Of a DNA stretch of 64,000 nucleotides, positions 1 to 64,000 are shown piece after piece. Positions within the stretch are counted from its first letter, which is position 1, and every line of letters starts with the position of its first letter. The translations under genes and the position numbers were made by a program. The stretch spans positions 14,073 through 78,072 of the forward strand of contig LVAJ01000028.1 in assembly GCA_001603005.1 (NCBI GenBank), read 5' to 3'. The DNA comes from Clostridiales bacterium Firm_04. GTDB lineage: Bacteria > Bacillota > Clostridia > Oscillospirales > Ruminococcaceae. A model generated the notes under the pieces. It ran no database searches. It saw nothing but the letters and a program-made list of their open reading frames with translations, and was not told where the DNA came from.

Positions 1-915
1 CTCGACAAGGATCTGCTTGAAATTACCGCGAAGGACTTCCTGCGCGTGGTGCGGGCACATGCCGAGGAGGGCGTCGATTTCATGACGATCCATGCCGGCA
101 TCAACCGCCGCGCCGTTGAAGCGTTCCGTCGCGAGGGCAGAATGATGAATATTGTCTCCCGCGGCGGCTCGCTGCTGTTCGCATGGATGATGATGACCGG
201 CAACGAGAACCCGTTCTTCGAGTACTATGATGAGGTGCTGGAGATCCTGCGGGAGTTCGATGTCACGATCAGCCTCGGTGACGCGCTGCGTCCGGGCTGC
301 ATCGACGACGCGACGGATTCCGCACAGATCTCCGAGCTGATCGAGCTGGGCAATCTGACAAAGCGCGCATGGGAGCATGATGTGCAGGTCATGGTCGAGG
401 GTCCCGGTCACATGGCAATGGACGAGATCGCCGCGAACATGAAGCTGCAGAAGCGCATCTGCCACAATGCGCCGTTCTACGTGCTCGGCCCGCTGGTGAC
501 GGATATCGCGCCGGGCTATGACCACATCACCTCTGCGATCGGCGGTGCGATCGCTGCGGCAAGCGGCGCAGATTTCCTCTGCTATGTCACGCCGGCGGAG
601 CATCTGCGTCTGCCGGATCTTTCCGACGTCAAAGAGGGCATCATCGCCAGCAAGATCGCCGCACATGCTGCGGATATCGCAAAGGGCATTCCGCATGCGC
701 GCGATATCGACAACAAAATGGCAGCAGCGCGGCATAAGGTCGATTGGGACGAGATGTTCCGATATGCGATTGATCCGGAAAAGGCAAGAGCCTATTTCGA
801 GAGCACACCGCCTGCCAACCGTCACACCTGTTCGATGTGCGGCAAGATGTGCGCAGTCCGGACGACCAACATGATTCTGGAAGGCAAGACCGTCGAGTTC
901 TGCACGGAAAAGTGA
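1..915 (+). CDS. thiC: Phosphomethylpyrimidine synthase ThiC, C-terminal ~300 aa (5' end upstream of window)
   Basis: Frame 1 is open from nt 1 to the TGA at 913-915. Translation ([49 protein letters not shown]-terminal Cys cluster CSMCGKMC) fits the radical-SAM ThiC family. Confidence 0.92.
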
Positions 916-964
916 GCGGTGTCTCCGACGGATCATAAATGAGGGCGCTGCCCTCAAACTTCCG

Positions 965-999
965 CTTAAGGGATGCGATCCCTTAAGAATCCCATTTTT
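965..999 (+). terminator. Hairpin plus T-run downstream of thiC
   Basis: CTTAAGGGATGCGATCCCTTAAG stem-loop (965-987) followed by AATCCCATTTTT. A second hairpin GAGGGCGCTGCCCTC lies just upstream. Confidence 0.45.
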
Positions 1000-1295
1000 C
1001 GATATAGATATGATCGGTATATTTTGCATAATGTGTAATTCCGGAGGGACAATGCGCCTTTGCGTTCCTGGGGACTTTATGCATCGCAAAATGATACGAT
1101 ACAGCCATGGGGAGCGCCATGGCGGGCTGCGTACACAGCAGCCTGAATGCGAGGGAATCCGTGTTTCGGAGTGAGAGGGTGCAATGGAGCACCGACCGCA
1201 TGATAGATGACGAGATCACTGTCTGCGGCAGCTCCATACCCTTCCGGCTGTGCAATGTCAGTGACCGGCACAACATTGACACAGGAGGTATTTCC

Positions 1296-1829
1296 ATGAA
1301 ACAGATCACACTCAAAAAGCTTGTCATGACCGCGCTGCTCGCGGCACTTGCCGTGGTATGCTCGCCGCTGTCGATTCCGGTCGGCATTTCCAAGTGCTTT
1401 CCGGCGCAGCATTTTGTCAATATCATCGGCGGGGTATTTCTCGGTCCGTGGTATGCAATGGCGGCGGCATTCGTCACAAGTCTCTGCCGCGTCCTGATGG
1501 GCACGGGCACGCTGATGGCATTTCCGGGCAGCATGATCGGTGCATTTCTCTCCGGCATGCTTTACCACAAGCTGAAAAAGCTGCCGTTTGCCTATGCAGG
1601 CGAGCTGTTCGGCACGGCAGTCATCGGCGGTATCATCGCGTTTGTCCTTGCGACGCAGTTCATGGGCAAGGAGGCGGCGCTGTTCACCTATGTCCCGCCG
1701 TTTTTCCTGAGCAGTCTGAGCGGAACGATCATTGCGGCGATTCTGGTGCCGGCGCTGAAAAAAGCGGGCGCCGATCGCTTCTTTGCGGAGGATTCCCGCG
1801 CGAAGACCGGCAGTGTGAAGCAAAGCTGA
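1296..1829 (+). CDS. thiW: Thiazole-precursor ECF transporter S component ThiW
   Basis: ATG at 1296 sits 7 nt after AGGAGG (1283-1288). The 177-aa multi-TM protein (PLSIPVGISKCFPAQHFVNIIGG, AFPGSMIGAFLSG) lies between thiC and thiM. Confidence 0.75.
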   Translation: MKQITLKKLVMTALLAALAVVCSPLSIPVGISKCFPAQHFVNIIGGVFLGPWYAMAAAFVTSLCRVLMGTGTLMAFPGSMIGAFLSGMLYHKLKKLPFAYAGELFGTAVIGGIIAFVLATQFMGKEAALFTYVPPFFLSSLSGTIIAAILVPALKKAGADRFFAEDSRAKTGSVKQS

Positions 1830-2669
1830 ATGTGCCGGCATAAGGAGGCATGCACAACGGACAGCAGCATTCTGACCGCCCTGCGGGAATCCCGCCCGCG
1901 GGTGCACAGTATTACGAATTATGTGACAGCGGAGGCTTGCGCCAATCTGCTGCATGCCTGCGGGGCGCTGCCGATCATGGCGGATGCGCCGGAGGAGGCA
2001 GCGGAGATCACCGCGCAGTCCCGCGCACTGAATCTGAATCTCGGAACGCTGAATCCCGCGCGTGCCGAAGCGATGCGTGCTGCGGGCAGTGCCGCGAACC
2101 GGCTGGGGATTCCGGTTGTGCTGGATCCGGTCGGTGCGGGTGCGACGGCATTCCGCCGGCAGACCGCGGCAGTCTTGCTGCGGGAGATCCGGTTTGCGGC
2201 GGTCAAGGGCAATGCCTCGGAGCTGCGGTATCTCGCGGGGGCACATGCAATGTGCTGCGGCGCGGATGCAGCCGATGCGGATGCCGGATCCCTGAAAAAT
2301 GCGGAGATCGCGGCAGCACTGGCGAAACAGACCGGCGCAGTCATCATGATGACCGGCGAGACCGATCTTGTGACAGACGGCAAACAGCTTTTCCGCGTAC
2401 ACAACGGACACCCGATGATGACGCGGATCACGGGGAGCGGCTGCATGCTTTCCGCGCTGACGGCAGCATATCTCGCGGTCAGACCGGAGCAGCCGCTGCA
2501 AGCCTGCCTGACGGCGCTCTGTGCAATGGGGCTTGCCGGCGAAGCTGCCGCAAAACGCATGACGGCAGCGGACGGCAATATGATGTTCCGGAATGCGCTG
2601 ATCGACGCAGTATTCCGGATGACGGAACAGGATTTGAAGGAGGGCGCACGCTATGAAGCTGACGGCTGA
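1830..2669 (+). CDS. thiM: Hydroxyethylthiazole kinase ThiM
   Basis: Start abuts the thiW stop. Motifs SITNYVTAEACANLLHACGALPIMA, VLDPVGAGAT and ITGSGCMLSAL are typical of ThiM. Confidence 0.9.
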   Translation: MCRHKEACTTDSSILTALRESRPRVHSITNYVTAEACANLLHACGALPIMADAPEEAAEITAQSRALNLNLGTLNPARAEAMRAAGSAANRLGIPVVLDPVGAGATAFRRQTAAVLLREIRFAAVKGNASELRYLAGAHAMCCGADAADADAGSLKNAEIAAALAKQTGAVIMMTGETDLVTDGKQLFRVHNGHPMMTRITGSGCMLSALTAAYLAVRPEQPLQACLTALCAMGLAGEAAAKRMTAADGNMMFRNALIDAVFRMTEQDLKEGARYEADG

Positions 2670-3285
2670 CATGCTGCGGCTGTATGCGGTGACAGATCGC
2701 CGCTGGCTCGGAAACATGACGCTTGCAGAGGCAGTTGAGGCTGCGATCCGCGGGGGAGCGGGCTGCATCCAGCTGCGGGAAAAGGCGCTGGATCCGGCAG
2801 ATCTGCTGAATGAAGCAAAGCAGATCCTTGCAGTCTGCCGCAAATACCATGTCCCGCTGATCCTCAATGACGATCCGGAGATCGCGCTGAAATGCGGCGC
2901 GGACGGCGTACATGTCGGGCAGAAGGACATGAATCCGCGCATTCTGCGTTCGATGCTCGGACCGGAAAAGATCGTCGGCGTATCGGCAGCGACGGTTGCG
3001 GAAGCGGAGCAGGCTGTGCGGGACGGCGCAGACTATCTCGGCAGCGGTGCGGTATTTGCGACCGGCACCAAGGAGAATACAAGACCGGTAGACGCTGCAC
3101 TCCTGCGGCAGATCTGCGATGCAGTGCCGGTACCGGTCGTCGCGATCGGCGGCATTACGGCAGAGAATGCAGTGCAGCTGAAAGGCACAGGCATTGCCGG
3201 CATTGCCGTGGTATCGGCGATTTTTGCGCAGCCCGATCCGGAGCAGGCGGCTGCGGAACTGAAAACAATTGCGGAGGATTTATAA
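2653..3285 (+). CDS. thiE: Thiamine-phosphate synthase ThiE
   Basis: Motifs LYAVTDRRW, IQLREK, DGVHVGQKD, YLGSGAVFATGTK and VVAIGGI. Overlaps the thiM 3' end by 17 nt. Confidence 0.92.
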   Translation: MKLTADMLRLYAVTDRRWLGNMTLAEAVEAAIRGGAGCIQLREKALDPADLLNEAKQILAVCRKYHVPLILNDDPEIALKCGADGVHVGQKDMNPRILRSMLGPEKIVGVSAATVAEAEQAVRDGADYLGSGAVFATGTKENTRPVDAALLRQICDAVPVPVVAIGGITAENAVQLKGTGIAGIAVVSAIFAQPDPEQAAAELKTIAEDL

Positions 3286-4074
3286 ATGATCGGAAGGGTA
3301 CTGACCATTGCCGGCTCGGATTCCGGCGGCGGTGCGGGGATTCAGGCGGATATCAAAACGATCACGATGCACGGCTGCTATGCGATGAGCGTGATCACGG
3401 CGCTGACGGCGCAGAATACGGTCGGGGTTTCGGGCATACTGGATGTGCCGCCGGAATTTGCGGCGCAGCAAATGGATGCGGTGTTTCCGGATCTGCTGCC
3501 GGATGCGGTGAAGATCGGCATGGTTTCGAGCGCAGGCATGGCGCGGATCATTGCGGAAAAACTGCGGGAATACGCGCCGAAGTATGTTGTTGTGGATCCG
3601 GTCATGATCTCGACGAGCGGGCACCGGCTGTTGCAGCAGGATGCAATGGATGCGCTGATCGCGGAGCTGCTGCCGCTTGCGGATGTGCTGACGCCGAATC
3701 TGCCGGAAGCCGAGGCGCTGACCGGCATGGCGATCAACCGGATCGCGGACATGCGCGCCGCGGCAATGCAGCTTTCGGAGCGGTTTGATGCGGCGGTGCT
3801 GGTCAAGGGCGGGCATCTGACCGACACCGCGACCGATGTGCTCTGCGAAAACGGCAAGGTCACGGAGCTGCCGGCGGAGCGCGTGGATACGAAGAACACG
3901 CACGGAACCGGCTGCACGCTCTCTGCGGCGATCGCCTCGAATCTCGCAAAGGGCATGTCTGTCATGGTGAGCATCTGCGCGGCAAAGGCGTATCTTTCCG
4001 CGGCGCTGCGTGCCGGCTTCGACATCGGGCAGGGCAGCGGTCCGCTGCTGCACAATTACCAGCTGACGGTATAA
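3286..4074 (+). CDS. thiD: Hydroxymethylpyrimidine/phosphomethylpyrimidine kinase ThiD
   Basis: N-terminus VLTIAGSDSGGGAGIQADIKT plus VVDPVMISTSG, LTPNLPEAEAL and THGTGCTLSAAIA. ATG follows directly after the thiE TAA. Confidence 0.93.
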   Translation: MIGRVLTIAGSDSGGGAGIQADIKTITMHGCYAMSVITALTAQNTVGVSGILDVPPEFAAQQMDAVFPDLLPDAVKIGMVSSAGMARIIAEKLREYAPKYVVVDPVMISTSGHRLLQQDAMDALIAELLPLADVLTPNLPEAEALTGMAINRIADMRAAAMQLSERFDAAVLVKGGHLTDTATDVLCENGKVTELPAERVDTKNTHGTGCTLSAAIASNLAKGMSVMVSICAAKAYLSAALRAGFDIGQGSGPLLHNYQLTV

Positions 4075-4147
4075 GGTATCGCTGTACAAATCAGCTTCCG
4101 GAATCTGCCTGCCAAAATGAAGCGCAAGGGAACAAATCTGAAAACAG

Positions 4148-4179
4148 GAACGCAGCCCCGAAGGACTGCGTTCGTTTTT
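4148..4179. terminator. Bidirectional intrinsic terminator between convergent thiD and CotH genes
   Basis: GAACGCAG-CCCCGAAGGA-CTGCGTTC hairpin, flanked by an A-rich run upstream and GTTTTT downstream. Confidence 0.7.
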
Positions 4180-4200
4180 GTATCCTGTTGTTCCGGTCAA

Positions 4201-6786
4201 TCAGCCGATCGCACCGCGGACCACTTCGTTCCGGCGAATGAGGAAGTCCACGACGGAGATATTGCCGCCGCCGAACATACCGCCGCCGCCGCCGAAGCCG
4301 CCGCCCCAGCCCCAGCCGCCTTGCTGCTGCTGCTGACCGCCGAGACCGTTCGCTGTTTTTGCGGTGTTGGTCTGGAAGGTCTGGAAATCGCTGAGGTTGC
4401 GCGGATCAGCCTGCACATGGCTGCTGATGAGGTTGACCGTGTTCTTGACATAGGCTTCCGGGTTGCTGAACAGACTCGTGATCTGCTTGACATACTGGAC
4501 ATACTGTTCATGATATTCCGGAACCTGAACGAGCTTTGCAAGCGGACGGTCTTTCAGTTCGACATTGTAAAGGCTCGTCGTGACATCGGAATTGACCATG
4601 TCTGCGCCGCCCATGAATGCGCCGAGGGACAGGTTGTAGTCCCAGCCGACGAAATAGAACTTGCCGCCGCTGTACATCAGGTAATAGTTGTGTGCCAGCG
4701 TGCCGTTGTAGCTGTCGTAATTGCACATGACGGAGTTGACTGCGAAGCCCTTGAGGAAGCTCGGCACATCGACCAGATCTTCAATGAACTTGTAGTCGGA
4801 GTTGCTCAGCTTGTTGATCGCCTGCTTGAGCTCCTCGATGTGCGTGTAGCCGTCGTCCACACCGAACTTGACATCGAAGTTGCCGTTGTTCATGTTCTGG
4901 GTGAAGGAGCAGTAGGAATCGTTACCGCCGAATCCTCCCCAGCCGCCCATACCGCCGCCGCCGCCGGTACGCTCGGTTGCCTTGTAGAGCACGGAATTGT
5001 CATCCACAGCGAGGCGCTCTGCGAGCGTCTTGCCCGGCTGCTCGATCAGGTAGTAGAAGCTGAACAGCTGACCGTTGAGGTACATGTCGGTATAGCTGGA
5101 CTTCGGACCGACGCCGTCCACTTCGTAGAGCGCGTCGTAGCAGAGCGAATCGCGCATGCAGGTCGGATCGGAATAGAAGTTGTTCATGCAGAACTCGGTC
5201 AGACCGTGATAGTTCTGGTACTCGTCGTATTCGTCGAGCTTGAAGCGGTAGCTGTATTTTTCGCTGCCGGAGCTGCCGATCGACATACGGGAGCTGTTGC
5301 CCTTGGAACGGATCGCAACATTTTTCAGTTCTTCGCCGTCGATGACGACATCGCACGGATAGAAGACTTCTTCATTCTTCTGCGCGTTGACAAATTCCTT
5401 CCAGTTGCTCATTTTGACCTCGATCTTGTGGACCTTTGTCTTGTCAAAGAGGTCTTTGTAGAGCAGGTCAGGATGGTCTGCATTGTTGACATCGGTATAA
5501 TTCGCACCGCCGGAGAAGGTGTCTCTGCCGCCGGAAACGACTTCGATGCCGCCTGCATAGACCTTGCAGGAGCCAGCCAGTGCCGGATCCGAAATGATCG
5601 CATAGCGGTATTTCCGGAGCGTATTCTGATCGAAAACAGTGCTGCCGCCGGAAGTCAGCGCGATCGGATTGTTCTTCTTCCATTCCTTCGTGAAGGAAAG
5701 GGCGATCGTATTTGCAGGCGTGCCGAGGTTTTCGCACTGATTATCGCTTGCAGTCGCGAGCAGCGAGCAGCCGTCCAGTGTGATGACGCCGGCAGCGGTC
5801 AGACCGCGGTCGCCGCATGCACGGACAGAACCGCCGGAGAGCTCCATATTCGTGTCAGCCTGGATCGCGTCCTTCGAGGACTTGATATCGACCTTGCCGC
5901 CGGAGATGAGCAGTTCGCCCTTGGTCGCCTTCAGACCGTCGCCTTGCGAGTCAACCGTCAGTTCGCCGTCTTTGACGTTGACGGAGACTCTGCCGCGGAC
6001 GGCGTCTGCATTTTCGGTCAGGACGGAGATCTTGCCGCCGTTGATCTTGAGGTCGTTGTTGCAGTGGATGCCGTACTGCATGCCTGCGGTGATTCCGAGC
6101 TGACCGTCGCCCTTGATCGTCAGGTCATCCTTTGCATGCAGCACCGCGTAGGAAGCTTCTGTTTCCTCTGCGGGAGCAGGCGTCGGATCGGACAGGCTGT
6201 TCGTCGTATTTTCCACCAGATTGACCGAGGTGTTCTTTGCATTCTCGATCATAATGCAGGGTGCGCTGCTGTTGCTCATCGTGACGCCGTCGAGGAACAG
6301 CTTGACGGTTCCGCTGTCAACAGTTTCATCTGCGATATTGACGAGGATCTGACCGTTGTTGAGCGAGCCGTCGATGTAATAGATACCGGAAGCAGAGATC
6401 GTCGCCGTTGAACCGGACACGCTGATGTTCGGTCCTTCGTAGGTGATGCTGCTGCCCTTGAGATGGATGTAGGCAGGATCCGGATCCACTTCCGGCACAA
6501 CGACCGGCACATACATGATCGCTTTTTTCAGATTAGAAAGGTCAGACGCATCAATCACGCTGTTGCCGTCAAAATCGACATTCTGCCAGTTTTCGAGTCT
6601 GGTCGTCTTGCGCGCCAGAAAGCTGACGAGCTGCCGGACATCCGTTAAATTGGTTTGACCGTCCCCGTTCACATCGCCCGAAACGGCTGCACTTGCATGC
6701 AGCAGCTCTGCGGGAAACTGACCGGAAACGCCCGCAAGCAGTATTGCAGCGGAGACACTGCAACACGTCAGAAAACGAGATTTCAT
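4201..6786 (-). CDS. Secreted CotH-family kinase with N-terminal dockerin, a Cthe_2159-like beta-helix region and Gly-rich segments
   Basis: ATG at 6786 is preceded by AGGAGGA. Signal peptide MKSRFLTCCSVSAAILLAG. Dockerin repeats GDVNGDGQTNLTDVRQL and DFDGNSVIDASDLSNL. CotH core KVHKIEVKMS...RSKGNSSR...YSYRFKLDEY...FYSDPTCMRD. C-terminal GGQQQQQGGWGWGGGFGGGGG tail. Confidence 0.85.
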   Translation of the reverse strand: MKSRFLTCCSVSAAILLAGVSGQFPAELLHASAAVSGDVNGDGQTNLTDVRQLVSFLARKTTRLENWQNVDFDGNSVIDASDLSNLKKAIMYVPVVVPEVDPDPAYIHLKGSSITYEGPNISVSGSTATISASGIYYIDGSLNNGQILVNIADETVDSGTVKLFLDGVTMSNSSAPCIMIENAKNTSVNLVENTTNSLSDPTPAPAEETEASYAVLHAKDDLTIKGDGQLGITAGMQYGIHCNNDLKINGGKISVLTENADAVRGRVSVNVKDGELTVDSQGDGLKATKGELLISGGKVDIKSSKDAIQADTNMELSGGSVRACGDRGLTAAGVITLDGCSLLATASDNQCENLGTPANTIALSFTKEWKKNNPIALTSGGSTVFDQNTLRKYRYAIISDPALAGSCKVYAGGIEVVSGGRDTFSGGANYTDVNNADHPDLLYKDLFDKTKVHKIEVKMSNWKEFVNAQKNEEVFYPCDVVIDGEELKNVAIRSKGNSSRMSIGSSGSEKYSYRFKLDEYDEYQNYHGLTEFCMNNFYSDPTCMRDSLCYDALYEVDGVGPKSSYTDMYLNGQLFSFYYLIEQPGKTLAERLAVDDNSVLYKATERTGGGGGMGGWGGFGGNDSYCSFTQNMNNGNFDVKFGVDDGYTHIEELKQAINKLSNSDYKFIEDLVDVPSFLKGFAVNSVMCNYDSYNGTLAHNYYLMYSGGKFYFVGWDYNLSLGAFMGGADMVNSDVTTSLYNVELKDRPLAKLVQVPEYHEQYVQYVKQITSLFSNPEAYVKNTVNLISSHVQADPRNLSDFQTFQTNTAKTANGLGGQQQQQGGWGWGGGFGGGGGMFGGGNISVVDFLIRRNEVVRGAIG

Positions 6787-7035
6787 TTGGTTTTCCTCCT
6801 GTTCATGTTCATGATCCGAATTTGAAACAAGAGGGGATCTGATGCCGGCGCGGCGATCCGTGCCGCTGAACATGCCGGCGTGATACAAGCTGATCGGTTA
6901 CCCGATATCATCCCAATCCCACTTTTTATTTTGTAAGCTTTTGTCTGTTTTTTGCGTGCCGCTTTCTGTCCTGCCGGTTCCCTCCTTTCCGGTTTCACCC
7001 CGCATACGGCGGCGGGCACGATGCCGCCTGTATGC

Positions 7036-7076
7036 CGAAAAAACGCCGTACCCTTTGAACAGGTACGGCTTTTTCT
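7036..7076 (-). terminator. Intrinsic terminator/attenuator inside the 5' leader of the CotH gene
   Basis: GCCGTACC-CTTTGAACA-GGTACGGC hairpin (7045-7069) with an A-run on one side and a T-run on the other. It lies ~180 nt downstream of the 7248-7276 promoter and ~260 nt upstream of the CotH ATG. Confidence 0.6.
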
Positions 7077-7247
7077 GCTGATATGACCGGTGGCTGCGAA
7101 TGCAGCGCGCAGAAAGATACACCGTTCCTGATGCGAACAGCTTTTCGTCCATTTTCGCCCTAATCAACCAGAACAGTATGATTCTGCCAGCGGTGTATCT
7201 CTGTATCTACTGTATTTCTTCAACGAAATCAGTACACTCTTGGTTAC

Positions 7248-7276
7248 AGTATAGCACAGAAGGCACAAATTGTCAA
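7248..7276 (-). promoter_or_regulatory. Sigma-A type promoter (TTGACA-17-TATACT) for the CotH leader
   Basis: Minus-strand reading is TTGACAatttgtgccttctgtgcTATACT. Confidence 0.6.
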
Positions 7277-7323
7277 GAGTGCTTGAAAATCTTTGTTTGA
7301 TTTAACAATATGTGCAATGTGTG

Positions 7324-7366
7324 AAAAAGCCGCAGCCCCTCCGGATAAACGGCAGGGGACTGCGGC
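7324..7366 (-). terminator. Intrinsic terminator of the LRR-dockerin gene
   Basis: Minus strand shows GCCGCAGTCCCC...GGGGCTGCGGC followed by TTTTT, 33 nt after the stop at 7399. Confidence 0.75.
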
Positions 7367-7398
7367 ATTCTTTCGCAAATACACGCTTTTCGTGCGAA

Positions 7399-8538
7399 TT
7401 ACTTTGCAAGTGCCTGCTTTTTCAGAAGGCTGAGATCAGCGGACGTGAGTTCATTGTCCTTGTCCATGTCAGCGATCTTTGCCTGATCTTCCGTCAGCGA
7501 GCCGGTCGTCAGCAGATACTTCAGCAGCATAGCCGCATCTGCGTCATTGCATGCGCCGTCTGCGTTGATATCGCCGATGACCTCATCCTGCGGGATCACA
7601 TGCGACTCATCGAAGACCATTTTGGCTCTGGAAAGGAACGGATCAGCGGAATCCTTTTCGACGGCATTCCATGCAGACTGGCTGCCGTAGAATGTGATCG
7701 TTGCCGTGGAATTGTTGTCTGTGAATGCATAGCTGTCGATTTTTTTGAGATTGCCGGAGAGCTTGATATCGGTCAGCTTGTTGCACGCGGCGAAAACGCC
7801 GAATCCGAGGGAAGTGCAGCCGTTCAGCTCTGCGGATTTCAGGTTGTCGCAGTACCAGAAAACATTGTCGGTGATCTCGGTGACACTTGCCGGGAACGAA
7901 ACGGAAGTGATCTTGTCGTTCTTTGCGAATGCGCCCGAAGCGACATATTTGACGCCGGAAGGCACCTTGACATCGCCGGAGCAGGTTCTGCCGTCGATCA
8001 CGGCGCCGTTGACGATGACCAGCGGATCCTTTTTGCGCTGCGCTTCGAGCCACGGCGAATTGTCAAAGTTGTAGTCGCCGGTCTTCACGAGATGATCGGG
8101 GAAATTCACTTCTGTGAGCGATTTGCAATCCCTGAAGGATTCAAAAGCGATCTGTTCGAGACTGTCCGGAAATGTGACCGACTGAAGCTGGTCGCAGTTT
8201 GTGAACGCATACGGACCGATATAAGTGATCGTATCCGGAAGCGTCAGGGTTTTGATTTTTGCGTACTGACATGCATAGATGCCGATTTCCGTGACTGGCA
8301 GCCCGTCAATCGTTGCGGGGATCGTGAAATCCGAAGCCTCCCATGTGCAGCCGGAGATCACAATATGATCGGAATACTTGTAATAATTCAGATCACCTGA
8401 TTTGCCTACCGTATATTCCTCATCTGCGGAAACGGTCAGCGATGTGCCGAGCCATGTCTGAGCCGGAACTGCGGTCGTCAGCAGCGCCGCGGCGAGGAGC
8501 ACGGTTCCTCTGAAAAAATGCTTTTTTGATTTCATCAT
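7399..8538 (-). CDS. Secreted BspA-type leucine-rich-repeat protein with C-terminal dockerin
   Basis: ATGATG at 8538 follows AGGAGGG. Signal peptide MMKSKKHFFRGTVLLAAALL. Repeated units such as IGxYAFxxCxxLxSVTFPDS. C-terminal dockerin GDINADGACNDADAAML and ADMDKDNELTSADLSLL. Confidence 0.85.
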   Translation of the reverse strand: MMKSKKHFFRGTVLLAAALLTTAVPAQTWLGTSLTVSADEEYTVGKSGDLNYYKYSDHIVISGCTWEASDFTIPATIDGLPVTEIGIYACQYAKIKTLTLPDTITYIGPYAFTNCDQLQSVTFPDSLEQIAFESFRDCKSLTEVNFPDHLVKTGDYNFDNSPWLEAQRKKDPLVIVNGAVIDGRTCSGDVKVPSGVKYVASGAFAKNDKITSVSFPASVTEITDNVFWYCDNLKSAELNGCTSLGFGVFAACNKLTDIKLSGNLKKIDSYAFTDNNSTATITFYGSQSAWNAVEKDSADPFLSRAKMVFDESHVIPQDEVIGDINADGACNDADAAMLLKYLLTTGSLTEDQAKIADMDKDNELTSADLSLLKKQALAK

Positions 8539-8612
8539 AAACCCTCCTATTTTTTTGCATCTGTCTTCAGTGACCGGCAGCCCGTATCTGCCGTTTGTCA
8601 CCACTCAATTCC

Positions 8613-8641
8613 ATTATACATGTTTCGCGCGCGAAAGTCAA
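8613..8641 (-). promoter_or_regulatory. Sigma-A type promoter (TTGACT-17-TATAAT) of the LRR-dockerin gene
   Basis: Minus-strand reading is TTGACTttcgcgcgcgaaacatgTATAAT. The spacer carries the palindrome TTCGCGCGCGAA. Confidence 0.6.
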
Positions 8642-8754
8642 TGCTGATTTTGAATTTTTCTGCAAAGCGTGCATTTTTGAGGACATGCATCTTTACATTC
8701 AAATTTGACATACAAACGGACATGCAAACTGACATGAATCCAAACATACATAAA

Positions 8755-8995
8755 ACAGAATTTGACGGGCTGTTAGCCGTAATATGCAGCCCGTCAATAT
8801 GAAATTGTCAAGGTTCCAAGCGCGTTGTGACTTCGGCTTACTCCGGTCAGACACCTCATTGCGCTGCCGATTCTGCCTACTGGACCGCATCGGCTGACTC
8901 CGCATAATCATTCCCGCGGATGCCCCCGATGCACAGCGCCCTCTACTAATAGTGCTCAAATCGCGATTTTTTGCACGTTTCCGTGCAACTAGTAC
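8755..8995 (-). ncRNA. Candidate orphan structured RNA (~240 nt), class not recognised
   Basis: No credible ORF. Minus strand shows a 5' hairpin UUGCACG-GAAA-CGUGCAA (8988-8971) and nested helices GCGCUG/CAGCGC, GCAUCGG/CCGAUGC, CCGC/GCGG. A 3' 11-bp hairpin UUGACGGGCUG...CAGCCCGUCAA (8797-8762) is followed by AUUCUGUUUU. Confidence 0.3.
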
Positions 8996-9160
8996 CAAAT
9001 TGTAATCAAATCTTCAGATTCAGAGTAAAATAAAGCAAGATACGCCAATTTTATAACAAGATACTCATACAGAAGAACCGACCGGATTATTGGCAGCGGG
9101 GAAGCCCACGCGGGCATATCCCGCACCGATCTGACGGATCGTGGCGCATGCTTCTACTTC

Positions 9161-9203
9161 CCTAACCTATCCTTACCTATCCTAACCTATACTAACCTAT
9201 ACT
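9161..9203. repeat. Tandem 10-bp repeats, 4 copies (CCTAACCTAT-like)
   Basis: CCTAACCTAT CCTTACCTAT CCTAACCTAT ACTAACCTAT, read directly from the sequence. Confidence 0.95.
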
Positions 9204-9268
9204 GGGTTGACAGTTGGTTGACAGTTGGTTGACAGTTGGTTGTCAATTGGTTGTCGATTGGTTGTCAT
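9204..9268. repeat. Tandem 11-bp iterons, 6 copies (TTGGTTGACAG-like)
   Basis: GGGTTGACAG TTGGTTGACAG TTGGTTGACAG TTGGTTGTCAA TTGGTTGTCGA TTGGTTGTCAT. Period is one helical turn, and the first three units carry TTGACA. Confidence 0.95.
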
Positions 9269-9312
9269 CTGCGGGGAGCCGGTTTCGCGGACTGTCCCCG
9301 CATTCGCAGAAC

Positions 9313-9470
9313 AGCGAAATTTTTGCATCCTCTCCCATTGCACTTTTCGGCATAATATGCTATAAGCGGGCAGTGCCCGCAGCCGAGATAGCACCCAAGA
9401 AACGAAACTGCGAAATTTTTGCTTTCTCTCCCATTGCACTTTTCGGCATAATATGCTATAATAAAAGAAT
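9313..9470 (+). repeat. Two tandem ~60-bp promoter-bearing cassettes (copies A and B), homologous to 13437-13690 in inverted orientation
   Basis: Both copies read GCGAAATTTTTGC-T-CTCTCCCATTGCACTTTTCGGCATAATATGCTATAA(G/T). Copy A continues with GCGGGCAGTGCCCGC. Confidence 0.9.
9434..9462 (+). promoter_or_regulatory. Sigma-A type promoter in cassette B (TTGCAC-17-TATAAT) facing the sigma-factor gene
   Basis: TTGCACttttcggcataatatgcTATAAT. Copy A (9338-9366) is identical except for a TATAAG -10. Confidence 0.6.
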
Positions 9471-9547
9471 GTACACGGAGTGTGCGGGCGGATCATCGCT
9501 GCCTGTAACCCCCGCGGCAGAAAATCAAAAAAATTTTCGGAAAAGGG

Positions 9548-9575
9548 TGTAACCTTTTCTGACGGTTCGGGTCTA
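9548..9575 (+). promoter_or_regulatory. Candidate ECF-type autoregulatory promoter (TGTAAC-17-GTCTA) with upstream A/T tract
   Basis: CAAAAAAATTTTCGGAAAAGGGTGTAAC-N17-GTCTA. A near-identical block precedes the paralogous sigma gene at 31429-31485 on the minus strand. Confidence 0.5.
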
Positions 9576-9605
9576 TATAGGTGAAGGCACGAAACGCGAA
9601 GGGCG

Positions 9606-10172
9606 GTGGATGCCACGGAAGACGAAAGAATTCTTTTGCTGTTTGAAAATCGGAATGAGCAGGCGCTGGCTGAGACAGAAAGTCAGTATGGAGCGCGCTG
9701 CCGGACTGTTGCACGCAATATTCTGGGCAGTGAGCAGGACGCCGAGGAATGCATGAATGACGCATTGCTCAGCGCGTGGAATACCATCCCGCCGGCACAT
9801 CCCAAGCACTACGGTGCGTATTTTCTGACGCTGGTACGTAACTTTGCCCTCAAGCGCTATGCCGCCGGCCACGCCGAAAAGCGCGGCGGCGGACAAATGC
9901 CGCTTGCACTCGCGGAGCTTTCAGAGGTTCTGTCTTCCGGCGAAAACGTCGAGCGGGAAATCGACCGGCGCGATATGCTGGAAGCAGTCAAACTGTTTCT
10001 CGGCAGCCTGCCCGAACGGCAGCGAAATCTGTTCGTCCGGCGCTACTGGCATGCATCCCCGATCTCGGAAATCGCTGCGGACTTTGAGATGACGGAAATC
10101 AACGTGAAGGTGACGCTTTCGCGTATCAGAAGTCGGCTGCAAAAGCATCTGCGGAAGGAGGGATTGCTGTGA
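9606..10172 (+). CDS. ECF-like sigma-70 family RNA polymerase sigma factor
   Basis: GTG start. Region 2 (DAEECMNDALLSAWNTIPP, YFLTLVRNFALKRY) and region 4 (RQRNLFVRRYWHASPISEIAADFEMTEINVKVTLSRIRSRL). Confidence 0.85.
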   Translation: MDATEDERILLLFENRNEQALAETESQYGARCRTVARNILGSEQDAEECMNDALLSAWNTIPPAHPKHYGAYFLTLVRNFALKRYAAGHAEKRGGGQMPLALAELSEVLSSGENVEREIDRRDMLEAVKLFLGSLPERQRNLFVRRYWHASPISEIAADFEMTEINVKVTLSRIRSRLQKHLRKEGLL

Positions 10173-11503
10173 AAGAGCTTGAATTTATGGAGCTTCTGAG
10201 CGAACTCCCCGCAGAATACATCGAAGCAGCTGCCGCACCGCAGCCGCCTCAGCGCAGAATCTTCCGGAAGCATTACGGGATTCCGGCGATCGCTGCCTGT
10301 ATCGTTGTGGTGCTTGCTGCAGTGATCTATCCGAAGCTTCGTGTCGGAAAACCGGAGCAAACACCGGAGCCGGAGCAATCTTCCGCAATCGTGACGACTG
10401 TGCCGGACGATGAACCGCAGAATGAGGGTACAACATCTGACGGGGAATCGGTCAGCACAACTGCCGCGACGCAAAAGGGAACGGATGCCGGCACTGACCA
10501 GTCCGGATCTGCATCGAAGTCCGCTGTCACGGAGCGGACAAAGGCAGACGGCTCGCAGGATCCAGAACCTGCACAGTCGGCGGCATCCGATACCCGGCAT
10601 TCCGGTTCTGCAAAGACATCTGCTCAGAACAAAACAACCGCATCCAGTACAAAAACAACGGCGAAAACATCTGCGAAAACGACTGCCTCAGCATCGCACA
10701 GCAGTACAAAAACGACAGCAAAACAGACAACAAAGGGCACGACAGCACGGACAACTGCGGCAAAGACAACTGCACCGCCGCGGACAACAGTCAAAACCAC
10801 TGCGTCCACACGGACAGCAGGTACAACACGGCCGGCAGGTACGACGAGACCTGCAAGAACAACCCGACCGGCAGATACGTCACAGGCGCCCAGAACGCAA
10901 AGAACAACTGCCTCGACAAATCAGACACAGACAGACCGGCAGGGTGCAGTGACATCCGGTACCGGACCGACCGGCACGCAGACGCAGCCGAGCTATTCGG
11001 GAACGATGGCGACGAGCTGGACCGGTGATAAAGGAACGCAGACAGAGGAAACACCGCCGATCGGAACCAGACCGCAGCCGTATGAACCGTCAACAACGGA
11101 TACGCTGCCGGTGCTGGAACTGCTGGAACCTGCCGATGAATCGCAGCATCATTACGGCGAGACCGAAATCGCATTCAATTACGGCGACGGAAGTCTGCCG
11201 GACGGCTTCGAGATGCCGGATTACTTCGACTATGAGAATTATGATTATCTGGTCGTGAATTATTATATCCGGTGCGGCGATGCGGCGCTTACGGGTGCTT
11301 CCTGTTCGGACGGTTCCATGGATCTGAAGCTTGCTGTGCTCAGCGAAGACGCGTCGTTCTGCCTGTATCGCGCTGTGGTCTTTATTCCGAAGGGCATGGA
11401 CGTGAACGCCGACGAAGTGACGATCTCGACGCAGTACGCATGGAACAGAGATCTCTTTGACTCCTACCTTCCGGATGAAGCCGGATGGATTCCGGTGGAG
11501 TGA
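10169..11503 (+). CDS. Putative anti-sigma factor: single-pass membrane protein with Thr/Ala-rich linker
   Basis: GTG overlaps the sigma stop (GTGA). The N-terminus LSELPAEYIEAAAAP resembles GIPDQIIDAAKPS of the protein at 30827. One TM segment (IPAIAACIVVVLAAVIY), a ~200-aa T/A/K low-complexity region and a C-terminal globular part. Function is inferred from gene context. Confidence 0.55.
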   Translation: MKELEFMELLSELPAEYIEAAAAPQPPQRRIFRKHYGIPAIAACIVVVLAAVIYPKLRVGKPEQTPEPEQSSAIVTTVPDDEPQNEGTTSDGESVSTTAATQKGTDAGTDQSGSASKSAVTERTKADGSQDPEPAQSAASDTRHSGSAKTSAQNKTTASSTKTTAKTSAKTTASASHSSTKTTAKQTTKGTTARTTAAKTTAPPRTTVKTTASTRTAGTTRPAGTTRPARTTRPADTSQAPRTQRTTASTNQTQTDRQGAVTSGTGPTGTQTQPSYSGTMATSWTGDKGTQTEETPPIGTRPQPYEPSTTDTLPVLELLEPADESQHHYGETEIAFNYGDGSLPDGFEMPDYFDYENYDYLVVNYYIRCGDAALTGASCSDGSMDLKLAVLSEDASFCLYRAVVFIPKGMDVNADEVTISTQYAWNRDLFDSYLPDEAGWIPVE

Positions 11504-11621
11504 TCCGGATACCTGATATCGTTTTTGGAGAGGGGGATATCAGGACGGTGCCGCTGCGGGGGCTTTCCCCGCGGCGCACCGTACCATACAGACTATTTCG
11601 TTACATCCTTCACATAGCGGG

Positions 11622-11670
11622 CCCCGCCTGCGGACACCTCCTGTCTGCGGGCGGGGTTCGTCTTTTCTGC
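11622..11670 (+). terminator. Intrinsic terminator after the anti-sigma gene
   Basis: Imperfect hairpin CCCCGCCTGCGG...CTGCGGGCGGGG followed by TTCGTCTTTTCTG. Confidence 0.55.
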
Positions 11671-11711
11671 AAAAAAAACACGATGCACGCCGGATCCGGA
11701 ATGCATCGTGT
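11671..11711 (-). terminator. Intrinsic terminator of the adenine deaminase gene
   Basis: Minus strand shows ACACGATGCA-loop-TGCATCGTGT followed by TTTTTTTT. Confidence 0.75.
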
Positions 11712-11723
11712 CCCATTTTATAT

Positions 11724-13415
11724 TTAGTCTGCAAAGAGCGGCAGCAGCGTCTGCGTCTGCACATCCGCAAGCCCGAAGGTCGTCATTTTGATTGCCGGAA
11801 TGACCGTCAGCGAAACAAACGCCATGTTCATGAACGGCGAGATATTCTCCGGTACGCCGAGCGCCCGCACCGCATCGTTCAGCGCACGGTTCTGCGCCGC
11901 AACGGTCTCCGCGTCGCGGTCGCTCATCAGTCCCGCAACCGGCAGCGGAAGCTCCTGCAGCACTTCGCCGTCCAGCACTGCCGCACAGCCGCCGCCGAGC
12001 GTCCGGATCCGGTTTGCTGCGGCTGCCATGTCCGCATCATTCGTGCCGATGACGATGAGATTGTGCGCATCATGCGAAACCGATGCCGCGATCGCACCGC
12101 GTTTCAGCCCGATGCCGCTGATATAGCCAAGCCCTCTGTGACCGGTCGCTTTGTGGCGTTCGATCACGGCAAGCTTCAGGATATCCCGTTCGGTATCAAT
12201 TCCGTTATTCTTCGTAAAATCGAGCGTTTCGATGCGTTCTTCTGTAATGAGCTGACCGGCGATCACGCCGATCACGCGGCACTTGCTGCCCTGCGGCGTG
12301 ATCTGAAAATCTGCTGCTGAAAGTGCATCCAGATGAAACGAATGCAGCACCGCCGCCCATTTTTCCGTGTGATGATCCGGTGCATCGAACGGCTTGCAGA
12401 CACCGTTTTCGACGGCAAGTCTGCCCGCACTGTAAACATCCTGCACCGCCATGCTTTCGAGATCGCGCAGCACCAGCAAATCCGCGCGGTGACCCGGAGC
12501 GATCGCGCCGACACGCTGCAAGCCGAAGCATTGCGCCGCCTGAATCGTCGCCATCTGAATGCAGGTCACGGCGGATTTTCCCGCGCGCACTGCCATGCGG
12601 ATCATGTGGTCGATATGTCCGTCCGCGAGCAGTTCTGCCGGATGTTTGTCATCCGTGACGAGCAGGCAGCGGCGGCAGTAGGGTTCCTCGAACAGCGGCA
12701 GCAGCGCTTCGAGATTCCGCGCCGCAGTCCCCTGCCGGATCATCAGCCATTGCCCCTTGCGCACGCGCTCCAGTCCTTCTGCGGCAGAGGAGCATTCGTG
12801 GTCGCTCTGAATGCCTGCCGCGATATAGCGGTCGAGGTCATGACCGGTCAGCAGCGGCGCATGTCCGTCAATGACCTTGCTGGCAGCCTTTGCCGCAGCC
12901 AGCTTTTCCATGACAAAATCCGCGCCGGCAAGTACACCCGGATAATTCATCATCTCCGCAAGTCCGGGGACGCGCGGATGCGAAAAATACGGCGCAAGAT
13001 CCTTCGCGAGCAGCTCTGCGCCGGATTCGTCCAGCGGCATCGCCGGAACGCAGGACGGCGTCATGATATAGACATGCAGCGGCAGGTTTTCGCTCATTTC
13101 CAGCATGAAATCAATGCCGCGCGTGCCGCAGACATTTGCAATTTCATGCGGATCCGCGACGATCGCCGTCGTGCCGTGCGGCAGCGCAGCCCTTGCCAGC
13201 TCCGCGGGCATCAGCATGGTGCTCTCGATATGAATATGACCGTCGATCAGTCCGGGACAGAGCACGCAGCCCGTGACATCCCGCACAATGTCCGCATCGC
13301 TGTCCGCGTAATCGCCGGTGCCGAGGATGCAGTCATCTTCGATCAGGACGTCCTCGCGCAGCAGCTCGCCGGTAAAGACATTGACGACCGTGCCGTTTTT
13401 CAGCAGTGTTTTCAT
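11724..13415 (-). CDS. ade: Adenine deaminase
   Basis: 563 aa. N-terminus LKNGTVVNVFTGELL...PGLIDGHIHIESTMLMP...GTTAIVADPHEIANV is typical of the amidohydrolase-fold Ade family. Confidence 0.9.
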   Translation of the reverse strand: MKTLLKNGTVVNVFTGELLREDVLIEDDCILGTGDYADSDADIVRDVTGCVLCPGLIDGHIHIESTMLMPAELARAALPHGTTAIVADPHEIANVCGTRGIDFMLEMSENLPLHVYIMTPSCVPAMPLDESGAELLAKDLAPYFSHPRVPGLAEMMNYPGVLAGADFVMEKLAAAKAASKVIDGHAPLLTGHDLDRYIAAGIQSDHECSSAAEGLERVRKGQWLMIRQGTAARNLEALLPLFEEPYCRRCLLVTDDKHPAELLADGHIDHMIRMAVRAGKSAVTCIQMATIQAAQCFGLQRVGAIAPGHRADLLVLRDLESMAVQDVYSAGRLAVENGVCKPFDAPDHHTEKWAAVLHSFHLDALSAADFQITPQGSKCRVIGVIAGQLITEERIETLDFTKNNGIDTERDILKLAVIERHKATGHRGLGYISGIGLKRGAIAASVSHDAHNLIVIGTNDADMAAAANRIRTLGGGCAAVLDGEVLQELPLPVAGLMSDRDAETVAAQNRALNDAVRALGVPENISPFMNMAFVSLTVIPAIKMTTFGLADVQTQTLLPLFAD

Positions 13416-13436
13416 GGTTCAGCCCCCTTTCAGGAT

Positions 13437-13690
13437 AGCTTCATTATAGCATATTATCCGGAAAAGTGCAATGGAGTGTGCGTTTTTTTCAAATGATGCA
13501 GAATGGGAACAGTAACTTATGAGAAGCCGCGAACAGCGGCGTGAACTGCGAAAGTTGGGTGATCCACGCTGCCGCACTCCGGAGGGATAAGCCAGCGGGG
13601 GCTCCCCGCCGGGCACTGCCCGCCGGGGACTGCCCGCTTATAGCATATTTTCCGGAAAAGTGCAATGGGAGTGAATGCAAAAAATCGGGG
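13437..13690 (-). repeat. Two promoter-bearing cassettes (copies C and D), inverted homologues of 9313-9470
   Basis: Minus-strand copy C is ACTCCATTGCACTTTTCCGGATAATATGCTATAAT. Copy D is TTTTTTGCATTCACTCCCATTGCACTTTTCCGGAAAATATGCTATAAGCGGGCAGTCCCC. Confidence 0.9.
13443..13471 (-). promoter_or_regulatory. Sigma-A type promoter (TTGCAC-17-TATAAT) of ade (cassette C)
   Basis: Minus-strand reading is TTGCACttttccggataatatgcTATAAT, ~28 nt upstream of the ade ATG and its AAAGGGGG RBS. Confidence 0.65.
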
Positions 13691-13714
13691 CATCCTCTGT
13701 GCGGAGGACACCCC
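13678..13714 (-). terminator. Intrinsic terminator downstream of tRNA-Leu
   Basis: Minus strand shows GGGGTGTCCTC-CGCACA-GAGGATGCCCC followed by GATTTTTT. Confidence 0.8.
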
Positions 13715-13722
13715 GTTTTGTA

Positions 13723-13804
13723 TGCACCTGACAGGACTTGAACCTGCACGCCTTGCGGCATTGGAACCTAAATCCAACGTGTCTGCCAGTTTCACCACAG
13801 GTGC
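13723..13804 (-). tRNA. tRNA-Leu (anticodon UAG)
   Basis: Minus strand reads GCACCTG-TG-GTGAAACTGGCAGACAC-G-TTGGA-TTTAGGT-TCCAA-TGCCGCAAGGCGT-GCAGG-TTCAAGT-CCTGT-CAGGTGC-A. It has a 7-bp acceptor stem, long variable arm, TTCAAGT T-loop and anticodon TAG. CCA is not encoded. Confidence 0.9.
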
Positions 13805-13815
13805 GTTGTTGATTG

Positions 13816-14028
13816 TCAAATTGTCTGGATCAGCTCGCATTCCGCGGCGAAATCTGAGCCGGCTGCTTCTGCCCCGAAATTCTGTTCCGGCGGGATGGCA
13901 ACGGAACGCGAAAGCGCATTGTTCCCTGCCGCGATGTCTTTGATTTTCAAAAACAGGCTCAGCGGAAAATCCGAATCCCATTCCATGCGGCAGTCGAGTA
14001 AGCCGAAACGGTGCAGCACAGCATCCAT
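13816..14028 (-). CDS. Hypothetical 70-aa protein, translationally coupled to the upstream GNAT gene
   Basis: ATG at 14028 lies 1 nt after the GNAT TGA (TGAAATG). Codon usage is GC3-rich like its neighbours. Product MDAVLHRFGLLDCRMEWDSDFPLSLFLKIKDIAAGNN... belongs to no family I recognise. Confidence 0.4.
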   Translation of the reverse strand: MDAVLHRFGLLDCRMEWDSDFPLSLFLKIKDIAAGNNALSRSVAIPPEQNFGAEAAGSDFAAECELIQTI

Positions 14029-14029
14029 T

Positions 14030-14791
14030 TCACGAATCGCTGCGCCTGACGGTACAGCATTCGGAAATCTGCGTGAATCCGAGCTTTTCGGCAAGCATGC
14101 GGGATGCGGTATTCGCTGCATGACATGCCCAGACCGGCTGCCGGTTCTGCCGGATGCAATCGCGGATCATCTCCGCAGCAGCAGCGCGCGCCAGCCCCAT
14201 GTGCCGGAATGCGCTGTCCGTTTCGACGCCGATATCAGTCTCATCTGCGCTGACCGCAGCGGAAAATGCCCATGATACGGGCTTTTCGTTCCGGACAATG
14301 CAGAAGCCTCTGCCGTCCCGCAGGAATGCGTCCGGCTGTGTCCATGAGAAAAACGGCGTTACCTTGCCCTGCATCTGCATCAGCAGGGGCATGGTGATCT
14401 CACAGCAGGAGAAGCCTTCCGGCAGCGGAACCGCTTCGGGCGCCTGTGCCTGCCGATAGGCGAAAAAGAGCCGCCGTTCGATCGTCAGACCGCGCTGCGC
14501 CTGAAAGAACCGCAGTGCCGCTTCATCCTGCAAAAACAGCAGAAACCGTTCGGGAAATGCGGCATCCGGCGCGAGAAACTGCGCGTATACTTCGGAAAGC
14601 ACATGCTGATCGGGCGATCCGGCAAGAAATGCGAATCCGCAGCTGTGCCGGATGACAAACGCATCCTTTGCGGCAAAAATGTCGCCGCACTGGATACCGG
14701 ATGCAGCGGAGAGCGGATAGACCGCGCCGCAGCTCTGCGGATCAATTGCCGCAAGCGCATCAGAATAAGCATCCTTTGTCAGGCGGATCAT
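14030..14791 (-). CDS. GNAT-family N-acetyltransferase (253 aa)
   Basis: The ATG at 14791 overlaps the upstream gene's stop (ATGA). C-terminal acetyl-CoA fold IGVETDSAFRHMGLARAAAAEMIRDC...ANTASRMLAEKLGF. Confidence 0.7.
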   Translation of the reverse strand: MIRLTKDAYSDALAAIDPQSCGAVYPLSAASGIQCGDIFAAKDAFVIRHSCGFAFLAGSPDQHVLSEVYAQFLAPDAAFPERFLLFLQDEAALRFFQAQRGLTIERRLFFAYRQAQAPEAVPLPEGFSCCEITMPLLMQMQGKVTPFFSWTQPDAFLRDGRGFCIVRNEKPVSWAFSAAVSADETDIGVETDSAFRHMGLARAAAAEMIRDCIRQNRQPVWACHAANTASRMLAEKLGFTQISECCTVRRSDS

Positions 14792-15261
14792 ACGATTTGC
14801 TCCTTGCTGTCGGGCTGCCGGACGAGCCGGATCAGCGGTACCCATTCATCTTCGATCATGGTTTCGCCGTTCGGCAGAAAACCGTGCCGGCTGTAAAACG
14901 CAATGCCGCGCTTGTTGTATTCCAGCGCCCAGAGGTTCGTGACCTGCATCTGCGAAACAGCAAATTCCAGCAGCGCCGCGCCGATGCCCTGCGACTGAAA
15001 CTGCGGCTCGACATAAAGCTTTTCGACCTCGTCGCCGCAGACGCGGAGCACGCCCTTCACCACGCCGTCATCATAGACATAGGTATGCTGCAAAGCCTGT
15101 GTTCCCTCTGCATATTCCGCAGCCATATCCACGACATTCAGCTCACCGAAATAGAACGGATCGTTGCGGAAAAACGGGTAGAAGTTGACGCGGTAATTCG
15201 TAATGATGATCTCGGCAATGCGGGACGCATCGGCTGCCGAAGCCGGTCTGATCGGATTCAT
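14788..15261 (-). CDS. GNAT-family N-acetyltransferase (157 aa)
   Basis: Motifs IRPASAADASRIAEI, KLYVEPQFQSQGIGAALLEFAV and NKRGIAFYSRHGF. Confidence 0.85.
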   Translation of the reverse strand: MNPIRPASAADASRIAEIIITNYRVNFYPFFRNDPFYFGELNVVDMAAEYAEGTQALQHTYVYDDGVVKGVLRVCGDEVEKLYVEPQFQSQGIGAALLEFAVSQMQVTNLWALEYNKRGIAFYSRHGFLPNGETMIEDEWVPLIRLVRQPDSKEQIV

Positions 15262-15315
15262 GCTGATTCTGTACTCCCAACTGCAAGTCCTTGCATTTCA
15301 CATGCATATACGCAT

Positions 15316-15344
15316 ATTATAGCAAGTTTCTCCTGTTTTGTCAA
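15316..15344 (-). promoter_or_regulatory. Consensus sigma-A promoter (TTGACA-17-TATAAT) of the GNAT-GNAT-tRNA unit
   Basis: Minus-strand reading is TTGACAaaacaggagaaacttgcTATAAT. Confidence 0.65.
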
Positions 15345-15365
15345 GAAGGCTTTCCGCGCGGACAC

Positions 15366-15395
15366 AAAAAAGCTGTCCGGCGCAAACCGGACAGC
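15366..15395 (-). terminator. Intrinsic terminator of fba
   Basis: Minus strand shows GGCTGTCCGG-TTTGCG-CCGGACAGC followed by TTTTTTG. Confidence 0.8.
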
Positions 15396-15413
15396 CTTCT
15401 GAAAAGCCTGAAA

Positions 15414-16277
15414 TTAAGCCTTGCCGACAGAACCGAACAGCTCCATCTTCTCCTTGACCTTTGCCTTGATTGCCTCAAAGCCCGGAGCGAGCAGCTTACG
15501 CGGATCGAAGCCCTTGCCCTGCAGGTCCTTGCCCTCTTCGATGTACTTTCTGGTTGCTTCCTGGAAAGCCCACTGGCACTCGGTATTGACATTGATCTTT
15601 GCAACGCCGAGGGAGATCGCCTTCTTGATCTGGTCGTCCGGAATACCGGTACCGCCGTGCAGAACGAGCGGCATATCGCCGACCTTTGCCTTGATTGCTT
15701 CCAGCGTCTCAAAGCTCAGACCTTCCCAGTTGTCCGGATATTTGCCGTGGATATTGCCGATGCCGGCTGCCAGCATGGTCACGCCGAGATCTGCAACTGC
15801 CTTGCACTCGTCCGGATTTGCGCACTCGCCCTTGCCGATGACGCCGTCTTCCTCGCCGCCGATCGCGCCGACCTCTGCCTCAAGGGAGATGCCGAGCACG
15901 TCGCAGGTGTTGACCAGCGCGGTCGTCTTTGCGATGTTCTCCTCGATCGGATAGTGGGAGCCGTCGAACATAATGGACGAGAAACCTGCGTTGATGCAAG
16001 CCTTTGCGCCCTCGAAGGTACCGTGGTCGAGGTGGAGCGCGACCGGAACGGTGATGCCCAGCTCATTGATCATGCCCTTGACCATACCGACGACGGTCGT
16101 GTAGCCGCACATATACTTGCCTGCGCCCTCAGAAACACCGAGGATGACAGGGGAGTTCAGCTCCTGCGCGGTGAGCAGGATCGCCTTTGTCCATTCGAGG
16201 TTGTTGATGTTGAACTGACCGACAGCGTACTTGCCGTCTCTTGCCTTGTTCAGCATGTCTTTTGCAGATACCAGCAT
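15414..16277 (-). CDS. fba: Class II fructose-1,6-bisphosphate aldolase
   Basis: 287 aa. Motifs AVGQFNINNLEW, PVILGVSEGA, VALHLDHG, SIMFDGS and VLHGGTGIP. Confidence 0.93.
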   Translation of the reverse strand: MLVSAKDMLNKARDGKYAVGQFNINNLEWTKAILLTAQELNSPVILGVSEGAGKYMCGYTTVVGMVKGMINELGITVPVALHLDHGTFEGAKACINAGFSSIMFDGSHYPIEENIAKTTALVNTCDVLGISLEAEVGAIGGEEDGVIGKGECANPDECKAVADLGVTMLAAGIGNIHGKYPDNWEGLSFETLEAIKAKVGDMPLVLHGGTGIPDDQIKKAISLGVAKINVNTECQWAFQEATRKYIEEGKDLQGKGFDPRKLLAPGFEAIKAKVKEKMELFGSVGKA

Positions 16278-16355
16278 TGATAATTCCTCCTATTAACGCC
16301 GGAACACTCCGGCTCATTCAGCGGGATATGCAGTCCGCATATTTCACCACATATC

Positions 16356-16384
16356 ATTATACACGATTTCGGCGAAAAATGCAA
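16356..16384 (-). promoter_or_regulatory. Sigma-A type promoter (TTGCAT-17-TATAAT) of fba
   Basis: Minus-strand reading is TTGCATttttcgccgaaatcgtgTATAAT. Confidence 0.6.
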
Positions 16385-16537
16385 TAGGCATTGTGAATGA
16401 ATTATCAAACATCCGAAATCAAGCTCTGTATGCAATGGACAATCCGAAAAAGCAGCGTCCGGCAGAACGCTGCAACGCTGAATAAACCCGCAAAAACGGC
16501 GCATACTCTAAGCACTTGCATTTCAGGAGGTACATCT

Positions 16538-17206
16538 ATGAAACAATCGTTCCGGATGCTGCTGCTTCTGCTGCTTGCGGGCGCGGCGGCATCTCTGTAT
16601 GACACGGCAGCGGCGAAGCAGGCGCTGGAACAGGGCGTCATCCGGCTGCATATTCTGGCTGACTCCGACCGTACATCCGACCAGACCGAAAAGCTGCTTG
16701 TACGCGATGCGGTCATGCAGCATTTGCAGGACTGGGTTCCGGCGGATGCGGATTATGATGCAGCATGTGACGCGATCCGGCGGTCTCTGCCTGCGATCCG
16801 GCAGACAGCGGAGCATGCGCTGCGGGATGCGGGCAGCAGCGATCCTGTTGCAGTCTCATTCGGGGAGACACCGTTTCCGGCGCGCAGCTACGGCGATTTC
16901 ACGCTGCCGGCAGGGGATTATCAGGCGTTGCGCATTTCGATCGGCAGCGGCAGCGGGCAGAACTGGTGGTGCATGATGTATCCGGCGCTCTGTATTCCCG
17001 CGGCAGCAAAAGCTGATCTGCCGCAGGATGACCGCGCACTGCTGCACGGTGCATTGCCGGAATCTGCCTGCGATATTGCGGAGCAGCCTGCAAAATATGA
17101 GGTGCGGCTCAAATGCGTGGACGCGCTCCATGCGGCAGTCCGGCTCCTGCGGGAGCAGCTCGCGGAAAAGCCCGCCTCTCCGGAGCAGAGAAGCGGGCAT
17201 CCGTAA
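16538..17206 (+). CDS. spoIIR: Stage II sporulation protein R
   Basis: ATG at 16538 follows AGGAGG. Signal/TM MKQSFRMLLLLLLAGAAA. Motifs VIRLHILADSDRTSDQTEKLLVRDAV and GSGQNWWCMMYPALCIP are SpoIIR hallmarks. Confidence 0.88.
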   Translation: MKQSFRMLLLLLLAGAAASLYDTAAAKQALEQGVIRLHILADSDRTSDQTEKLLVRDAVMQHLQDWVPADADYDAACDAIRRSLPAIRQTAEHALRDAGSSDPVAVSFGETPFPARSYGDFTLPAGDYQALRISIGSGSGQNWWCMMYPALCIPAAAKADLPQDDRALLHGALPESACDIAEQPAKYEVRLKCVDALHAAVRLLREQLAEKPASPEQRSGHP

Positions 17207-17220
17207 GCGGCGCGTCAGGT

Positions 17221-17343
17221 TCAGCAGCCGCAGCCGTTGTTGCCGCAGCCATTATTGCAGCCGCAGCCGTTGTTGCAGAACATGGAGAACAGAAGAATCA
17301 GAATGATGATCCACCAGAAGCTGTTGCAATCGTTACCGCACAT
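17221..17343 (-). CDS. 40-aa Cys/Gly/Asn-rich single-TM micro-protein (below the ORF-track cutoff)
   Basis: Minus strand reads AAAGGAGtgctgactATG...TGA. Product is MCGNDCNSFWWIIILILLFSMFCNNGCGCNNGCGNNGCGC, a hydrophobic core flanked by Cys-rich tails. Confidence 0.6.
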   Translation of the reverse strand: MCGNDCNSFWWIIILILLFSMFCNNGCGCNNGCGNNGCGC

Positions 17344-17529
17344 AGTCAGCACTCCTTTTCATAGGCATGTAGTCGGTGCGCCGCATCGCCGCGGCGCGCT
17401 GATCGGGAGCGGTGTGTTCCGCTTCCTAGTCTCATGATATGCCGGACAGCGGAATGTGTGACAGCAGGCGTAAGATCCGCGGAGATCTGCATATACTATT
17501 TTCAGCAATACGATTCGGAGGGATTGGCT

Positions 17530-19788
17530 TTGCAGAAGGAAGCATACACAAAAAAAGCAGCGGCGATCGTTGCAAAGGCAAAGCAGGAGGCGGAAGCGCT
17601 CGGACACAGCTTTGTCGGCAGTGAGCATCTGATCCTCGCGATGCTCACGGACGGCAGCAATGTCGGCGCGGCGATCCTGCGCACGCATCATGTGCCGCTC
17701 CAGCGTTTTCAGCAGGCAATTTTGCAGGAGCTCGGCAAAAGCGAGCCTGTCCGCCTCGGTACGGATGCCTGTACACCGGCGCTGCTGCGGATTCTGCACA
17801 GCGCGGAGCGGCATCGCACGACGGAAGCGGGCATGCTGCGGCAGGTCAGTTCAGAGGGGCTGCTGCGCGCGGTGCTCGCCGATGAGCAGTGCGGCGCATC
17901 GGTGCTGCTGCGGGGCATGGGCATCTCCCTGAACATGCTGCGGGCGGCATGCGGGCAGCAGATGCAGATACTGGATGCAGAGCAGGCGGGATTCCCGCAG
18001 TTTGACCGCAAGGCATGCCCTGCGCTTGCCGCCTATGCGCATCACATGACCGATCCGATGACCGCGGAGGGCTATGATCCGCTGATCGGGCGGGCGCAGG
18101 AGCTCCGGCAGGTCATGCAGATTCTGCTGCGCCGTACCAAAAACAACCCTGTGCTGATCGGTGCGGCGGGTGTCGGAAAAACGGCGATCGTCGAGGGGCT
18201 GGCAGCGCGGATCCTGCGCGGGGATGTGCCGCAGGCGCTTGCGGGACGCGTCATTCTGTCGCTGGATCTGGCGGCGCTGCTCGCGGGCGCGAAATACCGC
18301 GGGGATTTTGAGGAGCGGCTCAAAGCGTGCATGGACGAGGCTGCTGCGAATCCGGATCTGCTGCTGTTCATCGACGAGCTCCACATGATCGCGGGGACGG
18401 GCGCCGCAGAGGGCGCGATCGACGCGGCGAATCTCCTGAAACCCCGTCTTGCGCGCGGGGAATTGCAGATCATCGGCGCGACGACCGAGGCGGAATACCG
18501 CAGACAGATCGAAAAGGATGCCGCGCTTGCCCGCAGATTTCAGCCGGTGACGGTTGCTGAGCCGACTGCTGCGGACGCTGCCGAAATGTTGCACGGTCTG
18601 CGGGAAAAATACGAGTCGTTTCATCATGTGACGATCGGCGCGGATGCGATCCATGCTGCGGTGGAATATTCCGTGCGGTATCTGCATGACCGTGCGCTGC
18701 CGGATAAGGCGCTTGATCTGCTGGATGAAGCATGTGCCGCAAAGCGCTTGCAGGGGACGGAGCATACGCTGCCGGCTGTCCGGCAGGCGGACATTGAACG
18801 GACAGTCACCGAGAAAACCGGCATTCCCGCCGAAACACTGACTGCCTCGGAGACCGAGCGCCTGCTGCATCTCGAAGAAGAACTGCGCCGGCATGTCATC
18901 GGGCAGGACGAGGCGATCACCGCCGTTGCACAGGCGATCCGCAGGAGCCGCGCGGGACTGCGCAAGCGCGGCAGACCGGTCGGCGCATTCCTCTTTCTCG
19001 GTGCGACCGGCATCGGCAAAACGGCGCTTGCGGACTGCATTGCCGACACGCTCTACGGCGGGAGCTGCATCCGCTTCGATATGAGCGAATATATGGAAAA
19101 GCACACAGCTGCGCGCTTGATCGGTGCGCCGCCGGGATATGTCGGCTACGGCGAGGGCATGTCGCTTGCGGAGCGTGTCCGCCGCGCGCCGTACAGTCTG
19201 ATCCTGTTCGATGAAATGGAAAAAGCGCATCCGGATGTGCTTTCGCTGCTGCTGCAAATATTAGAGGACGGCAGGCTCACGGACAGCAGCGGCGTAACTG
19301 CGGATTTTTCGGAGTGTCTGCTGATCCTGACCTCGAATCTCGGCGCGGAGCAGCTGCAAACGGGCGTCATCGGCTTTGCGGATCCCGCAGCAGGGGACAG
19401 CACGGGGCGGGAACGGCTGCTCAGCGTGCTGCGCCGGACGATGAAGCCGGAGCTGCTGCACCGCCTCGATGCCGCGATCGTGTTCCGGACGCTGAATGAC
19501 TCCGACCTCACGCAGATCACAAGGCTGCGGCTCGGCGAACTGGCAGCGCGTGCGGCAGCCTGCGGAACGGCGCTGACATGGACGCCGGAAGCCGAGGAAA
19601 TGCTGCTGAAACAGGCGGACACGGCACACGGCGGGGCGCGGGCGATCCGCACGGCACTGACGCAGCTTGCGGAGCCGCTGCTCGCGGACAGTCTGCTGCA
19701 AAAGCGCGGCGGCACAAGGCAGCTCTGTGTGCGGAACGGCGTTCTCGCGATCGAACAGCAGGCAGTCCCCGCATCCAATCCGCTCTGA
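17530..19788 (+). CDS. Clp/Hsp100 family AAA+ ATPase (ClpC/ClpA-like, two nucleotide-binding domains)
   Basis: Clp-N repeats (GHSFVGSEHLILAML; EGLLRAVLAD), Walker A GAAGVGKTAIVEGLA and GATGIGKTALADCIA, and LFDEMEKAHPDV. Start is uncertain: TTG at 17530 lies 7 nt after GGAGGG, while the ORF-track ATG at 17434 adds an unlikely 32-aa extension. Confidence 0.8.
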   Translation: MQKEAYTKKAAAIVAKAKQEAEALGHSFVGSEHLILAMLTDGSNVGAAILRTHHVPLQRFQQAILQELGKSEPVRLGTDACTPALLRILHSAERHRTTEAGMLRQVSSEGLLRAVLADEQCGASVLLRGMGISLNMLRAACGQQMQILDAEQAGFPQFDRKACPALAAYAHHMTDPMTAEGYDPLIGRAQELRQVMQILLRRTKNNPVLIGAAGVGKTAIVEGLAARILRGDVPQALAGRVILSLDLAALLAGAKYRGDFEERLKACMDEAAANPDLLLFIDELHMIAGTGAAEGAIDAANLLKPRLARGELQIIGATTEAEYRRQIEKDAALARRFQPVTVAEPTAADAAEMLHGLREKYESFHHVTIGADAIHAAVEYSVRYLHDRALPDKALDLLDEACAAKRLQGTEHTLPAVRQADIERTVTEKTGIPAETLTASETERLLHLEEELRRHVIGQDEAITAVAQAIRRSRAGLRKRGRPVGAFLFLGATGIGKTALADCIADTLYGGSCIRFDMSEYMEKHTAARLIGAPPGYVGYGEGMSLAERVRRAPYSLILFDEMEKAHPDVLSLLLQILEDGRLTDSSGVTADFSECLLILTSNLGAEQLQTGVIGFADPAAGDSTGRERLLSVLRRTMKPELLHRLDAAIVFRTLNDSDLTQITRLRLGELAARAAACGTALTWTPEAEEMLLKQADTAHGGARAIRTALTQLAEPLLADSLLQKRGGTRQLCVRNGVLAIEQQAVPASNPL

Positions 19789-19844
19789 TGAAAACATGTA
19801 TCTGCGCACATTCTCCCTGCTGTGGGATAGCTTGAACCCGAAAG

Positions 19845-19873
19845 GCATAATTCCGTCTGCGATTGCATATGCA
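19845..19873 (+). promoter_or_regulatory. Possible mother-cell (sigma-E-like) promoter upstream of sigK
   Basis: GCATAATT-N13-CATATGCA resembles the Bacillus sigma-E consensus (ATA-rich -35, CATACA-T -10). Match was made by eye only. Confidence 0.3.
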
Positions 19874-19895
19874 TGAACAAAAAGGCGGTGTTGCG

Positions 19896-20594
19896 ATGTT
19901 TTCATTTCTTTCGGGACTGTTCGGGCAGATGACGTTTTTTCTGCTCCATGTGGATCATGCGGCAGCCTTTCCGCCGCCGCTCAGCCGCGCAGAGGAAGCG
20001 GAATGCCTGAAACAGCTTGCGGCAGGGGACGATGCCGCGCGGCAGAAGCTCATTTCGCACAATCTGCGGCTGGTCGCGCATATGACAAAAAAATTCTACT
20101 CGCCCGACCGCGAGCAGGATGAGCTGATCTCAATCGGAACGCTCGGTCTGATGAAAGCGGCGGGCTCGTTCCAGCCGGAAAAGGGTGCGCGCTTTGCGAC
20201 ATATGCAAGCAGATGCATTGAAAATGAGATCCTGATGCATTACCGTGCAAAAAAGAAGACCGCCGGAGAAGTGTTCTTCGACGATCCTCTGGAATATGAC
20301 AAAGACGGCAATGCGCTGACGCTGCTGGACATCATGCCGGACGGCGCTGACCTCGAAGCGCAGGTCGAGCAGTCTATGCAGGAAAAACAGCTCTATCACT
20401 TTCTGCAAACCCGTCTGGACAAACGGGAATGGACGGTGATCGCGCGGCGATACGGGCTGTTCGGCTATGCAGCGCAGACGCAGCGGGAAGTCGCAGATGC
20501 GCTCGGCATCAGCCGTTCCTATGTTTCCCGCATCGAAAAGCGCGCGCTTTCGCTGCTGCGGGAAGCCTATGCGGAGAGTACGGGACTGCCGTGA
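19896..20594 (+). CDS. sigK: Sporulation sigma factor, most like SigK (pro-sigma-K), uninterrupted
   Basis: Pro-sequence plus AFPPPLSRAEE, HNLRLVAHMTKKF, LISIGTLGLMKA, ATYASRCIENEILMHYRAKKKT and DKDGNALTLLDIM. The LRLVAH..KKF and ILMH.RA.KKT strings favour SigK over SigE. Confidence 0.72.
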   Translation: MFSFLSGLFGQMTFFLLHVDHAAAFPPPLSRAEEAECLKQLAAGDDAARQKLISHNLRLVAHMTKKFYSPDREQDELISIGTLGLMKAAGSFQPEKGARFATYASRCIENEILMHYRAKKKTAGEVFFDDPLEYDKDGNALTLLDIMPDGADLEAQVEQSMQEKQLYHFLQTRLDKREWTVIARRYGLFGYAAQTQREVADALGISRSYVSRIEKRALSLLREAYAESTGLP

Positions 20595-21281
20595 TCATCC
20601 GCGGTTCAGGTAAATGACAACGCCGACGCAGACTGCCAGCAGCACTGCCGACAGCGCAACGATCAGCACGACCGAGGACTTTTTCTCGGCACTGTGATCG
20701 GTGACGGGGAAGCCGCAGAGTTTCAGCACGCGCAGGAATGTGCGGTAGAGCAGCATGGTGATCGCGGCATTGATGCCGGCTTTCAGCAGATTGAACGGCA
20801 GGAACATTGTGGTCAGCAGCGGCACGATCTCGGCGCGGGAAATGCCCATGTAAAGCGGCGAGATCAGATAGTTCCAGAGCAGCATGCAGACGGTCATGAC
20901 AGCCACGCTGCACACGAGACCGAGCGCGGCGCCGTAAATATCGCGGCGCTTCTTATAGATGATCGAAGCGGTGCATGCAAATGCTGCACTTGCGATGATA
21001 TTCATGATCATGCCGATCAGACCGGTCGAGCTGACGAACAGCTCCAGCAAGCCCGTCACGATGCAGCAGGCGAGTGCGGCAAGCGGACCGTAGAGGAAAC
21101 CGGCGAGCGTGAGGAAGATATCCTTCGGCTCATAGCTCAGAAATCCGACGACCGGGATCTTGATAAAGAGCATGGAGACGTAGCCGATCGCGCTCAGCAG
21201 CGCAAGAACGGTCAGTCTGACAACGGCAGAGGACTGCTGCGGAGCAGTCAGCGGGGCAGCAGCAGCGGCGGATCTTTTCAT
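20595..21281 (-). CDS. ribU: Riboflavin ECF-transporter S component (RibU-like)
   Basis: Multi-TM protein (FIKIPVVGFLSYEPKDIFLTLAGFLYGP..., PFNLLKAGINAAITMLLY) placed directly behind an FMN riboswitch. The ATG at 21281 lies downstream of the riboswitch terminator. Confidence 0.8.
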   Translation of the reverse strand: MKRSAAAAAPLTAPQQSSAVVRLTVLALLSAIGYVSMLFIKIPVVGFLSYEPKDIFLTLAGFLYGPLAALACCIVTGLLELFVSSTGLIGMIMNIIASAAFACTASIIYKKRRDIYGAALGLVCSVAVMTVCMLLWNYLISPLYMGISRAEIVPLLTTMFLPFNLLKAGINAAITMLLYRTFLRVLKLCGFPVTDHSAEKKSSVVLIVALSAVLLAVCVGVVIYLNRG

Positions 21282-21330
21282 GTAAATCTTTCCTTTCTGA
21301 CAGAAGATCAAAGGCTTCTTGCAGAAGAAA

Positions 21331-21560
21331 ACCGCCCGTGAAACAGAACGCTTCACGGGCGGAGATTGTCACAGTGATAAACGGCATTTGCCGCAGCTGT
21401 ACCGTCAGCGGCACAGACTGAACAATCTGTTTCTTCCATCCGGACTGTAACCGTCGGTACCGGAATTTCACCGGTTCAGCTGCATCAGCATAAAAACATA
21501 GAGCATCAGCAGTTCGCGGACTCTGACCGCCGGTGAGGAATTACACCTCGCCCTGAAACA
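21331..21560 (-). promoter_or_regulatory. FMN riboswitch (RFN element) with terminator expression platform
   Basis: Minus strand reads AGGGCGAGGTGTAATTCCTCACCGGCGGT..AGTCCGCGA...GAACCGGTGAAATTCCGGTACCGACGGT.ACAGTCCGGATGGAAGAAAC (aptamer ~21556-21425). The terminator CCGCCCGTGAAGCGTTCTGTTTCACGGGCGG+TTTTC follows at 21362-21326. Confidence 0.9.
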
Positions 21561-21583
21561 ATTGTGACGGATGCGGGATCAGC

Positions 21584-22135
21584 TTATTCAGCGTCGCCCT
21601 CATCTTCTTCGGATTCGGCATCATCTTCCGCTTCATCCTCTGCATCGGCAGCGAAATCGGCTTCGATGTTGTCGTAGTTAAATTCGAGCAGCTCACCGCA
21701 GTGCGGGCAGATCATGCTGCCCTCCTCGAGCTGACGCTCACTGAGGTTGACGGTTTCGTCACAGCTCGGACAGTTGACGACATACTGGACCTCATCGAAG
21801 TCCTCGTCGTCGTCATCATAGGAAAAATCATCATAGTCAGCCGGCAGAACCTCTCCCAGCGCGAAGTCATCGTCCTCGTCGTCATCATCGCCGAATTCGA
21901 TGTCATCATCATCATCGCAGTAGAGATCGGTTTCCACCTCACCGAGATCCTTATCCAGCAGGTCGCAGAGCTCGGTCAGTTCATCGACCTGCGACTGCAG
22001 ATCGTCGATGTACACGCCCATTTCCTCCATGACCTCTGCCATTTGCAGAATGGCTTTGCCCTCTTTGGTGGAGCCGTCCAGCTCCATGCCGTCCAGAAGA
22101 CCTTTCATATAAGCGATTTTCTCAGTCAGCTTCAT
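21584..22135 (-). CDS. Highly acidic zinc-ribbon protein of unknown function
   Basis: N-terminal MKLTEKIAYMKGLLDGMELD helix, poly-Asp/Glu tracts (DDDDDIEFGDDDDEDDD) and a CPSC...CPHC zinc ribbon. Sits downstream of efp. Confidence 0.6.
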   Translation of the reverse strand: MKLTEKIAYMKGLLDGMELDGSTKEGKAILQMAEVMEEMGVYIDDLQSQVDELTELCDLLDKDLGEVETDLYCDDDDDIEFGDDDDEDDDFALGEVLPADYDDFSYDDDDEDFDEVQYVVNCPSCDETVNLSERQLEEGSMICPHCGELLEFNYDNIEADFAADAEDEAEDDAESEEDEGDAE

Positions 22136-22196
22136 GATGATTATCCTTTCTCACAAAACAGTTTGTTCCGCAAGCGGAATCGGGGGGAGCGTCAGA

Positions 22197-22754
22197 TTAT
22201 GCGCGCTCCATGTACTCGCGGGTACGGGTATCAATGCGGATCTTGTCGCCCTCGTTGATGAAGAGCGGCACGCGGATCTCAGCACCGGTCTCAACGACTG
22301 CCGGCTTGGTTGCGTTGGTCGCGGTATTGCCCTTGACGCCCGGCTCGGTGGAAGTGACGGTCAGCTCGACGAAGAACGGCGGCTCGATGCCGAAGACATT
22401 GCCCTTGTAGGACAGCACCTTGACGATCTCCTCCTCCTTGACGAAATCAAGCGCATTGCCGATGACGTCCTTGCTGATCGGGATCTGCTCATAGGTCTCC
22501 ATGTCCATGAAGTAGAACAGATCGCCGTCGTTGTAGCTGTACTGCATATCCTTGCGCTCAACAAAAGCGGTCGGGAACTTCGCAGTCGGGTTGAAGGAAG
22601 TTTCGACGACAGCACCGGTAATAACATTCTTATACTTGGTGCGGACGAAAGCAGCGCCCTTGCCCGGCTTTACGTGCTGGAACTCGATAACCTGAACAAC
22701 CTGACCGTCCATTTCAAAGGTCATGCCGTTGCGAAAATCACCTGCAGAAATCAT
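22197..22754 (-). CDS. efp: Translation elongation factor P
   Basis: [43 protein letters not shown]..., 185 aa. ATG at 22754 follows GGAGG. Confidence 0.95.
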
Positions 22755-22957
22755 GTGTTTACCTCCAAAGAAACAGCTTGAAATTGAATGATGCGGCATC
22801 ATTCCATATAGCATTATTTTACACTATTTTCGATCGTTTGGCAATAGCAAAACGCAAAAAATGAACAGGTGCACAAAACATTCGCCTTTGCGCCTGCATT
22901 TTTAAGCGGTTTGACGAAGCACTGCGCGCCGGACGGCGGGAGAATGAGGGGAGCGGT

Positions 22958-23797
22958 ATGATGCGGAAAACCGTGCTGCTGCTGACAGTTTGCATGCTGA
23001 CGGGCTGCGGGCAGCATCCGGAACCGGATCCGCCGGCTGTGCTGCCTGTGCGGACGGTGCAGACCGGCGCAGAGCTGACCGGCGCGGCAGCGGACATGCT
23101 GATGCAGTCGGAGACAGCGCTGCAAGTCAGCATGCCGGATGCACTTTTTCCGGAGACCGAACAGCGGATCGCGGCGGCGGTGCAGGGGCATGTGCTTGCG
23201 CGGACGCTGCTGGATACGGTCACATGGACGCGGCAGGGGAACCGGCTGCATCTTTCGGCGGTGTACACGGATCTGCCGGCGCATGTGCGCGAAAAAAAGC
23301 AGGCGCTTTCGGCATATGCGGAAGACTGGGCGGAGAGCACGGCGGATTTCCCCGCAGCGGTGCAGGCATTGCTAGCGCATGACCGGCTCTGCGCGGCATG
23401 CTGCTACGATGCGGATGCGCCGGACTGCGGCAGTGCATACGGCGCATGGATGAACGGGCGGGCGAGCTGTGCGGGGTATGCCGAGGGCTATGCACTGCTG
23501 CTGGAGTCCGCCGGGATCCCGGTGCGGATCCTTGCGGGGACGGTGCAGCTTCCGGACGGCAGGGCGCTCCCGCATGCATGGAATCTGGTGTATCTGGACG
23601 GCAGCTGGTATCACACGGACTGCACATGGGACGACACGGCGGATGCGGACGGACATGCGATGTTCCTCTGCGATGATGCTGCGATCGCAGACACGCATGC
23701 ATGGAACCCCGCGGACTGTCCGCAGGCGGCAGGCGGCGTGCTCCGGTATGAGACTGTCGTGCAGCAGATGCAGGAAGCGGTCAGGCAGGATCCGTGA
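22958..23797 (+). CDS. Lipoprotein with transglutaminase-like cysteine-protease domain
   Basis: Lipobox LLTVCMLTGC. The Cys-His-Asp core region is SCAGYAEGYALLLESAGIP...HAWNLVYLDGSWYHTDCTWDD. Confidence 0.75.
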   Translation: MMRKTVLLLTVCMLTGCGQHPEPDPPAVLPVRTVQTGAELTGAAADMLMQSETALQVSMPDALFPETEQRIAAAVQGHVLARTLLDTVTWTRQGNRLHLSAVYTDLPAHVREKKQALSAYAEDWAESTADFPAAVQALLAHDRLCAACCYDADAPDCGSAYGAWMNGRASCAGYAEGYALLLESAGIPVRILAGTVQLPDGRALPHAWNLVYLDGSWYHTDCTWDDTADADGHAMFLCDDAAIADTHAWNPADCPQAAGGVLRYETVVQQMQEAVRQDP

Positions 23798-23955
23798 TAC
23801 ATTTATATTGGAAAAAACATTCCGGAAAGCTGTAACAAATCACAGAATGGGGACGAAAAATGTACTTTTTTTATACGCTTTCCGTTATCTGCGGAGAAAC
23901 ACCGGAAAAAACAGAACAAATTTCGCAGAAATGCGCCTGATAACTGCAAAATCAC

Positions 23956-23984
23956 TTGACAATATGCGAAAGATATGCTATAAT
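23956..23984 (+). promoter_or_regulatory. Consensus sigma-A promoter (TTGACA-17-TATAAT)
   Basis: TTGACAatatgcgaaagatatgcTATAAT, ~48 nt upstream of the ATG at 24033. Confidence 0.65.
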
Positions 23985-24032
23985 GCAAATGGCTGGAATG
24001 CCGAAATTTTGTTAGGAAAGGATGTGCTTCAC

Positions 24033-24425
24033 ATGGCAGAGAAAGCTGCTGAAAAAAAAGCACCCGCAAAGAAGACTGCTGAGAAGAAAGAAACCGCTGT
24101 AAAAAAGACTGCCGCAAAGAAAGCACCGGCAGCTGCGAAGACCGCTGAGAAGAAGGCGCCCGCTGCTGCAAAGACTGCTGAAAAGAAAGCACCTGCTGCA
24201 AAGAAGGCTGCGAAGAAGGCTGAGACCGTGATCAAAACGATCGTGCAGGTCGAAGGCAAGGATTATGATATCAGCGGCATCGCGGAGAAGCTGCTCAAGC
24301 AGTATAAATCCGTGCACAAGAGAAAGGTCGTTACGGAATTTGCAGTGTATGTCAAGCCGGAAGAAAATGCGGCTTACTTCACGATCAACGGCGAGGGCGG
24401 CGACGAGTTCAAGGTCGAGCTCTGA
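24033..24425 (+). CDS. Small Lys/Ala-rich (histone H1-like tail) protein with C-terminal globular domain
   Basis: 130 aa. N-terminal repeats AEKKAPAAAKT/AKKTAEKK, then VIKTIVQVEGKDYDISGIAEKLLKQYK...FTINGEGGDEFKVEL. Confidence 0.65.
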   Translation: MAEKAAEKKAPAKKTAEKKETAVKKTAAKKAPAAAKTAEKKAPAAAKTAEKKAPAAKKAAKKAETVIKTIVQVEGKDYDISGIAEKLLKQYKSVHKRKVVTEFAVYVKPEENAAYFTINGEGGDEFKVEL

Positions 24426-24461
24426 TACAGAAAAATTGTCCCGCAGTTCAAATGAACAAGA

Positions 24462-24495
24462 CAGCGCTCCGGTGAAAAGCCGGAGCGCTGTTTTT
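24462..24495 (+). terminator. Intrinsic terminator
   Basis: CAGCGCTCCGG-TGAAAAG-CCGGAGCGCTG followed by TTTTT. Confidence 0.85.
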
Positions 24496-24635
24496 CTTGC
24501 AGATATGCGGGATCTGCAAGCAGTAATTGCGGGAATGATTCATTTTTGTGCAGAATTTGCAACGCAGTTTTATGCGTTCTGAATTGCCGGTTTTCAGCAT
24601 CATGTTTCGGATGATGCTGCTGTCGGTGCGATGCC

Positions 24636-24833
24636 TTAATGCTGCTGCGTGCCGGATCCTTTTTGTCCGGATTTCTTTTCAGAAGAAAGAAAGCCGAGGC
24701 ATGTCATGATGCAGCACAGCCAGATGAGGGTATCGCTGATCTCGTGTCCGGTGACGATCGAAGCGATCAGCGAGAAGCCCGATGCTGCGATTCCGGCAAT
24801 TGCGATGCCGCGGAGCAGACGCTTTTCATTCAT
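24636..24833 (-). CDS. 65-aa two-TM membrane protein, paralogue of the upstream gene
   Basis: MNEKRLLRGIAIAGIAASGFSLIASIVTGHEISDTLIWLCCIMTCLGFLSSEKK... The ATG at 24833 overlaps the upstream stop (ATGAATGA). Confidence 0.6.
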   Translation of the reverse strand: MNEKRLLRGIAIAGIAASGFSLIASIVTGHEISDTLIWLCCIMTCLGFLSSEKKSGQKGSGTQQH

Positions 24834-25041
24834 GGTGCTCATCCTTTCTGTTGTGATTATCATCCTGTTTCTTGTTCTGTGCGTTTCGCGTGAACAGGCA
24901 GCCGCTGCATGCGCAGATGCAGCCTGCAAGGATCAGATTGCTGCCGATGCTTTTGCCTTCGATGATGTTCAGGATCAGCGCGATCAGAGATGCGCAGATG
25001 CCGATGCTTGCAATAATGCGGTAGATACGTTCGCTTGTCAT
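24826..25041 (-). CDS. 71-aa two-TM membrane protein
   Basis: MTSERIYRIIASIGICASLIALILNIIEGKSIGSNLILAGCICACSGCLFTRN... The ATG overlaps the upstream stop (ATGA at 25038-25041). Confidence 0.6.
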   Translation of the reverse strand: MTSERIYRIIASIGICASLIALILNIIEGKSIGSNLILAGCICACSGCLFTRNAQNKKQDDNHNRKDEHHE

Positions 25042-25751
25042 GACAGATTCTCCTTATGATCGGTTTCAGTTTCTTTTGTATTCTGCTTGTTTCTGGATTT
25101 TTCGCCGGTGAAATCGAGGTTTGAGAACATCAGATAGTAGAGGATCGCAAGTCCGAAGTTCTTTGTGAGCATGCCCATGCACAGCGCCAGCGAAACAGCG
25201 ATCCAGAAGTTCGGGGAATTGAGCTTCACGGTCTTGACATCCTGCTCGACTTCCTTCTGCGTAAAGACGGTCTCGCCGATCTGCGCCTTCTGCACCCTGT
25301 TGGAGAGCAGCATCTGATCGCGCAGGATCCGGATGACTTCTTCTTCCAGCGCCGGCAGATCGTCCTCATGACCTGCCGCAGCTTCCAGAGCCGTCAGTTC
25401 ATAGTGCCGCTGCACCTTTTTGCCGATCATGCCGTCCTCGATCACAGTGATGATCGCCCAGCACACGCAGTTTTTATCCTTGCCGCGCTTTGCAAAGACA
25501 AAGCCCTTTGCGTCGAAAGCCTGTTCTGCAAGCGTCAGCAGGCGTTCTGCCTGTTCGGGGCTGTCCGCATTCGCGGTGAACATCGGCTTGCGGCTCTTTC
25601 TGCGGCTGATCTGCACAACGGAAGGCTCTCCGAAGATCTTTCCGGCTTCCTTTGCGATCCGCTTCGCCGCTTTGCGGTTTTCTTCTTTGTAATCGGAATG
25701 CTCTGCGGAATCAGCGCCGCAGTCCCGCATATCAATGATCTGGTTGTTCAT
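25038..25751 (-). CDS. 237-aa protein of unknown function: soluble N-terminal domain plus C-terminal TM hairpin
   Basis: ATG at 25751 follows GGAGG. There is a hydrophobic C-terminal segment FWIAVSLALCMGMLTKNFGLAILYYLMF. I recognise no family motif. Confidence 0.6.
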   Translation of the reverse strand: MNNQIIDMRDCGADSAEHSDYKEENRKAAKRIAKEAGKIFGEPSVVQISRRKSRKPMFTANADSPEQAERLLTLAEQAFDAKGFVFAKRGKDKNCVCWAIITVIEDGMIGKKVQRHYELTALEAAAGHEDDLPALEEEVIRILRDQMLLSNRVQKAQIGETVFTQKEVEQDVKTVKLNSPNFWIAVSLALCMGMLTKNFGLAILYYLMFSNLDFTGEKSRNKQNTKETETDHKENLS

Positions 25752-25816
25752 GGTGTTTGACCTCCGTTCCTGTGATGATTGGAGTATACCACAGATTTTC
25801 CGGAAATGGGGAAATT

Positions 25817-25847
25817 TGTCGCGAACGGTACAGTTCCTGTCGCAAAC
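25817..25847. promoter_or_regulatory. Candidate LytTR-regulator binding site: two 10-bp direct repeats with 21-bp period
   Basis: TGTCGCGAAC (25817-25826), an 11-nt spacer, then TGTCGCAAAC (25838-25847). On the minus strand they sit just upstream of a weak -35 and an extended -10 TGgTATACT (25791-25783). On the plus strand they sit 15 nt upstream of the TTGCAT -35. Confidence 0.45.
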
Positions 25848-25862
25848 TGCAAATTGCCGTAC

Positions 25863-25891
25863 TTGCATTTTTCGGGTATATATGGTATACT
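25863..25891 (+). promoter_or_regulatory. Sigma-A type promoter (TTGCAT-17-TATACT) of the LytTR RR / HK operon
   Basis: TTGCATttttcgggtatatatggTATACT, 32 nt upstream of the ATG at 25924. Confidence 0.6.
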
Positions 25892-25923
25892 TTCTTTAGA
25901 CAAAAAACAAACGGAGGTTTCAC

Positions 25924-26625
25924 ATGCGAATTGCAATTTGTGATGATGAGCGGAAATTTCGGGATGATTTCTGCCAAATCACCGACCGGCTCTACAAGAG
26001 CCTTGACATGCTGGTGGACAGCTTTTCGAGCGGACCTGCCCTGTTGAAGCAGTTCCGGCTGCGCGCCTACGATCTGGTTTTTCTGGATATCGAGATGCCG
26101 GAAATGGACGGCATCACGCTGGCAGAGGAGCTGCGGGCGCTCAGCGAGGAGGTCAGCATCGTTTTTCTGACCGGACATATCGAGTACGCGATCAAGGGCT
26201 ACGAGGTCAATGCGCTGCGCTATCTGACAAAGCCCGCGGACGCGGAACAGGTCAAAGCGGTGATCGACCGCGTGCTGCAAAAGCTCGAAAACGAAAAGCA
26301 GATCTGGATCCGGACAGATGAGGGCGACATGCGCCTGCGGCTGCCGGAGATCCTGTTCATCGAGTCGCAGAATCAGAATGTGGTCATCAACACCGCTTCG
26401 GACAGCTATTCCGTGCGCGGCAACATGAGCGACTACGAGGAACGCCTGACGCCGGAGGGATTCTTCCGCATCCACCGCGGCTATCTGGTCTCGCTGTCCA
26501 AGGTGCAGCGGATCTCCGGCAAGGAGGCGGTCATGGAGGACGGCACGGTGCTGCCGGTCAGCCGCAGCAAGGAGGCAAAGCTGCGCGAGGCGCTGTTTTC
26601 ATTTGTCAGGAGGGATGCGTTTTGA
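25924..26625 (+). CDS. LytR/AlgR (LytTR DNA-binding domain) response regulator
   Basis: Receiver domain MRIAICDDE...DLVFLDIEMPEMDGI. LytTR domain LPEILFIESQNQNVVINT...FFRIHRGYLVSLSKV. Confidence 0.9.
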   Translation: MRIAICDDERKFRDDFCQITDRLYKSLDMLVDSFSSGPALLKQFRLRAYDLVFLDIEMPEMDGITLAEELRALSEEVSIVFLTGHIEYAIKGYEVNALRYLTKPADAEQVKAVIDRVLQKLENEKQIWIRTDEGDMRLRLPEILFIESQNQNVVINTASDSYSVRGNMSDYEERLTPEGFFRIHRGYLVSLSKVQRISGKEAVMEDGTVLPVSRSKEAKLREALFSFVRRDAF

Positions 26626-28073
26626 TGATAGAACAGCTTATCTGGTCATTGATCTATTATGTTTTCAATTTTCTGGATTTTGTCCTGATCTTTTTGGGCA
26701 TAGCAATCCTGATGCACTGCTTCTGCGATGATGCGATCGTCGTATCGAAAAAGCGGACGCTGCTGTTCAGTGCAGGCAATCTGGTGGCTCTGATCGGCAT
26801 AACAGTTTCTCAAGTCTTCAGCGGGTACATATACGGATGTATAGTGGGCTTCATATCGAAGAAGCTTCAGCAGGAGATAGATTACGGCAATGCAATGGAT
26901 GTTTATTATATTCTGCAGTCAATTCCGATGTATCTGTGGATGACCTTTATGATCGCCTTTCGGAAAGGCTCCGGTGTGAAAAAAACAATTCTGCGCATGA
27001 TTGGCAGCTTTTGCATATTCCTGCTGTTTTCCACGGCATGCACCATTCCGAAAGAACTGATCCAATATGGTGTGAATGAAACAGGCATGTTCAGCAAGCA
27101 TTTATCCGAAGTATCATTATTTGATCTTGCGGTGCTTGAAATCTCACGCTGTGCGTTCCAGATTGTGCTCGTTCTGATTCTGTATTACGGTTTTTACCGG
27201 AAGGGCGTGGCACTTCGCATGCGCAAGGTGGATGTGGCAGCACTGATCGCCTATTACCTCATGCTGCGGGGGCTGACCGTACTGTTTCATCAGGTGGAAA
27301 AAGAGGAAATCCAGCTCGGCGGCGGCAATCCGGCGGTGCGGATCGTATTGATCGCAGCCATGCTCCTGCTGATCGTGATGATTCCGGTGCTGCTTGTGCG
27401 AACCCGCCTCAGCGCATCCTATAAGGAACTGAACGCATATCAGCAGAACTTTCTGGAAGCCGAGCTCAATGCGTCAAGGCAGTACAAGGCGGCGCAGGAG
27501 GATACCCGCGCATTCCGGCATGATGTGCAGAACAATCTGACCGCGATCGCAATGCTGATGCAGGAGGGCAGGATCGACGAGGCGGAGCGTTACCTCAACG
27601 ACATGCGCACAGAGGTCAATGCGCTGTCCCCGAAGGTCGTCAGCGGCGATGACATGGTCGATTCGCTGATCTCCTCGAAGCTTGCGAAAATGTCGGAGAA
27701 CGGCATCCGGTTCAGCATGGACGGCGTGATCGACGGCGGACTGAACTGGAAGCCTATGGATATCTGCACGGTGTTTGCGAATCTGCTGGACAACGCGATC
27801 GAAGCGGCGTCGCAGACAGAGGACGGCTTCATCCGGCTGGAATGCAAAAAGACCGGTCATCACCGCCTGATCCGCGCATCGAACAGCTGCAGGGAGAATG
27901 TGGACTGCGAATCGCTGCTCTCCGGCGAAAGCCACATCACCAGCAAAGAGGACAAGTCCCTGCACGGCTACGGCATCGGCAACATCCGCAAGACCGTGGA
28001 AAAATACGGCGGCATGATGCAGATCTCCTGTGCAGAGCGCGTGTTCACAATGGAGCTTCTGCTGGCAAAATGA
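26622..28073 (+). CDS. AgrC/ComD-like GHKL sensor histidine kinase (HPK10 type) with multi-TM sensor
   Basis: ~260-aa polytopic N-terminus, H-box FRHDVQNNL, N-box NLLDNAIEA and G-box HGYGIGNIRKTVEKYGG. The ATG overlaps the RR stop (ATGA). Confidence 0.85.
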   Translation: MMIEQLIWSLIYYVFNFLDFVLIFLGIAILMHCFCDDAIVVSKKRTLLFSAGNLVALIGITVSQVFSGYIYGCIVGFISKKLQQEIDYGNAMDVYYILQSIPMYLWMTFMIAFRKGSGVKKTILRMIGSFCIFLLFSTACTIPKELIQYGVNETGMFSKHLSEVSLFDLAVLEISRCAFQIVLVLILYYGFYRKGVALRMRKVDVAALIAYYLMLRGLTVLFHQVEKEEIQLGGGNPAVRIVLIAAMLLLIVMIPVLLVRTRLSASYKELNAYQQNFLEAELNASRQYKAAQEDTRAFRHDVQNNLTAIAMLMQEGRIDEAERYLNDMRTEVNALSPKVVSGDDMVDSLISSKLAKMSENGIRFSMDGVIDGGLNWKPMDICTVFANLLDNAIEAASQTEDGFIRLECKKTGHHRLIRASNSCRENVDCESLLSGESHITSKEDKSLHGYGIGNIRKTVEKYGGMMQISCAERVFTMELLLAK

Positions 28074-28102
28074 GCGCGGAAAATCCGCATTTGCTGCATA
28101 CG

Positions 28103-28154
28103 AAAAAATCAGCAGGCAGATCCCTTTTCCGGGGCATCTGCCTGCTGTGTTTTG
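28103..28154. terminator. Bidirectional terminator between convergent HK and anti-sigma genes
   Basis: AAAAAATCAGCAGGCAGAT-loop-ATCTGCCTGCTGTGTTTTG. Confidence 0.8.
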
Positions 28155-28163
28155 TGCTGTCGG

Positions 28164-30827
28164 TTATCGGATCTCTTTGATTACGTATCCGGTTTTGGGA
28201 TCGACAAAGAGGAAGCTTGTGCCGGTATCCGTTTCCGCCCGCAGTACGAGCGCGTAGGAGCGGAAACCGTTCCACTCAAAGCCGCAGAGATGAACATCTG
28301 TGCAGTTTTTCGGCATATAGATTTCATTATCCTGTGTGCCGCCGAGCCATTCGCGCACCGAGAAATTGAGCGGATCCATCTGAATATAGAAGAATCTTCC
28401 GTCCGGTCCGGCAGTGAGATTCGGTCTGACGAGCGGACGTTCTGTCAGCTGTACCGGCTGTCCGTTCACGCGGGTATAAAGCCCTTGATCCGCAGTGTAA
28501 TAGAATTCGGAATCCGCACTGACATAAGCATCTTTGATCTTTCCGTATGCGGTCGGATCCGGCAGGTCGTCGATCGGATCGCCGGGGCATGTTCTGACAT
28601 GGAGCTCCTGATTCATGATCGCGTACAGTTCTGTCTGCTCCGCGTTGCAGAAGTAGAGCTGAATGCCTGCCGGTGCCGGCTCATGGGAGAGGATTATGCC
28701 GGTCGAATCCGTCCACACTTCGATGGTGCTGATATTGCCAGCCTGATCTGTTCCCGTGATTGTGAGAAAATAGCGATCCTTGATATTCCAGATATAATCG
28801 CAGATATAATGCATGCCGTTATTTGCCGAATCATTCAGCGTGCGCAGATAATTCTGCACTTCCGCAGTGTTGAGCGGCGTGTAAATGCCGGCGTCGTCAA
28901 CTATGGTCAGATCCCTCGTGTAGACACATTTGCCGTCAGAGATGAACGGCTCAGAGGGTGCAGGCGCACCGTTGATGCGCGCAGGAACCGGTTCTTTTTC
29001 GCCGCCTGTCAGCGGGCAGCGGTACCATTGTCCGCCGCTGCCGTTGATATCATAGAAATAGAAATCGTTTTCATCGCGGTAAAGCGCAATGCTGCCGTGT
29101 TCATCCCAGTCCACGGGGAACAGGTCGCCGGTGCCGCCGAAGATATTTTCACTGCTGTTCTGCCAATCTGCGGAAGCAGTGGTAACGGCAGTCGTTGCGG
29201 CGGAAGTCTGCGCGGTCGTCTGCTGTGTGCCGGTGGTCTGCGCGGTCGCAGCTGCGGTCGTCACGGCAGGCTGAACGGTTGTCTGCTGTGCAGCGGTGGT
29301 CTGTGCGGTGTTTTCTGCATCTGCATCGGCGGAATCGGGCAGCGTGTAAAGATATGTTTTACCGGTACTGCGGTCGATCAGCGCATAGCCGAAGACAGGA
29401 TTCTGATAGGCAAAGCTGACCAGAACATAGTTCTCATCGACTGCGACGATCTCTGCATTGGAGAAGTCGCCCTTGACAGCCTTTTGCAGCGCGCTGCTGA
29501 ATGCATCGGTCATGCCGCTGCGGAAATCGCAGATCTCCTCGACATTTGTCCAGTCCGGATCTGCGCAGACAAGCTTGGCACCGCCGTCGGTCAGCGCATA
29601 GATCTTGCCGTGATCGGCAACGAAATGCTTGAAATCCGCGTTGTCAAGAATTACTTCTGCTTCCGCATCGCCCGGATTGGTCAATGCAAACGGTGCATCC
29701 TCTGCCTGTGCATCATCGGATGCAGACGGTGTGAGGCTGACCTTGCTGTAACGGAATTGATGCGCTGTGTCAGAATACTTCTCATAAGCCGAAGGATCGG
29801 GCTGGATATCGCTGCGTATCATCGTCTTGAAGTATTCCTGCTCTGTGACGTCTGTGAGATAATACAGGCAGCCGTTTGCGACCGTGTATGCAGAATACGA
29901 AGTGCCGATCGTGCCGAGCGACCTGATCTCGACCGGATCGGGCGTGACGCGGGAAATGCCGCCGTTTGATTCGACAATTGCAATGTCTTTTCCGTCCGTG
30001 ACGAATATCGGTGCAGAGAGCATGTCATACGGAATGGCTTTCTGCTCGCCGGTTTCCGGCTGATAAATGCTGGAAAAGATCTTATAATTGGGGCTGACGG
30101 TCTGTTCCGATGCGGTCGAGACCGAATAGGAGATGCTGTAATACCCGTCCGCGAGTTTCTGCACATCGCAGTAAATCGTATCTGCGATCTCTGTTCCGAC
30201 CTGCGTCTGCACCGCATCCATGTCGATCGTGTAGAACGGTGTCTCGCCGATATGATTGCCCTGCATGTCGATGCGGTAAAGCGCGCTGCCCTCTGCGCGG
30301 TAGAACTGCTCGCCGTCCCACAGCACATCGCTTGCCTTGCGCTCCTGCACGGTGCCGGTCTCATTGCCGCCGCGTGCGGTCTGATAGACAGCGTCCATGA
30401 AATAGACATTGTCATTGTCGTACATCAGTTTTGTGCTGCCGGCAGCATGGACCGTGCCCAGACCGCCGAGGAAATTCTGGACGGCTTTCGATTCGCTGTC
30501 AGAGATCTGCTGCCGATTCTGCTTTGCCTGCTGAACGATAAACCAGCCGCTTCCGACGAAGACGGCGCATGCGGCAGCTGCGACAAAGCCGGTTGTAATG
30601 CGCTGCCAGACTGATTGTTTGGTGCTCATACGGATTTTTTCCTTTCCGCCGCGGCGGTCCGGAGCAGCATTGCGGCGGCGCTGTTCGCTGCCGGCTGTTT
30701 TCGCTTCGGGAACCTGTTTGACTGCGGCTTTGCGGGATTCTCCGTGCTTGAGCCTGCTCGGTTTTGCGGCGTCAATGATCTGATCCGGAATGCCTTCCAT
30801 TGCGTCAAAAATGTCGATCGGCTTCAT
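28164..30827 (-). CDS. Putative anti-sigma factor: 887-aa single-pass membrane protein with large extracellular (beta-propeller-like) domains
   Basis: The ATG overlaps the sigma stop (ATGA at 30824-30827). N-terminus MKPIDIFDAMEGIPDQIIDAAKPS is paralogous to the 10169 protein. One TM segment (ITTGFVAAAACAVFVGSGWFIV) and an internal T/Q/A linker. Anti-sigma role is inferred from context. Confidence 0.55.
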   Translation of the reverse strand: MKPIDIFDAMEGIPDQIIDAAKPSRLKHGESRKAAVKQVPEAKTAGSEQRRRNAAPDRRGGKEKIRMSTKQSVWQRITTGFVAAAACAVFVGSGWFIVQQAKQNRQQISDSESKAVQNFLGGLGTVHAAGSTKLMYDNDNVYFMDAVYQTARGGNETGTVQERKASDVLWDGEQFYRAEGSALYRIDMQGNHIGETPFYTIDMDAVQTQVGTEIADTIYCDVQKLADGYYSISYSVSTASEQTVSPNYKIFSSIYQPETGEQKAIPYDMLSAPIFVTDGKDIAIVESNGGISRVTPDPVEIRSLGTIGTSYSAYTVANGCLYYLTDVTEQEYFKTMIRSDIQPDPSAYEKYSDTAHQFRYSKVSLTPSASDDAQAEDAPFALTNPGDAEAEVILDNADFKHFVADHGKIYALTDGGAKLVCADPDWTNVEEICDFRSGMTDAFSSALQKAVKGDFSNAEIVAVDENYVLVSFAYQNPVFGYALIDRSTGKTYLYTLPDSADADAENTAQTTAAQQTTVQPAVTTAAATAQTTGTQQTTAQTSAATTAVTTASADWQNSSENIFGGTGDLFPVDWDEHGSIALYRDENDFYFYDINGSGGQWYRCPLTGGEKEPVPARINGAPAPSEPFISDGKCVYTRDLTIVDDAGIYTPLNTAEVQNYLRTLNDSANNGMHYICDYIWNIKDRYFLTITGTDQAGNISTIEVWTDSTGIILSHEPAPAGIQLYFCNAEQTELYAIMNQELHVRTCPGDPIDDLPDPTAYGKIKDAYVSADSEFYYTADQGLYTRVNGQPVQLTERPLVRPNLTAGPDGRFFYIQMDPLNFSVREWLGGTQDNEIYMPKNCTDVHLCGFEWNGFRSYALVLRAETDTGTSFLFVDPKTGYVIKEIR

Positions 30828-31393
30828 AAGAATCCCTCCTGTTCAAGATGTTTCCGAAGCTTTTGGCGTGTGCGCATCAGTGTGACAGATACCTTGGATC
30901 TGGAAATGCCGAGGTCTTCCGCGATGTCTTCGATCGAGCAGACGTACCAGTAGCGCTGGACAAAGATCGTCTGCTGCTCGGGCTTCAATGTCTCCAGAAA
31001 TTCGGTGATCGTTTCCTGAAGTGCCATTCTGTCGATGTGCTGTTCCACCGTGTCAGGATCGGTGCAGCAGTCATGCAGTTCGTCGAGCACGAGCGTTGTC
31101 TCTCCGCCGCCGCGTTTCTGTGCGTGCTTCATCTTATAGCGCTTTGTCGCGACGGATCGTGCGACAGATGCGAAATACGCATACACATTCTCCGGATTTG
31201 CCGGCGGGATGTGATCCCACAGACGCATCAGAACATCATTGACGCATTCCTCTGCGTCCTGTACGCTGCCGAGGATATTATGCGCAATGGTATAGAGATA
31301 TCCGCCGAATTTGCGCTGTGTCTCGGCGACCGCCTGTTCATTCCGGTCGAAGTACAGCCCTATGAGTTCCTTGTCATCCAACGTGATCAACAT
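30824..31393 (-). CDS. ECF-like sigma-70 family sigma factor, paralogue of 9606-10172
   Basis: LGSVQDAEECVNDVLMRLWDHIPPANPE..., KRGGGE, and region 4 QQTIFVQRYWYVCSIEDIAEDLGISRSKVSVTLMRTRQKL. Start is uncertain: the ATG at 31393 has a very short RBS spacing. Confidence 0.82.
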   Translation of the reverse strand: MLITLDDKELIGLYFDRNEQAVAETQRKFGGYLYTIAHNILGSVQDAEECVNDVLMRLWDHIPPANPENVYAYFASVARSVATKRYKMKHAQKRGGGETTLVLDELHDCCTDPDTVEQHIDRMALQETITEFLETLKPEQQTIFVQRYWYVCSIEDIAEDLGISRSKVSVTLMRTRQKLRKHLEQEGFL

Positions 31394-31428
31394 CCTTTCG
31401 GTTCGGTTTTGAAGCGGCTTCAAATTGA

Positions 31429-31457
31429 GAGACACCAAACACACATGCCGCATTACA
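31429..31457 (-). promoter_or_regulatory. Candidate ECF-type promoter (TGTAAT-18-GTCTC) with conserved upstream A/T tract
   Basis: Minus strand reads CAAAAAAATTTTTTCGGAAAAAGTGTAAT-N18-GTCTC. It is near-identical in its upstream part to 9524-9575. Confidence 0.5.
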
Positions 31458-31494
31458 CTTTTTCCGAAAAAATTTTTTTGGGGTACGAAAACTG

Positions 31495-31523
31495 CAAAAG
31501 AAGCTCCCCTTTTTCGGGGGAGC
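31495..31523 (-). terminator. Intrinsic terminator of the LuxR-RR/HK operon
   Basis: Minus strand shows GCTCCCC-GAAAAA-GGGGAGC followed by TTCTTTT. Confidence 0.75.
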
Positions 31524-31543
31524 CTGATACGGATGCGGGTTTG

Positions 31544-32170
31544 TTACGCTTTGACCTCTGTATAATAGTAGACGGCAAGCTGGGTGCGGTCGCGCAGAGA
31601 AAGCTTGTCGAGCAGCTCGCTCACATAATTGCGGACAGTGCCCTCTCCGAGGCAGAGCCGCGCCGCGATCTCCTTGTTGCTGAGCCCTTCCGCGACCAGT
31701 TCCATGATCTCGCGCTCCTTTTCGCTGATGCCGTGTGCTGCATAATCATAGGTTTCCGGCTGCTTCATCATCTCCGGCAGCCGCGAAATGATCGTCTCGC
31801 CGAAGACGCTCTGTCCGCGCATGACGGCTTCCAGCGCCGGTGCGATGCCCTCGAAATCCTGCTTGAGAATGTAGCCCTTTGCACCCATGCGCAATGCCTT
31901 GACGATGTATTCATCATCGGAAAAGGTCGTCAGATACAGCAGCTTTGCGTCCGGCGATGCTTTGAGGATCTGCTCGCCGGCTTCCAGACCGGTCATGCCG
32001 TCCATGCGAATGTCCATCAGCATGACATCCGGCTTTTCTGCTTCATAGAGCCGGATCGCCTCTGCACCGCTGCTGCCCATTGCGGCGACGGTGATCCGTC
32101 CGGTCGCTTCGAGGATCGTTTTCAGCGAGATCGCGACCAGTTTGTCATCATCAATCACGACGATTTTCAT
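31544..32170 (-). CDS. NarL/FixJ (LuxR HTH) family response regulator
   Basis: MKIVVIDDDKLV...DVMLMDIRMDGMTGLE. HTH region ISEKEREIMELVAEGLSNKEIAARLCLGEGTVRNYVSELLDKL. Confidence 0.9.
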   Translation of the reverse strand: MKIVVIDDDKLVAISLKTILEATGRITVAAMGSSGAEAIRLYEAEKPDVMLMDIRMDGMTGLEAGEQILKASPDAKLLYLTTFSDDEYIVKALRMGAKGYILKQDFEGIAPALEAVMRGQSVFGETIISRLPEMMKQPETYDYAAHGISEKEREIMELVAEGLSNKEIAARLCLGEGTVRNYVSELLDKLSLRDRTQLAVYYYTEVKA

Positions 32171-33243
32171 AAATTCTCCTTCTGTACAGATGCGAAAATG
32201 CGGAATCCGTTTTCCGAGGGCGTAAAGCTGATCTGCCCGCCGATGCCTTCCGCTCTGTCCTTCATATTTTTGAGCCCGATGCCGGTTTCCGTGATCGCGC
32301 TGCAATGCCCGTTGTCTTCAATCACGAGCTGATAGAATGCGGGATGCTCGCGCAGAACAATGAGAATGCGGTCGCCGTCCGAATGCCGGACTGCATTGGA
32401 AAGTCCCTCTTTGATGATGCCCGCCATGCACAGCTTGACGCTGCCGGGCGCGCGGTCGCTGATGTCGTAATCCAGCCGGACGGTGAAGCGATCCTGTACC
32501 GCCGCGATGCTGTCCTCGATCACCTTTTTCAGGTCGATCGAATCATCATGCAGCGTATGCACGCTTTCACGCATGCTGGTCATTGCCGTGTCCAGCGTAT
32601 CCTTCAAGCCGTTGAGCGGCTCCTTCATCTGTTCATCCTGATTGATGACCGTCAGCGCACCCGCCTGCAGGAGTGCGCGCGTCAGCATATGCCCGACGTT
32701 GTCATGGATCTCGCGGGCGATGCGGTTGCGCTCCTTCATCGTCGCGAGGCGGATCTCCGTATCCTGCATTTCTGCCATTTTCAGATTCTGGTCGGTCAGC
32801 AGCAGATTCCGCTCCGTGACGGTATCACGCAGCGCGGTCAGCCTGCCGACCTGACCGGTGAGCACCGAAATGCGCCGGTAGAGCAGGAGCGCTGCCGCAA
32901 TGCCGACCGCAATTGTCAGATACTGCGCGGTGAGCAGATTCCGCCCTGCCATGCCCAGTGCGGGAACTGCCGGCAGGACGAGCCACCATTTTTTCAGCGT
33001 TAGCGCGTCATAGAGCAGCAGCGGCAGTGCGCAGAGCGCGAGCGGGAACAGCAGTCCGGCAGCCGCGCCTGCCGCGATCAGTCCCGCGGAGACTGCGCTG
33101 TACTTCTGCGGGATCAGGATGACGGCAGCCGACAGACAGAAATACATCAGCAGCAGCGCCACCGGAGCAGTCAGGCTGTTTGCCGTAAAAAAGCCGATCA
33201 TGCAGATCAGCGCAACGACCAGTTTTTCCGACAGTCCGTCCAT
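32167..33243 (-). CDS. Sensor histidine kinase, HisKA_3 (DesK/LiaS/YvfT-like) type
   Basis: Four or five N-terminal TM segments, H-box ERNRIAREIHDNVGHMLT and a HATPase region (GLSNAVRHS, GIGLKNMKDRAEGIGG). ATG at 33243 follows GAGGGGGGGA. Confidence 0.88.
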   Translation of the reverse strand: MDGLSEKLVVALICMIGFFTANSLTAPVALLLMYFCLSAAVILIPQKYSAVSAGLIAAGAAAGLLFPLALCALPLLLYDALTLKKWWLVLPAVPALGMAGRNLLTAQYLTIAVGIAAALLLYRRISVLTGQVGRLTALRDTVTERNLLLTDQNLKMAEMQDTEIRLATMKERNRIAREIHDNVGHMLTRALLQAGALTVINQDEQMKEPLNGLKDTLDTAMTSMRESVHTLHDDSIDLKKVIEDSIAAVQDRFTVRLDYDISDRAPGSVKLCMAGIIKEGLSNAVRHSDGDRILIVLREHPAFYQLVIEDNGHCSAITETGIGLKNMKDRAEGIGGQISFTPSENGFRIFASVQKENL

Positions 33244-33300
33244 GTGCTCCCCCCCCTCTGCATTTGCAAATTTGTTCGTCAGAACCGTTTTACCGGTACT

Positions 33301-33329
33301 ATTATAACATGGACGCGCCGAATTTGCAA
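33301..33329 (-). promoter_or_regulatory. Sigma-A type promoter (TTGCAA-17-TATAAT) of the HK/RR operon
   Basis: Minus-strand reading is TTGCAAattcggcgcgtccatgtTATAAT. Confidence 0.55.
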
Positions 33330-33346
33330 CCCTGATGCGCGCGGAT

Positions 33347-33411
33347 ATGACATTTGTCATGTCACAAACTGATTCCGGACACTGGTAAATGACATTTGTT
33401 TCTGCTATAAT
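33347..33411 (+). promoter_or_regulatory. Repeated ATGACATTTGT boxes overlapping an activator-type promoter of the ABC operon
   Basis: ATGACATTTGT occurs at 33347-33357 (part of the near-palindrome TGACATTTGTCA) and again at 33389-33399, 42 bp apart. The second copy fills the spacer upstream of TATAAT (33406-33411), where the -35 is poor. Confidence 0.4.
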
Positions 33412-33455
33412 CATATCAGAACAAAATAAGCCCGTTCTGCGAAAGGAGTATCAAC

Positions 33456-34406
33456 ATGGCAGAAACAGTTGTCAAGCTCGAAAATATGGTGAAGCGTTAC
33501 GGCGATCTGATCGCGCTCGATCATTTCAGTCTGGAAATACAGGAGGGCGAGATCTTCGGTCTGCTCGGCCCGAACGGCTCCGGCAAGACCACAACGATCA
33601 ACTGCCTGCTGTCCCTGCTTGCGTATGACAAGGGCGAGATCGAGATCTTCGGGAAAAAGATGTCCCCGACTGCCTATGACATCAAGCAGCAGATCGGCAT
33701 TATCATGCAGGACGTTGCGGTGTTCGACGAGCTGACGGTCTATGAGAATATCGACTATTTCTGCGGACTGTACATTCCGGACCGGAAAAAGCGGAAGCAG
33801 TATGTCGAGGACGCGATCCGGTTTGTGGGACTGGAGGATTTTGTGAAGTTCCGTCCGAAGAAGCTTTCCGGCGGTCTGCTCCGGAGACTGAATATCGCGT
33901 GCGGCATTGCCCACAAGCCGCGGCTGATCATTCTGGATGAGCCGACCGTTGCGGTCGATCCGCAGAGCCGGAACAGGATCCTCGAAGGCATCGCGGAGCT
34001 GAACCGAAACGGCGCGACTGTCATCTACACCTCGCATTACATGGAGGAGGTGGAGCAGCTCTGCACGCATATCGTCATCATGGACAAGGGCAGAAAGATC
34101 GCAGAGGGCACAAAGGATGAGCTCAAGCGCATGATCAAGAATACCGAGACCGTCACCATTGAGATCCTGGAGCTGCCCGATGCGGTGCGCAGGGAGATCG
34201 AAGATCTGCCGCATGTCTATGAGACTGCCTATCAGGACGACCGCTTTACGGTACGCTGCTCCGGCGGCAAGCACAATCTCATCCGGATTCTGGACGTTCT
34301 GCGCAAGCATGACCTGAGTGTCGGACGGGTGTATACGGAGCTGCCGACGCTGAATGACGTTTTCCTCGAAATCACCGGAAAATCGCTGCGGGACAAGGAG
34401 GACTGA
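33456..34406 (+). CDS. ABC transporter ATP-binding protein
   Basis: Walker A GPNGSGKTT, signature LSGGLLRRL and Walker B LIILDEPT. Confidence 0.92.
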   Translation: MAETVVKLENMVKRYGDLIALDHFSLEIQEGEIFGLLGPNGSGKTTTINCLLSLLAYDKGEIEIFGKKMSPTAYDIKQQIGIIMQDVAVFDELTVYENIDYFCGLYIPDRKKRKQYVEDAIRFVGLEDFVKFRPKKLSGGLLRRLNIACGIAHKPRLIILDEPTVAVDPQSRNRILEGIAELNRNGATVIYTSHYMEEVEQLCTHIVIMDKGRKIAEGTKDELKRMIKNTETVTIEILELPDAVRREIEDLPHVYETAYQDDRFTVRCSGGKHNLIRILDVLRKHDLSVGRVYTELPTLNDVFLEITGKSLRDKED

Positions 34407-34407
34407 C

Positions 34408-35538
34408 ATGTTTCTGCACAATCTGAAATATGAACTGTTTTCGACACTGCGCGTCAAGGATCTGATCATCTGGCTGATCCTGTTTCCGATGTTTCTCGGC
34501 ACGGTGTTCAAGATCGCATTCGGCAGCATCTACGAAAAGGTGGATTCGTTTTCGGCGATCCCGTGCGCCGTTGTGGAGATGCAGGCAGATCCCGCGCTGC
34601 ATCAGGTGCTCGATGCTGTCTCGGATGGTGCGGACGCGCTGCTGAAGGTGCAGTATGTCAGCGCGGACGAGGCGGATGCGCTGCTGCGTGACGATCAGGT
34701 CAAGGGCATCCTGAAAGCGGACGGCAGACTGTCGCTTGACGTCACCGGAGAGGGCTTGGAGCAGACGATGCTCCGCAGCTTTGCAGAGCAGTACAATGCA
34801 AACCGCGCCGTCATCATGGAATGCGCTGCCGATGATCCCGCAGCAGTTCCCGCGGTGGTCGAAAGCATGTACGCCGAATGGAAGCCTGTCACCGATCTGC
34901 CGCTGACGGACGGCAATTCCGACTATACAGCGGTCTATTTCACGAATCTGCTGGCAATGGTCGCGATGTTCGGCTCGATCACGGGGCTGCACATCACGAT
35001 CCAGAATCAGGGCAATCTCTCGAAGCTCGGCGCGCGGAAATGCTGCTCGCCGACGCCGAAATCCGTCAGTATCGGTGCAAGTCTGCTCGGCAGCATGCTC
35101 GTGCAGGCGGCCTGCATGGCGATCGCCGTCAGCTTTCTGCATTTCGTGCTGAAGGTGGATCTCGGCAGCAGGCTCGGCATGATCTATCTGACCGCGATGC
35201 TCGGCGGCATACTCGGTCTGGCATTCGGATTCTGCATCGGCTCGATCGGCAGATTCCAGACCGGTACCAAGAACGGCATCTGCTTTGCTGTTTCGATGTT
35301 CTGCTGCTTTTGCAGCGGTCTGATGGTCGGCAACATGAAAAGCATCATCGACCGCATCGCGCCGTGGTTCAACCGGATCAATCCGACCGCACTCATCACC
35401 GACAGCCTCTACTATCTGAATATCGACAGCGATTACCGCCGCTGGAGCCGCGCAGCGCTCACGATGACCGCGATGACCGTTGTGCTGGTCGTGCTCGGAT
35501 TCGTCATGTCAAGGAGAAAGAAATATGCAAGTCTTTAA
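34408..35538 (+). CDS. ABC-2 type transporter permease
   Basis: The ATG lies 2 nt after the ATPase stop. Architecture is an N-terminal TM, a ~150-aa extracytoplasmic loop, then 5 TM segments. Confidence 0.75.
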   Translation: MFLHNLKYELFSTLRVKDLIIWLILFPMFLGTVFKIAFGSIYEKVDSFSAIPCAVVEMQADPALHQVLDAVSDGADALLKVQYVSADEADALLRDDQVKGILKADGRLSLDVTGEGLEQTMLRSFAEQYNANRAVIMECAADDPAAVPAVVESMYAEWKPVTDLPLTDGNSDYTAVYFTNLLAMVAMFGSITGLHITIQNQGNLSKLGARKCCSPTPKSVSIGASLLGSMLVQAACMAIAVSFLHFVLKVDLGSRLGMIYLTAMLGGILGLAFGFCIGSIGRFQTGTKNGICFAVSMFCCFCSGLMVGNMKSIIDRIAPWFNRINPTALITDSLYYLNIDSDYRRWSRAALTMTAMTVVLVVLGFVMSRRKKYASL

Positions 35539-36700
35539 TGCGTTCACCAAGGTCATGCGGGCAAAGCTGCCTGCCGGCATCATTTATATCGTGATCTTTC
35601 TGGTGATTACGGTGCTCATGACCAATTCCGCCGCCAATAACGGCATGCAGGTCTTTCAGGGCAAAAAGATCGGCGTTGTGGTCTATGATGAGGACGACAC
35701 GCCGGAAAGCCGCGCACTCAAAGCATATATCGGCAAAAGACAGAATTTGAAAGAACTGGAACAGGATATCGACCGCATCAAGGATACGGTCTACATGGGC
35801 TGGGATTCGGAGATCAGCTATGTCATGGCGATCAAAAAGGGCTATGCCGAAAAACTGCATGCGGGCGATTATAACGATCTGTTCACGAATTACTACATGC
35901 ACGAGAATTATGAGAATGTCATGATGGAGCAGCTCCTGACCGAATATCTGAACACGGTCAGCGCCTATCAGTCCGGCGGAAAGCCGCTTTCCGAAGCGAT
36001 CAGCCGGACGGAATCCGTCCTGACGCAGGAAACTGCGGTCACGGTCAGGCACTTTGATGCAGATGCGTCCGGTTCGGATCTGCCGGCACATTTCAGCGAT
36101 TATTTCCGGTATCTGCCGTATATTCTGCTGTCCGTGCTGATCGAGGTGCTGTGTCCGGTGCTGCTGGCTTTGGGACAGAAAAAGCTGCGCTACCGCACGA
36201 ACTGTTCCAGCATCCGACCGACCGCATACTCTTTGCAGATCATTCTCGGCAGTGCGCTGCTTGTGGCAGGAGTCTGGCTGGTGTTTATGGCTGCCGGCGC
36301 TGTGATGTTCGGCGCGGTCTCCGGCAGGGCGTGGCTTGCGGTGCTCAACAGCTTTTTGTTCGCGATGATCTCGGCAGCGATCGCCGTTCTGATCGCAAGC
36401 TTTCAGCCGCCGGAGCTGGCTGTCAATCTTATGGCGCAGCTGCTCGGCGTCGGCATGAGCTTTCTGTGCGGTATTTTCGTGCCGATGGACTGGCTCAGCG
36501 ACGGCGTTGCGGCAGCCGCAAGATTTCTGCCGGCATACTGGTATGTGCAGGCGAACGATCTGATCTGCGGCAACAAGCCGTTTGACGGGCATCAGGTCTC
36601 TGTATGCCTGCTGATCGAGCTGGGATTTGCAGCCGCATGTGCGCTGCTGGCAATGGTGATCCGCCGCAGCAAGTATGCAAGCGCCGAGCAGATGACATGA
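35525..36700 (+). CDS. ABC-2 type transporter permease (second subunit)
   Basis: Overlaps the previous gene by 14 nt and has the same architecture (TM, large loop, multi-TM C-terminal part). Confidence 0.75.
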   Translation: MQVFNAFTKVMRAKLPAGIIYIVIFLVITVLMTNSAANNGMQVFQGKKIGVVVYDEDDTPESRALKAYIGKRQNLKELEQDIDRIKDTVYMGWDSEISYVMAIKKGYAEKLHAGDYNDLFTNYYMHENYENVMMEQLLTEYLNTVSAYQSGGKPLSEAISRTESVLTQETAVTVRHFDADASGSDLPAHFSDYFRYLPYILLSVLIEVLCPVLLALGQKKLRYRTNCSSIRPTAYSLQIILGSALLVAGVWLVFMAAGAVMFGAVSGRAWLAVLNSFLFAMISAAIAVLIASFQPPELAVNLMAQLLGVGMSFLCGIFVPMDWLSDGVAAAARFLPAYWYVQANDLICGNKPFDGHQVSVCLLIELGFAAACALLAMVIRRSKYASAEQMT

Positions 36701-36716
36701 TTTTTTGCAGACACAG

Positions 36717-36756
36717 ACAAAAGAAGCTCCCCATGTGCGGGGAGCTTCTTCGTTTT
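36717..36756. terminator. Bidirectional terminator between the ABC operon and the RTX-dockerin gene
   Basis: AAGAAGCTCCCC-ATGTGC-GGGGAGCTTCTT, flanked by an A-run and CGTTTT. Confidence 0.85.
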
Positions 36757-36772
36757 GAGCGGTATGCGCGGC

Positions 36773-39712
36773 TCATTCCTGTGCCTGTGCGAGCACCAGA
36801 CGCTTGAGGATCGTGAGATCCAGCGCATTGATGATGCCGTCGCCGCTGCAGTCCGCCATTCTGTGGTTCGGCAGGATCGTGCCGCCGAACAGATAGCGAT
36901 GCACGCAGACGATGTCGGCAACCGTGAGCTTTCCGTCGCCGTTTGCATCGCCGGTGAGCTTGGAGCAGAACGACTCAACGGATTTTGCAGTATCCGCAAG
37001 CGCTGCAGTCTTCCATGCAGTGCCGTCTGCAAAGACGATGTTTTCGATGCCGTAGATCGAAACGCTGCCGGTCATGTCGCGGACATACAGTGTCCAGTAG
37101 TCACCGAGCTTTTCTGCATAGACCTCATCCGGCGTAATGTCCTTGCCGAATTGCAGCGTGTCATCGGATTCGCCCCAGATCGAATAATCCGTCATCTTAT
37201 CATAGCCGTCGCCGTATTCGTAAATGAAGACGTCATCGCCGGTCTTGCCGCGGATCGTATCATTGCCCTTGCCGCAGTAGATGATATCGTCATCGCCGGT
37301 ATCGCTGAATACATCGTCGCCGTCTGTTGCCATGATGACCTGCCGTTCGATCAGCGCATTCACGCCTTCCCAGACCGTGCCGTCCGCAAACCGGATCTCC
37401 TCGACCGGGAATATGTTCGAGAAGCCGGATTCCTGACTGCCGGGCATGGTGATCGAACCGCCGGCTGCATCGAAGCGGAGCGTGAAGGAATAGCCGTCCA
37501 GCGAGAGGATGACCGTCACCTCATCCGGATTGATGCCCTCGCCGAGGATCACGACGTCGTGACCGCCGTAGGGATAGACGCCTCTGCCCTTCTGCTCGTC
37601 AATGATATCATCGCCGTCGCCTGCAAAATAGTAGTAGGTATCGTCGCCGTTTCTGCCGCTGAGGTAATCGTCGCCGGTGCCGCCGTACAGCGTATCCGCG
37701 CCGCCTGCACCGAGCACCTCATCATTGCCGGCGTAGCCGTAAAGCGTGATATTTGCCGTGTAGTCTTTCCGAAATTCTGCATCGCCGTCTACCCGCGCGG
37801 TCAGCTTGTCGTCCTCATCCGTGCCGTAGAGTGTGCAGGTCAGCTCCAGCAGCTCCTGACGCGTCCAGACGGTATCATCTGCAAAGAGGATATTCTCGAT
37901 CGGGAATACCGGAGAGATGCCGGAATACATATTGCCGGTCAGTGTGACAGTTTCGCCGGTCTTCATGATATGCAGCACGAATGCATAGGTGCCCTCGGTA
38001 TCGGAGAAAGAGACATGCACATCTTCCGGTTCGATGCCCTCACCGAACACGAGGTAGTCATTGCCGCCGTAGGGGTATGTGAATTTGCCTGTTGTCTCGT
38101 CAACAGTCTCGTTCCCGTCGCCGAGCGCATAGTAGAACACATCATCCTGCGGGCCGCCGACCAGAAGATCGTCGCCCTTTCCGCCGTACAGGAAGTCATC
38201 GCTTCCGCCGCCTGTCATCGAATCATCGCCGTCCATGCCGTAGAGATAGTTCGGTTCGCCGTCGTGGAAGATCGCACCGGGGTTGCCGCCCTTGATCGTA
38301 TCGTTTCCGTCATAGCCGAGGATATAGTTCGTGCCGTATAATCCGGTCAGCGTATCGTCGCCGCCCTTGCCGAAGATGCGGTTCACTTCCGGATAGCCGG
38401 TGTATTCGTCCGCTTCCTCTGTGCCGATGAAACAGTTGACGCGCCAGAGGATATCCTGATAATCCAGAACAGTGCCGTCCTTGAACCTGAGATGTTCGAT
38501 GCGGTTTGTCGCATCCGATGCAAATTCTCCGGGAATGTAGAGATAGCGCTCGTTGACGGGATCATTGATATAGAGATCATTGCCCGAACGGATCAGCTCG
38601 ATACCGTCCGGCGTGACATCGGTCTCAAAAGAAATCGTATCGCCCTGTTCGCCGTTGTTTCCGTTTGTCTCCTGAATGACGGTAAACAGCGGTGTGTCTC
38701 GTTGTTCCTTTGACGGAACGACATAGACATCATCGCCCGCGAACAGATTCACGATTTGCTCGCTGATGAAATTGAATCGCTGACCGATCGGAATCGCCGC
38801 GATATCGTCCGGCATTTGATCGACGCCAAGCACAGCAGTGTCATCGCTGACATTCCACAGTCCCATTTCTGTCATCGCCATTTCGATCTGCATGAGTGCA
38901 TGGAAGCGCTGATTGTTTGCCCACGCGATGTTTGTGATGCCGCGGAATGCAAGTGCTGCTGTATCCGTATAAACACCCATGTTGAGCGCTTCCAGAGCGT
39001 ATGCCAGATTTGCAGAGCACTCCGCCGCGGGGATCAGATTCATGCGTTCCGGCATCAGCAGAAGCGTCTGCTTGATCTCATTTGTATCTTCATCGCGGAC
39101 AATGCCGATCGCGCCGTCCAGGAAGTACAGGTGGTAGTAATCCGGCTCTGCGCACATTCTTTCAAATTCATCTTCCGGCATGCTGTTCTTGACTGCTTCG
39201 TAGAGGTAAGGGGCAATCATGTTGCGGGGGATCTTCTGATTGCCGAGCGCGATGATCTCCGATTCCACTCTTTCTTCATAAAGCTCTTTGTTGGAAAAGT
39301 CGATCTGCTTCGCCGGATCTTTGAGAAGTTCTTCCGCATATTCTGCGATCAGCGTGAACGGGATGGATACTTCTCCTGTTTTTTCGGCGTAGTAAGCGCT
39401 CCAGCGCTCCTGTGTTGCCAACAGATCCGGCTGATTCGCCTCCAGTTCGGTGCATTCCTTCTGTCGCTCCTCCAGAATGCGCAGTCCCTCATCGACGCGT
39501 GCTCTGACATTTGCGATTTCCGCAGCCTTCAGTTCCTCCGGCGTCGGCTCTGCGGGTTCTTTCGGTGTTTCTTCGGTTTCTGCGGTTTCAGTTGTTTCGG
39601 TCTGTCCGGCGCCGCCGGTTTCAGTCAGGAGTTCTTCTGCGAAGGTCGGGAGCGAACAGGCTGACAGCAAAACTGCGCCGGATACAATGGCGGACAATAG
39701 CTTCTTCATCAT
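36773..39712 (-). CDS. Secreted 979-aa protein with RTX-type calcium-binding repeats and C-terminal dockerin
   Basis: Signal peptide MMKKLLSAIVSGAVLLSAC. Many GGxGxD nonapeptide-like repeats (GKGGDDTLTGLYGTNYILGYDGNDTIKGG; LYGGKGDDLLVGG; LYGGTGDDYLSGRNGDD). Dockerin GDANGDGKLTVADIVCV and DCSGDGIINALDLTIL. Confidence 0.82.
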   Translation of the reverse strand: MMKKLLSAIVSGAVLLSACSLPTFAEELLTETGGAGQTETTETAETEETPKEPAEPTPEELKAAEIANVRARVDEGLRILEERQKECTELEANQPDLLATQERWSAYYAEKTGEVSIPFTLIAEYAEELLKDPAKQIDFSNKELYEERVESEIIALGNQKIPRNMIAPYLYEAVKNSMPEDEFERMCAEPDYYHLYFLDGAIGIVRDEDTNEIKQTLLLMPERMNLIPAAECSANLAYALEALNMGVYTDTAALAFRGITNIAWANNQRFHALMQIEMAMTEMGLWNVSDDTAVLGVDQMPDDIAAIPIGQRFNFISEQIVNLFAGDDVYVVPSKEQRDTPLFTVIQETNGNNGEQGDTISFETDVTPDGIELIRSGNDLYINDPVNERYLYIPGEFASDATNRIEHLRFKDGTVLDYQDILWRVNCFIGTEEADEYTGYPEVNRIFGKGGDDTLTGLYGTNYILGYDGNDTIKGGNPGAIFHDGEPNYLYGMDGDDSMTGGGSDDFLYGGKGDDLLVGGPQDDVFYYALGDGNETVDETTGKFTYPYGGNDYLVFGEGIEPEDVHVSFSDTEGTYAFVLHIMKTGETVTLTGNMYSGISPVFPIENILFADDTVWTRQELLELTCTLYGTDEDDKLTARVDGDAEFRKDYTANITLYGYAGNDEVLGAGGADTLYGGTGDDYLSGRNGDDTYYYFAGDGDDIIDEQKGRGVYPYGGHDVVILGEGINPDEVTVILSLDGYSFTLRFDAAGGSITMPGSQESGFSNIFPVEEIRFADGTVWEGVNALIERQVIMATDGDDVFSDTGDDDIIYCGKGNDTIRGKTGDDVFIYEYGDGYDKMTDYSIWGESDDTLQFGKDITPDEVYAEKLGDYWTLYVRDMTGSVSIYGIENIVFADGTAWKTAALADTAKSVESFCSKLTGDANGDGKLTVADIVCVHRYLFGGTILPNHRMADCSGDGIINALDLTILKRLVLAQAQE

Positions 39713-39829
39713 TTTCCATTCCTTTCTACTGTGAAATGCACAGTTCCGGATTCTGGCTGCCGGAGAAAACGGCAGTACGGTTTCGCAGGGAGTAATATTT
39801 TGTAGAAATATTGCCCTGCGGATAATGCC

Positions 39830-39858
39830 ATCATATCACAAAAATAAGTATATGTCAA
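39830..39858 (-). promoter_or_regulatory. Sigma-A type promoter (TTGACA-17-TATGAT) of the RTX-dockerin gene
   Basis: Minus-strand reading is TTGACAtatacttatttttgtgaTATGAT. It is followed by a long 5'-UTR stem, CGCAGGGCAATATTT...AAATATTACTCCCTGCG. Confidence 0.55.
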
Positions 39859-40049
39859 TAACTTTTTGCGCTTTTTTGGCTTGTGGAGCGAATTTCTTTC
39901 GCTTTTCATTACGGCGACTGATTTGCCAAATATCAGAATCATCCTTCAAAACGGTACAATCTTGCTCTTTGAAATGAGCCCAAAAAGACACAGATGCGTG
40001 CTTTGCAGGACACCGGCAATCCGGCGGCTTGTTTCTTTGCGCGGCTCCG

Positions 40050-40078
40050 TTGCAAATTTCGGCATTCTGTGTTATAAT
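40050..40078 (+). promoter_or_regulatory. Sigma-A type promoter (TTGCAA-17-TATAAT) of corA
   Basis: TTGCAAatttcggcattctgtgtTATAAT. Confidence 0.6.
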
Positions 40079-40129
40079 GGTACAGAACTGACACAAATTC
40101 CGCCGGATGCGGCAGATAAGGAGCGATCT

Positions 40130-41047
40130 ATGTATTATTATATCAAAAATACGCTGGAAAAAGCGGAAAGGCTGAATCTCAGCAAGAAGACCTATAAATA
40201 TGTGGCTGTCCTGACGTCCGCGGAATGGCTGGAGCATAAGGATCAGTTTGACATGGGCATTGAAATGGACATGGATCTGTCCGCGATCCATTCCACAAAG
40301 GCAGAGGTGAATTATGATTCCCTGACCGGAACTTTCTCGGTGCCGGACAGAGCGCATATCTCCGCGCCGAACACCAGATTTGCATTCGCGCTAGATGAAA
40401 AGGGCATCGTGTTCATTGATGACAGCGGCTATGTGCTGAAACGGATCGGAAATATCATCAGTACAAAGCGCTGGACGCTGCCGAGTCTGGAGCGGTTCCT
40501 GTACGATTTTCTGGAACAGATCGTGGCGCAGGATCAGGCAATTCTGGAGCAGTTTGACGCGGAGCTTGATTCGATCGAATCGGGCATTCTGGAAGGCGGG
40601 ATCGAGGATCCGTCCCTGCGCGTCAGCCGCATCCGGAGCGATCTGCGCGATATGCGCAATCATTATGAGCAGCTGCTGGATCTCAGTCAGGAGCTTGAGG
40701 AAAACGAGAACAATTTCTTCCGGAAGGATCACACGCGGTATTTTCACCTGTTTTCGCAGCGCGTTTCCAGACTGCATGACCTGACCTCGACGCTGCGGGA
40801 GTTTTCCATTCAGATCCGCGATCTGTATCAGTCGCAGCTCGATGTGAAGCAGAACCGGATCATGGCGCTGCTGACGATCATTTCCTCGATTTTCATGCCG
40901 CTGACGCTGATCGCGGGCTGGTACGGCATGAACTTCAAATATATGCCGGAGCTGGAATACAAAGCGGCATATCCGATCACCATTATCGTCAGTGTGCTGA
41001 TCGTTGTCGTGAGCCTGATCTTCTTCAAAAAGAAAAAGTGGCTTTGA
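40130..41047 (+). CDS. corA: CorA-family magnesium/cobalt transporter
   Basis: ATG at 40130 follows AAGGAG. The C-terminus has two TM segments with the YGMNF signature (GWYGMNFKYMPEL). Confidence 0.88.
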   Translation: MYYYIKNTLEKAERLNLSKKTYKYVAVLTSAEWLEHKDQFDMGIEMDMDLSAIHSTKAEVNYDSLTGTFSVPDRAHISAPNTRFAFALDEKGIVFIDDSGYVLKRIGNIISTKRWTLPSLERFLYDFLEQIVAQDQAILEQFDAELDSIESGILEGGIEDPSLRVSRIRSDLRDMRNHYEQLLDLSQELEENENNFFRKDHTRYFHLFSQRVSRLHDLTSTLREFSIQIRDLYQSQLDVKQNRIMALLTIISSIFMPLTLIAGWYGMNFKYMPELEYKAAYPITIIVSVLIVVVSLIFFKKKKWL

Positions 41048-41082
41048 AATCACCGTGCAGGATGCCGCAATATGATCGCTGA

Positions 41083-41130
41083 ACATGCCCCGCTGCGGAA
41101 TTGAAAAACGCTGCGGGGCATGTTTCTGCT
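41083..41130 (+). terminator. Probable terminator of corA
   Basis: ACATGCCCCGC...GCGGGGCATGT hairpin followed by the weak T-run TTCTGCTT. Confidence 0.5.
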
Positions 41131-41220
41131 TATATGTATGCTTCGTGCGAAATATTAAACAATTATGAACCGCGATTCTGAACTTGTATCAGCGGTTTGT
41201 TGAAAGAGAAATCAGAACAG

Positions 41221-41249
41221 TTGAATTATGAGGGCGCGTATGGTATAAT
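41221..41249 (+). promoter_or_regulatory. Sigma-A type promoter (TTGAAT-17-TATAAT, extended TG) of the giant LRR gene
   Basis: TTGAATtatgagggcgcgtatggTATAAT. Confidence 0.55.
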
Positions 41250-41319
41250 AAATTGCATTTTGCAGAAACCGGCGGCATTCTGTCCGGTCTGAACATGCAG
41301 ATGTGTAAGGAGGACTGAA

Positions 41320-44300
41320 ATGAAGAAACACCATTGTCAAATCCGGAAGATCAGCGGCGGGCTCATGGGCGCGCTGATGATGCTGTCCGGAACGGTCATG
41401 CCGTATCAGGGGACCGCGCTGACGCGCACAGAGCTGGTCATCGGCTGGACTGCGGAAGCGGCGGCAGCTGCGGCAGAGACAGCGGATGCAGTTCCGGCAG
41501 CAGCCACGACTGCGCCTGCGACCACTGCAAAATCCACAGCAACGACTGCGAAACCCGCGGCAACGACTGCCAAGCCTGCTGCAACGACCGCATCGCCGGC
41601 TGTGACTGCGCCTGCGGGGAAATCGGACGGTTTTGTGTTCGGGATCGAGGAAGATCATGCTGTGCTCAAGCAGTATACCGGCGCGGCAGCTTCGGTCACG
41701 GTTCCGGCATCGTATCAGGGTGTTCCGGTCACGGAGATCGAATTGCGCGCATTCCAGAATAACAAAAATCTGACAGCAGTCGAGATCCCTGCAAGTGTGA
41801 AAAAAATCGGCGACTATTCGTTCATGGGCTGCGATGCGCTTGCAAAGGTGACGCTTTCCGAGGGACTGGAAACACTCGGATACTACGCATTTCAAGGCAC
41901 GCCGGTTACGGAGATCTGCATTCCGGCTACAATCAAATCGGCAGATGAGCCGTTTGCCGGCTGCAAGTCGCTCAGCAAGGTGACATTCGGCAAGGGGATC
42001 ACAAAGATCCCGGATTATTTGTTTGAAAACTGCAGCGGACTGACAACGGTCACGATTCCGGAGACTGTCACGGAGATCGGCAGCCGTGCATTCCAGAACA
42101 ACAAAAAGCTGACGGCGATCGAGATTCCTGCGAATGTGAAAAAAATCGGCGGCTATGCATTCATGGGCTGCGATGCGCTTGCAAAGGTGACGCTCTCCGA
42201 GGGACTGGAAACACTCGGATACTACGCATTTCAAGGTGCGCCGATCACGGAGATCTGCATGCCGGCATCGCTGAAAGAAACCGACGAACCGTTTGCCGGA
42301 TGCAAGTCGCTCAGCAAGGTGACATTCGGCAGGGGGATCACAAAGATCCCGGATTATTTGTTTGAAAACTGCAGCGGACTGACAACGGTCACGATTCCGG
42401 AGACCGTCACGGAGATCGGCAGCTGCGCGTTCCAGAACAACAAAAAGCTGACGGCGATCGAGATTCCTGCGAATGTGAAAAAAATCGGCGGCTATGCGTT
42501 CATGGGCTGTGATGCGCTAGCAAAGGTGACGCTTTCCGAGGGACTGGAAACACTCGGATACTACGCATTTCAAGGTGTGCCGATCACGGAGATCTGCATT
42601 CCGGCTACAATCAAATCGGCAGATGAGCCGTTTGTCGGATGCAAGTCGCTCAGCAAGGTGACATTCGGCAAGGGGATCACAAAGATCCCGGATAATTTGT
42701 TTGAAAACTGCAGCGGACTGACAACGGTCACGATTCCGGAGACCGTCACGGAGATCGGCAGCTGCGCGTTCCAGAACAACAAAAAGCTGACGGCGATCGA
42801 GATTCCTGCGAATGTGAAAAAAATCGGCGGCTATGCGTTCATGGGCTGCGATGCGCTTGCAAAGGTGACGCTTTCCGATGGACTGGAAACACTCGGATAC
42901 TACGCATTTCAAGGCACGCCGGTTACGGAGATCTGCATTCCGGCTACAATCAAATCGGCAGATGAGCCGTTTGTCGGATGCAAGACGCTCAGTAAGGTGA
43001 CATTCGGCAAGGGGCTCACAAAGATCCCGGATAATTTGTTTGAAAACTGCAGCGGACTGACAACGGTCACGATTCCGGAGACCGTCACGGAGATCGGCAG
43101 CTGCGCGTTCCAGAACAACAAAAAGCTGACGGCGATCGAGATTCCTGCGAACGTGAAAAAAATCGGCGGCTATGCATTCATGGGCTGCGATGCGCTTGCA
43201 AAGGTGACGCTTTCTGAGGGGCTGGAAACACTCGGATACTACGCATTTCAAGGTGCGCCGATCACGGAGATCTGCATTCCGGCTTCAATCAAATCGGCAG
43301 ATGAACCGTTTGTCGGCTGCAAGTCGCTCAGCAAGGTGACATTCGGCAAGGGGATCACAAAGATCCCGCAGGATCTGTTCTACTATTGCAGCGGACTGAC
43401 AGAGATCACGGTTCCGGAGACCGTCAAGGAGATCGGAACCCGTGCGTTTGCAAGCTGCAAAAATCTGAAAAAGGTGACGCTCTCCGAGGGGCTGGAAACA
43501 CTCGGATACTACGCATTTCAAGGTGCGCCGGTCACGGAGATCAGCATTCCGGCTACAATCAAATCGGCAGATGAGCCGTTTGTCGGATGCAGCGCGCTCA
43601 GCAAGGTGACATTCGGCAAGGGGATCACAAAGATCCCGCAGGATCTGTTCTACTATTGCAGCGGACTGACAGAAATCACGGTTCCGGAGACCGTCAAGGA
43701 GATCGGAACCCGTGCGTTTGCAAGCTGCAAAAATCTGAAAAAGGTGACGCTTTCCGAGGGGCTGGAAACACTCGGATACTTTGCATTCAACAGCACGCCT
43801 GTCACGGAGATCTGCATTCCGGCTACAATCAAATCGGCAGACGAGCCGTTTGCCGGATGCAGCGCGCTCAGCAAGGTGACATTCGGCAAGGGCATCACGA
43901 AGATCCCGCAGGAGATGTTCAGCTATTGCAGCGGACTGACGGAGATCACGGTTCCGGAGACCGTCAAGGAGATCGGAACCCGTGCATTTGCAAGCTGCAA
44001 AAATCTGAAAAAGGTGACGCTTTCCGAGGGGCTGGAAACACTCGGATACTACGCATTTCAAGGTGCGCCGATCACGGAGATCATCATTCCGTCCACGCTG
44101 AAATCGGCAGATGAACCGTTTGCCGGCTGCAAAGATCTGACATATGCGCATTTTGCAGAGGATATGGTCAATGTACCGGCAAACATATTTCAGAATGCGG
44201 GCGGTCTGGAAATGGTGCAGCTTGCTTCGACCACAGCGTCGATCGGCGAGCATGCATTTGACAACTGCCGGAAGCTCAGCACGATCTATCCGGAAGATCT

Positions 44301-46968
44301 GCTGCCGGCATTCCGGAACACGACCTTTTCCAATTGCGATCAGCTTTACGATCCGCGGTTCAGCCCGCTCGACCGCACGGCATCGGGCATTACCGTCAAT
44401 TCTTCGCGCAGCTCCGTCAATGGACTGATGCATTTTACGGTCAAATACAAGCTGGATGAAAGAACGGCGGATCCGGTGCTGAACCTGAGCATGCCGGAAA
44501 CGCTGGTGCTGGTGCCGGAATCCGTCACCGGAACCGATCCGGATATGACGGTCGGCAACAAATCCGACAGCTTTCAGCTGAAAGCGCTGGAAGGCACGCT
44601 GCATTTCTCGGCAAGAATGCAGGCGGCGGGCAGCGCAAAGGTGCAGGCAGGCATGAACTTCAAGTTCCAGAACAGTGCATGGACGCAGACGATCGGGACG
44701 CTCATCGTGGATGCGCCGGCACTGACAGTCGGTGCGCCGGAGCAGGTGAACGGTCTGACCGCGCCGGTCAACGGCATCGCGGGCAGAGAGCAGCCTGTTG
44801 AGATCTATGTGAATGATACGCTTGCAGAGACCGTGACCGCGGATGCGTATACCGGAAAATACCGCGTGACGGTGCAGCTGCCGCAGGGCGATGACGGCGC
44901 GGTGTATCAGATCTATGCAAAGACTGCGGAAAACAAAACGGATGCGGTCGCGGTCACATACAGCAAGAACGCGCCGACTGTGCAGAATGTCTGGATGAAT
45001 TACAACGGACATGCGGGGAAGGACATGGATATTACCGCGGTACTGCTGGAAGGAAAATCGCCGGTGATCTCCTATAATCCTGCGTATCCGCTGCGGTTTA
45101 CGGTCAAAGCTGCCAATTCCGAGCTGATCGACAGAATGTTCGTGACCAGCACCAAAGGCGATGACATCCGGTATCTGGAAGCATTCTATGATGCGGAAAA
45201 CGATGTCTGGGTGACGGAAAACAGCTTTTTTGTACCGGAAAATCACAGCTATGTGCCCGGTTCGCTGAATATCAGCATTCTCGAAAAGGAGCCGGATCTG
45301 ACCGTTTCGGAAGAAGATGCGGATGCATACGACAAGATGATGCATCTGCCGGATTCGACGCCGCAGGCATACCGCGACAACAGCACGGTCAATGTCCTTG
45401 CGAAAACGGATTCTGCATTCGTTGCAGAGGTCAATTTCACAGACGGCACAGAGGATCACGAATTTGTCTACTGCTCCGAGCGCACCAATACCGTGATGCT
45501 GGACGGCGTGACCGTCACGGCAGAGGAGATCGCAATGGATCCGGAAAAATACGGCTATCACAGAGTTCCGGCATCCGCAGTCAACGGCGATGAAAACTGT
45601 GTCTATTATCAGCGCTGGGATACGGGTGCGGATATGGTCATCGGGCTGTCGCTGGAAGCGCTCACGGGCGTTACGGATGCGCTGGTCGGAGAATATACCG
45701 GCTATTCTCTGCTGGAAAGAATTGAGGGCGACGCAAAGGACACTGTGGAAGCCTGCTTTGTCAACAATTTCGTCGTCGCAACCGGACAGAATTTCTTCAA
45801 TTCGCTGACCGGTGACGTGTACGGCGATTACGCGAATTATCTGCGCATCATGGGCGATTCGGTGCATCTGGTATCGCGCCTGTATGATGCAAGAGACAAT
45901 GAACTGCAGCAGTGTGCAGCGGTGATGCTGTTTGCGGCACAGGTCATCGTGGACAGCGGCGGACTGGAGCTGATGCTCCTGACCTGTGGCGTGACTGCGC
46001 CGGTCGCATTTGTTGTGACGGTCGGCTCCTGCGTGCTGCTGACCTATGCCGGCACATGGCTGGATGAATGGATCGCTGGTGACAGCATGTTCTCGTCCGG
46101 CGGCATCCTGCGCTTTATCATTGATCCGAGCGGCATTGTCTATGAGGCGGTGCTGAGCAATCCGGTCGAGGACGCAGAGGTGCGGATCTATTACCGCGAT
46201 CCGGAGACCGGAAAACAGACAGAATGGAATGCCGCGGATTACGAACAGGAAAATCCGCTGCGCACCGACACGGACGGCGCCTATGCATGGGATGTTCCCG
46301 AGGGCGAATGGAAGGTCACGGCATCGAAGGAAGGCTATGAGAAAGCGGAGAGCGACTGGATGACGGTTCCGCCTGTCCGGACGGATGTCGGGCTGGCACT
46401 GGTCGATCGCAGTGCGCCGGCGATTGCAGAGATCACCGAACAGCAGAACGGACTGCTCGTGCAGTTCAGCAAGTTCGCGGACATTGCGACAGCGGATGAA
46501 AAGAGCATCGTGCTGAAAAATGCAAAGGACTATGCGGTGAAGCCGGTTCTGCATGCAGAGGACGATGCCTATACCGATCAGTTCCTGCTCGAGGGCGATT
46601 TTGCTGCGGGAAGCTATACGCTTGCTGTGACCGAAGCGCTCAGGAGCTATGCCGGAACCCCTGCTGCCGCTGCGGAGCAGACGTTCACGGTGAAGCTGAA
46701 TGCGCTGCAGAAGGGCGACATCGACGGCGACGGCATCATCAGTGTTGTGGATGCGCAGCTTGCGCTGGTCGAATATGTCACGGTGATGAGCGGCAAGGAC
46801 GGCACATTCAGTGCTGCACAGACAAAAGCCGGCGATATTGACGGAAGCGGCAGCGTCGGCGTGGATGATGCACAGAATATCCTGATGTACTATGTTGAAA
46901 ACAGAGTCGCTGGCAAGACGGTCTCTTGGGAGGAGCTGCTGGAACGTCAGAATCCGGCTGCTGCATAA
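41320..46968 (+). CDS. Giant (1882 aa) secreted BspA-type LRR protein with Ig-like/unknown middle region and C-terminal dockerin
   Basis: RBS AAGGAGG. Signal peptide, A/T-rich linker, then ~9 near-identical LRR super-repeats (VTLSEGLETLGYYAFQG...KIGGYAFMGCDALAK). C-terminal dockerin GDIDGDGIISVVDAQLAL and GDIDGSGSVGVDDAQNIL. Confidence 0.88.
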   Translation: MKKHHCQIRKISGGLMGALMMLSGTVMPYQGTALTRTELVIGWTAEAAAAAAETADAVPAAATTAPATTAKSTATTAKPAATTAKPAATTASPAVTAPAGKSDGFVFGIEEDHAVLKQYTGAAASVTVPASYQGVPVTEIELRAFQNNKNLTAVEIPASVKKIGDYSFMGCDALAKVTLSEGLETLGYYAFQGTPVTEICIPATIKSADEPFAGCKSLSKVTFGKGITKIPDYLFENCSGLTTVTIPETVTEIGSRAFQNNKKLTAIEIPANVKKIGGYAFMGCDALAKVTLSEGLETLGYYAFQGAPITEICMPASLKETDEPFAGCKSLSKVTFGRGITKIPDYLFENCSGLTTVTIPETVTEIGSCAFQNNKKLTAIEIPANVKKIGGYAFMGCDALAKVTLSEGLETLGYYAFQGVPITEICIPATIKSADEPFVGCKSLSKVTFGKGITKIPDNLFENCSGLTTVTIPETVTEIGSCAFQNNKKLTAIEIPANVKKIGGYAFMGCDALAKVTLSDGLETLGYYAFQGTPVTEICIPATIKSADEPFVGCKTLSKVTFGKGLTKIPDNLFENCSGLTTVTIPETVTEIGSCAFQNNKKLTAIEIPANVKKIGGYAFMGCDALAKVTLSEGLETLGYYAFQGAPITEICIPASIKSADEPFVGCKSLSKVTFGKGITKIPQDLFYYCSGLTEITVPETVKEIGTRAFASCKNLKKVTLSEGLETLGYYAFQGAPVTEISIPATIKSADEPFVGCSALSKVTFGKGITKIPQDLFYYCSGLTEITVPETVKEIGTRAFASCKNLKKVTLSEGLETLGYFAFNSTPVTEICIPATIKSADEPFAGCSALSKVTFGKGITKIPQEMFSYCSGLTEITVPETVKEIGTRAFASCKNLKKVTLSEGLETLGYYAFQGAPITEIIIPSTLKSADEPFAGCKDLTYAHFAEDMVNVPANIFQNAGGLEMVQLASTTASIGEHAFDNCRKLSTIYPEDLLPAFRNTTFSNCDQLYDPRFSPLDRTASGITVNSSRSSVNGLMHFTVKYKLDERTADPVLNLSMPETLVLVPESVTGTDPDMTVGNKSDSFQLKALEGTLHFSARMQAAGSAKVQAGMNFKFQNSAWTQTIGTLIVDAPALTVGAPEQVNGLTAPVNGIAGREQPVEIYVNDTLAETVTADAYTGKYRVTVQLPQGDDGAVYQIYAKTAENKTDAVAVTYSKNAPTVQNVWMNYNGHAGKDMDITAVLLEGKSPVISYNPAYPLRFTVKAANSELIDRMFVTSTKGDDIRYLEAFYDAENDVWVTENSFFVPENHSYVPGSLNISILEKEPDLTVSEEDADAYDKMMHLPDSTPQAYRDNSTVNVLAKTDSAFVAEVNFTDGTEDHEFVYCSERTNTVMLDGVTVTAEEIAMDPEKYGYHRVPASAVNGDENCVYYQRWDTGADMVIGLSLEALTGVTDALVGEYTGYSLLERIEGDAKDTVEACFVNNFVVATGQNFFNSLTGDVYGDYANYLRIMGDSVHLVSRLYDARDNELQQCAAVMLFAAQVIVDSGGLELMLLTCGVTAPVAFVVTVGSCVLLTYAGTWLDEWIAGDSMFSSGGILRFIIDPSGIVYEAVLSNPVEDAEVRIYYRDPETGKQTEWNAADYEQENPLRTDTDGAYAWDVPEGEWKVTASKEGYEKAESDWMTVPPVRTDVGLALVDRSAPAIAEITEQQNGLLVQFSKFADIATADEKSIVLKNAKDYAVKPVLHAEDDAYTDQFLLEGDFAAGSYTLAVTEALRSYAGTPAAAAEQTFTVKLNALQKGDIDGDGIISVVDAQLALVEYVTVMSGKDGTFSAAQTKAGDIDGSGSVGVDDAQNILMYYVENRVAGKTVSWEELLERQNPAAA
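41740..44130 (+). repeat. Intragenic tandem DNA repeats: 5 units of 339 bp then 3-4 units of 270 bp
   Basis: The landmark AAGGTGACGCT(T/C)TCCGA(G/T)GG(A/G)CTGGAAACACTCGGATACT recurs near 41842, 42181, 42520, 42859 and 43198 (period 339), then near 43468, 43738 and 44008 (period 270). Adjacent 339-bp units differ at only a few positions. Confidence 0.9.
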
Positions 46969-46996
46969 CAAACAGGAGCCCGCAGAATGATCATTT

Positions 46997-47039
46997 GTCC
47001 CGAATGCGCAGAAAAAAGCGTGTTCGGGACATTTTATTT
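46997..47039 (+). terminator. Intrinsic terminator of the giant LRR gene
   Basis: GTCCCGAA-loop-TTCGGGAC followed by ATTTTATTT. Confidence 0.7.
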
Positions 47040-47066
47040 GCAATCCGGCTCGATTCGTGGTATAAT
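47038..47066 (+). promoter_or_regulatory. Sigma-A type promoter (TTGCAA-17-TATAAT) of the OmpR-type RR gene
   Basis: TTGCAAtccggctcgattcgtggTATAAT. Confidence 0.6.
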
Positions 47067-47093
47067 AAAGCAAATCAACAGTGGGGTGATCCG

Positions 47094-47750
47094 ATGCCGC
47101 ATATTTTAATTGTCGATGATGACACACATATCAGCGGGATGCTGACAGAAGCCCTGAAAGCAGAGGGCTATACCGTTTCGGCTGCCTATTCCGGCACCGA
47201 GGCTGCGATGTATCTTTCGCAGACGAAGCCGGATCTGGTGCTGCTGGATCTGATGCTGCCGGGGCTTTCCGGTGAGGAGCTGCTGCCGCAGATCCGGGAT
47301 ATTCCGGTGATCGTGGTCAGCGCAAAGTGCGATATTGCCGAAAAAGTGGATCTGCTGCGCGGCGGTGCGGCGGATTATATCACAAAGCCGTTTGACATGC
47401 AGGAACTGCTGGCGCGAATCGTCGTGCAGCTCCGCGGAAAAAGCAGCGATGCCGATACACTGACCTTTGACGGCCTGACGCTTCGTGCCGATACGCTGAC
47501 AGCGGTGATCGGCGGGACGGAGATCCGGCTGACCAGAACCGAATGTGCGATCCTGAAACTGCTGATGCAGAATCCGCAGGCGCCGGTCGGCAAGACGACC
47601 ATTCTGGAAAAGATCAGCTATGATACGCCGGACTGTACGGAGCGTTCGCTCAAGCAGCATATCAGCAATATCCGGCATAAATTGCAGGCGGTCAGCGGAA
47701 AGGATTACATCGAAGCGGTATACGGCATCGGGTTCCGGCTGCATGCTTGA
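47094..47750 (+). CDS. OmpR/PhoB family response regulator
   Basis: MPHILIVDDDTHI...DLVLLDLMLPGLSGEE plus a winged-helix C-terminus (LTRTECAILKLLMQNP...YIEAVYGIGFRL). Confidence 0.92.
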   Translation: MPHILIVDDDTHISGMLTEALKAEGYTVSAAYSGTEAAMYLSQTKPDLVLLDLMLPGLSGEELLPQIRDIPVIVVSAKCDIAEKVDLLRGGAADYITKPFDMQELLARIVVQLRGKSSDADTLTFDGLTLRADTLTAVIGGTEIRLTRTECAILKLLMQNPQAPVGKTTILEKISYDTPDCTERSLKQHISNIRHKLQAVSGKDYIEAVYGIGFRLHA

Positions 47751-47757
47751 CGAAATA

Positions 47758-47801
47758 TTGACGTTTTCTTGTCCGGTTTCTTGACCTTTTTATGCTATAC
47801 T
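47758..47801 (+). promoter_or_regulatory. Three TTGNCC/G direct repeats at 11-12 bp spacing upstream of a TATACT -10 (candidate OmpR-type boxes)
   Basis: TTGACG (47758), TTGTCC (47769), TTGACC (47781), then TATACT at 47796-47801. No proper -35 lies at 17 nt. Confidence 0.45.
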
Positions 47802-47825
47802 GATTTCAGAAAAGGAGGTCTGAAT

Positions 47826-48740
47826 ATGGACTATGTTCTGAAAACAACCAATCTCTGTAAACAATATAAGCAGTTCAAGGCGCTGGACGGGCTGACCATG
47901 CAGGTGCCGAAGGGCTCGATCTACGGCTTTGTCGGCAGGAACGGCGCCGGCAAAACCACGCTGATCCGCCTTGTCTGCGGCTTGCAGATTCCGACGGACG
48001 GCGAACTGGAACTCTACGGGGTGCCGCATTCCGATGAAAAGATCGCGCAGTCCAGAAGAAGGATCGGCGCGGTCATTGAAACGCCTGCGCTCTATCTGGA
48101 TATGACGGCGGAGGACAACCTGAAACAGCAGTACCGCGTGCTCGGTCTGCCGGACTTTGCGGGGATCCCGGATCTGCTGAAGCTGGTCGGGCTCGGCGAT
48201 ACCGGCAAAAAGAAAGCCCGTCAGTTTTCGCTCGGTATGCGGCAGCGGCTCGGCATTGCGGTCGCGCTCTGCGGCGATCCCGATTTTCTGGTGCTGGACG
48301 AACCGATCAACGGACTCGATCCGGAGGGCATCGTCGAGATCCGCGAGCTGATCCTGAAACTCAACCGCGAAAAGAAGATCACCGTGCTGATCTCCTCGCA
48401 CATTCTCGATGAGCTTTCCAGACTGGCAACGCATTACGGCTTTATCAACGAGGGCAGAATGATCCGCGAAATGAGCGCAGAGGAACTGGATGCTGCCTGC
48501 CGGAAATGCATGCGGCTGACGGTGACCGATACGGCTGCGCTTGCGCGTGTGCTGGACGATATGCAGCTGGAATACAAGATCATTGACGATCAGCATGCGG
48601 ATCTCTACGCAAGTCCGGTCATCACGGATCTTGCGCTCGCGCTGAAAAACGAAAACTGCACGATTACGGCAGTGGAGGAGCATGACGAGAGTCTTGAAAG
48701 CTTCTTCCTTTCCCTGATCGGAGGTGGTGAGCATGTTTAA
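47826..48740 (+). CDS. ABC transporter ATP-binding protein (lantibiotic-protection/bacitracin-type architecture)
   Basis: RBS AAAGGAGG. Walker A GRNGAGKTT, signature FSLGMRQRL and Walker B FLVLDEPINGLD. The subfamily assignment is inference. Confidence 0.88.
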   Translation: MDYVLKTTNLCKQYKQFKALDGLTMQVPKGSIYGFVGRNGAGKTTLIRLVCGLQIPTDGELELYGVPHSDEKIAQSRRRIGAVIETPALYLDMTAEDNLKQQYRVLGLPDFAGIPDLLKLVGLGDTGKKKARQFSLGMRQRLGIAVALCGDPDFLVLDEPINGLDPEGIVEIRELILKLNREKKITVLISSHILDELSRLATHYGFINEGRMIREMSAEELDAACRKCMRLTVTDTAALARVLDDMQLEYKIIDDQHADLYASPVITDLALALKNENCTITAVEEHDESLESFFLSLIGGGEHV

Positions 48741-49518
48741 GCTGATTGGTGCCTATTTCAGCAGGCTTTCCAAATGGATGATCTTCCGCATTCTGCTCAT
48801 TCTCATGTTCATCGGCGGCATCGCTGCTGCTTTGCTGACGCGCAAACTGTCCGGCGCATGGAATCTGCCGTATATACTTGCATATCTGATCTTTCCGCAC
48901 TATGTCGGCGTGATCATCGGTCTGTTCAATTACCCGCTGTTCACAAACGGCACGATCCGGAATCAGCTTGCTGTCGGTCACCGGCGCAGTCATGTCTATC
49001 TGGCAGACTGGGCGGCATCCAATTTATTCGCAGCAGCGATTTTTCTGTGCTTTGTGATCCCGTTTTTCATTACACTTTCATGCTGCGGCAGCACTGCCGC
49101 GGCAGGGCAGAGCACGGAACTGTTGGAAGGACTCCCGACTGCAATGGAAGTCAGTGCAGATGCAGTCGCATCCGCGAGAGCGATCGCTTCCGGCATTGCG
49201 GTTTCAATCGTGCAGATCGTCTTTTTTACATCGGTCACGCAGCTGTTCTGTGTGGTATTGAAAGGCGTCAAGAGCTTCCTCGCGATCTATCTCGGCAATC
49301 AGGCTCTCGTACTTGCAGGCGTCGGCTATGCGGCGCTTGCATCGAAGTATCAGCTGCCGGAAAAGTTGTTCAATCTGTTTCCGTCCGTGGTCTGCATGCG
49401 GCAGAGTTCCTTTGCCGTTGATCCGGAATTCTGGCAGGGCATGCTTTTGATGCTCGCGGAAACGGCGATCGTATTTGTCATCGGCATCCTCTATTTCCGC
49501 AAAACGGATCTCAATTAA
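48733..49518 (+). CDS. ABC-2 type permease (6 TM, ~261 aa)
   Basis: Overlaps the ATPase stop by 8 nt and is polytopic and hydrophobic throughout. Confidence 0.7.
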   Translation: MFKLIGAYFSRLSKWMIFRILLILMFIGGIAAALLTRKLSGAWNLPYILAYLIFPHYVGVIIGLFNYPLFTNGTIRNQLAVGHRRSHVYLADWAASNLFAAAIFLCFVIPFFITLSCCGSTAAAGQSTELLEGLPTAMEVSADAVASARAIASGIAVSIVQIVFFTSVTQLFCVVLKGVKSFLAIYLGNQALVLAGVGYAALASKYQLPEKLFNLFPSVVCMRQSSFAVDPEFWQGMLLMLAETAIVFVIGILYFRKTDLN

Positions 49519-49532
49519 CCGGAGGTAATTCT

Positions 49533-50399
49533 ATGCTTTATAGTCTGTTCGCGATCCTGCTGGCAGCAGCGGTCATCAAAATCATCCGGCTCAAAAAAGC
49601 CGCAAGGGAGATCACTGCCGCCTTCGCGGACAGACTGCAAACCGATACCAATACGCTGATCGACATTTCCTCGCGCGACCGGGATATGCGCGCGCTTGCC
49701 GGCAGCATCAATACGCAGCTGCGCATCCTGCGGCAGGAGCATCTGCGCTATCATCAGGGCGATACCGAACTGAAAAATGCCGTGACGAATATTTCACATG
49801 ATCTCCGCACACCGCTGACAGCGATCTGCGGATATCTCTATATGATCCGGAAAACGGACGACAGTGCGCAGATCCACAGATATCTGGACTATATCGAGGA
49901 ACGGACGGACGCGATGAAACAGCTGACCGAGGAGCTGTTCCGCTATTCGGTGATCCAGTCCGGCGAGCCGGATGAGCCCGCCGAGGAGATCTGTCTCAAC
50001 CAGATGCTTGAGGACAGCATCATGGGCTATTTCGGCGCATTCAGCGAAAAGGGAATCGTGCCGGCGGTGGAGATCACGGAGACAAAGGTCATCCGGCATC
50101 TGCACAGGGCGGATGTTTCCCGCATTTTCTCGAATCTGCTGAACAATGCGCTGAAATACAGCGACGGCGACCTGACGATCACGATGACCGATGCCGGAAC
50201 GATCACATTTTCCAATATGGCGTCCGCGCTTTCGCCGGTGGAGGTGAACCGGCTGTTTGACCGGTTTTATACGGTTGAGGCAGCGCGCAATTCCACGGGG
50301 CTCGGACTGTCGATCGTCCGCACGCTGACGGAACGCCTCGGCGGATCGGTCACTGCGGATTACAAAGAGGGCAGGCTGACGCTGACGGTACAGCTGTAA
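49533..50399 (+). CDS. Small sensor histidine kinase (single N-terminal TM, HisKA + HATPase_c)
   Basis: H-box AVTNISHDLRTPLTAICGYL, N-box IFSNLLNNALKYS and G-box TGLGLSIVRTLTERLGG. Confidence 0.9.
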   Translation: MLYSLFAILLAAAVIKIIRLKKAAREITAAFADRLQTDTNTLIDISSRDRDMRALAGSINTQLRILRQEHLRYHQGDTELKNAVTNISHDLRTPLTAICGYLYMIRKTDDSAQIHRYLDYIEERTDAMKQLTEELFRYSVIQSGEPDEPAEEICLNQMLEDSIMGYFGAFSEKGIVPAVEITETKVIRHLHRADVSRIFSNLLNNALKYSDGDLTITMTDAGTITFSNMASALSPVEVNRLFDRFYTVEAARNSTGLGLSIVRTLTERLGGSVTADYKEGRLTLTVQL

Positions 50400-50418
50400 C
50401 AGAACATCATGCAAAAAC

Positions 50419-50457
50419 AGCACGCTTCCGCTTTCATCGCGGCAGCGTGCTTTGTTT
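50419..50457 (+). terminator. Intrinsic terminator of the RR-ABC-HK operon
   Basis: AGCACGCT-loop-AGCGTGCT followed by TTGTTT. Confidence 0.7.
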
Positions 50458-50549
50458 ATAGTTGTTGTTTCTTCATGTGCATTCATCTGCTGCATGAAAT
50501 GAATTACGCAGCTGTAAGGATATTTTTCGGAAATCTTCATATGATTGCA

Positions 50550-50578
50550 TTGACTTCATGTGTGAAAAACGCTATAAT
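50550..50578 (+). promoter_or_regulatory. Sigma-A type promoter (TTGACT-17-TATAAT)
   Basis: TTGACTtcatgtgtgaaaaacgcTATAAT, followed by a ~115-nt hairpin-containing leader before the ATG at 50695. Confidence 0.6.
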
Positions 50579-50694
50579 ATAAAAATAGAACCGCCGCTTA
50601 TGCGCGGTTTTATCAGCGGGCTTTCCGCTGGATGATCCCAGACAAACGGGTGATCGGAGAAAGCTGCTTCGATCTGAGAACGGAGGAAAAGACA

Positions 50695-51633
50695 ATGAAA
50701 AAACTGATGATTATGACCGCATTGCTTGCTGCGATGCTGATGCTGACTTCGTGCGAAACACCCGGCGAAAGCACTGCTTTCTCTGCACCGGATTTTGTGG
50801 TTGAACAGACCGCCGAAGTGACGACTGCCGGCGAAACGACTGCGGATGAAATGTCCGCGGAGGAAACGACCGCAGGCACATCCGCTTCGGAAACGGCAGC
50901 GCTCACCACGGCAGCGGCTGAATCGGAAACCGCCGCATCCGCTTCGGAAACGAATACCGCACCGACCGGCAACTTTGCAAGCATTGCCGGCGATTGGTAT
51001 ATTGACGGCGATCCGGCGACTGCTTCGATCCACATTGAACCGGACGGCACATTCAAAACGTATTATGCGTCCGGCAATCTGGAAAATGAGGGCACGATCC
51101 GCTATGAGAGCGAGGAGATCGGCGGTACTCCGGTGTACTGGTATATGCTTTACGGCAGGGACGGCGAGCATATCATGAGCTTTGTGGATGACGGCAGCGC
51201 TGTGAAGACTGATCTGTATGTCGGCAACGGTGCTTATCCGCACTATCAGAAATTCGGTGTCGGCGGGGCTGCGGATGACGGACGCGGTCCGGGCGAGGAA
51301 TTTGCCGGCACATGGAGCTGCGAACGCGCATCGCTCAAAATCACGCAGATCTCGGATACGGAGTTCCGTGCGGAGATCAAATGGGGCTCCAGCGCGACGA
51401 CACATGTGGAATGGGACTATCCGCTGACCTATCAGGACGGCAGGCTCGTCTGCAGCGGGAAGTGTACCAAGACCGTTGTCGAGTATGCGTCTGCGGATGC
51501 GGAACCGGAGAAAACCGTCGAATATACGAACGGAAGCGGCGAATTTGTCATGCAGGGCGCAGGTGTAGTCTGGAATGACCTTACCGAGCACAGCGGCGAC
51601 GACATGGTGTTCCTGAAAACACAGCCGGAATAA
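50695..51633 (+). CDS. Lipoprotein of unknown function
   Basis: RBS GGAGGAAAAG and lipobox LMLTSC. A T/E/A-rich linker precedes two similar beta-rich halves (GDWYIDGD...; GTWSCERASLKITQ...). Confidence 0.7.
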   Translation: MKKLMIMTALLAAMLMLTSCETPGESTAFSAPDFVVEQTAEVTTAGETTADEMSAEETTAGTSASETAALTTAAAESETAASASETNTAPTGNFASIAGDWYIDGDPATASIHIEPDGTFKTYYASGNLENEGTIRYESEEIGGTPVYWYMLYGRDGEHIMSFVDDGSAVKTDLYVGNGAYPHYQKFGVGGAADDGRGPGEEFAGTWSCERASLKITQISDTEFRAEIKWGSSATTHVEWDYPLTYQDGRLVCSGKCTKTVVEYASADAEPEKTVEYTNGSGEFVMQGAGVVWNDLTEHSGDDMVFLKTQPE

Positions 51634-51666
51634 CAGCAAAAAATCTTATCATCGCAAAGGAAATCT

Positions 51667-52983
51667 ATGAAATATCTTTTTATCATTGCACTGCTCTTTT
51701 CTGCCGTTCTGCTGACCGGATGTGCAGCGCTGCAGGAGGAGATCAGCATTCCCGATGACCTGACGGAAGCGTTCACGACGGCTTCCGTGACGACTGCGGC
51801 GACGACCACAAAGGTCACAACGACAACCGCGCTCACAACGACCGTTGTTACCACAACGAAAAAGGTGGATCCGCCCGCGGATCTCGTAATGAACTGTCTC
51901 GGCACTGTTGAAGCAGGCGCGGAGATCACGCTGGATTCTTTCATCACCGAACGGAATGTGGAGCTGAAAGACGGCTCTGCATTGCTCAATACGTCCGGTC
52001 TCGGCTATTTCAATGCGGAAGTCCCGTATCTTTACGACGGTGCGGAATTTACGCAGACACTGCAATATTTCGTTGCCGATACCACGGAACCGCTCATCAT
52101 CAATCCGGGGCGGGAATGCTATCACAAGGTCGAAACGGAATTTGACCTCAATCAGTATATCGGATTTGCGGATAATTTTGACAAATATCCGTCGCTCACC
52201 TATGAGGGCGAGATTGATCCGGATACGGTCGGTTCCTATCTGCTGAATGTGACCGTGACGGACAGCTCCGGCAATTTCAGCGCATGGGATGTCGTGATCA
52301 ACGTGGTCGAGGAAGTGCCGAAATCTGTTGACACGAATCCGCGCGTGAATTACAGCGATTTTATCAGCCGGTATGACGGCGAGGATGTGCGGTTCGGCAT
52401 TGACGTTTCCGCGTGGCAGGGCGATATCGACTACAAAGCCGTGCGGGATGCCGGATGCAGCTTCGTGATCATGCGTGCCGGATATTATTACAGCAAGCTC
52501 ATTCCGGACGATTATTTCAGCAAAAACCTGAAAAATGCGGCTGCTGCCGGTCTGGATATCGGCGTCTATTTTTATACGACCGACCGCACCGAGGAAGGCG
52601 TGCGGGAGCATGTGCGCTGGATCGCGGAGCAGCTGGACGGACAGAAGCTCGATCTGCCGATCGCCTTTGACTGGGAGGAATTTGCGCATTTTCAGCAGTA
52701 CGGCATCAGCATCCGCGATCTGAATGATGTTTATGCCGCATTCGCAGACGAGGTCAGAAAGCAGGGCTATCAGCCGATGCTTTACAGCAGCAAGATCTTT
52801 CTGGATACGGTCTGGAGCGAGCGCTCGAAGGCTGCTGCGCCTGTATGGCTGGCGCATTATGTGGATGAGACCACCTATACGGGCGAATATGCGATCTGGC
52901 AGGAAAGCGCATACGGGCGCATTCCGGGCATTGACGGTGATGTGGATATGGATATCCAGTATCTGAAACAGAAGATCGACTGA
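51667..52983 (+). CDS. Lipoprotein with C-terminal GH25 muramidase (lysozyme) domain
   Basis: Lipobox LLTGC and a Thr-rich linker. GH25 motifs GIDVSAWQGDIDYKAV, FVIMRAGY, GVYFYT, PIAFDWE, IWQESAYGRIPGIDGDVDMD. Confidence 0.85.
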   Translation: MKYLFIIALLFSAVLLTGCAALQEEISIPDDLTEAFTTASVTTAATTTKVTTTTALTTTVVTTTKKVDPPADLVMNCLGTVEAGAEITLDSFITERNVELKDGSALLNTSGLGYFNAEVPYLYDGAEFTQTLQYFVADTTEPLIINPGRECYHKVETEFDLNQYIGFADNFDKYPSLTYEGEIDPDTVGSYLLNVTVTDSSGNFSAWDVVINVVEEVPKSVDTNPRVNYSDFISRYDGEDVRFGIDVSAWQGDIDYKAVRDAGCSFVIMRAGYYYSKLIPDDYFSKNLKNAAAAGLDIGVYFYTTDRTEEGVREHVRWIAEQLDGQKLDLPIAFDWEEFAHFQQYGISIRDLNDVYAAFADEVRKQGYQPMLYSSKIFLDTVWSERSKAAAPVWLAHYVDETTYTGEYAIWQESAYGRIPGIDGDVDMDIQYLKQKID

Positions 52984-53118
52984 GCAGTTTCTTCCCGCTG
53001 CGGGAATCAACTGAACCATAGCGCAGACAAAGAGCATCGTTCCGTGCGGGCGGTGCTTTTTTATTCCCGCGCGCCGGCGCGACAGGGGCGTGTTCTTGTA
53101 GCGGCGCTGATTGTAGTT

Positions 53119-53694
53119 ATTTCAATCCACGCCCCTGTGCATGGGGTGATGCGGAAAGACCTACACGGTGACGGCAGGTTCTCAATTTCAATCCACGCCC
53201 CCTGCGAAGGGGGCGACCGCTGCTTCTCTCGTGTTCCTCGGCGTCCGGCTCTGATTTCAATCCACGCGCCTGTGCATGGGGCGACATAGCCGAGTGTTCC
53301 TGTCAGGACGGCAAGGCACATATTTCAATCCACGCCCCCTGTGCAGGGGGCGACGTCATAAGATCCAATATCATTAAAATCATTATGATTTCAATCCACG
53401 CCCCCTGTGCAGGGGGCGACAACCATGGGAGCCGGTCGAGACAGACACCAAAGAAAATTTCAATCCACGCCCCCTGTGCAGGGGGCGACTCTTGCTGTTG
53501 GTTGGTATCGTTTCTATATTTTTGTTATTTCAATCCACGCCCCCTGTGCAGGGGGCGACCTCTGTGCATACGGATACTTTTTGTGCATCTGATAATTTCA
53601 ATCCACGCCCCCTGTGCAGGGGGCGACCGCAGATGATGCAGGCTTTTATGCAGTTCATGCAATTTCAATCCACGCCCCCTGTGCAGGGGGCGAC
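53119..53694 (-). CRISPR. Type I-C CRISPR array, 9 repeats / 8 spacers, leader at the cas2-proximal (high-coordinate) end
   Basis: The 32-33-nt repeats start at 53119, 53185, 53254, 53322, 53388, 53457, 53527, 53595 and 53662. The minus-strand consensus is GTCGCCCCCTGCACAGGGGGCGTGGATTGAAAT. Spacers are 33-37 nt. The three lowest-coordinate repeats are degenerate, marking the trailer end. Confidence 0.97.
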
Positions 53695-53857
53695 AGCAAA
53701 AATGCCGAAAAGAAAGCCGGATTCCTGCGAATCCATTCAGCATTTTTGACAAATATTCCCGTTTCTATTCCGGCGGAATCACCGGCATGCGCGCGGAACT
53801 GCCGGAAAACCGGTGCGAATCCCCGCGGCTTTTTCTGTTTGCTTCCGGTTCGCACAA
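53695..53857 (-). promoter_or_regulatory. CRISPR leader region
   Basis: 163-bp non-coding stretch between the cas2 stop and the newest repeat, with an A/T-rich repeat-proximal part (TTCTTTTCGGCATTTTTGCT on the minus strand). Confidence 0.55.
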
Positions 53858-54148
53858 TCAGAGCACCAGCGGCGCATCCGCCGTCAGCGTCTCCTTGGCA
53901 CCGTGATGCTCCGCCTTTGCCCGCTGACTGTCATTCAGAAAGTAAAAGCGGAGAGAATCCTTTTCCGGCTCGATCTCGCCGAGCAGCTTCGCTTTCAGCA
54001 TCCGCCACTGCGCCGCATCAGCCTGACATTCAAAGACGGAATTTTGCACGCGGATCCCGTAATTCACGCAGATCTTTGCAATGCGCCGCAGCCGCTTCCG
54101 TCCTGCGGCATCTTCGGTATTGACATCATACGTAATCAGTATAAACAT
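53858..54148 (-). CDS. cas2: CRISPR-associated endoribonuclease Cas2
   Basis: 96 aa, MFILITYDVNTEDAAGRKRLRRIAKICVNYGIRVQNSVFEC... Confidence 0.95.
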   Translation of the reverse strand: MFILITYDVNTEDAAGRKRLRRIAKICVNYGIRVQNSVFECQADAAQWRMLKAKLLGEIEPEKDSLRFYFLNDSQRAKAEHHGAKETLTADAPLVL

Positions 54149-54151
54149 TGC

Positions 54152-55183
54152 TCATTTCCATAAAAAAGGCGGATATGCATCCAGATCGCCGCGCAGATAC
54201 CGCGCAAGCAGCAGCGCCTTCACATAGGGCAGCATGCCCCACTGCACCTTTTCATCGAGGAACGGATGCCGGATCTCATCATCCTTGCGCTTCTGCCATG
54301 CGGTGAGAAATGTCCGGCGCCCGTCGTCATGCAGCAGCACGGCACCGTCTTCCCGCAGATCAAACTGCTCCGGCGAAATCGTGCGCTTATTGATCAGCGT
54401 CAGCACAAAACGGTCGCACATCAGCGCGCGGAACTCCTCGACCAGATCCAGCGCAAGCGAGCGCCTGCCCGGACGGTCGGTGTGCAGAAATCCGACATAG
54501 GGATCCAGCCCGACCGCTTCCAGTGCGGATGTACACATGCCCGTGCAGAGCGCATATGCAAACGAAAGCAGCGCATTCACGCGGTCAAGCGGCGGACGCC
54601 GGCTTCTGACCGTGAACCGGAAATCGTCCTTTTGCTGAAGAATCATGTCATCAAAGACGGAGAAATACACGCTTGCCGCCTCGCCCTCAATGCCGCGCAG
54701 ACTGTCCGCGTCCGGCGCAGACATTGCCGTCTGAATGCTGTTTTGCAGATAGGAGGATTTTTCTTCAAATTTTGCGAGATCAATGCGCATGGCATGGTCA
54801 CGCATGGTGCGTTCGAGCGTCCAGCGGCTGTTATACAGCTTCGCTGCGATCATATTCCGTGCAATGCCGAGGCTTTCTGCGGGGCTGTTCGCAATGCGGT
54901 ACTGCGTCCGCCGCAGCAGAACATTCCCGTTGACTTCGCCTTCCGCGCGCGCCAGAAATCTGCCCGAACGCGATAGAAAGACCAGCTCCCGCGATTCGGA
55001 AACGCATTTCCCCATGAGTGCCGGACTCGCGCCGGCGCAGCCGAATGCCATGATGCGTTCCAGATTGTGCAGCGGCATTCTCGCAATTTCCTTATGATTT
55101 TCGGAGACCACAACATTTTCCCCGTCCAGCGAGAGGTATCTGTCCGGCGTTGTGAGATAGAGTGTATTGAGCAGCTTTTTCAT
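54152..55183 (-). CDS. cas1: CRISPR-associated endonuclease Cas1 (subtype I-C)
   Basis: 343 aa. MKKLLNTLYLTTPDRYLSLDGENVVV..., ...FAYALCTGMCTSALEAVGLDPYVGFLHTDRPGRRSLALDLVEEFR. Confidence 0.95.
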   Translation of the reverse strand: MKKLLNTLYLTTPDRYLSLDGENVVVSENHKEIARMPLHNLERIMAFGCAGASPALMGKCVSESRELVFLSRSGRFLARAEGEVNGNVLLRRTQYRIANSPAESLGIARNMIAAKLYNSRWTLERTMRDHAMRIDLAKFEEKSSYLQNSIQTAMSAPDADSLRGIEGEAASVYFSVFDDMILQQKDDFRFTVRSRRPPLDRVNALLSFAYALCTGMCTSALEAVGLDPYVGFLHTDRPGRRSLALDLVEEFRALMCDRFVLTLINKRTISPEQFDLREDGAVLLHDDGRRTFLTAWQKRKDDEIRHPFLDEKVQWGMLPYVKALLLARYLRGDLDAYPPFLWK

Positions 55184-55845
55184 GGATCACCGCCTTTCAG
55201 TGCTTCTGCCAGATATTCTGCCGCACTGCGCTTTTTTTCCAGCACGGGCAGACAGATGTCTTTTAACGAGCAGGCATTGCAGGCTTTTGTGCGCTTTACC
55301 TTCGGTGTATGCTGCCTGCGGTAGAGTGCGTGCATTTCCGCGAGCATATCCTTTGTTTTCTGACGCAGCGCATCATCCAGCGGAACCGTCTGCCGGCGGC
55401 GCGTTTCGCCGTAATAGAGATATGCCTGCGGGATCACGCAGCAGAGCATTTCTTCCAGACACATCGCCTGCGCGCAGAGCTGCACGGCATCGCAGTCGTC
55501 CTCTTTTGGCTTTCCGCGCTTATATTCCACCGGAATCACCTGATATGTGCTGTCCAGACCGTTTACGCGAATGCCGTCCGCGGATCTGTGAAACTCCACA
55601 ATATCGCATTCACCGCTGATGCCCAGCTCTGCAGACGCGACCTGCATGGCGCGTGTGATGATGATATCCCCGCGCTTTTCACGGAAATCGCTGTCATGCG
55701 CACGTTCATGCATGAGTCTGCCGTCGGCGGTGCGGAAATTTTCCGCCCACTGCTGTTCAATGTGGATCAGTGCCCACTGCCGGCGGCAGAATGCAAAATG
55801 CTGCAAACCCGAAAGCATCAGGTAGTCTTCCTCGCGGAACATCAC
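55180..55845 (-). CDS. cas4: CRISPR-associated exonuclease Cas4
   Basis: 221 aa. N-terminal Cys (FAFCRRQWAL) and C-terminal CxxC...C (KACNACSLKDIC). Carries the RecB-like motif DIVEF...VIPVEYKRGK. Confidence 0.92.
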   Translation of the reverse strand: MMFREEDYLMLSGLQHFAFCRRQWALIHIEQQWAENFRTADGRLMHERAHDSDFREKRGDIIITRAMQVASAELGISGECDIVEFHRSADGIRVNGLDSTYQVIPVEYKRGKPKEDDCDAVQLCAQAMCLEEMLCCVIPQAYLYYGETRRRQTVPLDDALRQKTKDMLAEMHALYRRQHTPKVKRTKACNACSLKDICLPVLEKKRSAAEYLAEALKGGDP

Positions 55846-56696
55846 ATCAGGTCGATGATCTCCGGTCTGACGCCGTCGATCTCTGCAAGCGTGATCTCGT
55901 AATCGTCAAAGCTGTGCGGCGCGGAAACGCCGTCTTTCAGCTCGATTTTCAGCGCACGGTGAATTTTCGCGGAGCTGACCTTCGGCGTTTTGCAGTCATG
56001 CTCCCACCAGTACACGCGGCAGACTTCCATGCTGCCTTCCGGTCTTGCCGAGGATGCGTCGTTCTCGAACAGCGTGCAGAGCGCTTCCTTGATCTTCGCG
56101 GCGTCTGCATCGGAGAAGCCGGTCTTTTCTGCAAGCTGACAGTTGATGCTGCCGTGAATGACATACAGACCGAATGCAACGCGGTGCTTCATGCCCATGG
56201 TATCGGATGCTTTGCTTTCTTTTCCGCTCTCGCCGTTGACGCTTTTTGTGATCTGCATGCTGATGATATCGACAGGGGAGATACTGACCGCCTGCTGAAT
56301 GCTGACCGGACCGCGCACGCCGACAGAGACCGGATCGCCCTTGAATGCAAACACCTGTCCGAAGCTGCGGACGTCGATCCATTCCTCGCAGGCTGCCTTT
56401 GCAAAGGCGTCGCGGTCGGTGTTTTTGCCGTTCATGATCGCTTTGAGCGCAGCATTCTGACCGGCGCGGGCATGCAGGGAATCGCAGCCGTCATCGCAGC
56501 GGTCATCGGACTGCACAAAGATCTTCTCGCCCATATCCTGCAGGCGGTTGCGGATCTTGCGCTTGATGCAGACGTCTGAAATTTCGCCGCAGCCGTCGAA
56601 GGCTTCGCGCGGGCGGTTGCCGTTCAGCGGATCGCCGTTTGGATTTGCATTCGTTGCGGTGATGATCACCGAAAAATCAATCTTATGATTCAGCAT
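55842..56696 (-). CDS. cas7: Type I-C Cascade subunit Cas7c (Csd2)
   Basis: 284 aa, MLNHKIDFSVIITATNANPNGDPLNGNRPR... Confidence 0.92.
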   Translation of the reverse strand: MLNHKIDFSVIITATNANPNGDPLNGNRPREAFDGCGEISDVCIKRKIRNRLQDMGEKIFVQSDDRCDDGCDSLHARAGQNAALKAIMNGKNTDRDAFAKAACEEWIDVRSFGQVFAFKGDPVSVGVRGPVSIQQAVSISPVDIISMQITKSVNGESGKESKASDTMGMKHRVAFGLYVIHGSINCQLAEKTGFSDADAAKIKEALCTLFENDASSARPEGSMEVCRVYWWEHDCKTPKVSSAKIHRALKIELKDGVSAPHSFDDYEITLAEIDGVRPEIIDLM

Positions 56697-56699
56697 GGG

Positions 56700-57065
56700 T
56701 TAGTCCTCCTCTTTTTTCTTGTAGATTTCCGCATTGAAATGATGATAGCCGAGCAGATATGCCGATGTCAGCGGGCTGTTATCCGCAAACGCATGCAGAT
56801 CGAATTTTGACATAACATCATTCAGCATTTTTTCGTAGTAGATACTTTTCGCACCGAGTTTCATCATGTACACGCGAAGCTGCGATTCGATTTTTGTCCA
56901 TGTGGTTGACGGACGGCTTGCGAACATACTCCAGTAGCGCTTTGCATTGGTGACGCGTCCGCCTTTGTCCGCGTCGTCATAGGACGCATATTCGGCAGCA
57001 TCCGCAATTGCAAGCAGGCAGCCGAACAGATAGCTGCGGTCGGTCTCATTCGGATCATAAGCCAT
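56700..57065 (-). CDS. cas11: Nested small subunit Cas11c: internal in-frame start within cas8c
   Basis: Minus strand reads AAAGGAGtcacctctATG at 57065, a strong SD with 8-nt spacing inside the cas8c frame. It gives a 121-aa product MAYDPNETDRSYLFGCLLAIADAAE... sharing the cas8c stop. Internal translation of Cas11 from cas8c is established for type I-C systems. Confidence 0.6.
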   Translation of the reverse strand: MAYDPNETDRSYLFGCLLAIADAAEYASYDDADKGGRVTNAKRYWSMFASRPSTTWTKIESQLRVYMMKLGAKSIYYEKMLNDVMSKFDLHAFADNSPLTSAYLLGYHHFNAEIYKKKEED

Positions 57066-58529
57066 AGAGGTGACTCCTTTCTTTTGTTCGATATTCTTCC
57101 TGCGGATCATGCCGCAGGCGGTTTCCAGAACGGTGCGGTGATTGTAGCTGTGCTCATATGCGAGCGGATAGGATGCTTTTTTCACCAGATTCTGCACGAT
57201 ATCTGCGGGAATGTGCCGCCCCTGTGTGATGCAGGGCAGCAGCCGCAGAACATTGTCCTTGACGGTCTCCGGCTTTGCTTCGAGAAAGCCCTTGCCGTTT
57301 TCCATGCCGTAAGCGCAGTTGATGATCTCCCTGACGGCAAAGGAATTGGGGCGCGAGACCTTTTGCTTTGCATAAAACCGCAGCACAGAGGTTTCCGCAT
57401 GCCATTTGCACAGCTGTTCCAGCAGACGGGAATGTTCCAGTTCTTCGTACATCGCAACGGAAAGCCGTCCGGTCGTTGCGGCATCTACGCCCATCAGCAT
57501 GACCTTGCTGTCAATTGCAAATGCCTTTGTACCGAAGATCTGTCTGCGGAGAAAATCGCGGTAAAGCGGCTCGGTATCCGGTTTGATCTCCGCGCCGAAG
57601 TTTTCATCGTCGTCCGGATCGCAGGCAGCGCTCAGAACATCGGGGGGATCGGTAAGACTGCTTGTCCAGACCAGCAGCGTCATGGTATCAAACGGGATCC
57701 CCTGCCGCTGAATCAGCCAGCGCAGTGCATTGTGCATTTTCTGCGAGAAATCGTAGCTGACGCGTAGTGCCTGTTTATCATCTAAGAATCTTCCTGCATA
57801 GGTGAGTGGCTGATTATTTATGCAAATCAATTTCGCATTTGCACATCTTGGAATGATTTGCTTAGAATGTTCTGTATTATCCATTATGGGCAAATGTTTT
57901 CCGGTTGCATAGCATAGATCGCTGGGGGCATTGGATTGTAAGCTGAGCGCATATTCTATATAGCAATTATACAGTGATTGATCGAGCCAAGTTCGACTTT
58001 CAGCGAACAAATCCGTGTATTGAACAACAAATCGAACAAATTGACTGATTGTCTTTTGATTATCAGCTGTCTTTTCTTTTATTGTAATGCAATTCGATTC
58101 AATAAGGTCACCTAATAAGGTGCGTTTCGTTAAATATGAATATACAGCTGAAACAGCAGGATGGGTATATTGACTGTTGTTCCATTTTTCAAGCTGATCA
58201 ATATAAGCCTGATAAAACTTTCCATACTTGGAATCATCAAAATACTGATCTGCATCGCCCGCAAGATAAAACAATTTATCTGCAAAAGGATGCGGCGGCG
58301 GAAATCTGCCTGATCGCTTTCCAGATGCTGCTGAAACGGGGATAATTGTATTCTTCCCATCCTCTAGCTGCCTTGCCGAAACAAAGCTGCCGTCCTGCTT
58401 CAGCGTGACCTCGATCTGTGCATTTGCGGTCGAATGCGAGACCGGCAGCAGCACCTTTCCGTCATCGGAATCCATGCCGCACTGCTGCTCATAGACCTTA
58501 TAAAGCTCCTGTGTCCAGCTCAAAATCAT
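56700..58529 (-). CDS. cas8c: Type I-C Cascade large subunit Cas8c (Csd1)
   Basis: ~609 aa sitting between cas5 and cas7. N-terminus M(I)LSWTQELYKVYEQ. Start is uncertain: ATG at 58529 or TTG two codons later. Overlaps the cas5 3' end. Confidence 0.88.
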   Translation of the reverse strand: MILSWTQELYKVYEQQCGMDSDDGKVLLPVSHSTANAQIEVTLKQDGSFVSARQLEDGKNTIIPVSAASGKRSGRFPPPHPFADKLFYLAGDADQYFDDSKYGKFYQAYIDQLEKWNNSQYTHPAVSAVYSYLTKRTLLGDLIESNCITIKEKTADNQKTISQFVRFVVQYTDLFAESRTWLDQSLYNCYIEYALSLQSNAPSDLCYATGKHLPIMDNTEHSKQIIPRCANAKLICINNQPLTYAGRFLDDKQALRVSYDFSQKMHNALRWLIQRQGIPFDTMTLLVWTSSLTDPPDVLSAACDPDDDENFGAEIKPDTEPLYRDFLRRQIFGTKAFAIDSKVMLMGVDAATTGRLSVAMYEELEHSRLLEQLCKWHAETSVLRFYAKQKVSRPNSFAVREIINCAYGMENGKGFLEAKPETVKDNVLRLLPCITQGRHIPADIVQNLVKKASYPLAYEHSYNHRTVLETACGMIRRKNIEQKKGVTSMAYDPNETDRSYLFGCLLAIADAAEYASYDDADKGGRVTNAKRYWSMFASRPSTTWTKIESQLRVYMMKLGAKSIYYEKMLNDVMSKFDLHAFADNSPLTSAYLLGYHHFNAEIYKKKEED

Positions 58530-59271
58530 CACCTCCCAGCAGATCCAGCTCCGGCTCATTCAGACCGGAGAAATTCCCGTGTTCCTGCCCGAACGGCTTG
58601 ATCTCCATTGCCTTGATGTGCCGCTTGACGGTGCAGTCCTTCGGCGGCAGAAATCCGATCACGCCGTTTTTCATGACCGGCGTCCAGAACCGGACAGTCA
58701 GCAGTCCCTTGTCGTCCGCGTTTTCGGCTTCGTCCGCATAGGTGAAGCCGTGCAGCATCAGGCTGTACGGGATCTCGCCCGCGTGATCGTAGGCACCTTT
58801 GCCGCTGCCGAATACACAAGGCTCCACATAGCCCTGACATTCGCGCGTGCCGAGGAAAATGTCGCGTCTGCCGCCGCGCTCGATCATGCGCCTTGCAATG
58901 TTGTGATGCTTGTGCTCATTGCGGTCGCATGCCAGTTCGGGACGGTTCATGTTCCATTCAAAATGCGCGCGCACCTGATAGCACACATCTTCGAGATAGG
59001 TGTAGTAGGCGAGGTCGTTGCCGCCGCCGTATTTGATCGTGCGGATGCCCTTGCGCACGGTGCGGATCGGGTTCATCACGCGCACAGCGTCGATATACCA
59101 GATCAGCGTCGGCTTCCAGTAGACGCTGTGCAAAATACCTTTCAGTGCTTCGTAGGTCGGGATCATGTAGGTGCAGCGTTCGCCGCCCGGCCGCGTCAGC
59201 ACATCAGTGAACAGCGCATATTTTCCGCTGACCTGAAATTCAACGGTGTTGCGGTGCTTCGGGTTGTTCAT
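58498..59271 (-). CDS. cas5: Type I-C Cas5c (Cas5d) pre-crRNA endoribonuclease
   Basis: 257 aa, ...VEFQVSGKYALFTDVLTRPGGERCTYMIPTYEALKGILHSVYWKPT... Confidence 0.92.
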   Translation of the reverse strand: MNNPKHRNTVEFQVSGKYALFTDVLTRPGGERCTYMIPTYEALKGILHSVYWKPTLIWYIDAVRVMNPIRTVRKGIRTIKYGGGNDLAYYTYLEDVCYQVRAHFEWNMNRPELACDRNEHKHHNIARRMIERGGRRDIFLGTRECQGYVEPCVFGSGKGAYDHAGEIPYSLMLHGFTYADEAENADDKGLLTVRFWTPVMKNGVIGFLPPKDCTVKRHIKAMEIKPFGQEHGNFSGLNEPELDLLGGDDFELDTGAL

Positions 59272-59301
59272 AACGGATCACTCCTTTCCTGTATGTATCT
59301 G

Positions 59302-61689
59302 TTACAGCAATAATACTTCGTGTTCGCCGCCTTCCAGCGTAATGCCGTAATCGGCATGATAAAAGCGTTTTTCAAGGATCTGCACGGAACAGTTCGGCAA
59401 GTTGCCGCAGTTCAGCGTATAAACCGCAGATTCACGGTCAAGCTTCTGCTTTGTGCCTTCGTAGATGCCGACGGCATATTTCTGTGCCTGCCGCAGCAGT
59501 CTGACGGTTTCCGCGGGGTTCTGCTCGCTGCCGAGCGCGGCTATGATCGCTTCTGCCTCTGCATTGTACGGCACGATCACATTTGTTGTGCGGGAGTCGA
59601 TCACCTGAAACAGACTGCCGGCTTTTTTGAACGCCTGCCCGCAGAATTGCAGATGCGGATTCCGCCTTTCAGTGCGGCGCCGGTTCAGCGACAGCAGGTT
59701 CAGAATATCCTGATCGTTCGTATCGTTCAGCGGATACCGCAGCAGATTTCTCGTTTCACCGCGTACATTCCGCTTCTGTGCATTCTGATAGAGCTTCCGG
59801 AAATAGCCGGACATCAGCGGAACGCTCAGAAAATCGGTATCCTCCGGCATATCAAGGATCTGCTCAGAGATTTTCTGTGCTTCTCCGATCTCCGCAAGAC
59901 TGCCGAGCTTTTCTTCATATAAATGCAGCACATACACGGGGCATTCTCTGTGATATTCGCCGTTCCGGTTGCAGCGTCCTGCCGCCTGTGCGGCATTGTC
60001 CATGCCTGCGAGCGAACGCACCACGCATCCGAAGGAAATGTCTACGCCTGCCTCGATCAGCTGCGTTGTGACACAGATCACAGGCTCCTGCGCGGAAAGC
60101 ATCCGCTTCATTTCGGCGATCGCTTCGCGCCGGTGCTGCGGACACATGCCGGTGCTCAGGTGAAAAACGGATGCGCCGTCCGTTTCGCGCAGCAGATGAT
60201 ACAGTTCCTTTGCGGATGCCTTCGTATTGACGACGACCAGCAGACTGCCGTTTTCCGCAAACTGCGTCCGGCAGAAATCGGCGGCTTCTTCATAGGAATA
60301 TCTGCCTTTTTTCTGCTGATACAGCAGCTTTGTGCGGCGGAATGCTTCAAAATCCGCTGCGGTATCGCCGGTCATGCTGCTGTTTTCATCCAGCAGCAGC
60401 GGGAACGCATCCAGCAGATCAAACGGCGGCTGTGTCGCAGAGCAGAGCACGACCGTGCTGCCGCAGATCCGCGACAGAAAATTCATTGCCAGATTGAACA
60501 TGTATACGCATTTCAGCGGGACGGACTGCACCTCGTCGATGATGATGACGGAACGGGACAGCCTGTGCATGCGCCGGACGGCACCGCTCTGTCCCGAAAA
60601 CAGCGCATTGAGAAACTGCACCATGGTCGTCGCGATCACCGGCGCATCCCATTTTTCTGTCCGCAGTTCATATGCATGCAGTCTGTCGTCGTTTTCCGAA
60701 ACCTCTGCAAGCATATTGGAATGGTGCTCCAGAAATGCCGATTCACCGGCTATTTCGCGGATCACATCGCTGTTCTGCTCCAGAATCGACATGAACGGCG
60801 CAATATAAATGATCTTTTCGACCGGATGCCGCCTTGCGTATTCAATTGCAAACCGCAGGGAAGAAAGCGTCTTGCCGCCGCCTGTCGGGACGATCAGTTT
60901 ACAGATCTGCACGTCATTGCATGCAAATGCTGCACAGCGGTCGGAAATGCTTTTGCGCTGCCGGGAGATCGCATCGGTTTTTCCGGAGAACGAATCCAGC
61001 TTCAGCTGCATCCGCTCCTGCATGCGCTGCCAGAGCTTTTCCGTATCATATTCCGCTTCTGTTCGGGTGCCGGACATAAAATCGGCTGTGTTTGTCCGGT
61101 CGGCGTCGATCAGGACGGATTGCAGCAGCCGTTCCAGTAATCCGAGATAAAATGCAAATGTTTCCCTGCTGTCTGCGGACATCTCCCGCAGCTTTTTCCG
61201 GAGCGGCGTGACCTCTGCTTCGGCAGCGGACAATGCAGTGCCGAGATCCGGCAGCCATGTTTCGCGTTGCAGATTCTGCATGATCTCTGCATAATACGAT
61301 TCTTTTGCGGTGCGGATCCGGAACACATCCTCTGCAGCGTCGTTTACCCAGTCATGCAGACCGTGATGCGACAAAATCACCCTGCCGATCAGTCCGGCGG
61401 TTTTCTGCATTTTGGGATCGGAGAACGGTTCTGCAAATTCTGCGAGATATTTCGCGCCTGCAAAGCTGTGATCCAGTTCGCCGCGCCGGAACGAATCCGG
61501 CTTGTGAATATAGGTGTTGAAATCGGCTGTCAGCTTTCCGATGTCATGCAGAAGGGCTGCCAGTTCCGCGGTTCTGGCAAGTCCGGCAGGTGCGCCGTAT
61601 GCGGCTGCACGTTCTGCGGTTTCAAGGCAGTGTTCTGCGACGGTCTGTTCGCAGCCGTCAGCAGGGCGGATATGTGCGGTGTTCTGCAT
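59302..61689 (-). CDS. cas3: Cas3 HD-nuclease/helicase
   Basis: 795 aa. HD domain (LAALLHDIGK, ILSHHG) and SF2 helicase motifs (PTGGGKT, IIIDEVQ, CSATQP, TQLIEAGVDI). Confidence 0.95.
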   Translation of the reverse strand: MQNTAHIRPADGCEQTVAEHCLETAERAAAYGAPAGLARTAELAALLHDIGKLTADFNTYIHKPDSFRRGELDHSFAGAKYLAEFAEPFSDPKMQKTAGLIGRVILSHHGLHDWVNDAAEDVFRIRTAKESYYAEIMQNLQRETWLPDLGTALSAAEAEVTPLRKKLREMSADSRETFAFYLGLLERLLQSVLIDADRTNTADFMSGTRTEAEYDTEKLWQRMQERMQLKLDSFSGKTDAISRQRKSISDRCAAFACNDVQICKLIVPTGGGKTLSSLRFAIEYARRHPVEKIIYIAPFMSILEQNSDVIREIAGESAFLEHHSNMLAEVSENDDRLHAYELRTEKWDAPVIATTMVQFLNALFSGQSGAVRRMHRLSRSVIIIDEVQSVPLKCVYMFNLAMNFLSRICGSTVVLCSATQPPFDLLDAFPLLLDENSSMTGDTAADFEAFRRTKLLYQQKKGRYSYEEAADFCRTQFAENGSLLVVVNTKASAKELYHLLRETDGASVFHLSTGMCPQHRREAIAEMKRMLSAQEPVICVTTQLIEAGVDISFGCVVRSLAGMDNAAQAAGRCNRNGEYHRECPVYVLHLYEEKLGSLAEIGEAQKISEQILDMPEDTDFLSVPLMSGYFRKLYQNAQKRNVRGETRNLLRYPLNDTNDQDILNLLSLNRRRTERRNPHLQFCGQAFKKAGSLFQVIDSRTTNVIVPYNAEAEAIIAALGSEQNPAETVRLLRQAQKYAVGIYEGTKQKLDRESAVYTLNCGNLPNCSVQILEKRFYHADYGITLEGGEHEVLLL

Positions 61690-61732
61690 GATTGTACTCC
61701 TTTCCTATTTTTATTTTACTATGTAGATTATA

Positions 61733-61761
61733 ATTATAACATAATGCTGCTTTTCTGTCAA
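61733..61761 (-). promoter_or_regulatory. Consensus sigma-A promoter (TTGACA-17-TATAAT) of the cas operon
   Basis: Minus-strand reading is TTGACAgaaaagcagcattatgtTATAAT, ~40 nt upstream of the cas3 ATG (RBS AAAGGAG). Confidence 0.65.
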
Positions 61762-61913
61762 TGATCCGGTGTGCAGATTTTTGCACATGATGCGTGTTTT
61801 TGGCGTATTATGTCGAATTGCAGATGAGAGAACGCCTTCCGGACTGCGATGCGGCGGCTTCCGGCAGGCGCAGACGGGATCTGCGCAAAGTGGGTACAGG
61901 CATCATTCGTCTG

Positions 61914-61942
61914 TTGACAAACTGCCCGAATCATACTATAAT
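61914..61942 (+). promoter_or_regulatory. Consensus sigma-A promoter (TTGACA-17-TATAAT)
   Basis: TTGACAaactgcccgaatcatacTATAAT, ~40 nt upstream of the ATG at 61983 (RBS AAAAGAGGTG). Confidence 0.65.
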
Positions 61943-61982
61943 GGGAGCAACTCATATCAAACGCGAAAAGAGGTGTTCTGTC

Positions 61983-63638
61983 ATGCTCAAACTGAAAAAA
62001 CAGACGCAGCGCACACTGATATTTTTCTGCTTTCTGCTGCTGGGCGGCGCCTGCCACACTGCGGATAAGATCACGCACGGCAGCGGATCTTTTGCGCTGA
62101 GTGCGCTGATGTTCTGCGCTGTCCTGCTGATCTATTCCGGTCTGATCCTGTTCTGGATGCAGTCTGTCCGCCGCCGGCTGCTGCCGTCCCGCGCAAGATC
62201 CTGCATGATGACTGCCGGAAGGCTGATGCTGCTGTTTCTGGCGGTTCGGGCATTCAAATACAGAATGGTGCCGACCTCTGCGGCGTGGCTGATCCGCCTG
62301 AGCTGGTATCTCTACTATATCCCGATCATCCTGATCCCGACGCTGTTCATGATGACCTGCCTGTCCTTTGCGGAAAGCAGCGGAGAGCAAAGCCGCGTCC
62401 GGCGATCCCCGCTGGTCTTCGGCTGGATGCTGGCGGCGGGCATCCTGACAAATGACCTGCATCATCTGGCGTTTGTGCCGAATATCGCGGATACACTGTT
62501 TGTCGGCGGCGATACTTCCTATACACACGGACCGCTGTTCTACGCGGCATATATCTGGGCAGGATGCATGATCTTCGCCGGCGTGGTCATTCAGATCGCC
62601 TTTTCCCGCAAAACAGGCAATCTGAAAAAAGCCGCGAGTCCGTTTCTCTGTGTGCTGCTGATCCCGCTCCTGACGGCGGTCAACAACTTTGTCCACATCA
62701 TCTGGCTTCCGGAGCCGTATAAAATGCCGGAGATCCTGATTTTCTGCATGATCGGTGTCTTTGAGACATGCATCCGGAACCGGCTGTTTCCGCACAACGA
62801 AAAATACGATGTGTTTTTCTCGCAGCTTGCGCTGCCGGTCAGCATTACGGATCGGGCGCTGTCACCGCTGTATCAGTCTGCGATCCCTGTTTCTGCGGAC
62901 AAATCGCAGCTTTCGCAGGCGATCGGCTCCTATCTTTATCCGGAACCGGATATGCGGCTTTCCGGCATGGCATTGAATGCAGGCTATGTGTTCTATGCCG
63001 AGGATGAAAGCAGCCTGCACCGGCTGAATGAGGAGCTGGAGGATGCAAATGATCTGCTTTCTATGGAAAATGAGCTGCTCATTCATGAGCAGGCACTCGT
63101 TGAGGAGCGCGCTGCGATCGAAGCACGGAACCGGCTTTACGACAAGGCTTCCGCTGCGGTCTATCCGGCGCAGAAGCGCATCGCGGAAATGCTGAAGCAG
63201 ATGCAGCCGCATGCCGCATCGTTCCGCGGGGATCTGGCAAGGGTGCTTTTCATGACGGCGTTCGTCAAGCGCAAGGCGAATTTCGTGATGCTGCATGCGG
63301 AGCACGGAAGCATTCCGCGGGAGGAGCTTGCCGTCGCGCTGAAGGAATCCGTGCATTATCTGCGCTATTGCAGCATTGACGCAGCTGTCAGCGTGTTTGC
63401 TGCAAACGATTTTTCGTGCGGCACGGCAATGGCGGTCTATGACTGCTTTGAAACGGTGACGGAATTGCTGTTCGGCAGCATCTCCGAGCTGCTGGTGCGC
63501 GTGACGGAAACAGAGCTGCTGATCCTCGCGGATGCGGAACAGCCGCCGCCCATTCCGGAGCTGCCGCTGCCGTTTACCTCTACCGCCGAAGACGGGCAGC
63601 TGACTGTCCGCGTGCAGATCGGGGGTGACGCGTCATGA
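61983..63638 (+). CDS. 551-aa polytopic membrane protein (about 7-8 TM) with C-terminal coiled-coil and kinase-like but apparently degenerate domain
   Basis: The start is chosen downstream of the consensus promoter. The hydrophobic N-terminal ~330 aa are followed by NEELEDANDLLSMENELLIHEQALVEERAAIEARNRLYD.... I see no clear H-box or G-box. Confidence 0.6.
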   Translation: MLKLKKQTQRTLIFFCFLLLGGACHTADKITHGSGSFALSALMFCAVLLIYSGLILFWMQSVRRRLLPSRARSCMMTAGRLMLLFLAVRAFKYRMVPTSAAWLIRLSWYLYYIPIILIPTLFMMTCLSFAESSGEQSRVRRSPLVFGWMLAAGILTNDLHHLAFVPNIADTLFVGGDTSYTHGPLFYAAYIWAGCMIFAGVVIQIAFSRKTGNLKKAASPFLCVLLIPLLTAVNNFVHIIWLPEPYKMPEILIFCMIGVFETCIRNRLFPHNEKYDVFFSQLALPVSITDRALSPLYQSAIPVSADKSQLSQAIGSYLYPEPDMRLSGMALNAGYVFYAEDESSLHRLNEELEDANDLLSMENELLIHEQALVEERAAIEARNRLYDKASAAVYPAQKRIAEMLKQMQPHAASFRGDLARVLFMTAFVKRKANFVMLHAEHGSIPREELAVALKESVHYLRYCSIDAAVSVFAANDFSCGTAMAVYDCFETVTELLFGSISELLVRVTETELLILADAEQPPPIPELPLPFTSTAEDGQLTVRVQIGGDAS

Positions 63639-64000
63639 CGGCATTTTCGGAAGTTTACCGGACGATTCCGGGGATCCTGATGCTGCTTGCCGCGATGCTG
63701 CTGGTGCTCGGTCAGTTCGGGATCCTGCTGCGCGCCGTACAGAAGCCGCGGCAGCCTCATCTGATTTTGCTGGCGGCGCTGCATCTGGCAGCAGGCTTCA
63801 CATTGCTGTTCCTGCTGCTCTACGGAATAGATGAGGCGGATCATTCGGTATTTGATCCGGCACCGCTGCGGCAGGATTTCAGCCGTGTACTGACGGCGGT
63901 CCCGGCGGCAGTCTATGCAGGTGCGGAATGCCTTTCGGCTGGATCGCTCTGCCTGCAAAGCAGGAGCATCCGCAGATACCGCGCACAGCATCTGACGCCC
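63635..64000 (+). CDS. Membrane protein, N-terminal fragment (continues beyond window)
   Basis: The ATG overlaps the upstream stop (ATGA at 63635-63638) and the frame stays open to nt 64000. Product MTAFSEVYRTIPGILMLLAAMLLVLGQFGILL... has at least 2 TM segments. It is absent from the ORF track because no stop falls in the window. Confidence 0.5.
   Translation, partial: MTAFSEVYRTIPGILMLLAAMLLVLGQFGILLRAVQKPRQPHLILLAALHLAAGFTLLFLLLYGIDEADHSVFDPAPLRQDFSRVLTAVPAAVYAGAECLSAGSLCLQSRSIRRYRAQHLTP

Follow-up and report, generated by a model that had tools for sequence, protein, structure and literature searches.

A putative orphan copy of a Tuc2009-type phage origin repeat block in the chromosome of a rumen Clostridia bacterium

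What is the nature of two different short tandem arrays that stand back to back in an intergenic region of a rumen Oscillospiraceae/Ruminococcus-like bacterium? The locus lies within the window, by which we mean the whole stretch of 64,000 nucleotides that was analysed, and an earlier note made from its sequence had described four 10-bp repeats abutting six 11-bp repeats at 9161–9268. This description was confirmed by the sequence itself and by Tandem Repeats Finder, which reports a 10-bp array of 4.0 copies at 9161–9200 (90% matches, score 66, consensus CCTAACCTAT) and an 11-bp array of 5.5 copies at 9205–9264 (93% matches, score 85). From position 9203 onwards the 11-mers read, in order, TGGGTTGACAG, TTGGTTGACAG twice, TTGGTTGTCAA, TTGGTTGTCGA and TTGGTTGTCAT, the last of which ends at 9268. 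The 7-nt core of the unit is intact in all six except the first, which has G for T at position 2, and the hexamer TTGACA is contained in the first three 11-mers, with GTCAA, GTCGA and GTCAT in the last three, just as the earlier note had claimed.

With up to one mismatch, the CCTAACCTAT 10-mer is found four times in the 64 kb, always within the array, against 0.52 matches expected by chance, and this count was reached in none of 100 shuffles of the window. Single 11-mers (up to two mismatches) are not enriched across the window, with 10 found and 13.6 expected; the non-random feature of the 11-mers is their tandem run and not the number of single units. The idea of a promoter cluster was dropped because none of the TTGACA hexamers has a fitting -10 element in a sigma-70 promoter scan. 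A 'terminator-like' match at 9209–9255 was also rejected, this being the repeats pairing with themselves. Single-strand folding of 9140–9310 is unremarkable (z = -1.4), and Rfam gives no RNA family at the locus, either at gathering thresholds over the whole window or with E values up to 1 over 8500–9700. The features of the locus are collected in Table 1.

Table 1. Coordinates of the repeat block, its neighbours and other features of the window.
Feature	Position	Strand	Details
Whole block	9155–9271	+	Homologous to the repeat (origin) region of phage replisome-organizer genes
Four 10-bp pyrimidine-rich repeats	9161–9200	+	CCTAACCTAT / CCTTACCTAT / CCTAACCTAT / ACTAACCTAT
Six iteron-like 11-bp units	9203–9268	+	Consensus TTGGTTG(A/T)C(A)N, also written TTGGTTGWCNN
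LRR_5 and dockerin gene	7399–8604	-	From ORF translation and Pfam
Promoter-like modules, extended -10 type	9338–9366 and 9434–9462		First module ~70 bp downstream of the array
ECF-type promoter	9548–9576		TGTAACC, ~15 nt, GGGTCTAT; just upstream of the sigma ORF
ECF-type sigma factor gene	9606–10172	+	ORF starts 338 bp downstream of the array; putative anti-sigma gene next
tRNA-Leu	13723–13804	-	
FMN riboswitch	21424–21564	-	110 bits

The arrays sit in an intergenic region of roughly 1 kb, and the nearest gene is indeed the ECF-like sigma factor that had been placed about 340 bp downstream. No par or integrase gene had been seen nearby, and none is present among the ORFs of at least 150 aa that were read as far as 16 kb (three of these are named by Pfam, the remaining names being a reading of the translations). 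Further out, one flank carries thiamine-biosynthesis genes and a CotH-type gene (CotH Pfam match on the conspecific copy), and the opposite flank carries adenine deaminase (Pfam, on the conspecific copy), acetyltransferases, an aldolase and the tRNA-Leu. The sigma factor is 88–91% identical to homologues in rumen Oscillospiraceae/Ruminococcus MAGs, and the control region of its gene begins at about 9315 and runs rightwards. Within this region a 56-nt promoter-like module (TTGCAC, 17 nt, TGcTATAAG/T, with GAAATTTTTGC before it) occurs in tandem at 9310–9365 and 9406–9461, 96 bp apart. Two copies of it are present in the window and in the conspecific contig L034 and one copy in contigs L035, L039 and L043, and more copies are found at 13638–13687(-) and 13443–13474(-), near the tRNA-Leu and the adenine deaminase gene. 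The ECF-type promoter and the extended -10 module are both kept in three sister-species loci (L001–L003), and the retention of the ECF-type promoter suggests that the sigma/anti-sigma operon may be autoregulated. On the other side of the arrays, the region upstream of the LRR gene contains GACATGCAAAC-type 12-bp repeats (8707–8747) and a perfect 11-bp inverted repeat, TTGACGGGCTG...CAGCCCGTCAA (8762–8797).

In such a setting the arrays might be a cis-regulatory operator, that is, a set of cooperative repressor or activator sites for the ECF sigma operon or for the divergent LRR-dockerin gene, and cooperative repressor operators had been among the readings of the earlier note. The position of the array, ~70 bp upstream of the first promoter-like module and 338 bp from the sigma ORF, would allow this, and an 11-bp phasing would suit cooperative binding. 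However, L001–L003 keep the sigma gene, the extended -10 module and the ECF-type promoter without an array, orphan arrays of the same kind elsewhere also occur where genes converge or behind stop codons (L084, L088 and L082), and the sequence is common to phage genes and not to other host promoters. The repressor-operator reading thus found no support, and we regard control of either gene by the arrays as very improbable.

A ParR-type centromere had been proposed as well, and in form the phased blocks of 10–11-bp repeats do resemble both parC and iteron origins, so that one might think of a ParR/parC centromere, or of a secondary or plasmid origin that has integrated in the chromosome and is active. 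An AT-rich tract (30–37% GC) at 8960–9080, ~80–200 bp to the left of the arrays, would suit an origin, but may just as well belong to the promoter of the LRR gene. Against both forms of this reading, there are no adjacent par or rep genes, the flanks being the LRR_5/dockerin gene and the genes for the ECF sigma and putative anti-sigma factors, with no parM-parR operon; there is no DnaA box (TTATCCACA, up to one mismatch) within 8500–9700 and no GC-skew switch at the array site; and every homologous block belongs to a phage replisome-organizer gene. The centromere found no support in these comparisons, and we attach next to no credence to it or to an active origin of this kind; an oriC-like origin was likewise rejected.

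The block at 9155–9271 is colinear with a composite of repeats on the antisense strand of phage replisome-organizer genes, and has the same repeat types in the same order and orientation. The composite is defined by 10/15-bp repeats rich in pyrimidines and, after them on the same strand, three or more 11-bp TTGGTTGWC units, and both parts are present in the window. In orf16 of Lactococcus phage Tuc2009, the record of which reads 'Rep; contains origin of replication', the antisense strand carries Y-rich CTATCCTTACCTA-type repeats, then TGTGCGGACAT and then four TTGGTTGnnnn units, and reads ...CTATACTATCCTTACCTATACTATCCTTACCTAACCTAACCTCTCCTATCCTATCC-TGTGCGGACAT-TTGGTTGtcat-TTGGTTGcggaa-TGGTTGacac-TTGGTTGccaag. 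Two further carriers of the composite, gp38 of Brochothrix phage NF5 and gp10 of Lactococcus phage 50902, are annotated as DnaD-like helicase loaders, and many prophages have it too. An alignment of the window block with Tuc2009, 50902, NF5, a rumen prophage (L116) and an orphan array (L075) has a mean column identity of 73%, and in a blastn search with 9150–9280 against all fetched loci the best match is L075 (9161–9271, 86%, E 1e-32), followed by L096, L116 and NF5. Judged by its sequence, the window block is a chromosomal copy, without the gene, of the repeats that make up the origin region of Tuc2009-type phages.

Within the phage genes, the repeats code for the linker that joins the N- and C-terminal domains of the replisome organizer. 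The likeness to Tuc2009 rep2009 (orf16; per2009) extends to the arrangement of pyrimidine-rich CCTTACCTA/CCTAACCTA repeats, a short junction and 11-bp TTGGTTGnnnn units, which follow each other in the same order in the window. The number of units differs (four in Tuc2009 and six in the window), and in Tuc2009 the block codes for the linker of a 260-aa DnaD-like protein, so that the initiator is in cis, whereas no rep domain is present in the 64 kb of the window. Of the earlier suggestion of a plasmid or phage origin, then, the origin sequence is supported, since the block is homologous unit for unit to the Tuc2009 orf16 repeats, and a working origin is not, since no initiator gene is in view. 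The GGTT core that had been noticed on opposite strands of the two arrays is present in the window but is not general in the family, many relatives having CTTATCTTAAC- or TCCTCTCCTATCC-type 10/15-bp repeats. The replisome organizers of Lactococcus phage r1t (ORF11) and phage TP901-1 (ORF13) also have direct repeats in the middle of their genes, and the annotation of the TP901-1 rep gene calls it a replication protein on experimental grounds. In r1t, three copies of TTCTTATCTAATCTA are followed by four GGTTCCnnnnn units with an 11-bp period. Their repeat sequences (GGTTCC in r1t and CACATCTGGAAAA in TP901-1) are unlike those of the window, and both arrays stay with their gene, in contrast to the array described here.

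A scan with a three-unit 11-bp pattern returned 83 IMG/VR loci and 46 GTDB loci. An antisense ORF of 196–344 aa reads through the array in 72 of the 79 newly fetched IMG/VR loci, with ~110–150 residues before the array and ~90–165 after it. With E values of 1e-31 to 1e-76, representative read-through ORFs match PHROGs that are annotated either 'replisome organizer' or 'DnaD-like helicase loader', and a tblastn search with one of them found 503 GenBank phage records with the same annotation, those of Staphylococcus, Streptococcus, Bacillus and Lactococcus phages coming first. For the phage rep proteins, sequence searches against Pfam, NCBIfam and the PDB gave nothing useful, and the names used here are those of PHROGs and the GenBank annotation only. 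In most of the ~125 related loci 10/15-bp repeats lie 5' of the 11-bp array, with a repeat type that varies between lineages. An exact 20-mer scan of the GTDB genomes gave L019, L023, L025 and L026 as true relatives; two-unit 20-mer matches from the same scan in unrelated phyla were set aside, as they look like chance tandem duplications. An 18-nt junction pattern found random coding matches only, apart from L032/L033; a metagenome scan with the left flank of the window gave no matches, and a second metagenome scan gave L116-type prophage rep genes only. A literature search by repeat sequence strings returned primers only. The search of related genomes for the 10- and 11-mers, which the earlier note had recommended, thus ties the arrays to phage replisome-organizer genes and brings to light orphans in addition. 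The closest rep-linked relatives of the window block lie in prophages of rumen or gut Ruminococcus and Oscillospiraceae (L096 and L116), and the block therefore most likely derives from a phage of this kind.

The comparison of the loci also indicates which molecule is conserved. The 85 read-through ORFs form 45 clusters at ~70% identity, among which at least three kinds of N-domain can be told apart by inspection: RRMFSK..LYFHL..ADDDGF (Firmicutes), a Bacteroidetes-type winged helix, and ADDDGR..HPNWxKYQ. The core TTGGTTG is common to all of these N-domain kinds with 1.5–2.0 bits per position, positions 8, 10 and 11 being free, and the units of the window share their position weights with 44 rep-embedded and 15 orphan arrays. 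As the 11-bp period puts the units in all three frames, the conserved 7-nt core cannot be a codon effect, and selection acts on the DNA and not on the peptide. One 11-bp core (TTGGTTGWC) is then common to the origin regions of very different Firmicutes phage initiator families and, by sequence, to those of Bacteroidetes-type initiators.

Does the window nevertheless contain the remains of such a gene? In tblastn searches, first with four rep proteins and later with 85 N- and C-domain sets, only the repeat-coded linker is matched in the 64 kb, in agreement with the earlier statement that no rep gene lies nearby; such orphan calls depend on the chosen rep set, which novel rep families could escape. 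The flanks (8800–9160 and 9269–9420) have no blastn matches to any of the related loci and the block itself has hundreds, so that similarity starts and stops at the block edges. Every antisense frame of the 10-bp array contains stops. An antisense ORF at 9197–9616 overlaps the 11-bp array and ends at the array boundary; it has no Pfam or PHROG match, and the intergenic ORFs have no PHROG match. Thus the block is not inside a DnaD-like ORF and encodes no inter-domain linker, as a Tuc2009-type origin would, and the 64-kb window has no cognate initiator gene with a helicase-loader or recombination module. Since no rep gene is nearby, the block is not a working origin with its own initiator, but an orphan.

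Orphan arrays recur in other genomes. Among the GTDB loci with three or more units, 46 in number, 15–17 have an adjoining rep N-domain, about 22 were classed as orphans and 8 are in different or uncertain contexts. The clearest orphans (L075, L079, L082, L084, L088, L102, L105, L107, L108, L111, L114 and L115) are found in unexceptional intergenic stretches of gut and rumen Clostridia genomes, and the genes around them may be divergent, tandem or convergent. Orphans tend to be longer, with a median of 8 units where genomic rep-linked arrays have 5 (one-sided P = 0.04) and the arrays of viral contigs 3, with the provisos that the unit count is tolerant (the window scored 8, not 6) and the viral set redundant (29 of its 79 loci are in one cluster). 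The orphan array L088 reaches ~30 units, and several arrays are found in single MAGs, for example RUG13966 and MAG220. MAG contigs often break at such arrays. In all three MAGs with both an orphan and a rep-linked array (the pairs L088–L104, L084–L085 and L108–L086), the best match of the orphan among ~120 blocks is the rep-linked array of the same MAG. From this matching, the genome of the window or its phages are predicted to carry a rep gene with CCTAACCTAT-type repeats.

Further features are seen around these arrays. Among the orphans L023, L075, L094, L107 and L108 and the rep-linked L104, the neighbours are often very large proteins of 1239–2069 aa; two of these proteins have Big_2 and FIVAR domains, and those of L104 and L108 have no Pfam match. 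Other neighbours are defence-like or helicase genes, among them a TIR protein of 1140 aa and a helicase with an RNAP alpha-CTD domain, and the surroundings of the arrays in other MAGs look like a variable-island context. At L023 (4900–5620(-)), L079, L102, L105 and L107 purine-rich ATAGGTTAGG-type repeats come after the TTGGTTGWC units, in opposite relative orientation, and L023 also has (GTACA)n and (AGTGGAT)n runs. In L025 (440–1817) a 10-bp and GGTTGACAGTT array lies between a tRNA fragment and the tyrosine integrase of a small integrated element, and in L026 (~1990–2409) such an array is found at a tRNA 3' end, beside a gene that by eye is RelE/Gp49-type toxin-like. Because these two arrays, which represent a further setting away from rep genes, adjoin an integrase or a tRNA fragment, arrays may serve as att arms in some elements. 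For the window array there is no adjoining integrase, and the tRNA-Leu is 4.5 kb away.

The behaviour of the array between strains was examined in contigs from other samples that encode an identical sigma protein, a comparison of repeat number that the earlier note had called for. The array is at the same place in four of them, with seven 11-bp units in L034, six in L035 and L039, which carry substitutions, and five in L043. The 10-bp array is invariant in L034, L035 and L039, the L043 contig starting inside it. A further conspecific contig, L037, has different upstream DNA and no array, and at the sister-species loci L001–L003 the array is absent although the sigma gene (88–91% identity) and both promoters are kept. 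The strains differ from one another almost only at positions 8, 10 and 11 of the unit, and all but one of the differences are outside the core. This pattern fits a constraint on the core, and shuffling of units by unequal crossing-over could give the same pattern. The earlier note had allowed for a strain-specific microsatellite, and it is true that the copy number varies and that one strain lacks the array; a chance microsatellite was nonetheless rejected, as the repeat family is conserved far beyond the species.

A decaying scrap of phage DNA, neutral and partnerless, could also behave as a minisatellite. The change from five to seven units between strains with substitutions in the units, the absence of the array from L037 and the sister species, and the lack of a rep gene in the 64-kb window are what such a scrap would show. 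The 7-nt core is, however, intact in the six units but for one base, with all but one of the strain differences outside it, and a cognate rep-linked array coexists with the orphan in 3/3 testable genomes, so that some hosts, at least, probably hold a partner. On balance we consider neutral junk distinctly unlikely.

The reading that we prefer, with a probability of roughly 0.6, is that of an orphan origin block of phage descent, to which the initiator of a cognate phage would bind in trans. In such phages the replisome-organizer gene, which encodes a DnaD-like helicase loader, holds the block between its N- and C-terminal domains, and in the window only the DNA repeats reside, in an ordinary chromosomal intergenic region. 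Alone, the block would be inert. When a phage or a resident prophage expresses the cognate initiator, the six units would be bound in trans, and the consequence might be titration or handcuffing of the initiator or, alternatively, local (ectopic) firing of the block as an origin. It weighs against this reading that none of the clean-edged orphans inspected has a flanking rep remnant (the partial cases L077 and L104 keep the N-domain), which is not as simple prophage decay predicts.

Several known systems bear on this proposal. In Tuc2009 and in TP901-1 the replisome organizer binds to direct repeats in its own gene, which constitute the ori, and these origin repeats, when cloned in trans, confer phage-encoded resistance (PER; PMC8965321). 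Plasmid-borne lambda origin iterons inhibit rep-lambda phages, and in trans the lambda iterons silence the replication of cognate phages even without the AT-rich part (PMC3349717). The lambda iterons ITN1-4 in gene O bind the initiator and, like the phage repeats from which the present block would derive, lie inside an initiator's own coding sequence; they differ in being 18-bp iterons of unrelated sequence that serve an initiator of another fold family, their inhibition also needs oop RNA, and it was obtained with an engineered plasmid and not with a natural chromosomal copy. In plasmids, iteron control loci such as P1 incA and F incC are initiator-binding repeats outside the origin that act only via initiator binding, by titration or handcuffing. 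These loci share a replicon with their rep gene and control its copy number, whereas the window array is chromosomal with no rep gene in view. Titration or handcuffing by the window block is plausible because of the PER of lactococcal and streptococcal phages, the lambda inhibition phenotype and the plasmid iteron control loci. A strong effect is doubtful because PER is copy-number dependent and the window offers six units in a single copy.

Binding in trans might also have been selected for, the iterons being kept by the host or a prophage as a decoy or incompatibility locus that soaks up or handcuffs the initiator of incoming cognate phages. Such a locus would be a natural chromosomal PER or the equivalent of plasmid incA-type iteron control, and origin iterons in trans can block phage replication. 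The greater length of the orphans relative to rep-embedded arrays, the presence of several arrays in RUG13966 and MAG220, and the match of orphans to a rep-linked array of the same genome all argue for it, as do the near-confinement of strain differences to the free positions and the lack of rep remnants at clean-edged orphans, including that of the window, which would be expected if the repeats alone are kept. Against it, PER was shown on multicopy plasmids, and six single-copy units may do little; slippage and unequal crossing-over can by themselves make arrays longer and more uniform and reshuffle unit variants that are already present; the array is missing from one conspecific contig; and the viral set used in the length comparison is redundant. 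A selected decoy is in our view conceivable but doubtful.

The same caution applies to the orphans as a class, for which we suggest only tentatively, and with more doubt than belief, that they may be functional DNA-only elements, either decoy or incompatibility loci (natural PER) or phage-triggered ectopic origins that amplify neighbouring genes. Orphan arrays would in that case be chromosomal sets of initiator-binding sites matched to the phage family that lives in or attacks the host, and ectopic origins would amplify neighbouring variable genes such as those for surface proteins, defence genes or, in the window, the sigma operon.

Origin iterons inside a replisome-organizer gene are of an already known kind; of their gene-less chromosomal form, its recurrence and expansion and its matching within the same genome, we found no description in the literature searched. 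The homology ties an anonymous repeat to a defined system, the Tuc2009-type phage origin and its DnaD-like replisome organizers, and the repeat block also stands alone in chromosomes, where it tends to be expanded, is sometimes multiple and matches the rep-linked copy of the same genome. Should the orphans bind phage initiators, they would provide a simple, testable example of how DNA alone may interfere with the replication of phages, or of local amplification driven by a phage; otherwise they would still be a useful marker of past phage traffic and a frequent source of contig breaks in metagenome assemblies.

Elsewhere in the window, a short CRISPR array is found at 53388–53694, with five copies of ATTTCAATCCACGCCCCCTGTGCAGGGGGCGAC and four spacers; three of the spacers have no exact match in IMG/VR and thus provide no link to a cognate phage. 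The region upstream of the sigma promoter seems to collect different repeat cassettes. At the place in L002 that is equivalent to that of the array (2370–2850) there are 7-bp AGTGAAT/AGTGAAA repeats with an inverted copy, together with a twice-repeated ~190-bp GC-rich hairpin element. An inverted piece of this hairpin element is present in L037 (1–330), the contig starting with GTTTGCCAACGGCAAAC-GTGCGC and a pyrimidine tract. Long tandem repeats, with periods of 339 bp (x5.1) and 270 bp (x3.5) and 92% matches, are located at 41728–44131 of the window, probably in another LRR-type protein gene, since they are ~78% similar to the copy of the LRR-dockerin gene in L034/L035.

Follow-up and report, generated by a model that had tools for sequence, protein, structure and literature searches.

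What does an AgrC-type kinase with a LytTR response regulator sense and control when no peptide-signal gene lies beside it? The question is raised by a five-gene locus in the 64-kb stretch of DNA of a rumen-type bacterium analyzed here (the window). The regulator and the kinase are encoded on the plus strand, and three proteins, A (237 aa), B (71 aa), and C (65 aa), are encoded by an overlapping operon on the minus strand, 172 bp away (25752-25923). An earlier sequence-only reading had described this arrangement, and its structural statements were confirmed when each was rechecked on the sequence. We favor, with modest confidence, the view that the locus is a system of the VirSR/Agr type, the signal of which is unlinked and the output of which is a novel membrane module.

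The regulator (233 aa; 25924-26625, plus strand) matched the Pfam families Response_reg (6e-22) and LytTR (1e-21). By inspection it has DD at residues 7 and 8 and the FxRxHR DNA-binding motif in the form FFRIHRG; the Asp in LVFLDIEMP is the likely phospho-acceptor. The second gene encodes an AgrC-type (HPK10-like) histidine kinase (482 aa; 26625-28073, plus strand), which matched HATPase_c_5 (5e-23) and, weakly, the NCBIfam AgrC model; its sequence relatives in the PDB were AgrC kinase modules only (6e52, 9e-7). A hydropathy scan gave about six to seven transmembrane segments in residues 1 to 260 of the sensor (codons 1 to 265), which is followed by the H-box of the DHp domain, FRHDVQNNL, and then by the GHKL ATPase domain. 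The ATG at 26625, which overlaps the regulator stop codon by 1 nt, is a likelier start than the TTG at 26622 (483 aa) because the same start is called on related contigs. The regulator-kinase operon probably ends at an intrinsic terminator (28110-28156, plus strand) with a 12-bp stem, CAGCAGGCAGAT...ATCTGCCTGCTG, then TGTTTTGTG. Its loop exceeds the limit of the terminator scan, and it was identified by reading the sequence directly. A 36-aa ORF spanning it was rejected as a gene, being an artifact of the hairpin.

We screened the window for ATG-initiated, nonoverlapping ORFs of at least 70 aa, and none of these encoded AgrB or a C39-peptidase ABC exporter. A search of the window for small ORFs with a double-glycine leader also found none. 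Together with the domain matches, the screen bears out the earlier claim of an AgrC/LytTR-type pair without linked signal genes. Such an absence is ordinary for clostridial VirSR-type systems, in which the VirS signal has been proposed to be derived from AgrD, encoded by separate agrBD genes (PMC2688746, PMC4877802).

Comparison of conspecific contigs, by nucleotide identity and dN/dS, revealed a hypervariable island over the transmembrane sensor of the kinase (26700-27420, plus strand). Between the window and one such contig, L024, nucleotide identity was 69 to 89% within the island; the regulator, kinase domain, and A-B-C genes next to it had 96 to 100%, and the whole 11 kb had 92 to 100%. 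The value of dS was 0.40 in the sensor (dN, 0.144), 0.058 in the kinase domain (dN, 0.004), and 0.03 to 0.09 in the flanks. The sensor alleles number at least three and are deeply diverged, and the regulators of these contigs are identical or, in one case, differ by one residue. The third allele has 48% identity across its first 44 aa, with a breakpoint exactly at the kinase start. Such sharply different sensors within one species point to a variable signal encoded elsewhere, but causes other than pherotypes could underlie the hypervariability. Among the conspecific contigs with diverged sensors, proteins A, B, and C are 97 to 100% identical and do not covary with the sensor alleles; this makes it unlikely that any of them is the cognate signal.

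The two operons have separate predicted promoters. That of the regulator-kinase operon, read from the sequence, is a near-consensus sigma-70-type promoter (25863-25891, plus strand; TTGCAT, 17 nt, TGgTATACT), the elements of which are also kept in three related loci (L001, L011, and L018). The A-B-C promoter has a -10 element, TATACT with an upstream TG (25783-25788, minus strand; read from the sequence), and at the -35 position CCCCAT, a match so poor that it suggests dependence on an activator. Upstream of A are two 12-nt direct repeats with a 21-bp period, the distal LytTR-type box CAGTTTGCGACA (25838-25849, minus strand) and the conserved proximal box CCGTTCGCGACA (25817-25828, minus strand). 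The end of the proximal box is 28 nt upstream of the -10 element, and so the box adjoins the nonconsensus -35. The 31-nt composite box motif occurs once in the window and in 0 of 100 shuffles, even at 3 mismatches. When seven otherwise diverged intergenic regions were aligned (the window, L001, L006, L011, L013, L018, and L014), most invariant columns fell in the boxes and the -10 element; the distal-box columns were invariant, and the -10 element was conserved. Six diverged loci that also have the box pair encode regulators 73 to 88% identical to this one. The same boxes, with a 20-bp period, occur in L035, and in a Planctomycetota MAG the box pair recurs at a distance of 7 nt from a stand-alone LytTR gene. 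This layout matches that of published LytTR sites: the VirR target is a pair of imperfect 12-bp direct repeats located 5' of promoters (PMC2688746), the repeats bound by LRS regulators are spaced about 12 bp apart immediately 5' of the -35 (PMC6193735), and AgrA binds direct repeats 5' of promoters with suboptimal spacing (PMC4227749). Because the conserved repeats lie where these regulators bind, we strongly infer that A-B-C is under LytTR control via the box pair, as the sequence-only reading had proposed for the divergent operon.

The genes of this operon overlap. Gene A (25038-25751, minus strand; omega, 0.135) has a GGAGG ribosome-binding site in front of it. B (24826-25041, minus strand) overlaps A by ATGA, and C (24636-24833, minus strand), the product of which starts MNEKRLL, overlaps B by ATGAATGA; by these junctions the three genes are translationally coupled. 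The operon ends at a terminator (24461-24491, minus strand) with a 12-bp stem, 9 GC pairs, and a T-rich tail. The same terminator also faces a convergent DUF6465 gene. Values of omega between conspecific contigs were 0.14 for A, 0.26 for B, and 0 for C, which had 0 nonsynonymous versus 4 synonymous differences between strains. These low values, and the recurrence of the A-B-C operon in the L001 lineage at 35 to 56% protein identity, indicate that A, B, and C are real genes.

None of the three proteins had a significant match in Pfam, NCBIfam, PHROGs, or PADLOC, so the earlier statement that the trio belongs to no recognized family held. The A family is rare and unannotated, with 11 representatives among 1.84 billion proteins. 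A is inferred to have a cytoplasmic alpha/beta domain (residues ∼45 to 165), a two-helix membrane hairpin near the C terminus (180 to 212), and a charged tail; its N terminus is variable and carries an IIDMRD motif. In an AlphaFold2 model made from 18 sequences (mean pLDDT, 64), residues 45 to 165 are GNAT-like, with a core pLDDT of about 75 to 85. The named top Foldseek matches in two independent libraries, the PDB and BFVD, were almost all GNAT-fold proteins, at TM-scores of only 0.4 to 0.55, and we found no similarity of A to GNAT proteins at the sequence level. The CoA pyrophosphate-binding motif of GNAT proteins, Q/RxxGxG/A, is replaced in A by an acidic EAAAG(H/Y)ED, and the domain probably lacks acetyl-CoA chemistry. 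B, which has only 7 database clusters in total, is predicted to have two transmembrane helices and a charged C-terminal tail. Its second helix is Cys rich (GCICACSGC; the counterpart in C is LCCIMTCLG). By alignment, B and C are paralogues, 36% identical with one invariant Cys, and B is also related to two genes of L001.

The related contigs are mostly short metagenome fragments and therefore represent few independent lineages. In six diverged lineages a close clade of A adjoins this regulator-kinase pair, although contig ends remove the kinase in two of the six, and A lies beside this two-component system in the diverged loci in which the upstream flank of A is intact. B and C were found in two lineages, a third encodes a more distant, B/C-like protein, and a gene for an M48 protease lies 3' of A, or of A-B-C, in four. 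The operon thus consists of A alone (L011), A-M48 (L006, L012, and L034), A-B-C (the window), or A-B-C-M48 (L001). Where B and C are missing (L006, L011, and L012), a terminator directly follows A or the M48 gene. The M48 proteins of L001, L006, L012, and L034 have HEMAH and two N-terminal transmembrane helices; no M48 protease gene is present in the 64-kb window. The five-gene unit that the sequence-only reading had envisaged is not the one that is conserved: only the A family accompanies the regulator and kinase, in the six lineages, with B and C confined to two and M48 variable. A is the constant component, and the B/C-like miniproteins and the HtpX-like M48 protease are variable accessories.

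The sequence-only reading had also suggested that the trio might itself generate the signal. A-B-C, with M48 where present, would then be a noncanonical biosynthesis cassette closing an autoinduction loop via the kinase, in which B and C are AgrD-like precursors, A is an AgrB-like processing or cyclizing factor, and M48 trims the leader. B and C do have an AgrD-like layout (a membrane-targeting helix at the N terminus, then the segment that contains the invariant Cys, then a charged tail), Cys95, His116, and Glu118 are invariant in the close clade of A, and AIP maturation in Staphylococcus aureus involves a membrane metalloprotease, MroQ (PMC9388083), a precedent for the leader trimming proposed for M48. 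In L035, the genes for the small proteins and A come before those for the regulator and kinase, all on one strand and behind the boxes; this order is reminiscent of operons for autoinduced signal production, of which agrBDCA is an example, and counts against our preferred explanation. We nevertheless consider a signal cassette very unlikely. B and C are missing from three loci and M48 from the window, neither Cys of NCVCW is invariant across the A family, a distant clade has no residue at the position of His116, and B and C each have a second hydrophobic segment that resembles an ordinary transmembrane helix. In agr, com, and blp systems signal and sensor covary, but here three deeply diverged sensor alleles accompany nearly identical A, B, and C. 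A holin/antiholin-like role for B and C, analogous to LytSR-LrgAB and leading to membrane permeabilization, lysis, or protein release, is more doubtful still. Class II holins are small, with two transmembrane helices and a charged C-terminal tail, a shape shared by the paralogous 65- to 71-aa B and C (probably N-in/C-in, with highly charged tails), and lrgAB and cidAB are under LytTR regulators. However, the trio had no match to holin (PHROG or Pfam), LrgA, LrgB, or immunity families; the kinase is of the AgrC and not the LytS type, lacking the 5TM-Lyt and His_kinase domains; the operon has no lysin or cargo gene; B and C are dispensable in several lineages; and L001 lacks the M1/M4 dual start seen in C.

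Two other explanations also treat A-B-C as a target of the regulator. HPK10-LytTR pairs are classic regulators of class II bacteriocin and immunity loci, of which small two-helix membrane proteins, like B and C, and membrane metalloproteases, like M48, are typical immunity components. The kinase might therefore eavesdrop on a competitor's bacteriocin-inducing or antimicrobial peptide and induce A, B, C, and M48 for self-protection; the sensor diversity would suit an arms race with variable peptides, and the accessory genes differ among lineages, as is often so for immunity cargo. We regard this as unlikely: no bacteriocin gene, double-glycine peptide, or C39-ABC exporter turned up among the ORFs screened in the window, no immunity or Abi/CPBP family was matched, and the constant part, A, is for the most part a cytoplasmic protein, which would be atypical of immunity proteins. 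Alternatively, A could be a membrane-anchored, regulator-induced feedback connector that resets the kinase through its conserved cytoplasmic part, as MgrB does for PhoQ, SaePQ for SaeS, and LiaF for LiaS, with B, C, and M48 tuning the stability of A. A is the one gene that stays beside the regulator and kinase across lineages, and more distant A-like proteins share operons with different regulators and with membrane proteins (XRE plus DUF3169 and, divergent, AraC, in L008 and L010). In addition, the IDMRD motif, elsewhere N-terminal on A, is on the B/C-like protein in L035, as might be expected of a docking motif. But A does not covary with the sensor, so any contact must be with the conserved half of the kinase, and in L014 the same promoter drives a dockerin protein, cargo unrelated to A-B-C, which implies that the regulator has true effector targets. 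A feedback connector is, in our judgment, quite unlikely.

Our preferred reading, an output module under an unlinked signal, places the locus closest to VirSR of Clostridium perfringens and RgaR of Clostridioides difficile, which share the polytopic AgrC-like kinase, the LytTR regulator, and a Clostridia-class host. VirSR also has the FxRxHR motif, its targets carry a pair of imperfect 12-bp direct repeats 5' of the promoter, and its agrBD signal genes lie outside the virSR locus. The box sequence differs, being CCGTTCRCGACA here and CCAGTTNNNCAC in VirR boxes. Here the presumed direct target is the divergently transcribed operon for uncharacterized membrane proteins, whereas VirSR targets are toxins and regulatory RNAs, and we found no description of sensor hypervariability for VirS. 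The kinase module is closest to AgrC, and, as in staphylococcal agr, a LytTR regulator is accompanied by direct repeats in a divergent intergenic region (here presumed to be bound) and by a sharply bounded variable sensor half next to a conserved kinase half and regulator. Unlike agr, the pair has no AgrB or AgrD beside it or among the screened window ORFs, the variable block stops at the kinase start without entering neighboring genes, and the divergent transcript encodes membrane proteins and not RNAIII. The LRS systems HdrRM and BrsRM (PMC6193735) likewise combine a LytTR regulator, repeats about 12 bp apart upstream of the -35, and small membrane proteins encoded next to the regulator. LRS regulators, however, have neither a receiver domain nor a kinase, both present here, and their membrane inhibitors, to which A, B, and C have no similarity, are cotranscribed downstream of the regulator. 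GNAT-fold proteins (for example, aminoglycoside acetyltransferases and the toxins AtaT and TacT, which acetylate tRNA) resemble residues 45 to 165 of A in predicted fold, but A is predicted to be membrane anchored by its hairpin and lacks both the motif and sequence similarity. HtpX/M48 metalloproteases share their domain with the downstream gene in L001, L006, L012, and L034, a gene absent from the window.

On balance, we think a VirSR/AgrCA-type system with an unlinked signal and A-B-C as its output module probably explains the locus best. The regulator-kinase operon would be constitutively expressed from its own near-consensus promoter, and the membrane sensor of the kinase most likely detects a strain-variable extracellular cue; our best guess is a peptide pheromone, the cell's own or a competitor's, with its gene elsewhere in the genome. 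A dimer of the phosphorylated regulator would bind the 12-nt repeat pair beside the weak -35 and activate A-B-C, which would be the output of the system and not its signal generator. The C-terminal helical hairpin of A would anchor its GNAT-like domain on the inner side of the membrane, with B and C as lineage-specific accessories and the HtpX-like M48 membrane protease as a second accessory in relatives. When the signal is present, the module may remodel or protect the membrane, or it may feed back on the kinase.

The gene at 25924 to 26625 on the plus strand encodes a 233-aa protein with a receiver domain and a DNA-binding domain (Pfam Response_reg, 6e-22, and LytTR, 1e-21). The next gene on that strand, ending at 28073, encodes a kinase with a GHKL domain of the HATPase_c_5 type (Pfam, 5e-23). 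The kinase more likely starts at the ATG at 26625, giving a protein of 482 aa and a 1-base overlap with the regulator stop codon; gene callers chose the matching ATG on related contigs. The H-box is FRHDVQNNL, and a hydropathy scan of residues 1 to 260 gave about six to seven transmembrane segments, the polytopic sensor arrangement, without a large extracytoplasmic domain, of AgrCA and VirSR systems. Among PDB sequences, the only relatives of the kinase were AgrC kinase modules. The sequence-only reading had called the two genes an AgrC/LytTR-type pair, and the domains of both, together with these relatives, agree. NCBIfam gave only weak, subthreshold matches for the two proteins (LytR, BtsR, AgrA, and AgrC). 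Because the kinase scored just 40 bits against the AgrC equivalog, for which the cutoff is 500 bits, it is of the AgrC type and not an AgrC orthologue.

Divergent from this pair, across a gap of 172 bp, is a minus-strand operon of three membrane proteins. Gene A (25751 to 25038; 237 aa) has GGAGG upstream, gene B (25041 to 24826; 71 aa) overlaps A at an ATGA, and gene C (24833 to 24636; 65 aa) overlaps B at ATGAATGA; a strong terminator at 24491 to 24461 on the minus strand ends the operon. The gap and the tight coupling, both described earlier, were thus confirmed by the coordinates and overlaps in the sequence. The B and C proteins are 36% identical. Because the three genes are under purifying selection between conspecific contigs (ω of 0.14 for A, 0.26 for B, and 0 for C), and because they recur in the diverged contig L001, which repeats the A-B-C order, stop/start overlaps included, at just 35 to 56% protein identity, they are real genes. 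None of the three products gave a significant match in Pfam, NCBIfam, PHROGs, or PADLOC, and a profile of the A family had no match among PDB sequences, so the earlier view that the trio lies outside recognized families held up in these searches. A DUF6465 protein (24036 to 24425) converges on the A-B-C terminator; its N-terminal half is Lys/Ala rich and repetitive (AEKKAPAAAKT repeats), and its annotated length varies among related contigs (138 versus 164 aa).

Comparing the regions upstream of A-family genes across related contigs brought out two predicted LytTR-type boxes, 12-nt direct repeats with the consensus CCGTTCRCGACA that are exactly 21 bp apart. The distal box is at 25838 to 25849 (CAGTTTGCGACA) and the proximal box is at 25817 to 25828 (CCGTTCGCGACA). 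A −10 element, TGnTATACT, begins 28 nt past the end of the proximal box, and the −35 position is nonconsensus. The composite box motif occurs once in the window and in none of 100 shuffles, even with three mismatches allowed. When seven loci were aligned, the boxes and the −10 element held most of the invariant columns in intergenic DNA that is otherwise diverged. On the far side of the boxes, the promoter of the regulator-kinase operon is near consensus (TTGCAT-17-TGgTATACT) and is kept in three related contigs (L001, L011, and L018).

The putative boxes have the layout of AgrCA and VirSR promoters, in which paired direct repeats with a period of about 20 to 22 bp lie at or just upstream of the −35 position, and the box sequence itself may also resemble the VirR boxes. 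The VirR sites are two imperfect 12-bp direct repeats that precede the promoter (PMC2688746), those of AgrA are direct repeats ahead of suboptimal promoters (PMC4227749), and those of the LRS regulators are repeats spaced about 12 bp apart, immediately before the −35 position (PMC6193735). The conservation of the boxes, the uniqueness of the motif, and its LytTR-like geometry lead us to infer strongly that A-B-C is activated in a regulator-dependent manner.

The whole promoter turned up in two more places when public genomes and metagenomes were scanned for the exact pattern. One is L018, a contig with a regulator 81% identical to that of the window; the other is L014, an Oscillospiraceae MAG from water-buffalo rumen (RGIG7982; positions 1298 to 3248 and 5069 to 5740). 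In L014 the box pair and −10 promoter precede not A-B-C but a 75-aa ORF and a 458-aa dockerin protein, and about 3.7 kb away is a kinase remnant, consisting of the catalytic domain only, that is 75% identical to the window's kinase. Because the same promoter has a dockerin target there, the regulon of window-type regulators may include cellulosome components. In a Planctomycetota MAG (L015, 3123 to 5132), the gene for a stand-alone LytTR protein of 150 aa stops 7 nt short of the same box pair, CCGCTCACGACAG-N8-ACCGTTCACGACA, and a beta-lactamase-family gene is next. From these occurrences, the box type seems to be recognized by LytTR domains across phyla. Several box matches in high-GC Streptomyces and soil metagenomes had no LytTR link and are probably due to chance or to unrelated repeats.

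An exact look-up of the regulator protein returned 22 contigs. Between the window and one of them, L024, identity is 92 to 100% over 11 kb except at 26700 to 27420, the transmembrane sensor of the kinase, where it is 69 to 89%. Comparison of conspecific contigs by region gave values of dS and dN, respectively, of 0.40 and 0.144 for the sensor domain, 0.058 and 0.004 for the catalytic half of the kinase, 0.025 and 0 for the regulator, 0.067 and 0.009 for A, 0.07 and 0.018 for B, and 0.09 and 0 for C. A third sensor allele, found in three further contigs (L002, L031, and L033), begins at an abrupt break in the first codons of the kinase; amino acid identity is 48% over 44 residues, and the DNA upstream of the break is about 99% identical. 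Because both dS and dN are raised in the sensor, these comparisons indicate that the alleles are old lineages maintained in parallel, like the agr specificity groups; they do not look like the product of a recent sweep. The A, B, and C proteins are 97 to 100% identical across the three alleles and are thus unlike a cognate, co-varying signal. This near-invariance speaks against the suggestion, made from the sequence, that the trio is itself the signal-generating part.

The allelic island in the sensor domain gives indirect support to a secreted, often cyclic, peptide as the putative kinase ligand. We screened the window's ATG-initiated, nonoverlapping ORFs of at least 70 aa, plus flanking genes, against Pfam, and found neither AgrB (PF04647) nor a C39-peptidase ABC exporter among the window's ORFs of that size; nor were there double-glycine leaders in any window ORF of 18 to 90 aa. 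The absence of agrB-like and peptide-export ABC genes, noted earlier, was therefore borne out among these screened ORFs of the whole 64-kb window. The sole nearby ABC system (33.4 to 36.7 kb) is of the DrrA/ABC-2 type and is paired with a NarL/HisKA_3 two-component system. In that unit (31544 to 36700), the minus strand encodes a HisKA_3 kinase with a NarL/GerE regulator, and transcribed away from them are the genes for a DrrA-type ABC ATPase and a pair of ABC-2 permeases, a layout typical of antimicrobial-peptide or bacitracin-type detoxification modules.

One candidate for a hidden pheromone gene was a 36-aa ORF at 28070 to 28180 (MSAENPHLLHTKKSAGRSLFRGICLLCFVLSVIGSL), which overlaps the kinase stop codon at an ATGA. 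It is the same in two compared sensor alleles and carries T11M or an EN-to-DH change in two other contigs. We rejected it: it is a translated terminator hairpin, is invariant between the two sensor alleles, and is absent from the related contig L035, and it is very probably not a gene. The signal gene is probably elsewhere in the genome, as in Clostridium perfringens, in which the agrBD genes are separate from virSR (PMC2688746, PMC4877802); the alternative is that the signal comes from other strains. Beyond the kinase, in the region 28164 to 31453, a minus-strand ECF-type sigma factor gene (30824 to 31453) overlaps by 4 nt the gene downstream, whose 887-aa product matches nothing in Pfam and could be a surface protein or an anti-sigma factor. 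Between-strain identity of the latter gene is 92 to 96% in places, making it somewhat more diverged than most of its neighbors.

The A family has few members: a complete HMMER search of 1.84 billion representative proteins turned up 11, word-indexed searches returned a mere handful of clusters for A and likewise for B/C, and A-family peptide patterns gave no confirmed relatives in GTDB genomes or JGI metagenomes. We counted the close A clade as seven lineages, two of whose contigs, L012 and L013, have the same A-M48 genes, M48 being an HtpX-like membrane protease. The kinase-regulator pair is divergent from A-B-C in the window, from A-B-C-M48 in L001, and from A followed by a terminator in L011. 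The regulator is divergent from A-M48 followed by a terminator in L006/L007 and from A-M48 in L013; in L012 the upstream flank of these genes is rearranged and lacks the regulator, and in L034 the flank upstream of A-M48 is unrelated to the regulator. In L035 to L037 everything is on a single strand: boxes, three small membrane proteins, an A with a duplicated domain, regulator, and kinase. In L035 (2382 to 6609), the boxes have a 20-bp period, the small membrane proteins are of 59, 69, and 96 aa, and the A homologue, with its soluble domain duplicated, is of 329 aa and codirectional with the regulator and kinase that follow. A distant A clade (about 23% identity) shares its operons with genes for an XRE regulator and a DUF3169 membrane protein, and these loci have neither a LytTR gene nor boxes.

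The five genes of the window are thus not conserved as one unit: A stays with the regulator, and often the kinase, in most loci, whereas B/C vary and M48 joins some. Judged from these arrangements across the close clade, A is the constant partner of the two-component system, and the B/C-type mini-proteins and M48 are interchangeable accessories. In three lineages A carries the N-terminal motif IIDMRD(C/S)G, and in L035 the IDMRD motif is carried by the 96-aa B/C-like protein instead of A, a shift that ties A to the mini-proteins. In M48, a HEMAH motif together with a pair of transmembrane helices at the N terminus suggests that the catalytic domain is cytoplasmic; tblastn found no M48 homologue in the window.

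An AlphaFold2 model of A built from three sequences was unusable (pLDDT 45), and one built from 18 family sequences had a mean pLDDT of 64, with a core (residues 45 to 150) at about 75 to 85. With this second model as the query (mean pLDDT 64), the named top Foldseek matches in PDB and BFVD were almost all of the GNAT fold (E values of 7e-5 to 4e-4; TM-scores per target of 0.4 to 0.55). A has no GNAT match in Pfam, and when hhalign compared it with a GNAT protein encoded elsewhere in the window, the probability was 0.04. The CoA pyrophosphate-binding motif A (Q/RxxGxG/A, between β4 and α3) is absent, the loop being EAAAG(H/Y)ED. As modeled, A has a GNAT-like fold that probably lacks classical acetyl-CoA chemistry. 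Because it has no signal peptide and the flanks of its C-terminal hairpin are Lys rich, A would be a cytoplasmic domain anchored to the inner side of the membrane. The likely topology of B and C is N-in/C-in, the two helices being linked by a short loop on the outer side; helix 2 holds an invariant Cys, and the tails are charged.

Our preferred reading is that A-B-C is a membrane output module, either protective or remodeling, or a feedback connector to the kinase. A holin-like role would fit the topology of B and C, which resembles that of class II holins, a likeness that is not diagnostic; there was no PHROG or Pfam match to phage-type holin families at an E value of ≤1, and none of the three proteins matched LrgA or LrgB in Pfam. 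A lambda-like dual start in C (M1/M4, MSTMNEK) was considered and rejected, since the upstream ATG lacks a ribosome-binding site at a workable distance and the arrangement is absent in L001. It is also conceivable, although we think it very improbable, that A, B/C, and M48 form a new membrane-associated pathway in which A, as a GNAT-like acyltransferase, would modify the conserved transmembrane Cys of B/C and M48 would process B/C, yielding a new lipidated or processed signal or effector peptide of Gram-positive anaerobes, with autoinducing LytTR control and IDMRD as a docking element.

By its domain content, box geometry, and sensor polymorphism, the locus is predicted to work like an Agr/VirSR-type system. 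It is not a canonical agr operon, in which AgrB and AgrD are beside the pair, because it has neither, and no AgrB was found among the screened ORFs of the window. LytSR-LrgAB has a LytS-type sensor and LrgAB, but the kinase here is of another type, with no Pfam match to 5TM-5TMR_LYT or His_kinase, and LrgAB is absent. The LRS systems (HdrRM and BrsRM) have a membrane inhibitor and no receiver domain or kinase, whereas the regulator here has both a receiver and a kinase. New here are the target module, made up of two unannotated families (A and B/C) and a partner, M48, that recurs; a defined box motif; and sensor alleles that differ within one species, in an organism that forms spores and is rich in dockerins.

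Several dockerin-bearing or BspA-LRR surface proteins are encoded at 4201 to 8538, 36773 to 39712, and 41320 to 46968; they include CotH plus Cthe_2159 with dockerin, BspA-LRR with dockerin, RTX repeats with dockerin, and an 1,882-aa BspA-LRR giant. Together with SpoIIR (16397 to 17206), they suggest a member of the Oscillospiraceae that forms spores and produces cellulosomes. Besides the water-buffalo rumen MAG, the related contigs come from metagenome assemblies that, from their sample names, we take to be ruminant-gut studies. The window also carries a type I-C CRISPR-Cas system on the minus strand (53456 to 61689; Cas2, Cas1, Cas4, Cas7, Csd1/Cas8c, and Cas3) with a short array at 53456 to 53698 of three to four copies of the repeat ATTTCAATCCACGCCCCCTGTGCAGGGGGCGAC.

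Agr- and VirSR-type signaling is well studied in pathogens; to our knowledge, it is almost unexplored in the fiber-degrading Oscillospiraceae of the rumen and gut. For such a system in this family, the locus supplies a defined cis element and a predicted direct target operon. It links the A family and the B/C mini-proteins, both unannotated, to an Agr/VirSR-type pathway, with M48 joining in some lineages. The box motif can be used for regulon mapping in genomes, and the sensor alleles can be used in the search for a co-varying signal gene. Strain-level sensor types within one species would imply that these communities are divided into pheromone groups or engage in peptide warfare, and the dockerin target in L014 hints that cell-cell signaling may control cellulosome components.

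What the first reader, a model, noticed from the sequence alone, without database searches (positions are those of the whole stretch)
57781..58260. AT-rich, compositionally foreign block inside the N-terminal half of cas8c
Hand counts over eight consecutive 60-nt lines (57781-58260) give 176/480 = ~37% G+C. The flanking lines of the same gene give 57-58% (57541-57600; 58381-58440). The transition is abrupt on both sides, roughly 57770 and 58350, corresponding to Cas8c residues ~60-250. In type I-C Cascade the N-terminal part of Cas8c contacts the PAM and is a frequent anti-CRISPR target. The pattern suggests that a domain-sized segment was replaced by recombination with a low-GC donor, producing a mosaic large subunit with possibly altered PAM specificity or Acr sensitivity.
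Basis: seen in the sequence. Interest (0 to 1): 0.65.

Follow-up and report, generated by a model that had tools for sequence, protein, structure and literature searches.

The report
Swapped PAM-reading cassette in cas8c
A 600-base AT-rich stretch inside the CRISPR gene cas8c is a foreign replacement for the part of the protein that reads the short DNA motif (PAM) next to a target, and the same piece has been exchanged repeatedly among related gut and rumen bacteria, giving natural allele pairs for testing how phages and CRISPR systems co-evolve.

Summary
It lies in a type I-C cas8c gene (minus strand, 56700-58559).

A metagenome contig (L001) is 98.9% identical across the cas3 end, cas5c, cas8c and the cas7 start. 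The exception is window 57763-58365 (Cas8c residues 66-266), which is about 53% identical in DNA and 46% in protein. L001 has normal GC there, so the window carries a replaced cassette.

This is not a one-off. Two deeply divergent cassette forms (about 40% protein identity) switch at least 14 times on the backbone tree. Two further same-species pairs share the breakpoints. One cassette is 99-100% identical in DNA inside backbones only 86-90% identical. All seven non-canonical cassettes among 81 loci have lower GC than their own gene; none of the 74 canonical ones dips as far as the five clearest.

The cassette includes the PAM-contacting glycine loop and the wedge loop. It is intact, folds like Cas8c, and is under purifying selection.

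The only protospacer found has the canonical TTC PAM. I therefore favour a retained PAM with a changed inhibitor-facing surface, but this is untested. No donor was found.

The parts
57763..58365 (-). Replaced cassette: Cas8c residues 66-266, window-like 'type A' form, 38.6% GC, GC3 0.31
   Evidence: The DNA alignment to L001 is 98.9% identical outside (31 mismatches in 2761) and about 53% identical inside. This is the lowest-GC region of the window.
56700..58559 (-). cas8c/csd1 ORF (619 aa as the longest ORF; the database protein P0001 is 607 aa and relatives start at MILSWT/MSWT, residue 11-13)
   Evidence: PF09709 at 4e-98 and TIGR01863 at 282 bits. The AF2 model has pLDDT 88. The top Foldseek matches are 8dfs_I and 8dej_I, with 8g9t_K aligning best (TM 0.68/0.71).
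58305..58319 (-). Codons K81-R82-S83-G84-R85, the predicted PAM-interaction (glycine) loop tip. It is followed by the PPPHP motif specific to this cassette form.
   Evidence: The profile alignment puts D. vulgaris Cas8c G71-N72-G73 on this loop. The canonical form reads GRTSGI-CAMP here.
57831..57869 (-). Codons H231-K243 (HSKQIIPRCANAK), the predicted equivalent of the strand-separating wedge loop. The canonical form reads HPSKIRNTGDKAK.
   Evidence: The profile alignment places the Dvu Q212 loop here. The loop differs completely between the two forms. The placement is uncertain by 1-2 residues.
58366..58436 (-). Conserved 5' flank (HSTANAQIEVTLKQDGSFVSARQL), the upstream homology arm for the exchange
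   Evidence: This flank is 98-100% identical to L001 right up to the junction. Most of its N-terminal part (HSTANAQIEVTL) is invariant across 16 proteins of both forms.
57702..57761 (-). Conserved 3' flank (VSYDFSQKMHNALRWLIQRQ), the start of a long helix and the downstream homology arm
   Evidence: Identity to L001 returns to 100% from about 57762. The same junction motif occurs in three independent pairs. It corresponds to helix 258-275 of the model.
58498..59271 (-). cas5c
   Evidence: PF09704 and TIGR01876. It is 95-100% identical to L001.
59302..61689 (-). cas3 (HD nuclease plus helicase)
   Evidence: Its 3' end is 97-100% identical to L001.
55842..56696 (-). cas7c
   Evidence: PF05107 and TIGR02589.
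53858..55845 (-). cas4-cas1-cas2 adaptation module
   Evidence: PF01930, PF01867 and PF09827.
53119..53694 (-). CRISPR array: 33-nt repeat GTCGCCCCCTGCACAGGGGGCGTGGATTGAAAT, 8 spacers, with degenerate trailing repeats
53628..53661 (-). Leader-proximal spacer S1. Its protospacer in an IMG/VR contig is preceded by 5'-TTC.
   Evidence: 30 of 34 nt match at L082 3424-3453, with TTC at 3421-3423.

Best explanation
The AT-rich block is a roughly 600-bp allelic cassette that replaced the resident version of the same segment of cas8c. The replacement occurred by homologous recombination (gene conversion) through two highly conserved flanks, ...SARQL/NTIIPV upstream and VSYDFSQKMHNALRWL downstream. These steps are shown.

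- The window's backbone lineage carried the canonical 'type B' cassette.
- The window now carries a divergent, low-GC 'type A' cassette from an unsampled donor.
- The exchange is recent relative to backbone divergence (backbone dS 0.03).
- The same segment has been exchanged many times among Oscillospiraceae/Ruminococcus type I-C systems.
- The cassette encodes the body of the Cas8c N-terminal domain, including the PAM-interaction glycine loop, a phosphate-contact loop and the wedge loop.
- Both forms have the same predicted fold, and the type A form evolves under purifying selection.

These steps are inferred. The swapped protein still assembles with the unchanged Cas5, Cas7, Cas11 and Cas3 and still reads a TTC PAM. 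What changes is the exposed PAM-proximal DNA-binding surface, where the net charge differs by about +8. This is the surface that the known I-C anti-CRISPRs occupy. The two forms would then be maintained and shuffled because each escapes inhibitors, or other binders, adapted to the other form.

I put about 0.9 on the recombination origin, about 0.65 on a retained TTC PAM, and about 0.4 on inhibitor escape as the selective driver.
For: **Same backbone, different cassette.**
- Window vs L001: 98.9% nt identity outside and about 53% inside; protein identity 96/46/99% in residues 1-70/71-263/264-619.
- L084 vs L083: about 99% identity over 10 kb of syntenic chromosome except the cassette.
- L085/L086 vs L087: 96.4% identity outside. 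Breakpoints fall at codons 59-65 and 251-266 in all three pairs.

**Same cassette, different backbone.** The L084, L090 and L091 cassettes are 99-100% identical in DNA, while their backbones are 86-90% identical.

**Phylogeny.** Type A needs at least 14 changes on the backbone tree and 1 on the cassette tree; random labelling gives 24.

**Direction of the change.** The backbone's nearest relatives P0002, P0022 and P0024 are all type B, and type B is the majority form across the family.

**Composition.**
- In 74 type-B loci the block-minus-rest GC difference is +0.003 (sd 0.023).
- In the seven non-canonical loci it is -0.041 to -0.111.
- In the window it is -0.152, with a GC3 difference of -0.346.

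**Function retained.**
- The ORF is intact.
- Type A cassettes compared with each other give dN/dS 0.10-0.20.
- AF2 pLDDT is 88-89, with the same order of helices and strands in both forms.
- Type A loci carry long arrays of up to 73 repeats.

**Location.** Dvu G71-N72-G73, K92/K94 and Q212 align inside the cassette.

**PAM.**
- The S1 protospacer is preceded by TTC.
- R82, S/T83, G84 and K95 are kept in both forms.
- cas4-cas1-cas2 is not part of the exchanged unit, and cas3 is 97-100% identical between partners.
Against: - No donor was found. The closest cassette in 5.8 billion clustered proteins is 66% identical. Nothing closer appears in the 1.84-billion representative library, GTDB genomes, IMG/VR or the metagenome contig collection.
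- No locus was found where a non-canonical cassette matches its host's GC, so a 'low-GC donor' is inferred from composition only.
- The PAM evidence is a single protospacer, and that spacer could pre-date the swap.
- No Acr was identified or tested, so the selective driver is conjecture.
- The window's exact allele is known from one contig only, so an assembly chimera cannot be excluded for this particular instance.
- The wedge-loop mapping rests on a profile alignment at about 16% identity.
Confidence: 0.85

Rival explanations
1. PAM switch: the cassette swap changes which PAM Cascade accepts, re-targeting interference.
For: Both sequence-reading elements lie in the cassette and differ between forms. 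The glycine loop is KRSGRFPPPHP against GRTSGI-CAMP. The wedge loop is SKQIIPRCANAK against SKIRNTGDKAK. Hu et al. propose the loop motif as a predictor of I-C PAM.
Against: The one protospacer found for the window's newest spacer has TTC. The loop tip keeps Arg-Ser-Gly, and K95 is invariant. Cas4-Cas1-Cas2 select the PAM at acquisition, yet they are not co-exchanged. In the window/L001 and L084/L083 pairs only the cassette differs within what the contigs cover, namely cas3 (its 3' end only in L001), cas5c, cas8c and the start of cas7. A mismatch between the acquisition PAM and the interference PAM would be costly.
Confidence: 0.18
2. Neutral mosaicism: cas operons in these bacteria recombine frequently, and the cassette exchange has no phenotypic consequence. 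The low GC simply marks where the piece came from.
For: Other mosaic patches occur in the cas8c 3' part and in cas7 between L084 and L090/L091, where identity drops to 0.44-0.69. Hybrid cassettes with other breakpoints exist, such as P0007 and P0026.
Against: The two forms are only about 40% identical yet each is conserved internally. They persist side by side within at least three species-level backbones, with breakpoints confined to the same two motifs. Such a pattern is more typical of maintained alternative alleles than of random conversion tracts. The exchanged unit coincides with the functional PAM/DNA-clamp module.
Confidence: 0.3
3. Assembly chimera: the contig joins reads of two organisms through shared k-mers at the conserved junction motifs, so the mosaic gene does not exist in any cell.
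For: The exact protein is recorded from a single contig. The source looks like a metagenome-assembled genome of an uncultured Oscillospiraceae. Both junctions lie in highly conserved sequence.
Against: The same architecture is seen in independent assemblies from different projects: L084 (JGI), L016 (NCBI MAG), L085 (NCBI), L086 (ENA), L090 (Logan) and L091 (ENA). It would need two switches within 600 bp into a partner whose own backbone was never assembled. The reading frame is preserved, including a 2-codon length difference at the 5' junction.
Confidence: 0.04
4. Intrinsic constraint or local decay: the segment is AT-rich because of a compositional or regulatory requirement (an internal promoter or a structural need), or because of relaxed selection, and it was inherited vertically.
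For: All relatives with the window-like cassette also show a dip.
Against: The 99%-identical backbone relative has no dip, with a 51.5% GC cassette. The 74 canonical cassettes show none as deep as the five clearest non-canonical ones. The phylogeny is incongruent. dN/dS is 0.1-0.2, so the segment is not decaying. Promoter-like sites are not enriched, 4 found against 2.1 +/- 1.4 expected.
Confidence: 0.02

Closest known systems
Type I-C Cas8c (Csd1) large subunit of Cascade, as solved for Desulfovibrio vulgaris (8DEJ, 8DFS) and Neisseria lactamica (8G9T, 8G9U)
   Same: There is a full-length family match and the same operon. The predicted fold matches along the whole length (TM up to 0.71). The N-terminal domain carries a glycine PAM loop, a phosphate-contact loop and a wedge loop. 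The C-terminal part aligns with the separately translated Cas11c chain from M499 onward.
   Different: Sequence identity to the solved proteins is only 14-18%. The window's allele has a one-residue-longer, proline-rich PAM loop (KRSGRFPPPHP) and a wedge loop unrelated in sequence to that of its own closest relatives. This module is a recombinant insert of foreign composition.
Cas9 PAM-interacting-domain (PID) variation between near-identical orthologs. One example is GeoCas9 strain L300 vs ATCC 7953 (PMC6282205). The Nme1/Nme2/Nme3Cas9 case is recalled from memory (Edraki et al. 2019) and was not read here.
   Same: The backbone is nearly identical while the PAM-contacting module is strongly divergent. 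Pressure from inhibitors that bind this module has been proposed as the driver.
   Different: Cas9 is a class 2 single-protein effector and this is a class 1 multi-subunit one. In the Cas9 cases the PAM changes. Here the only data point says the PAM is kept. Here the exchange is also documented as recurrent, in both directions, with shared breakpoints and a compositional signature.
Modular shuffling and mosaicism of cas operons by recombination (general knowledge, e.g. Makarova/Koonin reviews; PMC3150331 describes Cas proteins as rapidly evolving)
   Same: Horizontal exchange within CRISPR-Cas loci, with phylogenies that disagree between parts of the locus.
   Different: The known cases concern whole genes or whole modules, such as adaptation versus effector. 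Here the unit is a sub-genic, domain-sized cassette with fixed ends inside one gene.
Allelic cassette polymorphisms at host-parasite interfaces, such as phage receptor-binding-protein tips or surface-antigen alleles (comparison from general knowledge)
   Same: Two or more deeply divergent alternative forms are flanked by conserved recombination arms, kept side by side within species and moved between lineages.
   Different: This cassette is an intracellular DNA-recognition module of an immune effector. No dedicated diversification machinery (invertase, retroelement or silent copies) is present in the window.

Membership tests
Type I-C Cas8c/Csd1 | Full-length match to the curated family models above their cutoffs | tested here: met
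   PF09709 at 329.9 bits (cutoff 27), covering residues 19-612. TIGR01863 equivalog at 282.4 bits (cutoff 218.65).
Type I-C Cas8c/Csd1 | Operon cas3-cas5c-cas8c-cas7c-cas4-cas1-cas2 without cas6, next to an array | tested here: met
   All seven genes lie in this order on the minus strand, followed by a 33-nt-repeat array. No Cas6 family hit was obtained among the seven genes scanned.
Type I-C Cas8c/Csd1 | Three-dimensional fold of solved Cas8c, N-terminal domain included | tested here: met
   AF2 model with pLDDT 88.3. Foldseek gives 8dfs_I at E 2.7e-22 and 8g9t_K at TM 0.68/0.71 over about 630 columns.
Type I-C Cas8c/Csd1 | Internal Cas11c coding region at the 3' end of cas8c | tested here: inconclusive
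   Solved Cas11c chains (7kha_K, 9jhb_B) align from their residue 2 to window residues 500-618, directly after M499. Internal translation itself was not tested.
Type I-C Cas8c/Csd1 | 5'-TTC (TTY) PAM | tested here: inconclusive
   One protospacer (spacer S1, 30/34 nt) is preceded by TTC. Five other spacers gave no hit.
Recombinant (horizontally acquired) gene segment | Composition deviates from the host gene at synonymous sites | tested here: met
   GC3 is 0.31 against 0.64. This is 6.6 sd outside the distribution of 74 canonical loci.
Recombinant (horizontally acquired) gene segment | Sharp breakpoints against a near-identical relative | tested here: met
   Identity steps from 98-100% to about 53% and back at 58365 and 57763.
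Recombinant (horizontally acquired) gene segment | The segment's phylogeny is incongruent with the rest of the gene | tested here: met
   The segment's nearest relatives are P0019, P0006 and P0005 (61-66%). The backbone's nearest relatives are P0002, P0024 and P0022 (99-86%). Fitch counts are 14 against 1.
Recombinant (horizontally acquired) gene segment | An identifiable donor lineage | tested here: not met
   No cassette closer than 66% protein identity was found in any collection searched.
Inhibitor-driven diversification of a PAM-recognition module (as proposed for the Cas9 PID) | Near-identical effector backbones carrying divergent PAM-contact modules | tested here: met
   Three same-species pairs and seven backbone-matched protein pairs.
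Inhibitor-driven diversification of a PAM-recognition module (as proposed for the Cas9 PID) | Alleles differ in sensitivity to anti-CRISPR proteins | not testable with these tools
   This needs interference assays with Acrs. Only the location of known Acr footprints on Cas8c is available, from the literature.

The most novel reading that the evidence does not exclude
The two (or more) cassette forms of the Cas8c N-terminal domain are a balanced polymorphism shared across species. Anti-CRISPR or other inhibitor pressure maintains them. Bacteria escape inhibitors by swapping only the PAM-proximal surface module through gene conversion, while keeping PAM specificity, spacers, Cas3 and the adaptation genes. 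This would be a modular 'immune-escape cassette' inside a class 1 CRISPR effector, and the low-GC forms would mark a recently invading allele family.
Probability: 0.35. Interest if true: 0.8.

Novelty: new variant of a known kind. Interest (0 to 1): 0.62.

Why it matters
Cas8 is the subunit that decides whether Cascade engages a target, and it is the main landing site for anti-CRISPRs. These data supply naturally occurring, nearly isogenic allele pairs in which only the PAM-reading module differs. The pairs are window/L001, L084/L083 and L085/L087.

Such pairs are what is needed to test whether effector modules diversify to escape inhibitors. They also allow tests of how much of the N-terminal domain can be exchanged without breaking Cas3 recruitment, and of whether PAM readout tolerates very different loop sequences. 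Type I-C is used for long-range genome deletion, so interchangeable N-terminal-domain cassettes could also guide engineering of Acr-resistant or PAM-altered variants.

In my searches of the open literature I found no description of sub-genic cassette exchange in Cas8c.

Tried and rejected
- **Block-only word-index protein search.** It returned one 40% hit and not even the window's own protein, so it was uninformative.
- **Exhaustive HMMER search of the block against 1.84 billion cluster representatives.** It gave 860 hits with a best identity of 47%. The clade is probably represented by canonical-form proteins, so no donor emerged.
- **Donor hunt by back-translated patterns.** Single-cassette queries in GTDB genomes, IMG/VR and metagenome contigs found nothing. 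A type-A cassette alignment found nothing in IMG/VR and one distant 36% hit in the metagenome contigs. A phage-borne or plasmid-borne source was therefore not supported, though it is not excluded.
- **PAM inference.** Spacers S2-S5 and one L084 spacer had no IMG/VR match. The window's spacers found nothing in INPHARED, while the type-A arrays of L084 and L003 matched only CRISPR-repeat-like sequence in 'Bacteriophage sp.' records there. Spacers from all fetched loci against the one phage contig gave only 12-13-nt chance matches.
- **Direct sequence search of PDB.** It aligned only the Cas11-like C-terminus. A family profile was needed to reach the N-terminal domain.
- **Regulatory reading of the AT-rich block.** Promoter-like and terminator-like sites are not above shuffled expectation.
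- **Amino-acid composition alone as the cause.** This was rejected because the shift is largest at third codon positions.
- **Pseudogenisation.** This was rejected because the frame is intact and dN/dS is 0.1-0.2.
Full report
**1. The observation**

The hand count is exact. Across the 64-kb window, 480-nt windows average 55.3% GC (sd 4.35%). The global minimum of 35.6% is at 57811-58290, and the next lowest region anywhere is 42.5%.

The gene is a type I-C cas8c/csd1 on the minus strand at 56700-58559. It matches PF09709 at 4e-98 and the TIGR01863 equivalog above its cutoff. It lies in a complete cas3-cas5c-cas8c-cas7-cas4-cas1-cas2 operon followed by a 33-nt-repeat array.

The GC drop is strongest at third codon positions. 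GC3 is 0.23-0.42 in codons ~80-260 against about 0.55-0.80 elsewhere, and 0.31 against 0.64 for the cassette versus the rest. Codon usage is therefore foreign, not just amino-acid content.

**2. What it is: a replaced cassette**

The closest Cas8c in 5.8 billion clustered proteins is P0002. It is 96%, 46% and 99% identical in residues 1-70, 71-263 and 264-619.

Its contig, L001 (3.4 kb), aligns to the window at 98.9% nucleotide identity (31 mismatches in 2761). This covers the end of cas3, all of cas5c, both ends of cas8c and the start of cas7. The exception is window 58365 to 57763, where identity is about 53% and small indels appear.

L001's version of the segment has host-like composition: 51.5% GC and GC3 0.58. 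Backbone dS between the two is 0.031 and dN is 0.002. In the segment dN is 0.49 and dS is saturated.

The backbone's next relatives, P0022 and P0024, carry the L001-like form. The window's lineage is therefore the one that changed.

**3. It is recurrent**

An alignment of backbone-matched proteins shows two deep forms of the segment.

- **Type A (window-like):** ...SAASGKRSGRFPPPHPFADKLF ... MDNTEHSKQIIPRCANAKLIC...
- **Type B (canonical):** ...TEDSGGRTSGI-CAMPLADKLI ... TYKHPSKIRNTGDKAKLISSNDESGFTYRGRF...

The two forms are about 40% identical.

Seven backbone-matched protein pairs carry opposite forms. Backbone identity is given for each pair.

| Pair | Backbone identity |
|---|---|
| window / P0002 | 99% |
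| P0008 / P0054 | 98% |
| P0019 / P0088 | 96% |
| P0006 / P0070 | 95% |
| P0005 / P0059 | 93% |
| P0003 / P0062 | 88% |
| P0007 / P0053 | 87% |

At the DNA level, L084 (A) and L083 (B) are about 99% identical over 10 kb of syntenic chromosome (Tex, GIY-YIG, MatE, amidase, cas3, cas5c, cas8c), except for the cassette. L085/L086 (A) against L087 (B) behave the same way. In all three pairs the divergent tract runs from codons 59-65 to codons 251-266, ending in the same conserved motifs.

The reciprocal pattern also exists. The cassettes of L084, L090 and L091 are 99-100% identical in DNA, while their backbones are 86-90% identical.

On a neighbour-joining tree of the backbone (201 sequences), the type A state needs at least 14 changes. 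It needs 1 on the cassette tree, and random labelling gives about 24.

Further variants exist:

- Hybrid cassettes with a different 3' breakpoint (P0007/L003, P0026).
- A third form, 'type C' (L027, L043, L045).
- Scattered other loop variants.

**4. Composition across the family**

Among 81 loci with DNA (80 GTDB species representatives plus L001), 74 carry the canonical cassette. For these, block GC minus rest-of-gene GC is +0.003 (sd 0.023, range -0.037 to +0.058).

All seven non-canonical loci are lower than their own gene, by 0.041-0.111 in GC and 0.07-0.21 in GC3. The five clearest (types A and C) lie below the whole canonical range. The window is the extreme case at -0.152 in GC and -0.346 in GC3.

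Cassette GC3 rises with host GC3. This fits partial amelioration or different donors.

| Cassette GC3 | Host GC3 |
|---|---|
| 0.195 | 0.35-0.38 |
| 0.29 | 0.53 |
| 0.31 | 0.64 |

A dip does occur in relatives, but only in those carrying the foreign form, and with incongruent phylogeny.

**5. The donor is unknown**

The window's cassette is an outlier even within type A. It is 61-66% identical in protein and 65-67% in nucleotides to the others, which are 75-100% identical among themselves.

- Nothing closer exists among the top full-length hits.
- Nothing closer exists in an exhaustive search of 1.84 billion representatives, where the best hit is 47%.
- Nothing closer was found in GTDB genomes, IMG/VR or the metagenome contig collection.

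**6. What the cassette encodes**

A family profile aligns D. vulgaris Cas8c along its length at E 2.7e-31.

- The Dvu G71-N72-G73 loop falls on window K81-R85.
- Dvu K92/K94 falls on the AGDADQY loop.
- The Dvu Q212 wedge loop falls on window H231-K243.

According to the D. vulgaris work, N72 on a glycine loop and the Q212 wedge read and open the TTC PAM, and K92/K93 hold the backbone. AcrIF2 and AcrIC4 block exactly this site.

According to the N. lactamica work, the N-terminal domain is residues 1-259. R69 and the S70-G71-S72 loop tip, together with N92 and K95, contact the PAM duplex. The N-terminal domain also contacts the Cas3 helicase and receives its anchor loop. AcrIC8 and AcrIC9 bind the PAM-proximal region.

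The cassette is therefore almost the whole DNA-facing body of the N-terminal domain. The first 65 residues, a beta-sheet in the model, and everything from the long helix at VSYDFSQKMHNALRWL onward stay with the backbone.

AF2 models of the window's protein and of P0002 are both confident (pLDDT 88.3 and 89.1). They show the same succession of helices and strands through the cassette. The window's model matches solved Cas8c over its whole length.

Residues kept in both forms include R82, K95, H231, K243, N248 and G256-R257-F258. Net charge of the cassette differs: the window is -1 and P0002 is -9, and the form means are +0.4 and -4.9.

**7. Is it functional, and is the PAM changed?**

- The frame is intact.
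- Type A cassettes compared with one another give dN/dS of 0.10-0.20, like the backbone.
- Type A loci carry long arrays, with 73 repeats in L084.

The window's leader-proximal spacer matches an IMG/VR contig at 30 of 34 positions. The four mismatches are PAM-distal, and 5'-TTC lies immediately upstream. The neighbouring ORFs on that contig hit PHROG families of unknown function.

In the two pairs whose type-B contigs stop inside or just after cas8c (L001, L083), no difference beyond the cassette is seen in cas3, cas5c or the start of cas7. These contigs do not cover cas4-cas1-cas2.

With the Arg-Ser-Gly loop tip retained, I judge a retained TTC PAM more likely than a switch. This rests on one protospacer and on inference.

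**8. Mechanism proposed**

- **Shown:** homologous exchange of a domain-sized cassette through two conserved arms, occurring repeatedly and in both directions, with the non-canonical forms carrying a low-GC signature.
- **Inferred:** the exchange preserves Cascade assembly, Cas3 recruitment and PAM readout, and alters the exposed PAM-proximal surface. It is favoured because inhibitors that dock there, such as DNA-mimic Acrs, are form-specific.
- **Alternatives:** a true PAM switch, neutral mosaicism in a highly recombining locus (other mosaic patches exist), and, for this single contig, an assembly chimera.
- **Rejected:** a regulatory or compositional constraint and decay.

**9. Comparison with what is known, and novelty**

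The gene is a bona fide type I-C Cas8c, as the membership table shows. The behaviour resembles PID variation between near-identical Cas9 orthologs and the idea that Acr pressure drives it. Here, however, it occurs in a class 1 large subunit, with fixed breakpoints, documented reciprocity and probably no PAM change.

Searches of the open literature returned no description of such a cassette in Cas8c or other Cas8 proteins. These are keyword searches of an incomplete library, so prior work cannot be excluded.

I rate it a new variant of a known kind.

**10. Verdict**

The finding extends from a single mosaic gene to a recurrent cassette polymorphism of the PAM-recognition module. The functional consequence is untested.

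Noticed in passing
L085 9854-10805 and L086 6005-6950 (compare L087 5721-8722): The type-A loci L085 and L086 have no cas4-cas1-cas2 after cas7. A short array of 8-9 repeats follows directly. Their 96%-identical type-B partner L087 has the full adaptation module and 74 repeats.
   Followed up: partly
P0007/L003 and P0026 (cassette 3' end); window equivalent 57763-57830: These are hybrid cassettes. The 5' part and wedge loop are type A, but the 3' end is type B (AKIISANDTDGFTYRGRF). Exchange can therefore also resolve at the NAK|LIS motif, not only at VSYDFSQ.
   Followed up: partly
L027, L043, L045 (cas8c at about 5001-6870 in L027, 1466-3331 in L043 and 1289-3103 in L045): A third cassette form has DTGKAKxGxxPPP(Y/F)P and HPYQI(V/I) loops. 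It is also 7-9 GC points (GC3 17-21 points) below its own gene. L071, P0091, P0110 and P0114 carry still other wedge-loop sequences.
   Followed up: partly
L084 vs L090/L091, about 2420-2510 and 2870-3130 nt downstream of the cas5c start (cas8c 3' end and cas7): There are additional mosaic patches where nucleotide identity falls to 0.44-0.73 between otherwise 85-98% identical operons. Recombination in these I-C loci is not limited to the N-terminal-domain cassette.
   Followed up: no
window 53119-53321: The three promoter-distal repeats of the array are degenerate, with several substitutions and a 1-nt deletion each, as is usual for old array ends. The six leader-proximal repeats are identical.
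   Followed up: yes
window 58498-58559: The cas8c start is ambiguous. The longest ORF (ATG at 58559, 619 aa) overlaps cas5c by 62 nt. The database protein is 607 aa, and most relatives begin at MILSWT or MSWT (window residues 11-13). Residue numbers in this report follow the 619-aa ORF.
   Followed up: partly
window 57063-57065 (codon M499 of cas8c) and downstream: Solved Cas11c chains align from their second residue to the sequence right after M499 (MAYDPNETDRSYL...). This fits the known internal translation of the I-C small subunit from within cas8c.
   Followed up: partly
L082 3421-3457 (IMGVR_UViG_3300033463_000496): This is the protospacer for the window's newest spacer. It has a TTC PAM and four mismatches confined to the last four PAM-distal positions. 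It lies at the junction of two small minus-strand ORFs, and the neighbouring ORFs match PHROGs of unknown function.
   Followed up: partly
INPHARED records MT838487.1, MT838203.1, MT839601.1, MT836912.1: 'Bacteriophage sp.' contigs from human faeces match the I-C arrays of L084 and L003 in many short pieces. This looks like shared CRISPR repeats, meaning I-C-type arrays on contigs labelled as phage, and not protospacers.
   Followed up: no
window 41320-46968 (+) and 36773-39712 (-): One ORF is a 1882-aa protein made almost entirely of BspA-type leucine-rich repeats (15 matched stretches). The other is a 979-aa protein with RTX calcium-binding repeats and a C-terminal type I dockerin, pointing to a cellulosome-bearing Ruminococcus-like host.
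   Followed up: no
window 21424-21564 (-), 13723-13804 (-): An FMN riboswitch (109.7 bits) and a single tRNA are the only Rfam matches at gathering score.
   Followed up: no
window 39791-40270, 26651-27130, 8611-9090, 23791-24270: These are the next lowest-GC patches of the window (42.5-44.0%). They are much milder than the cas8c cassette and were not examined.
   Followed up: no
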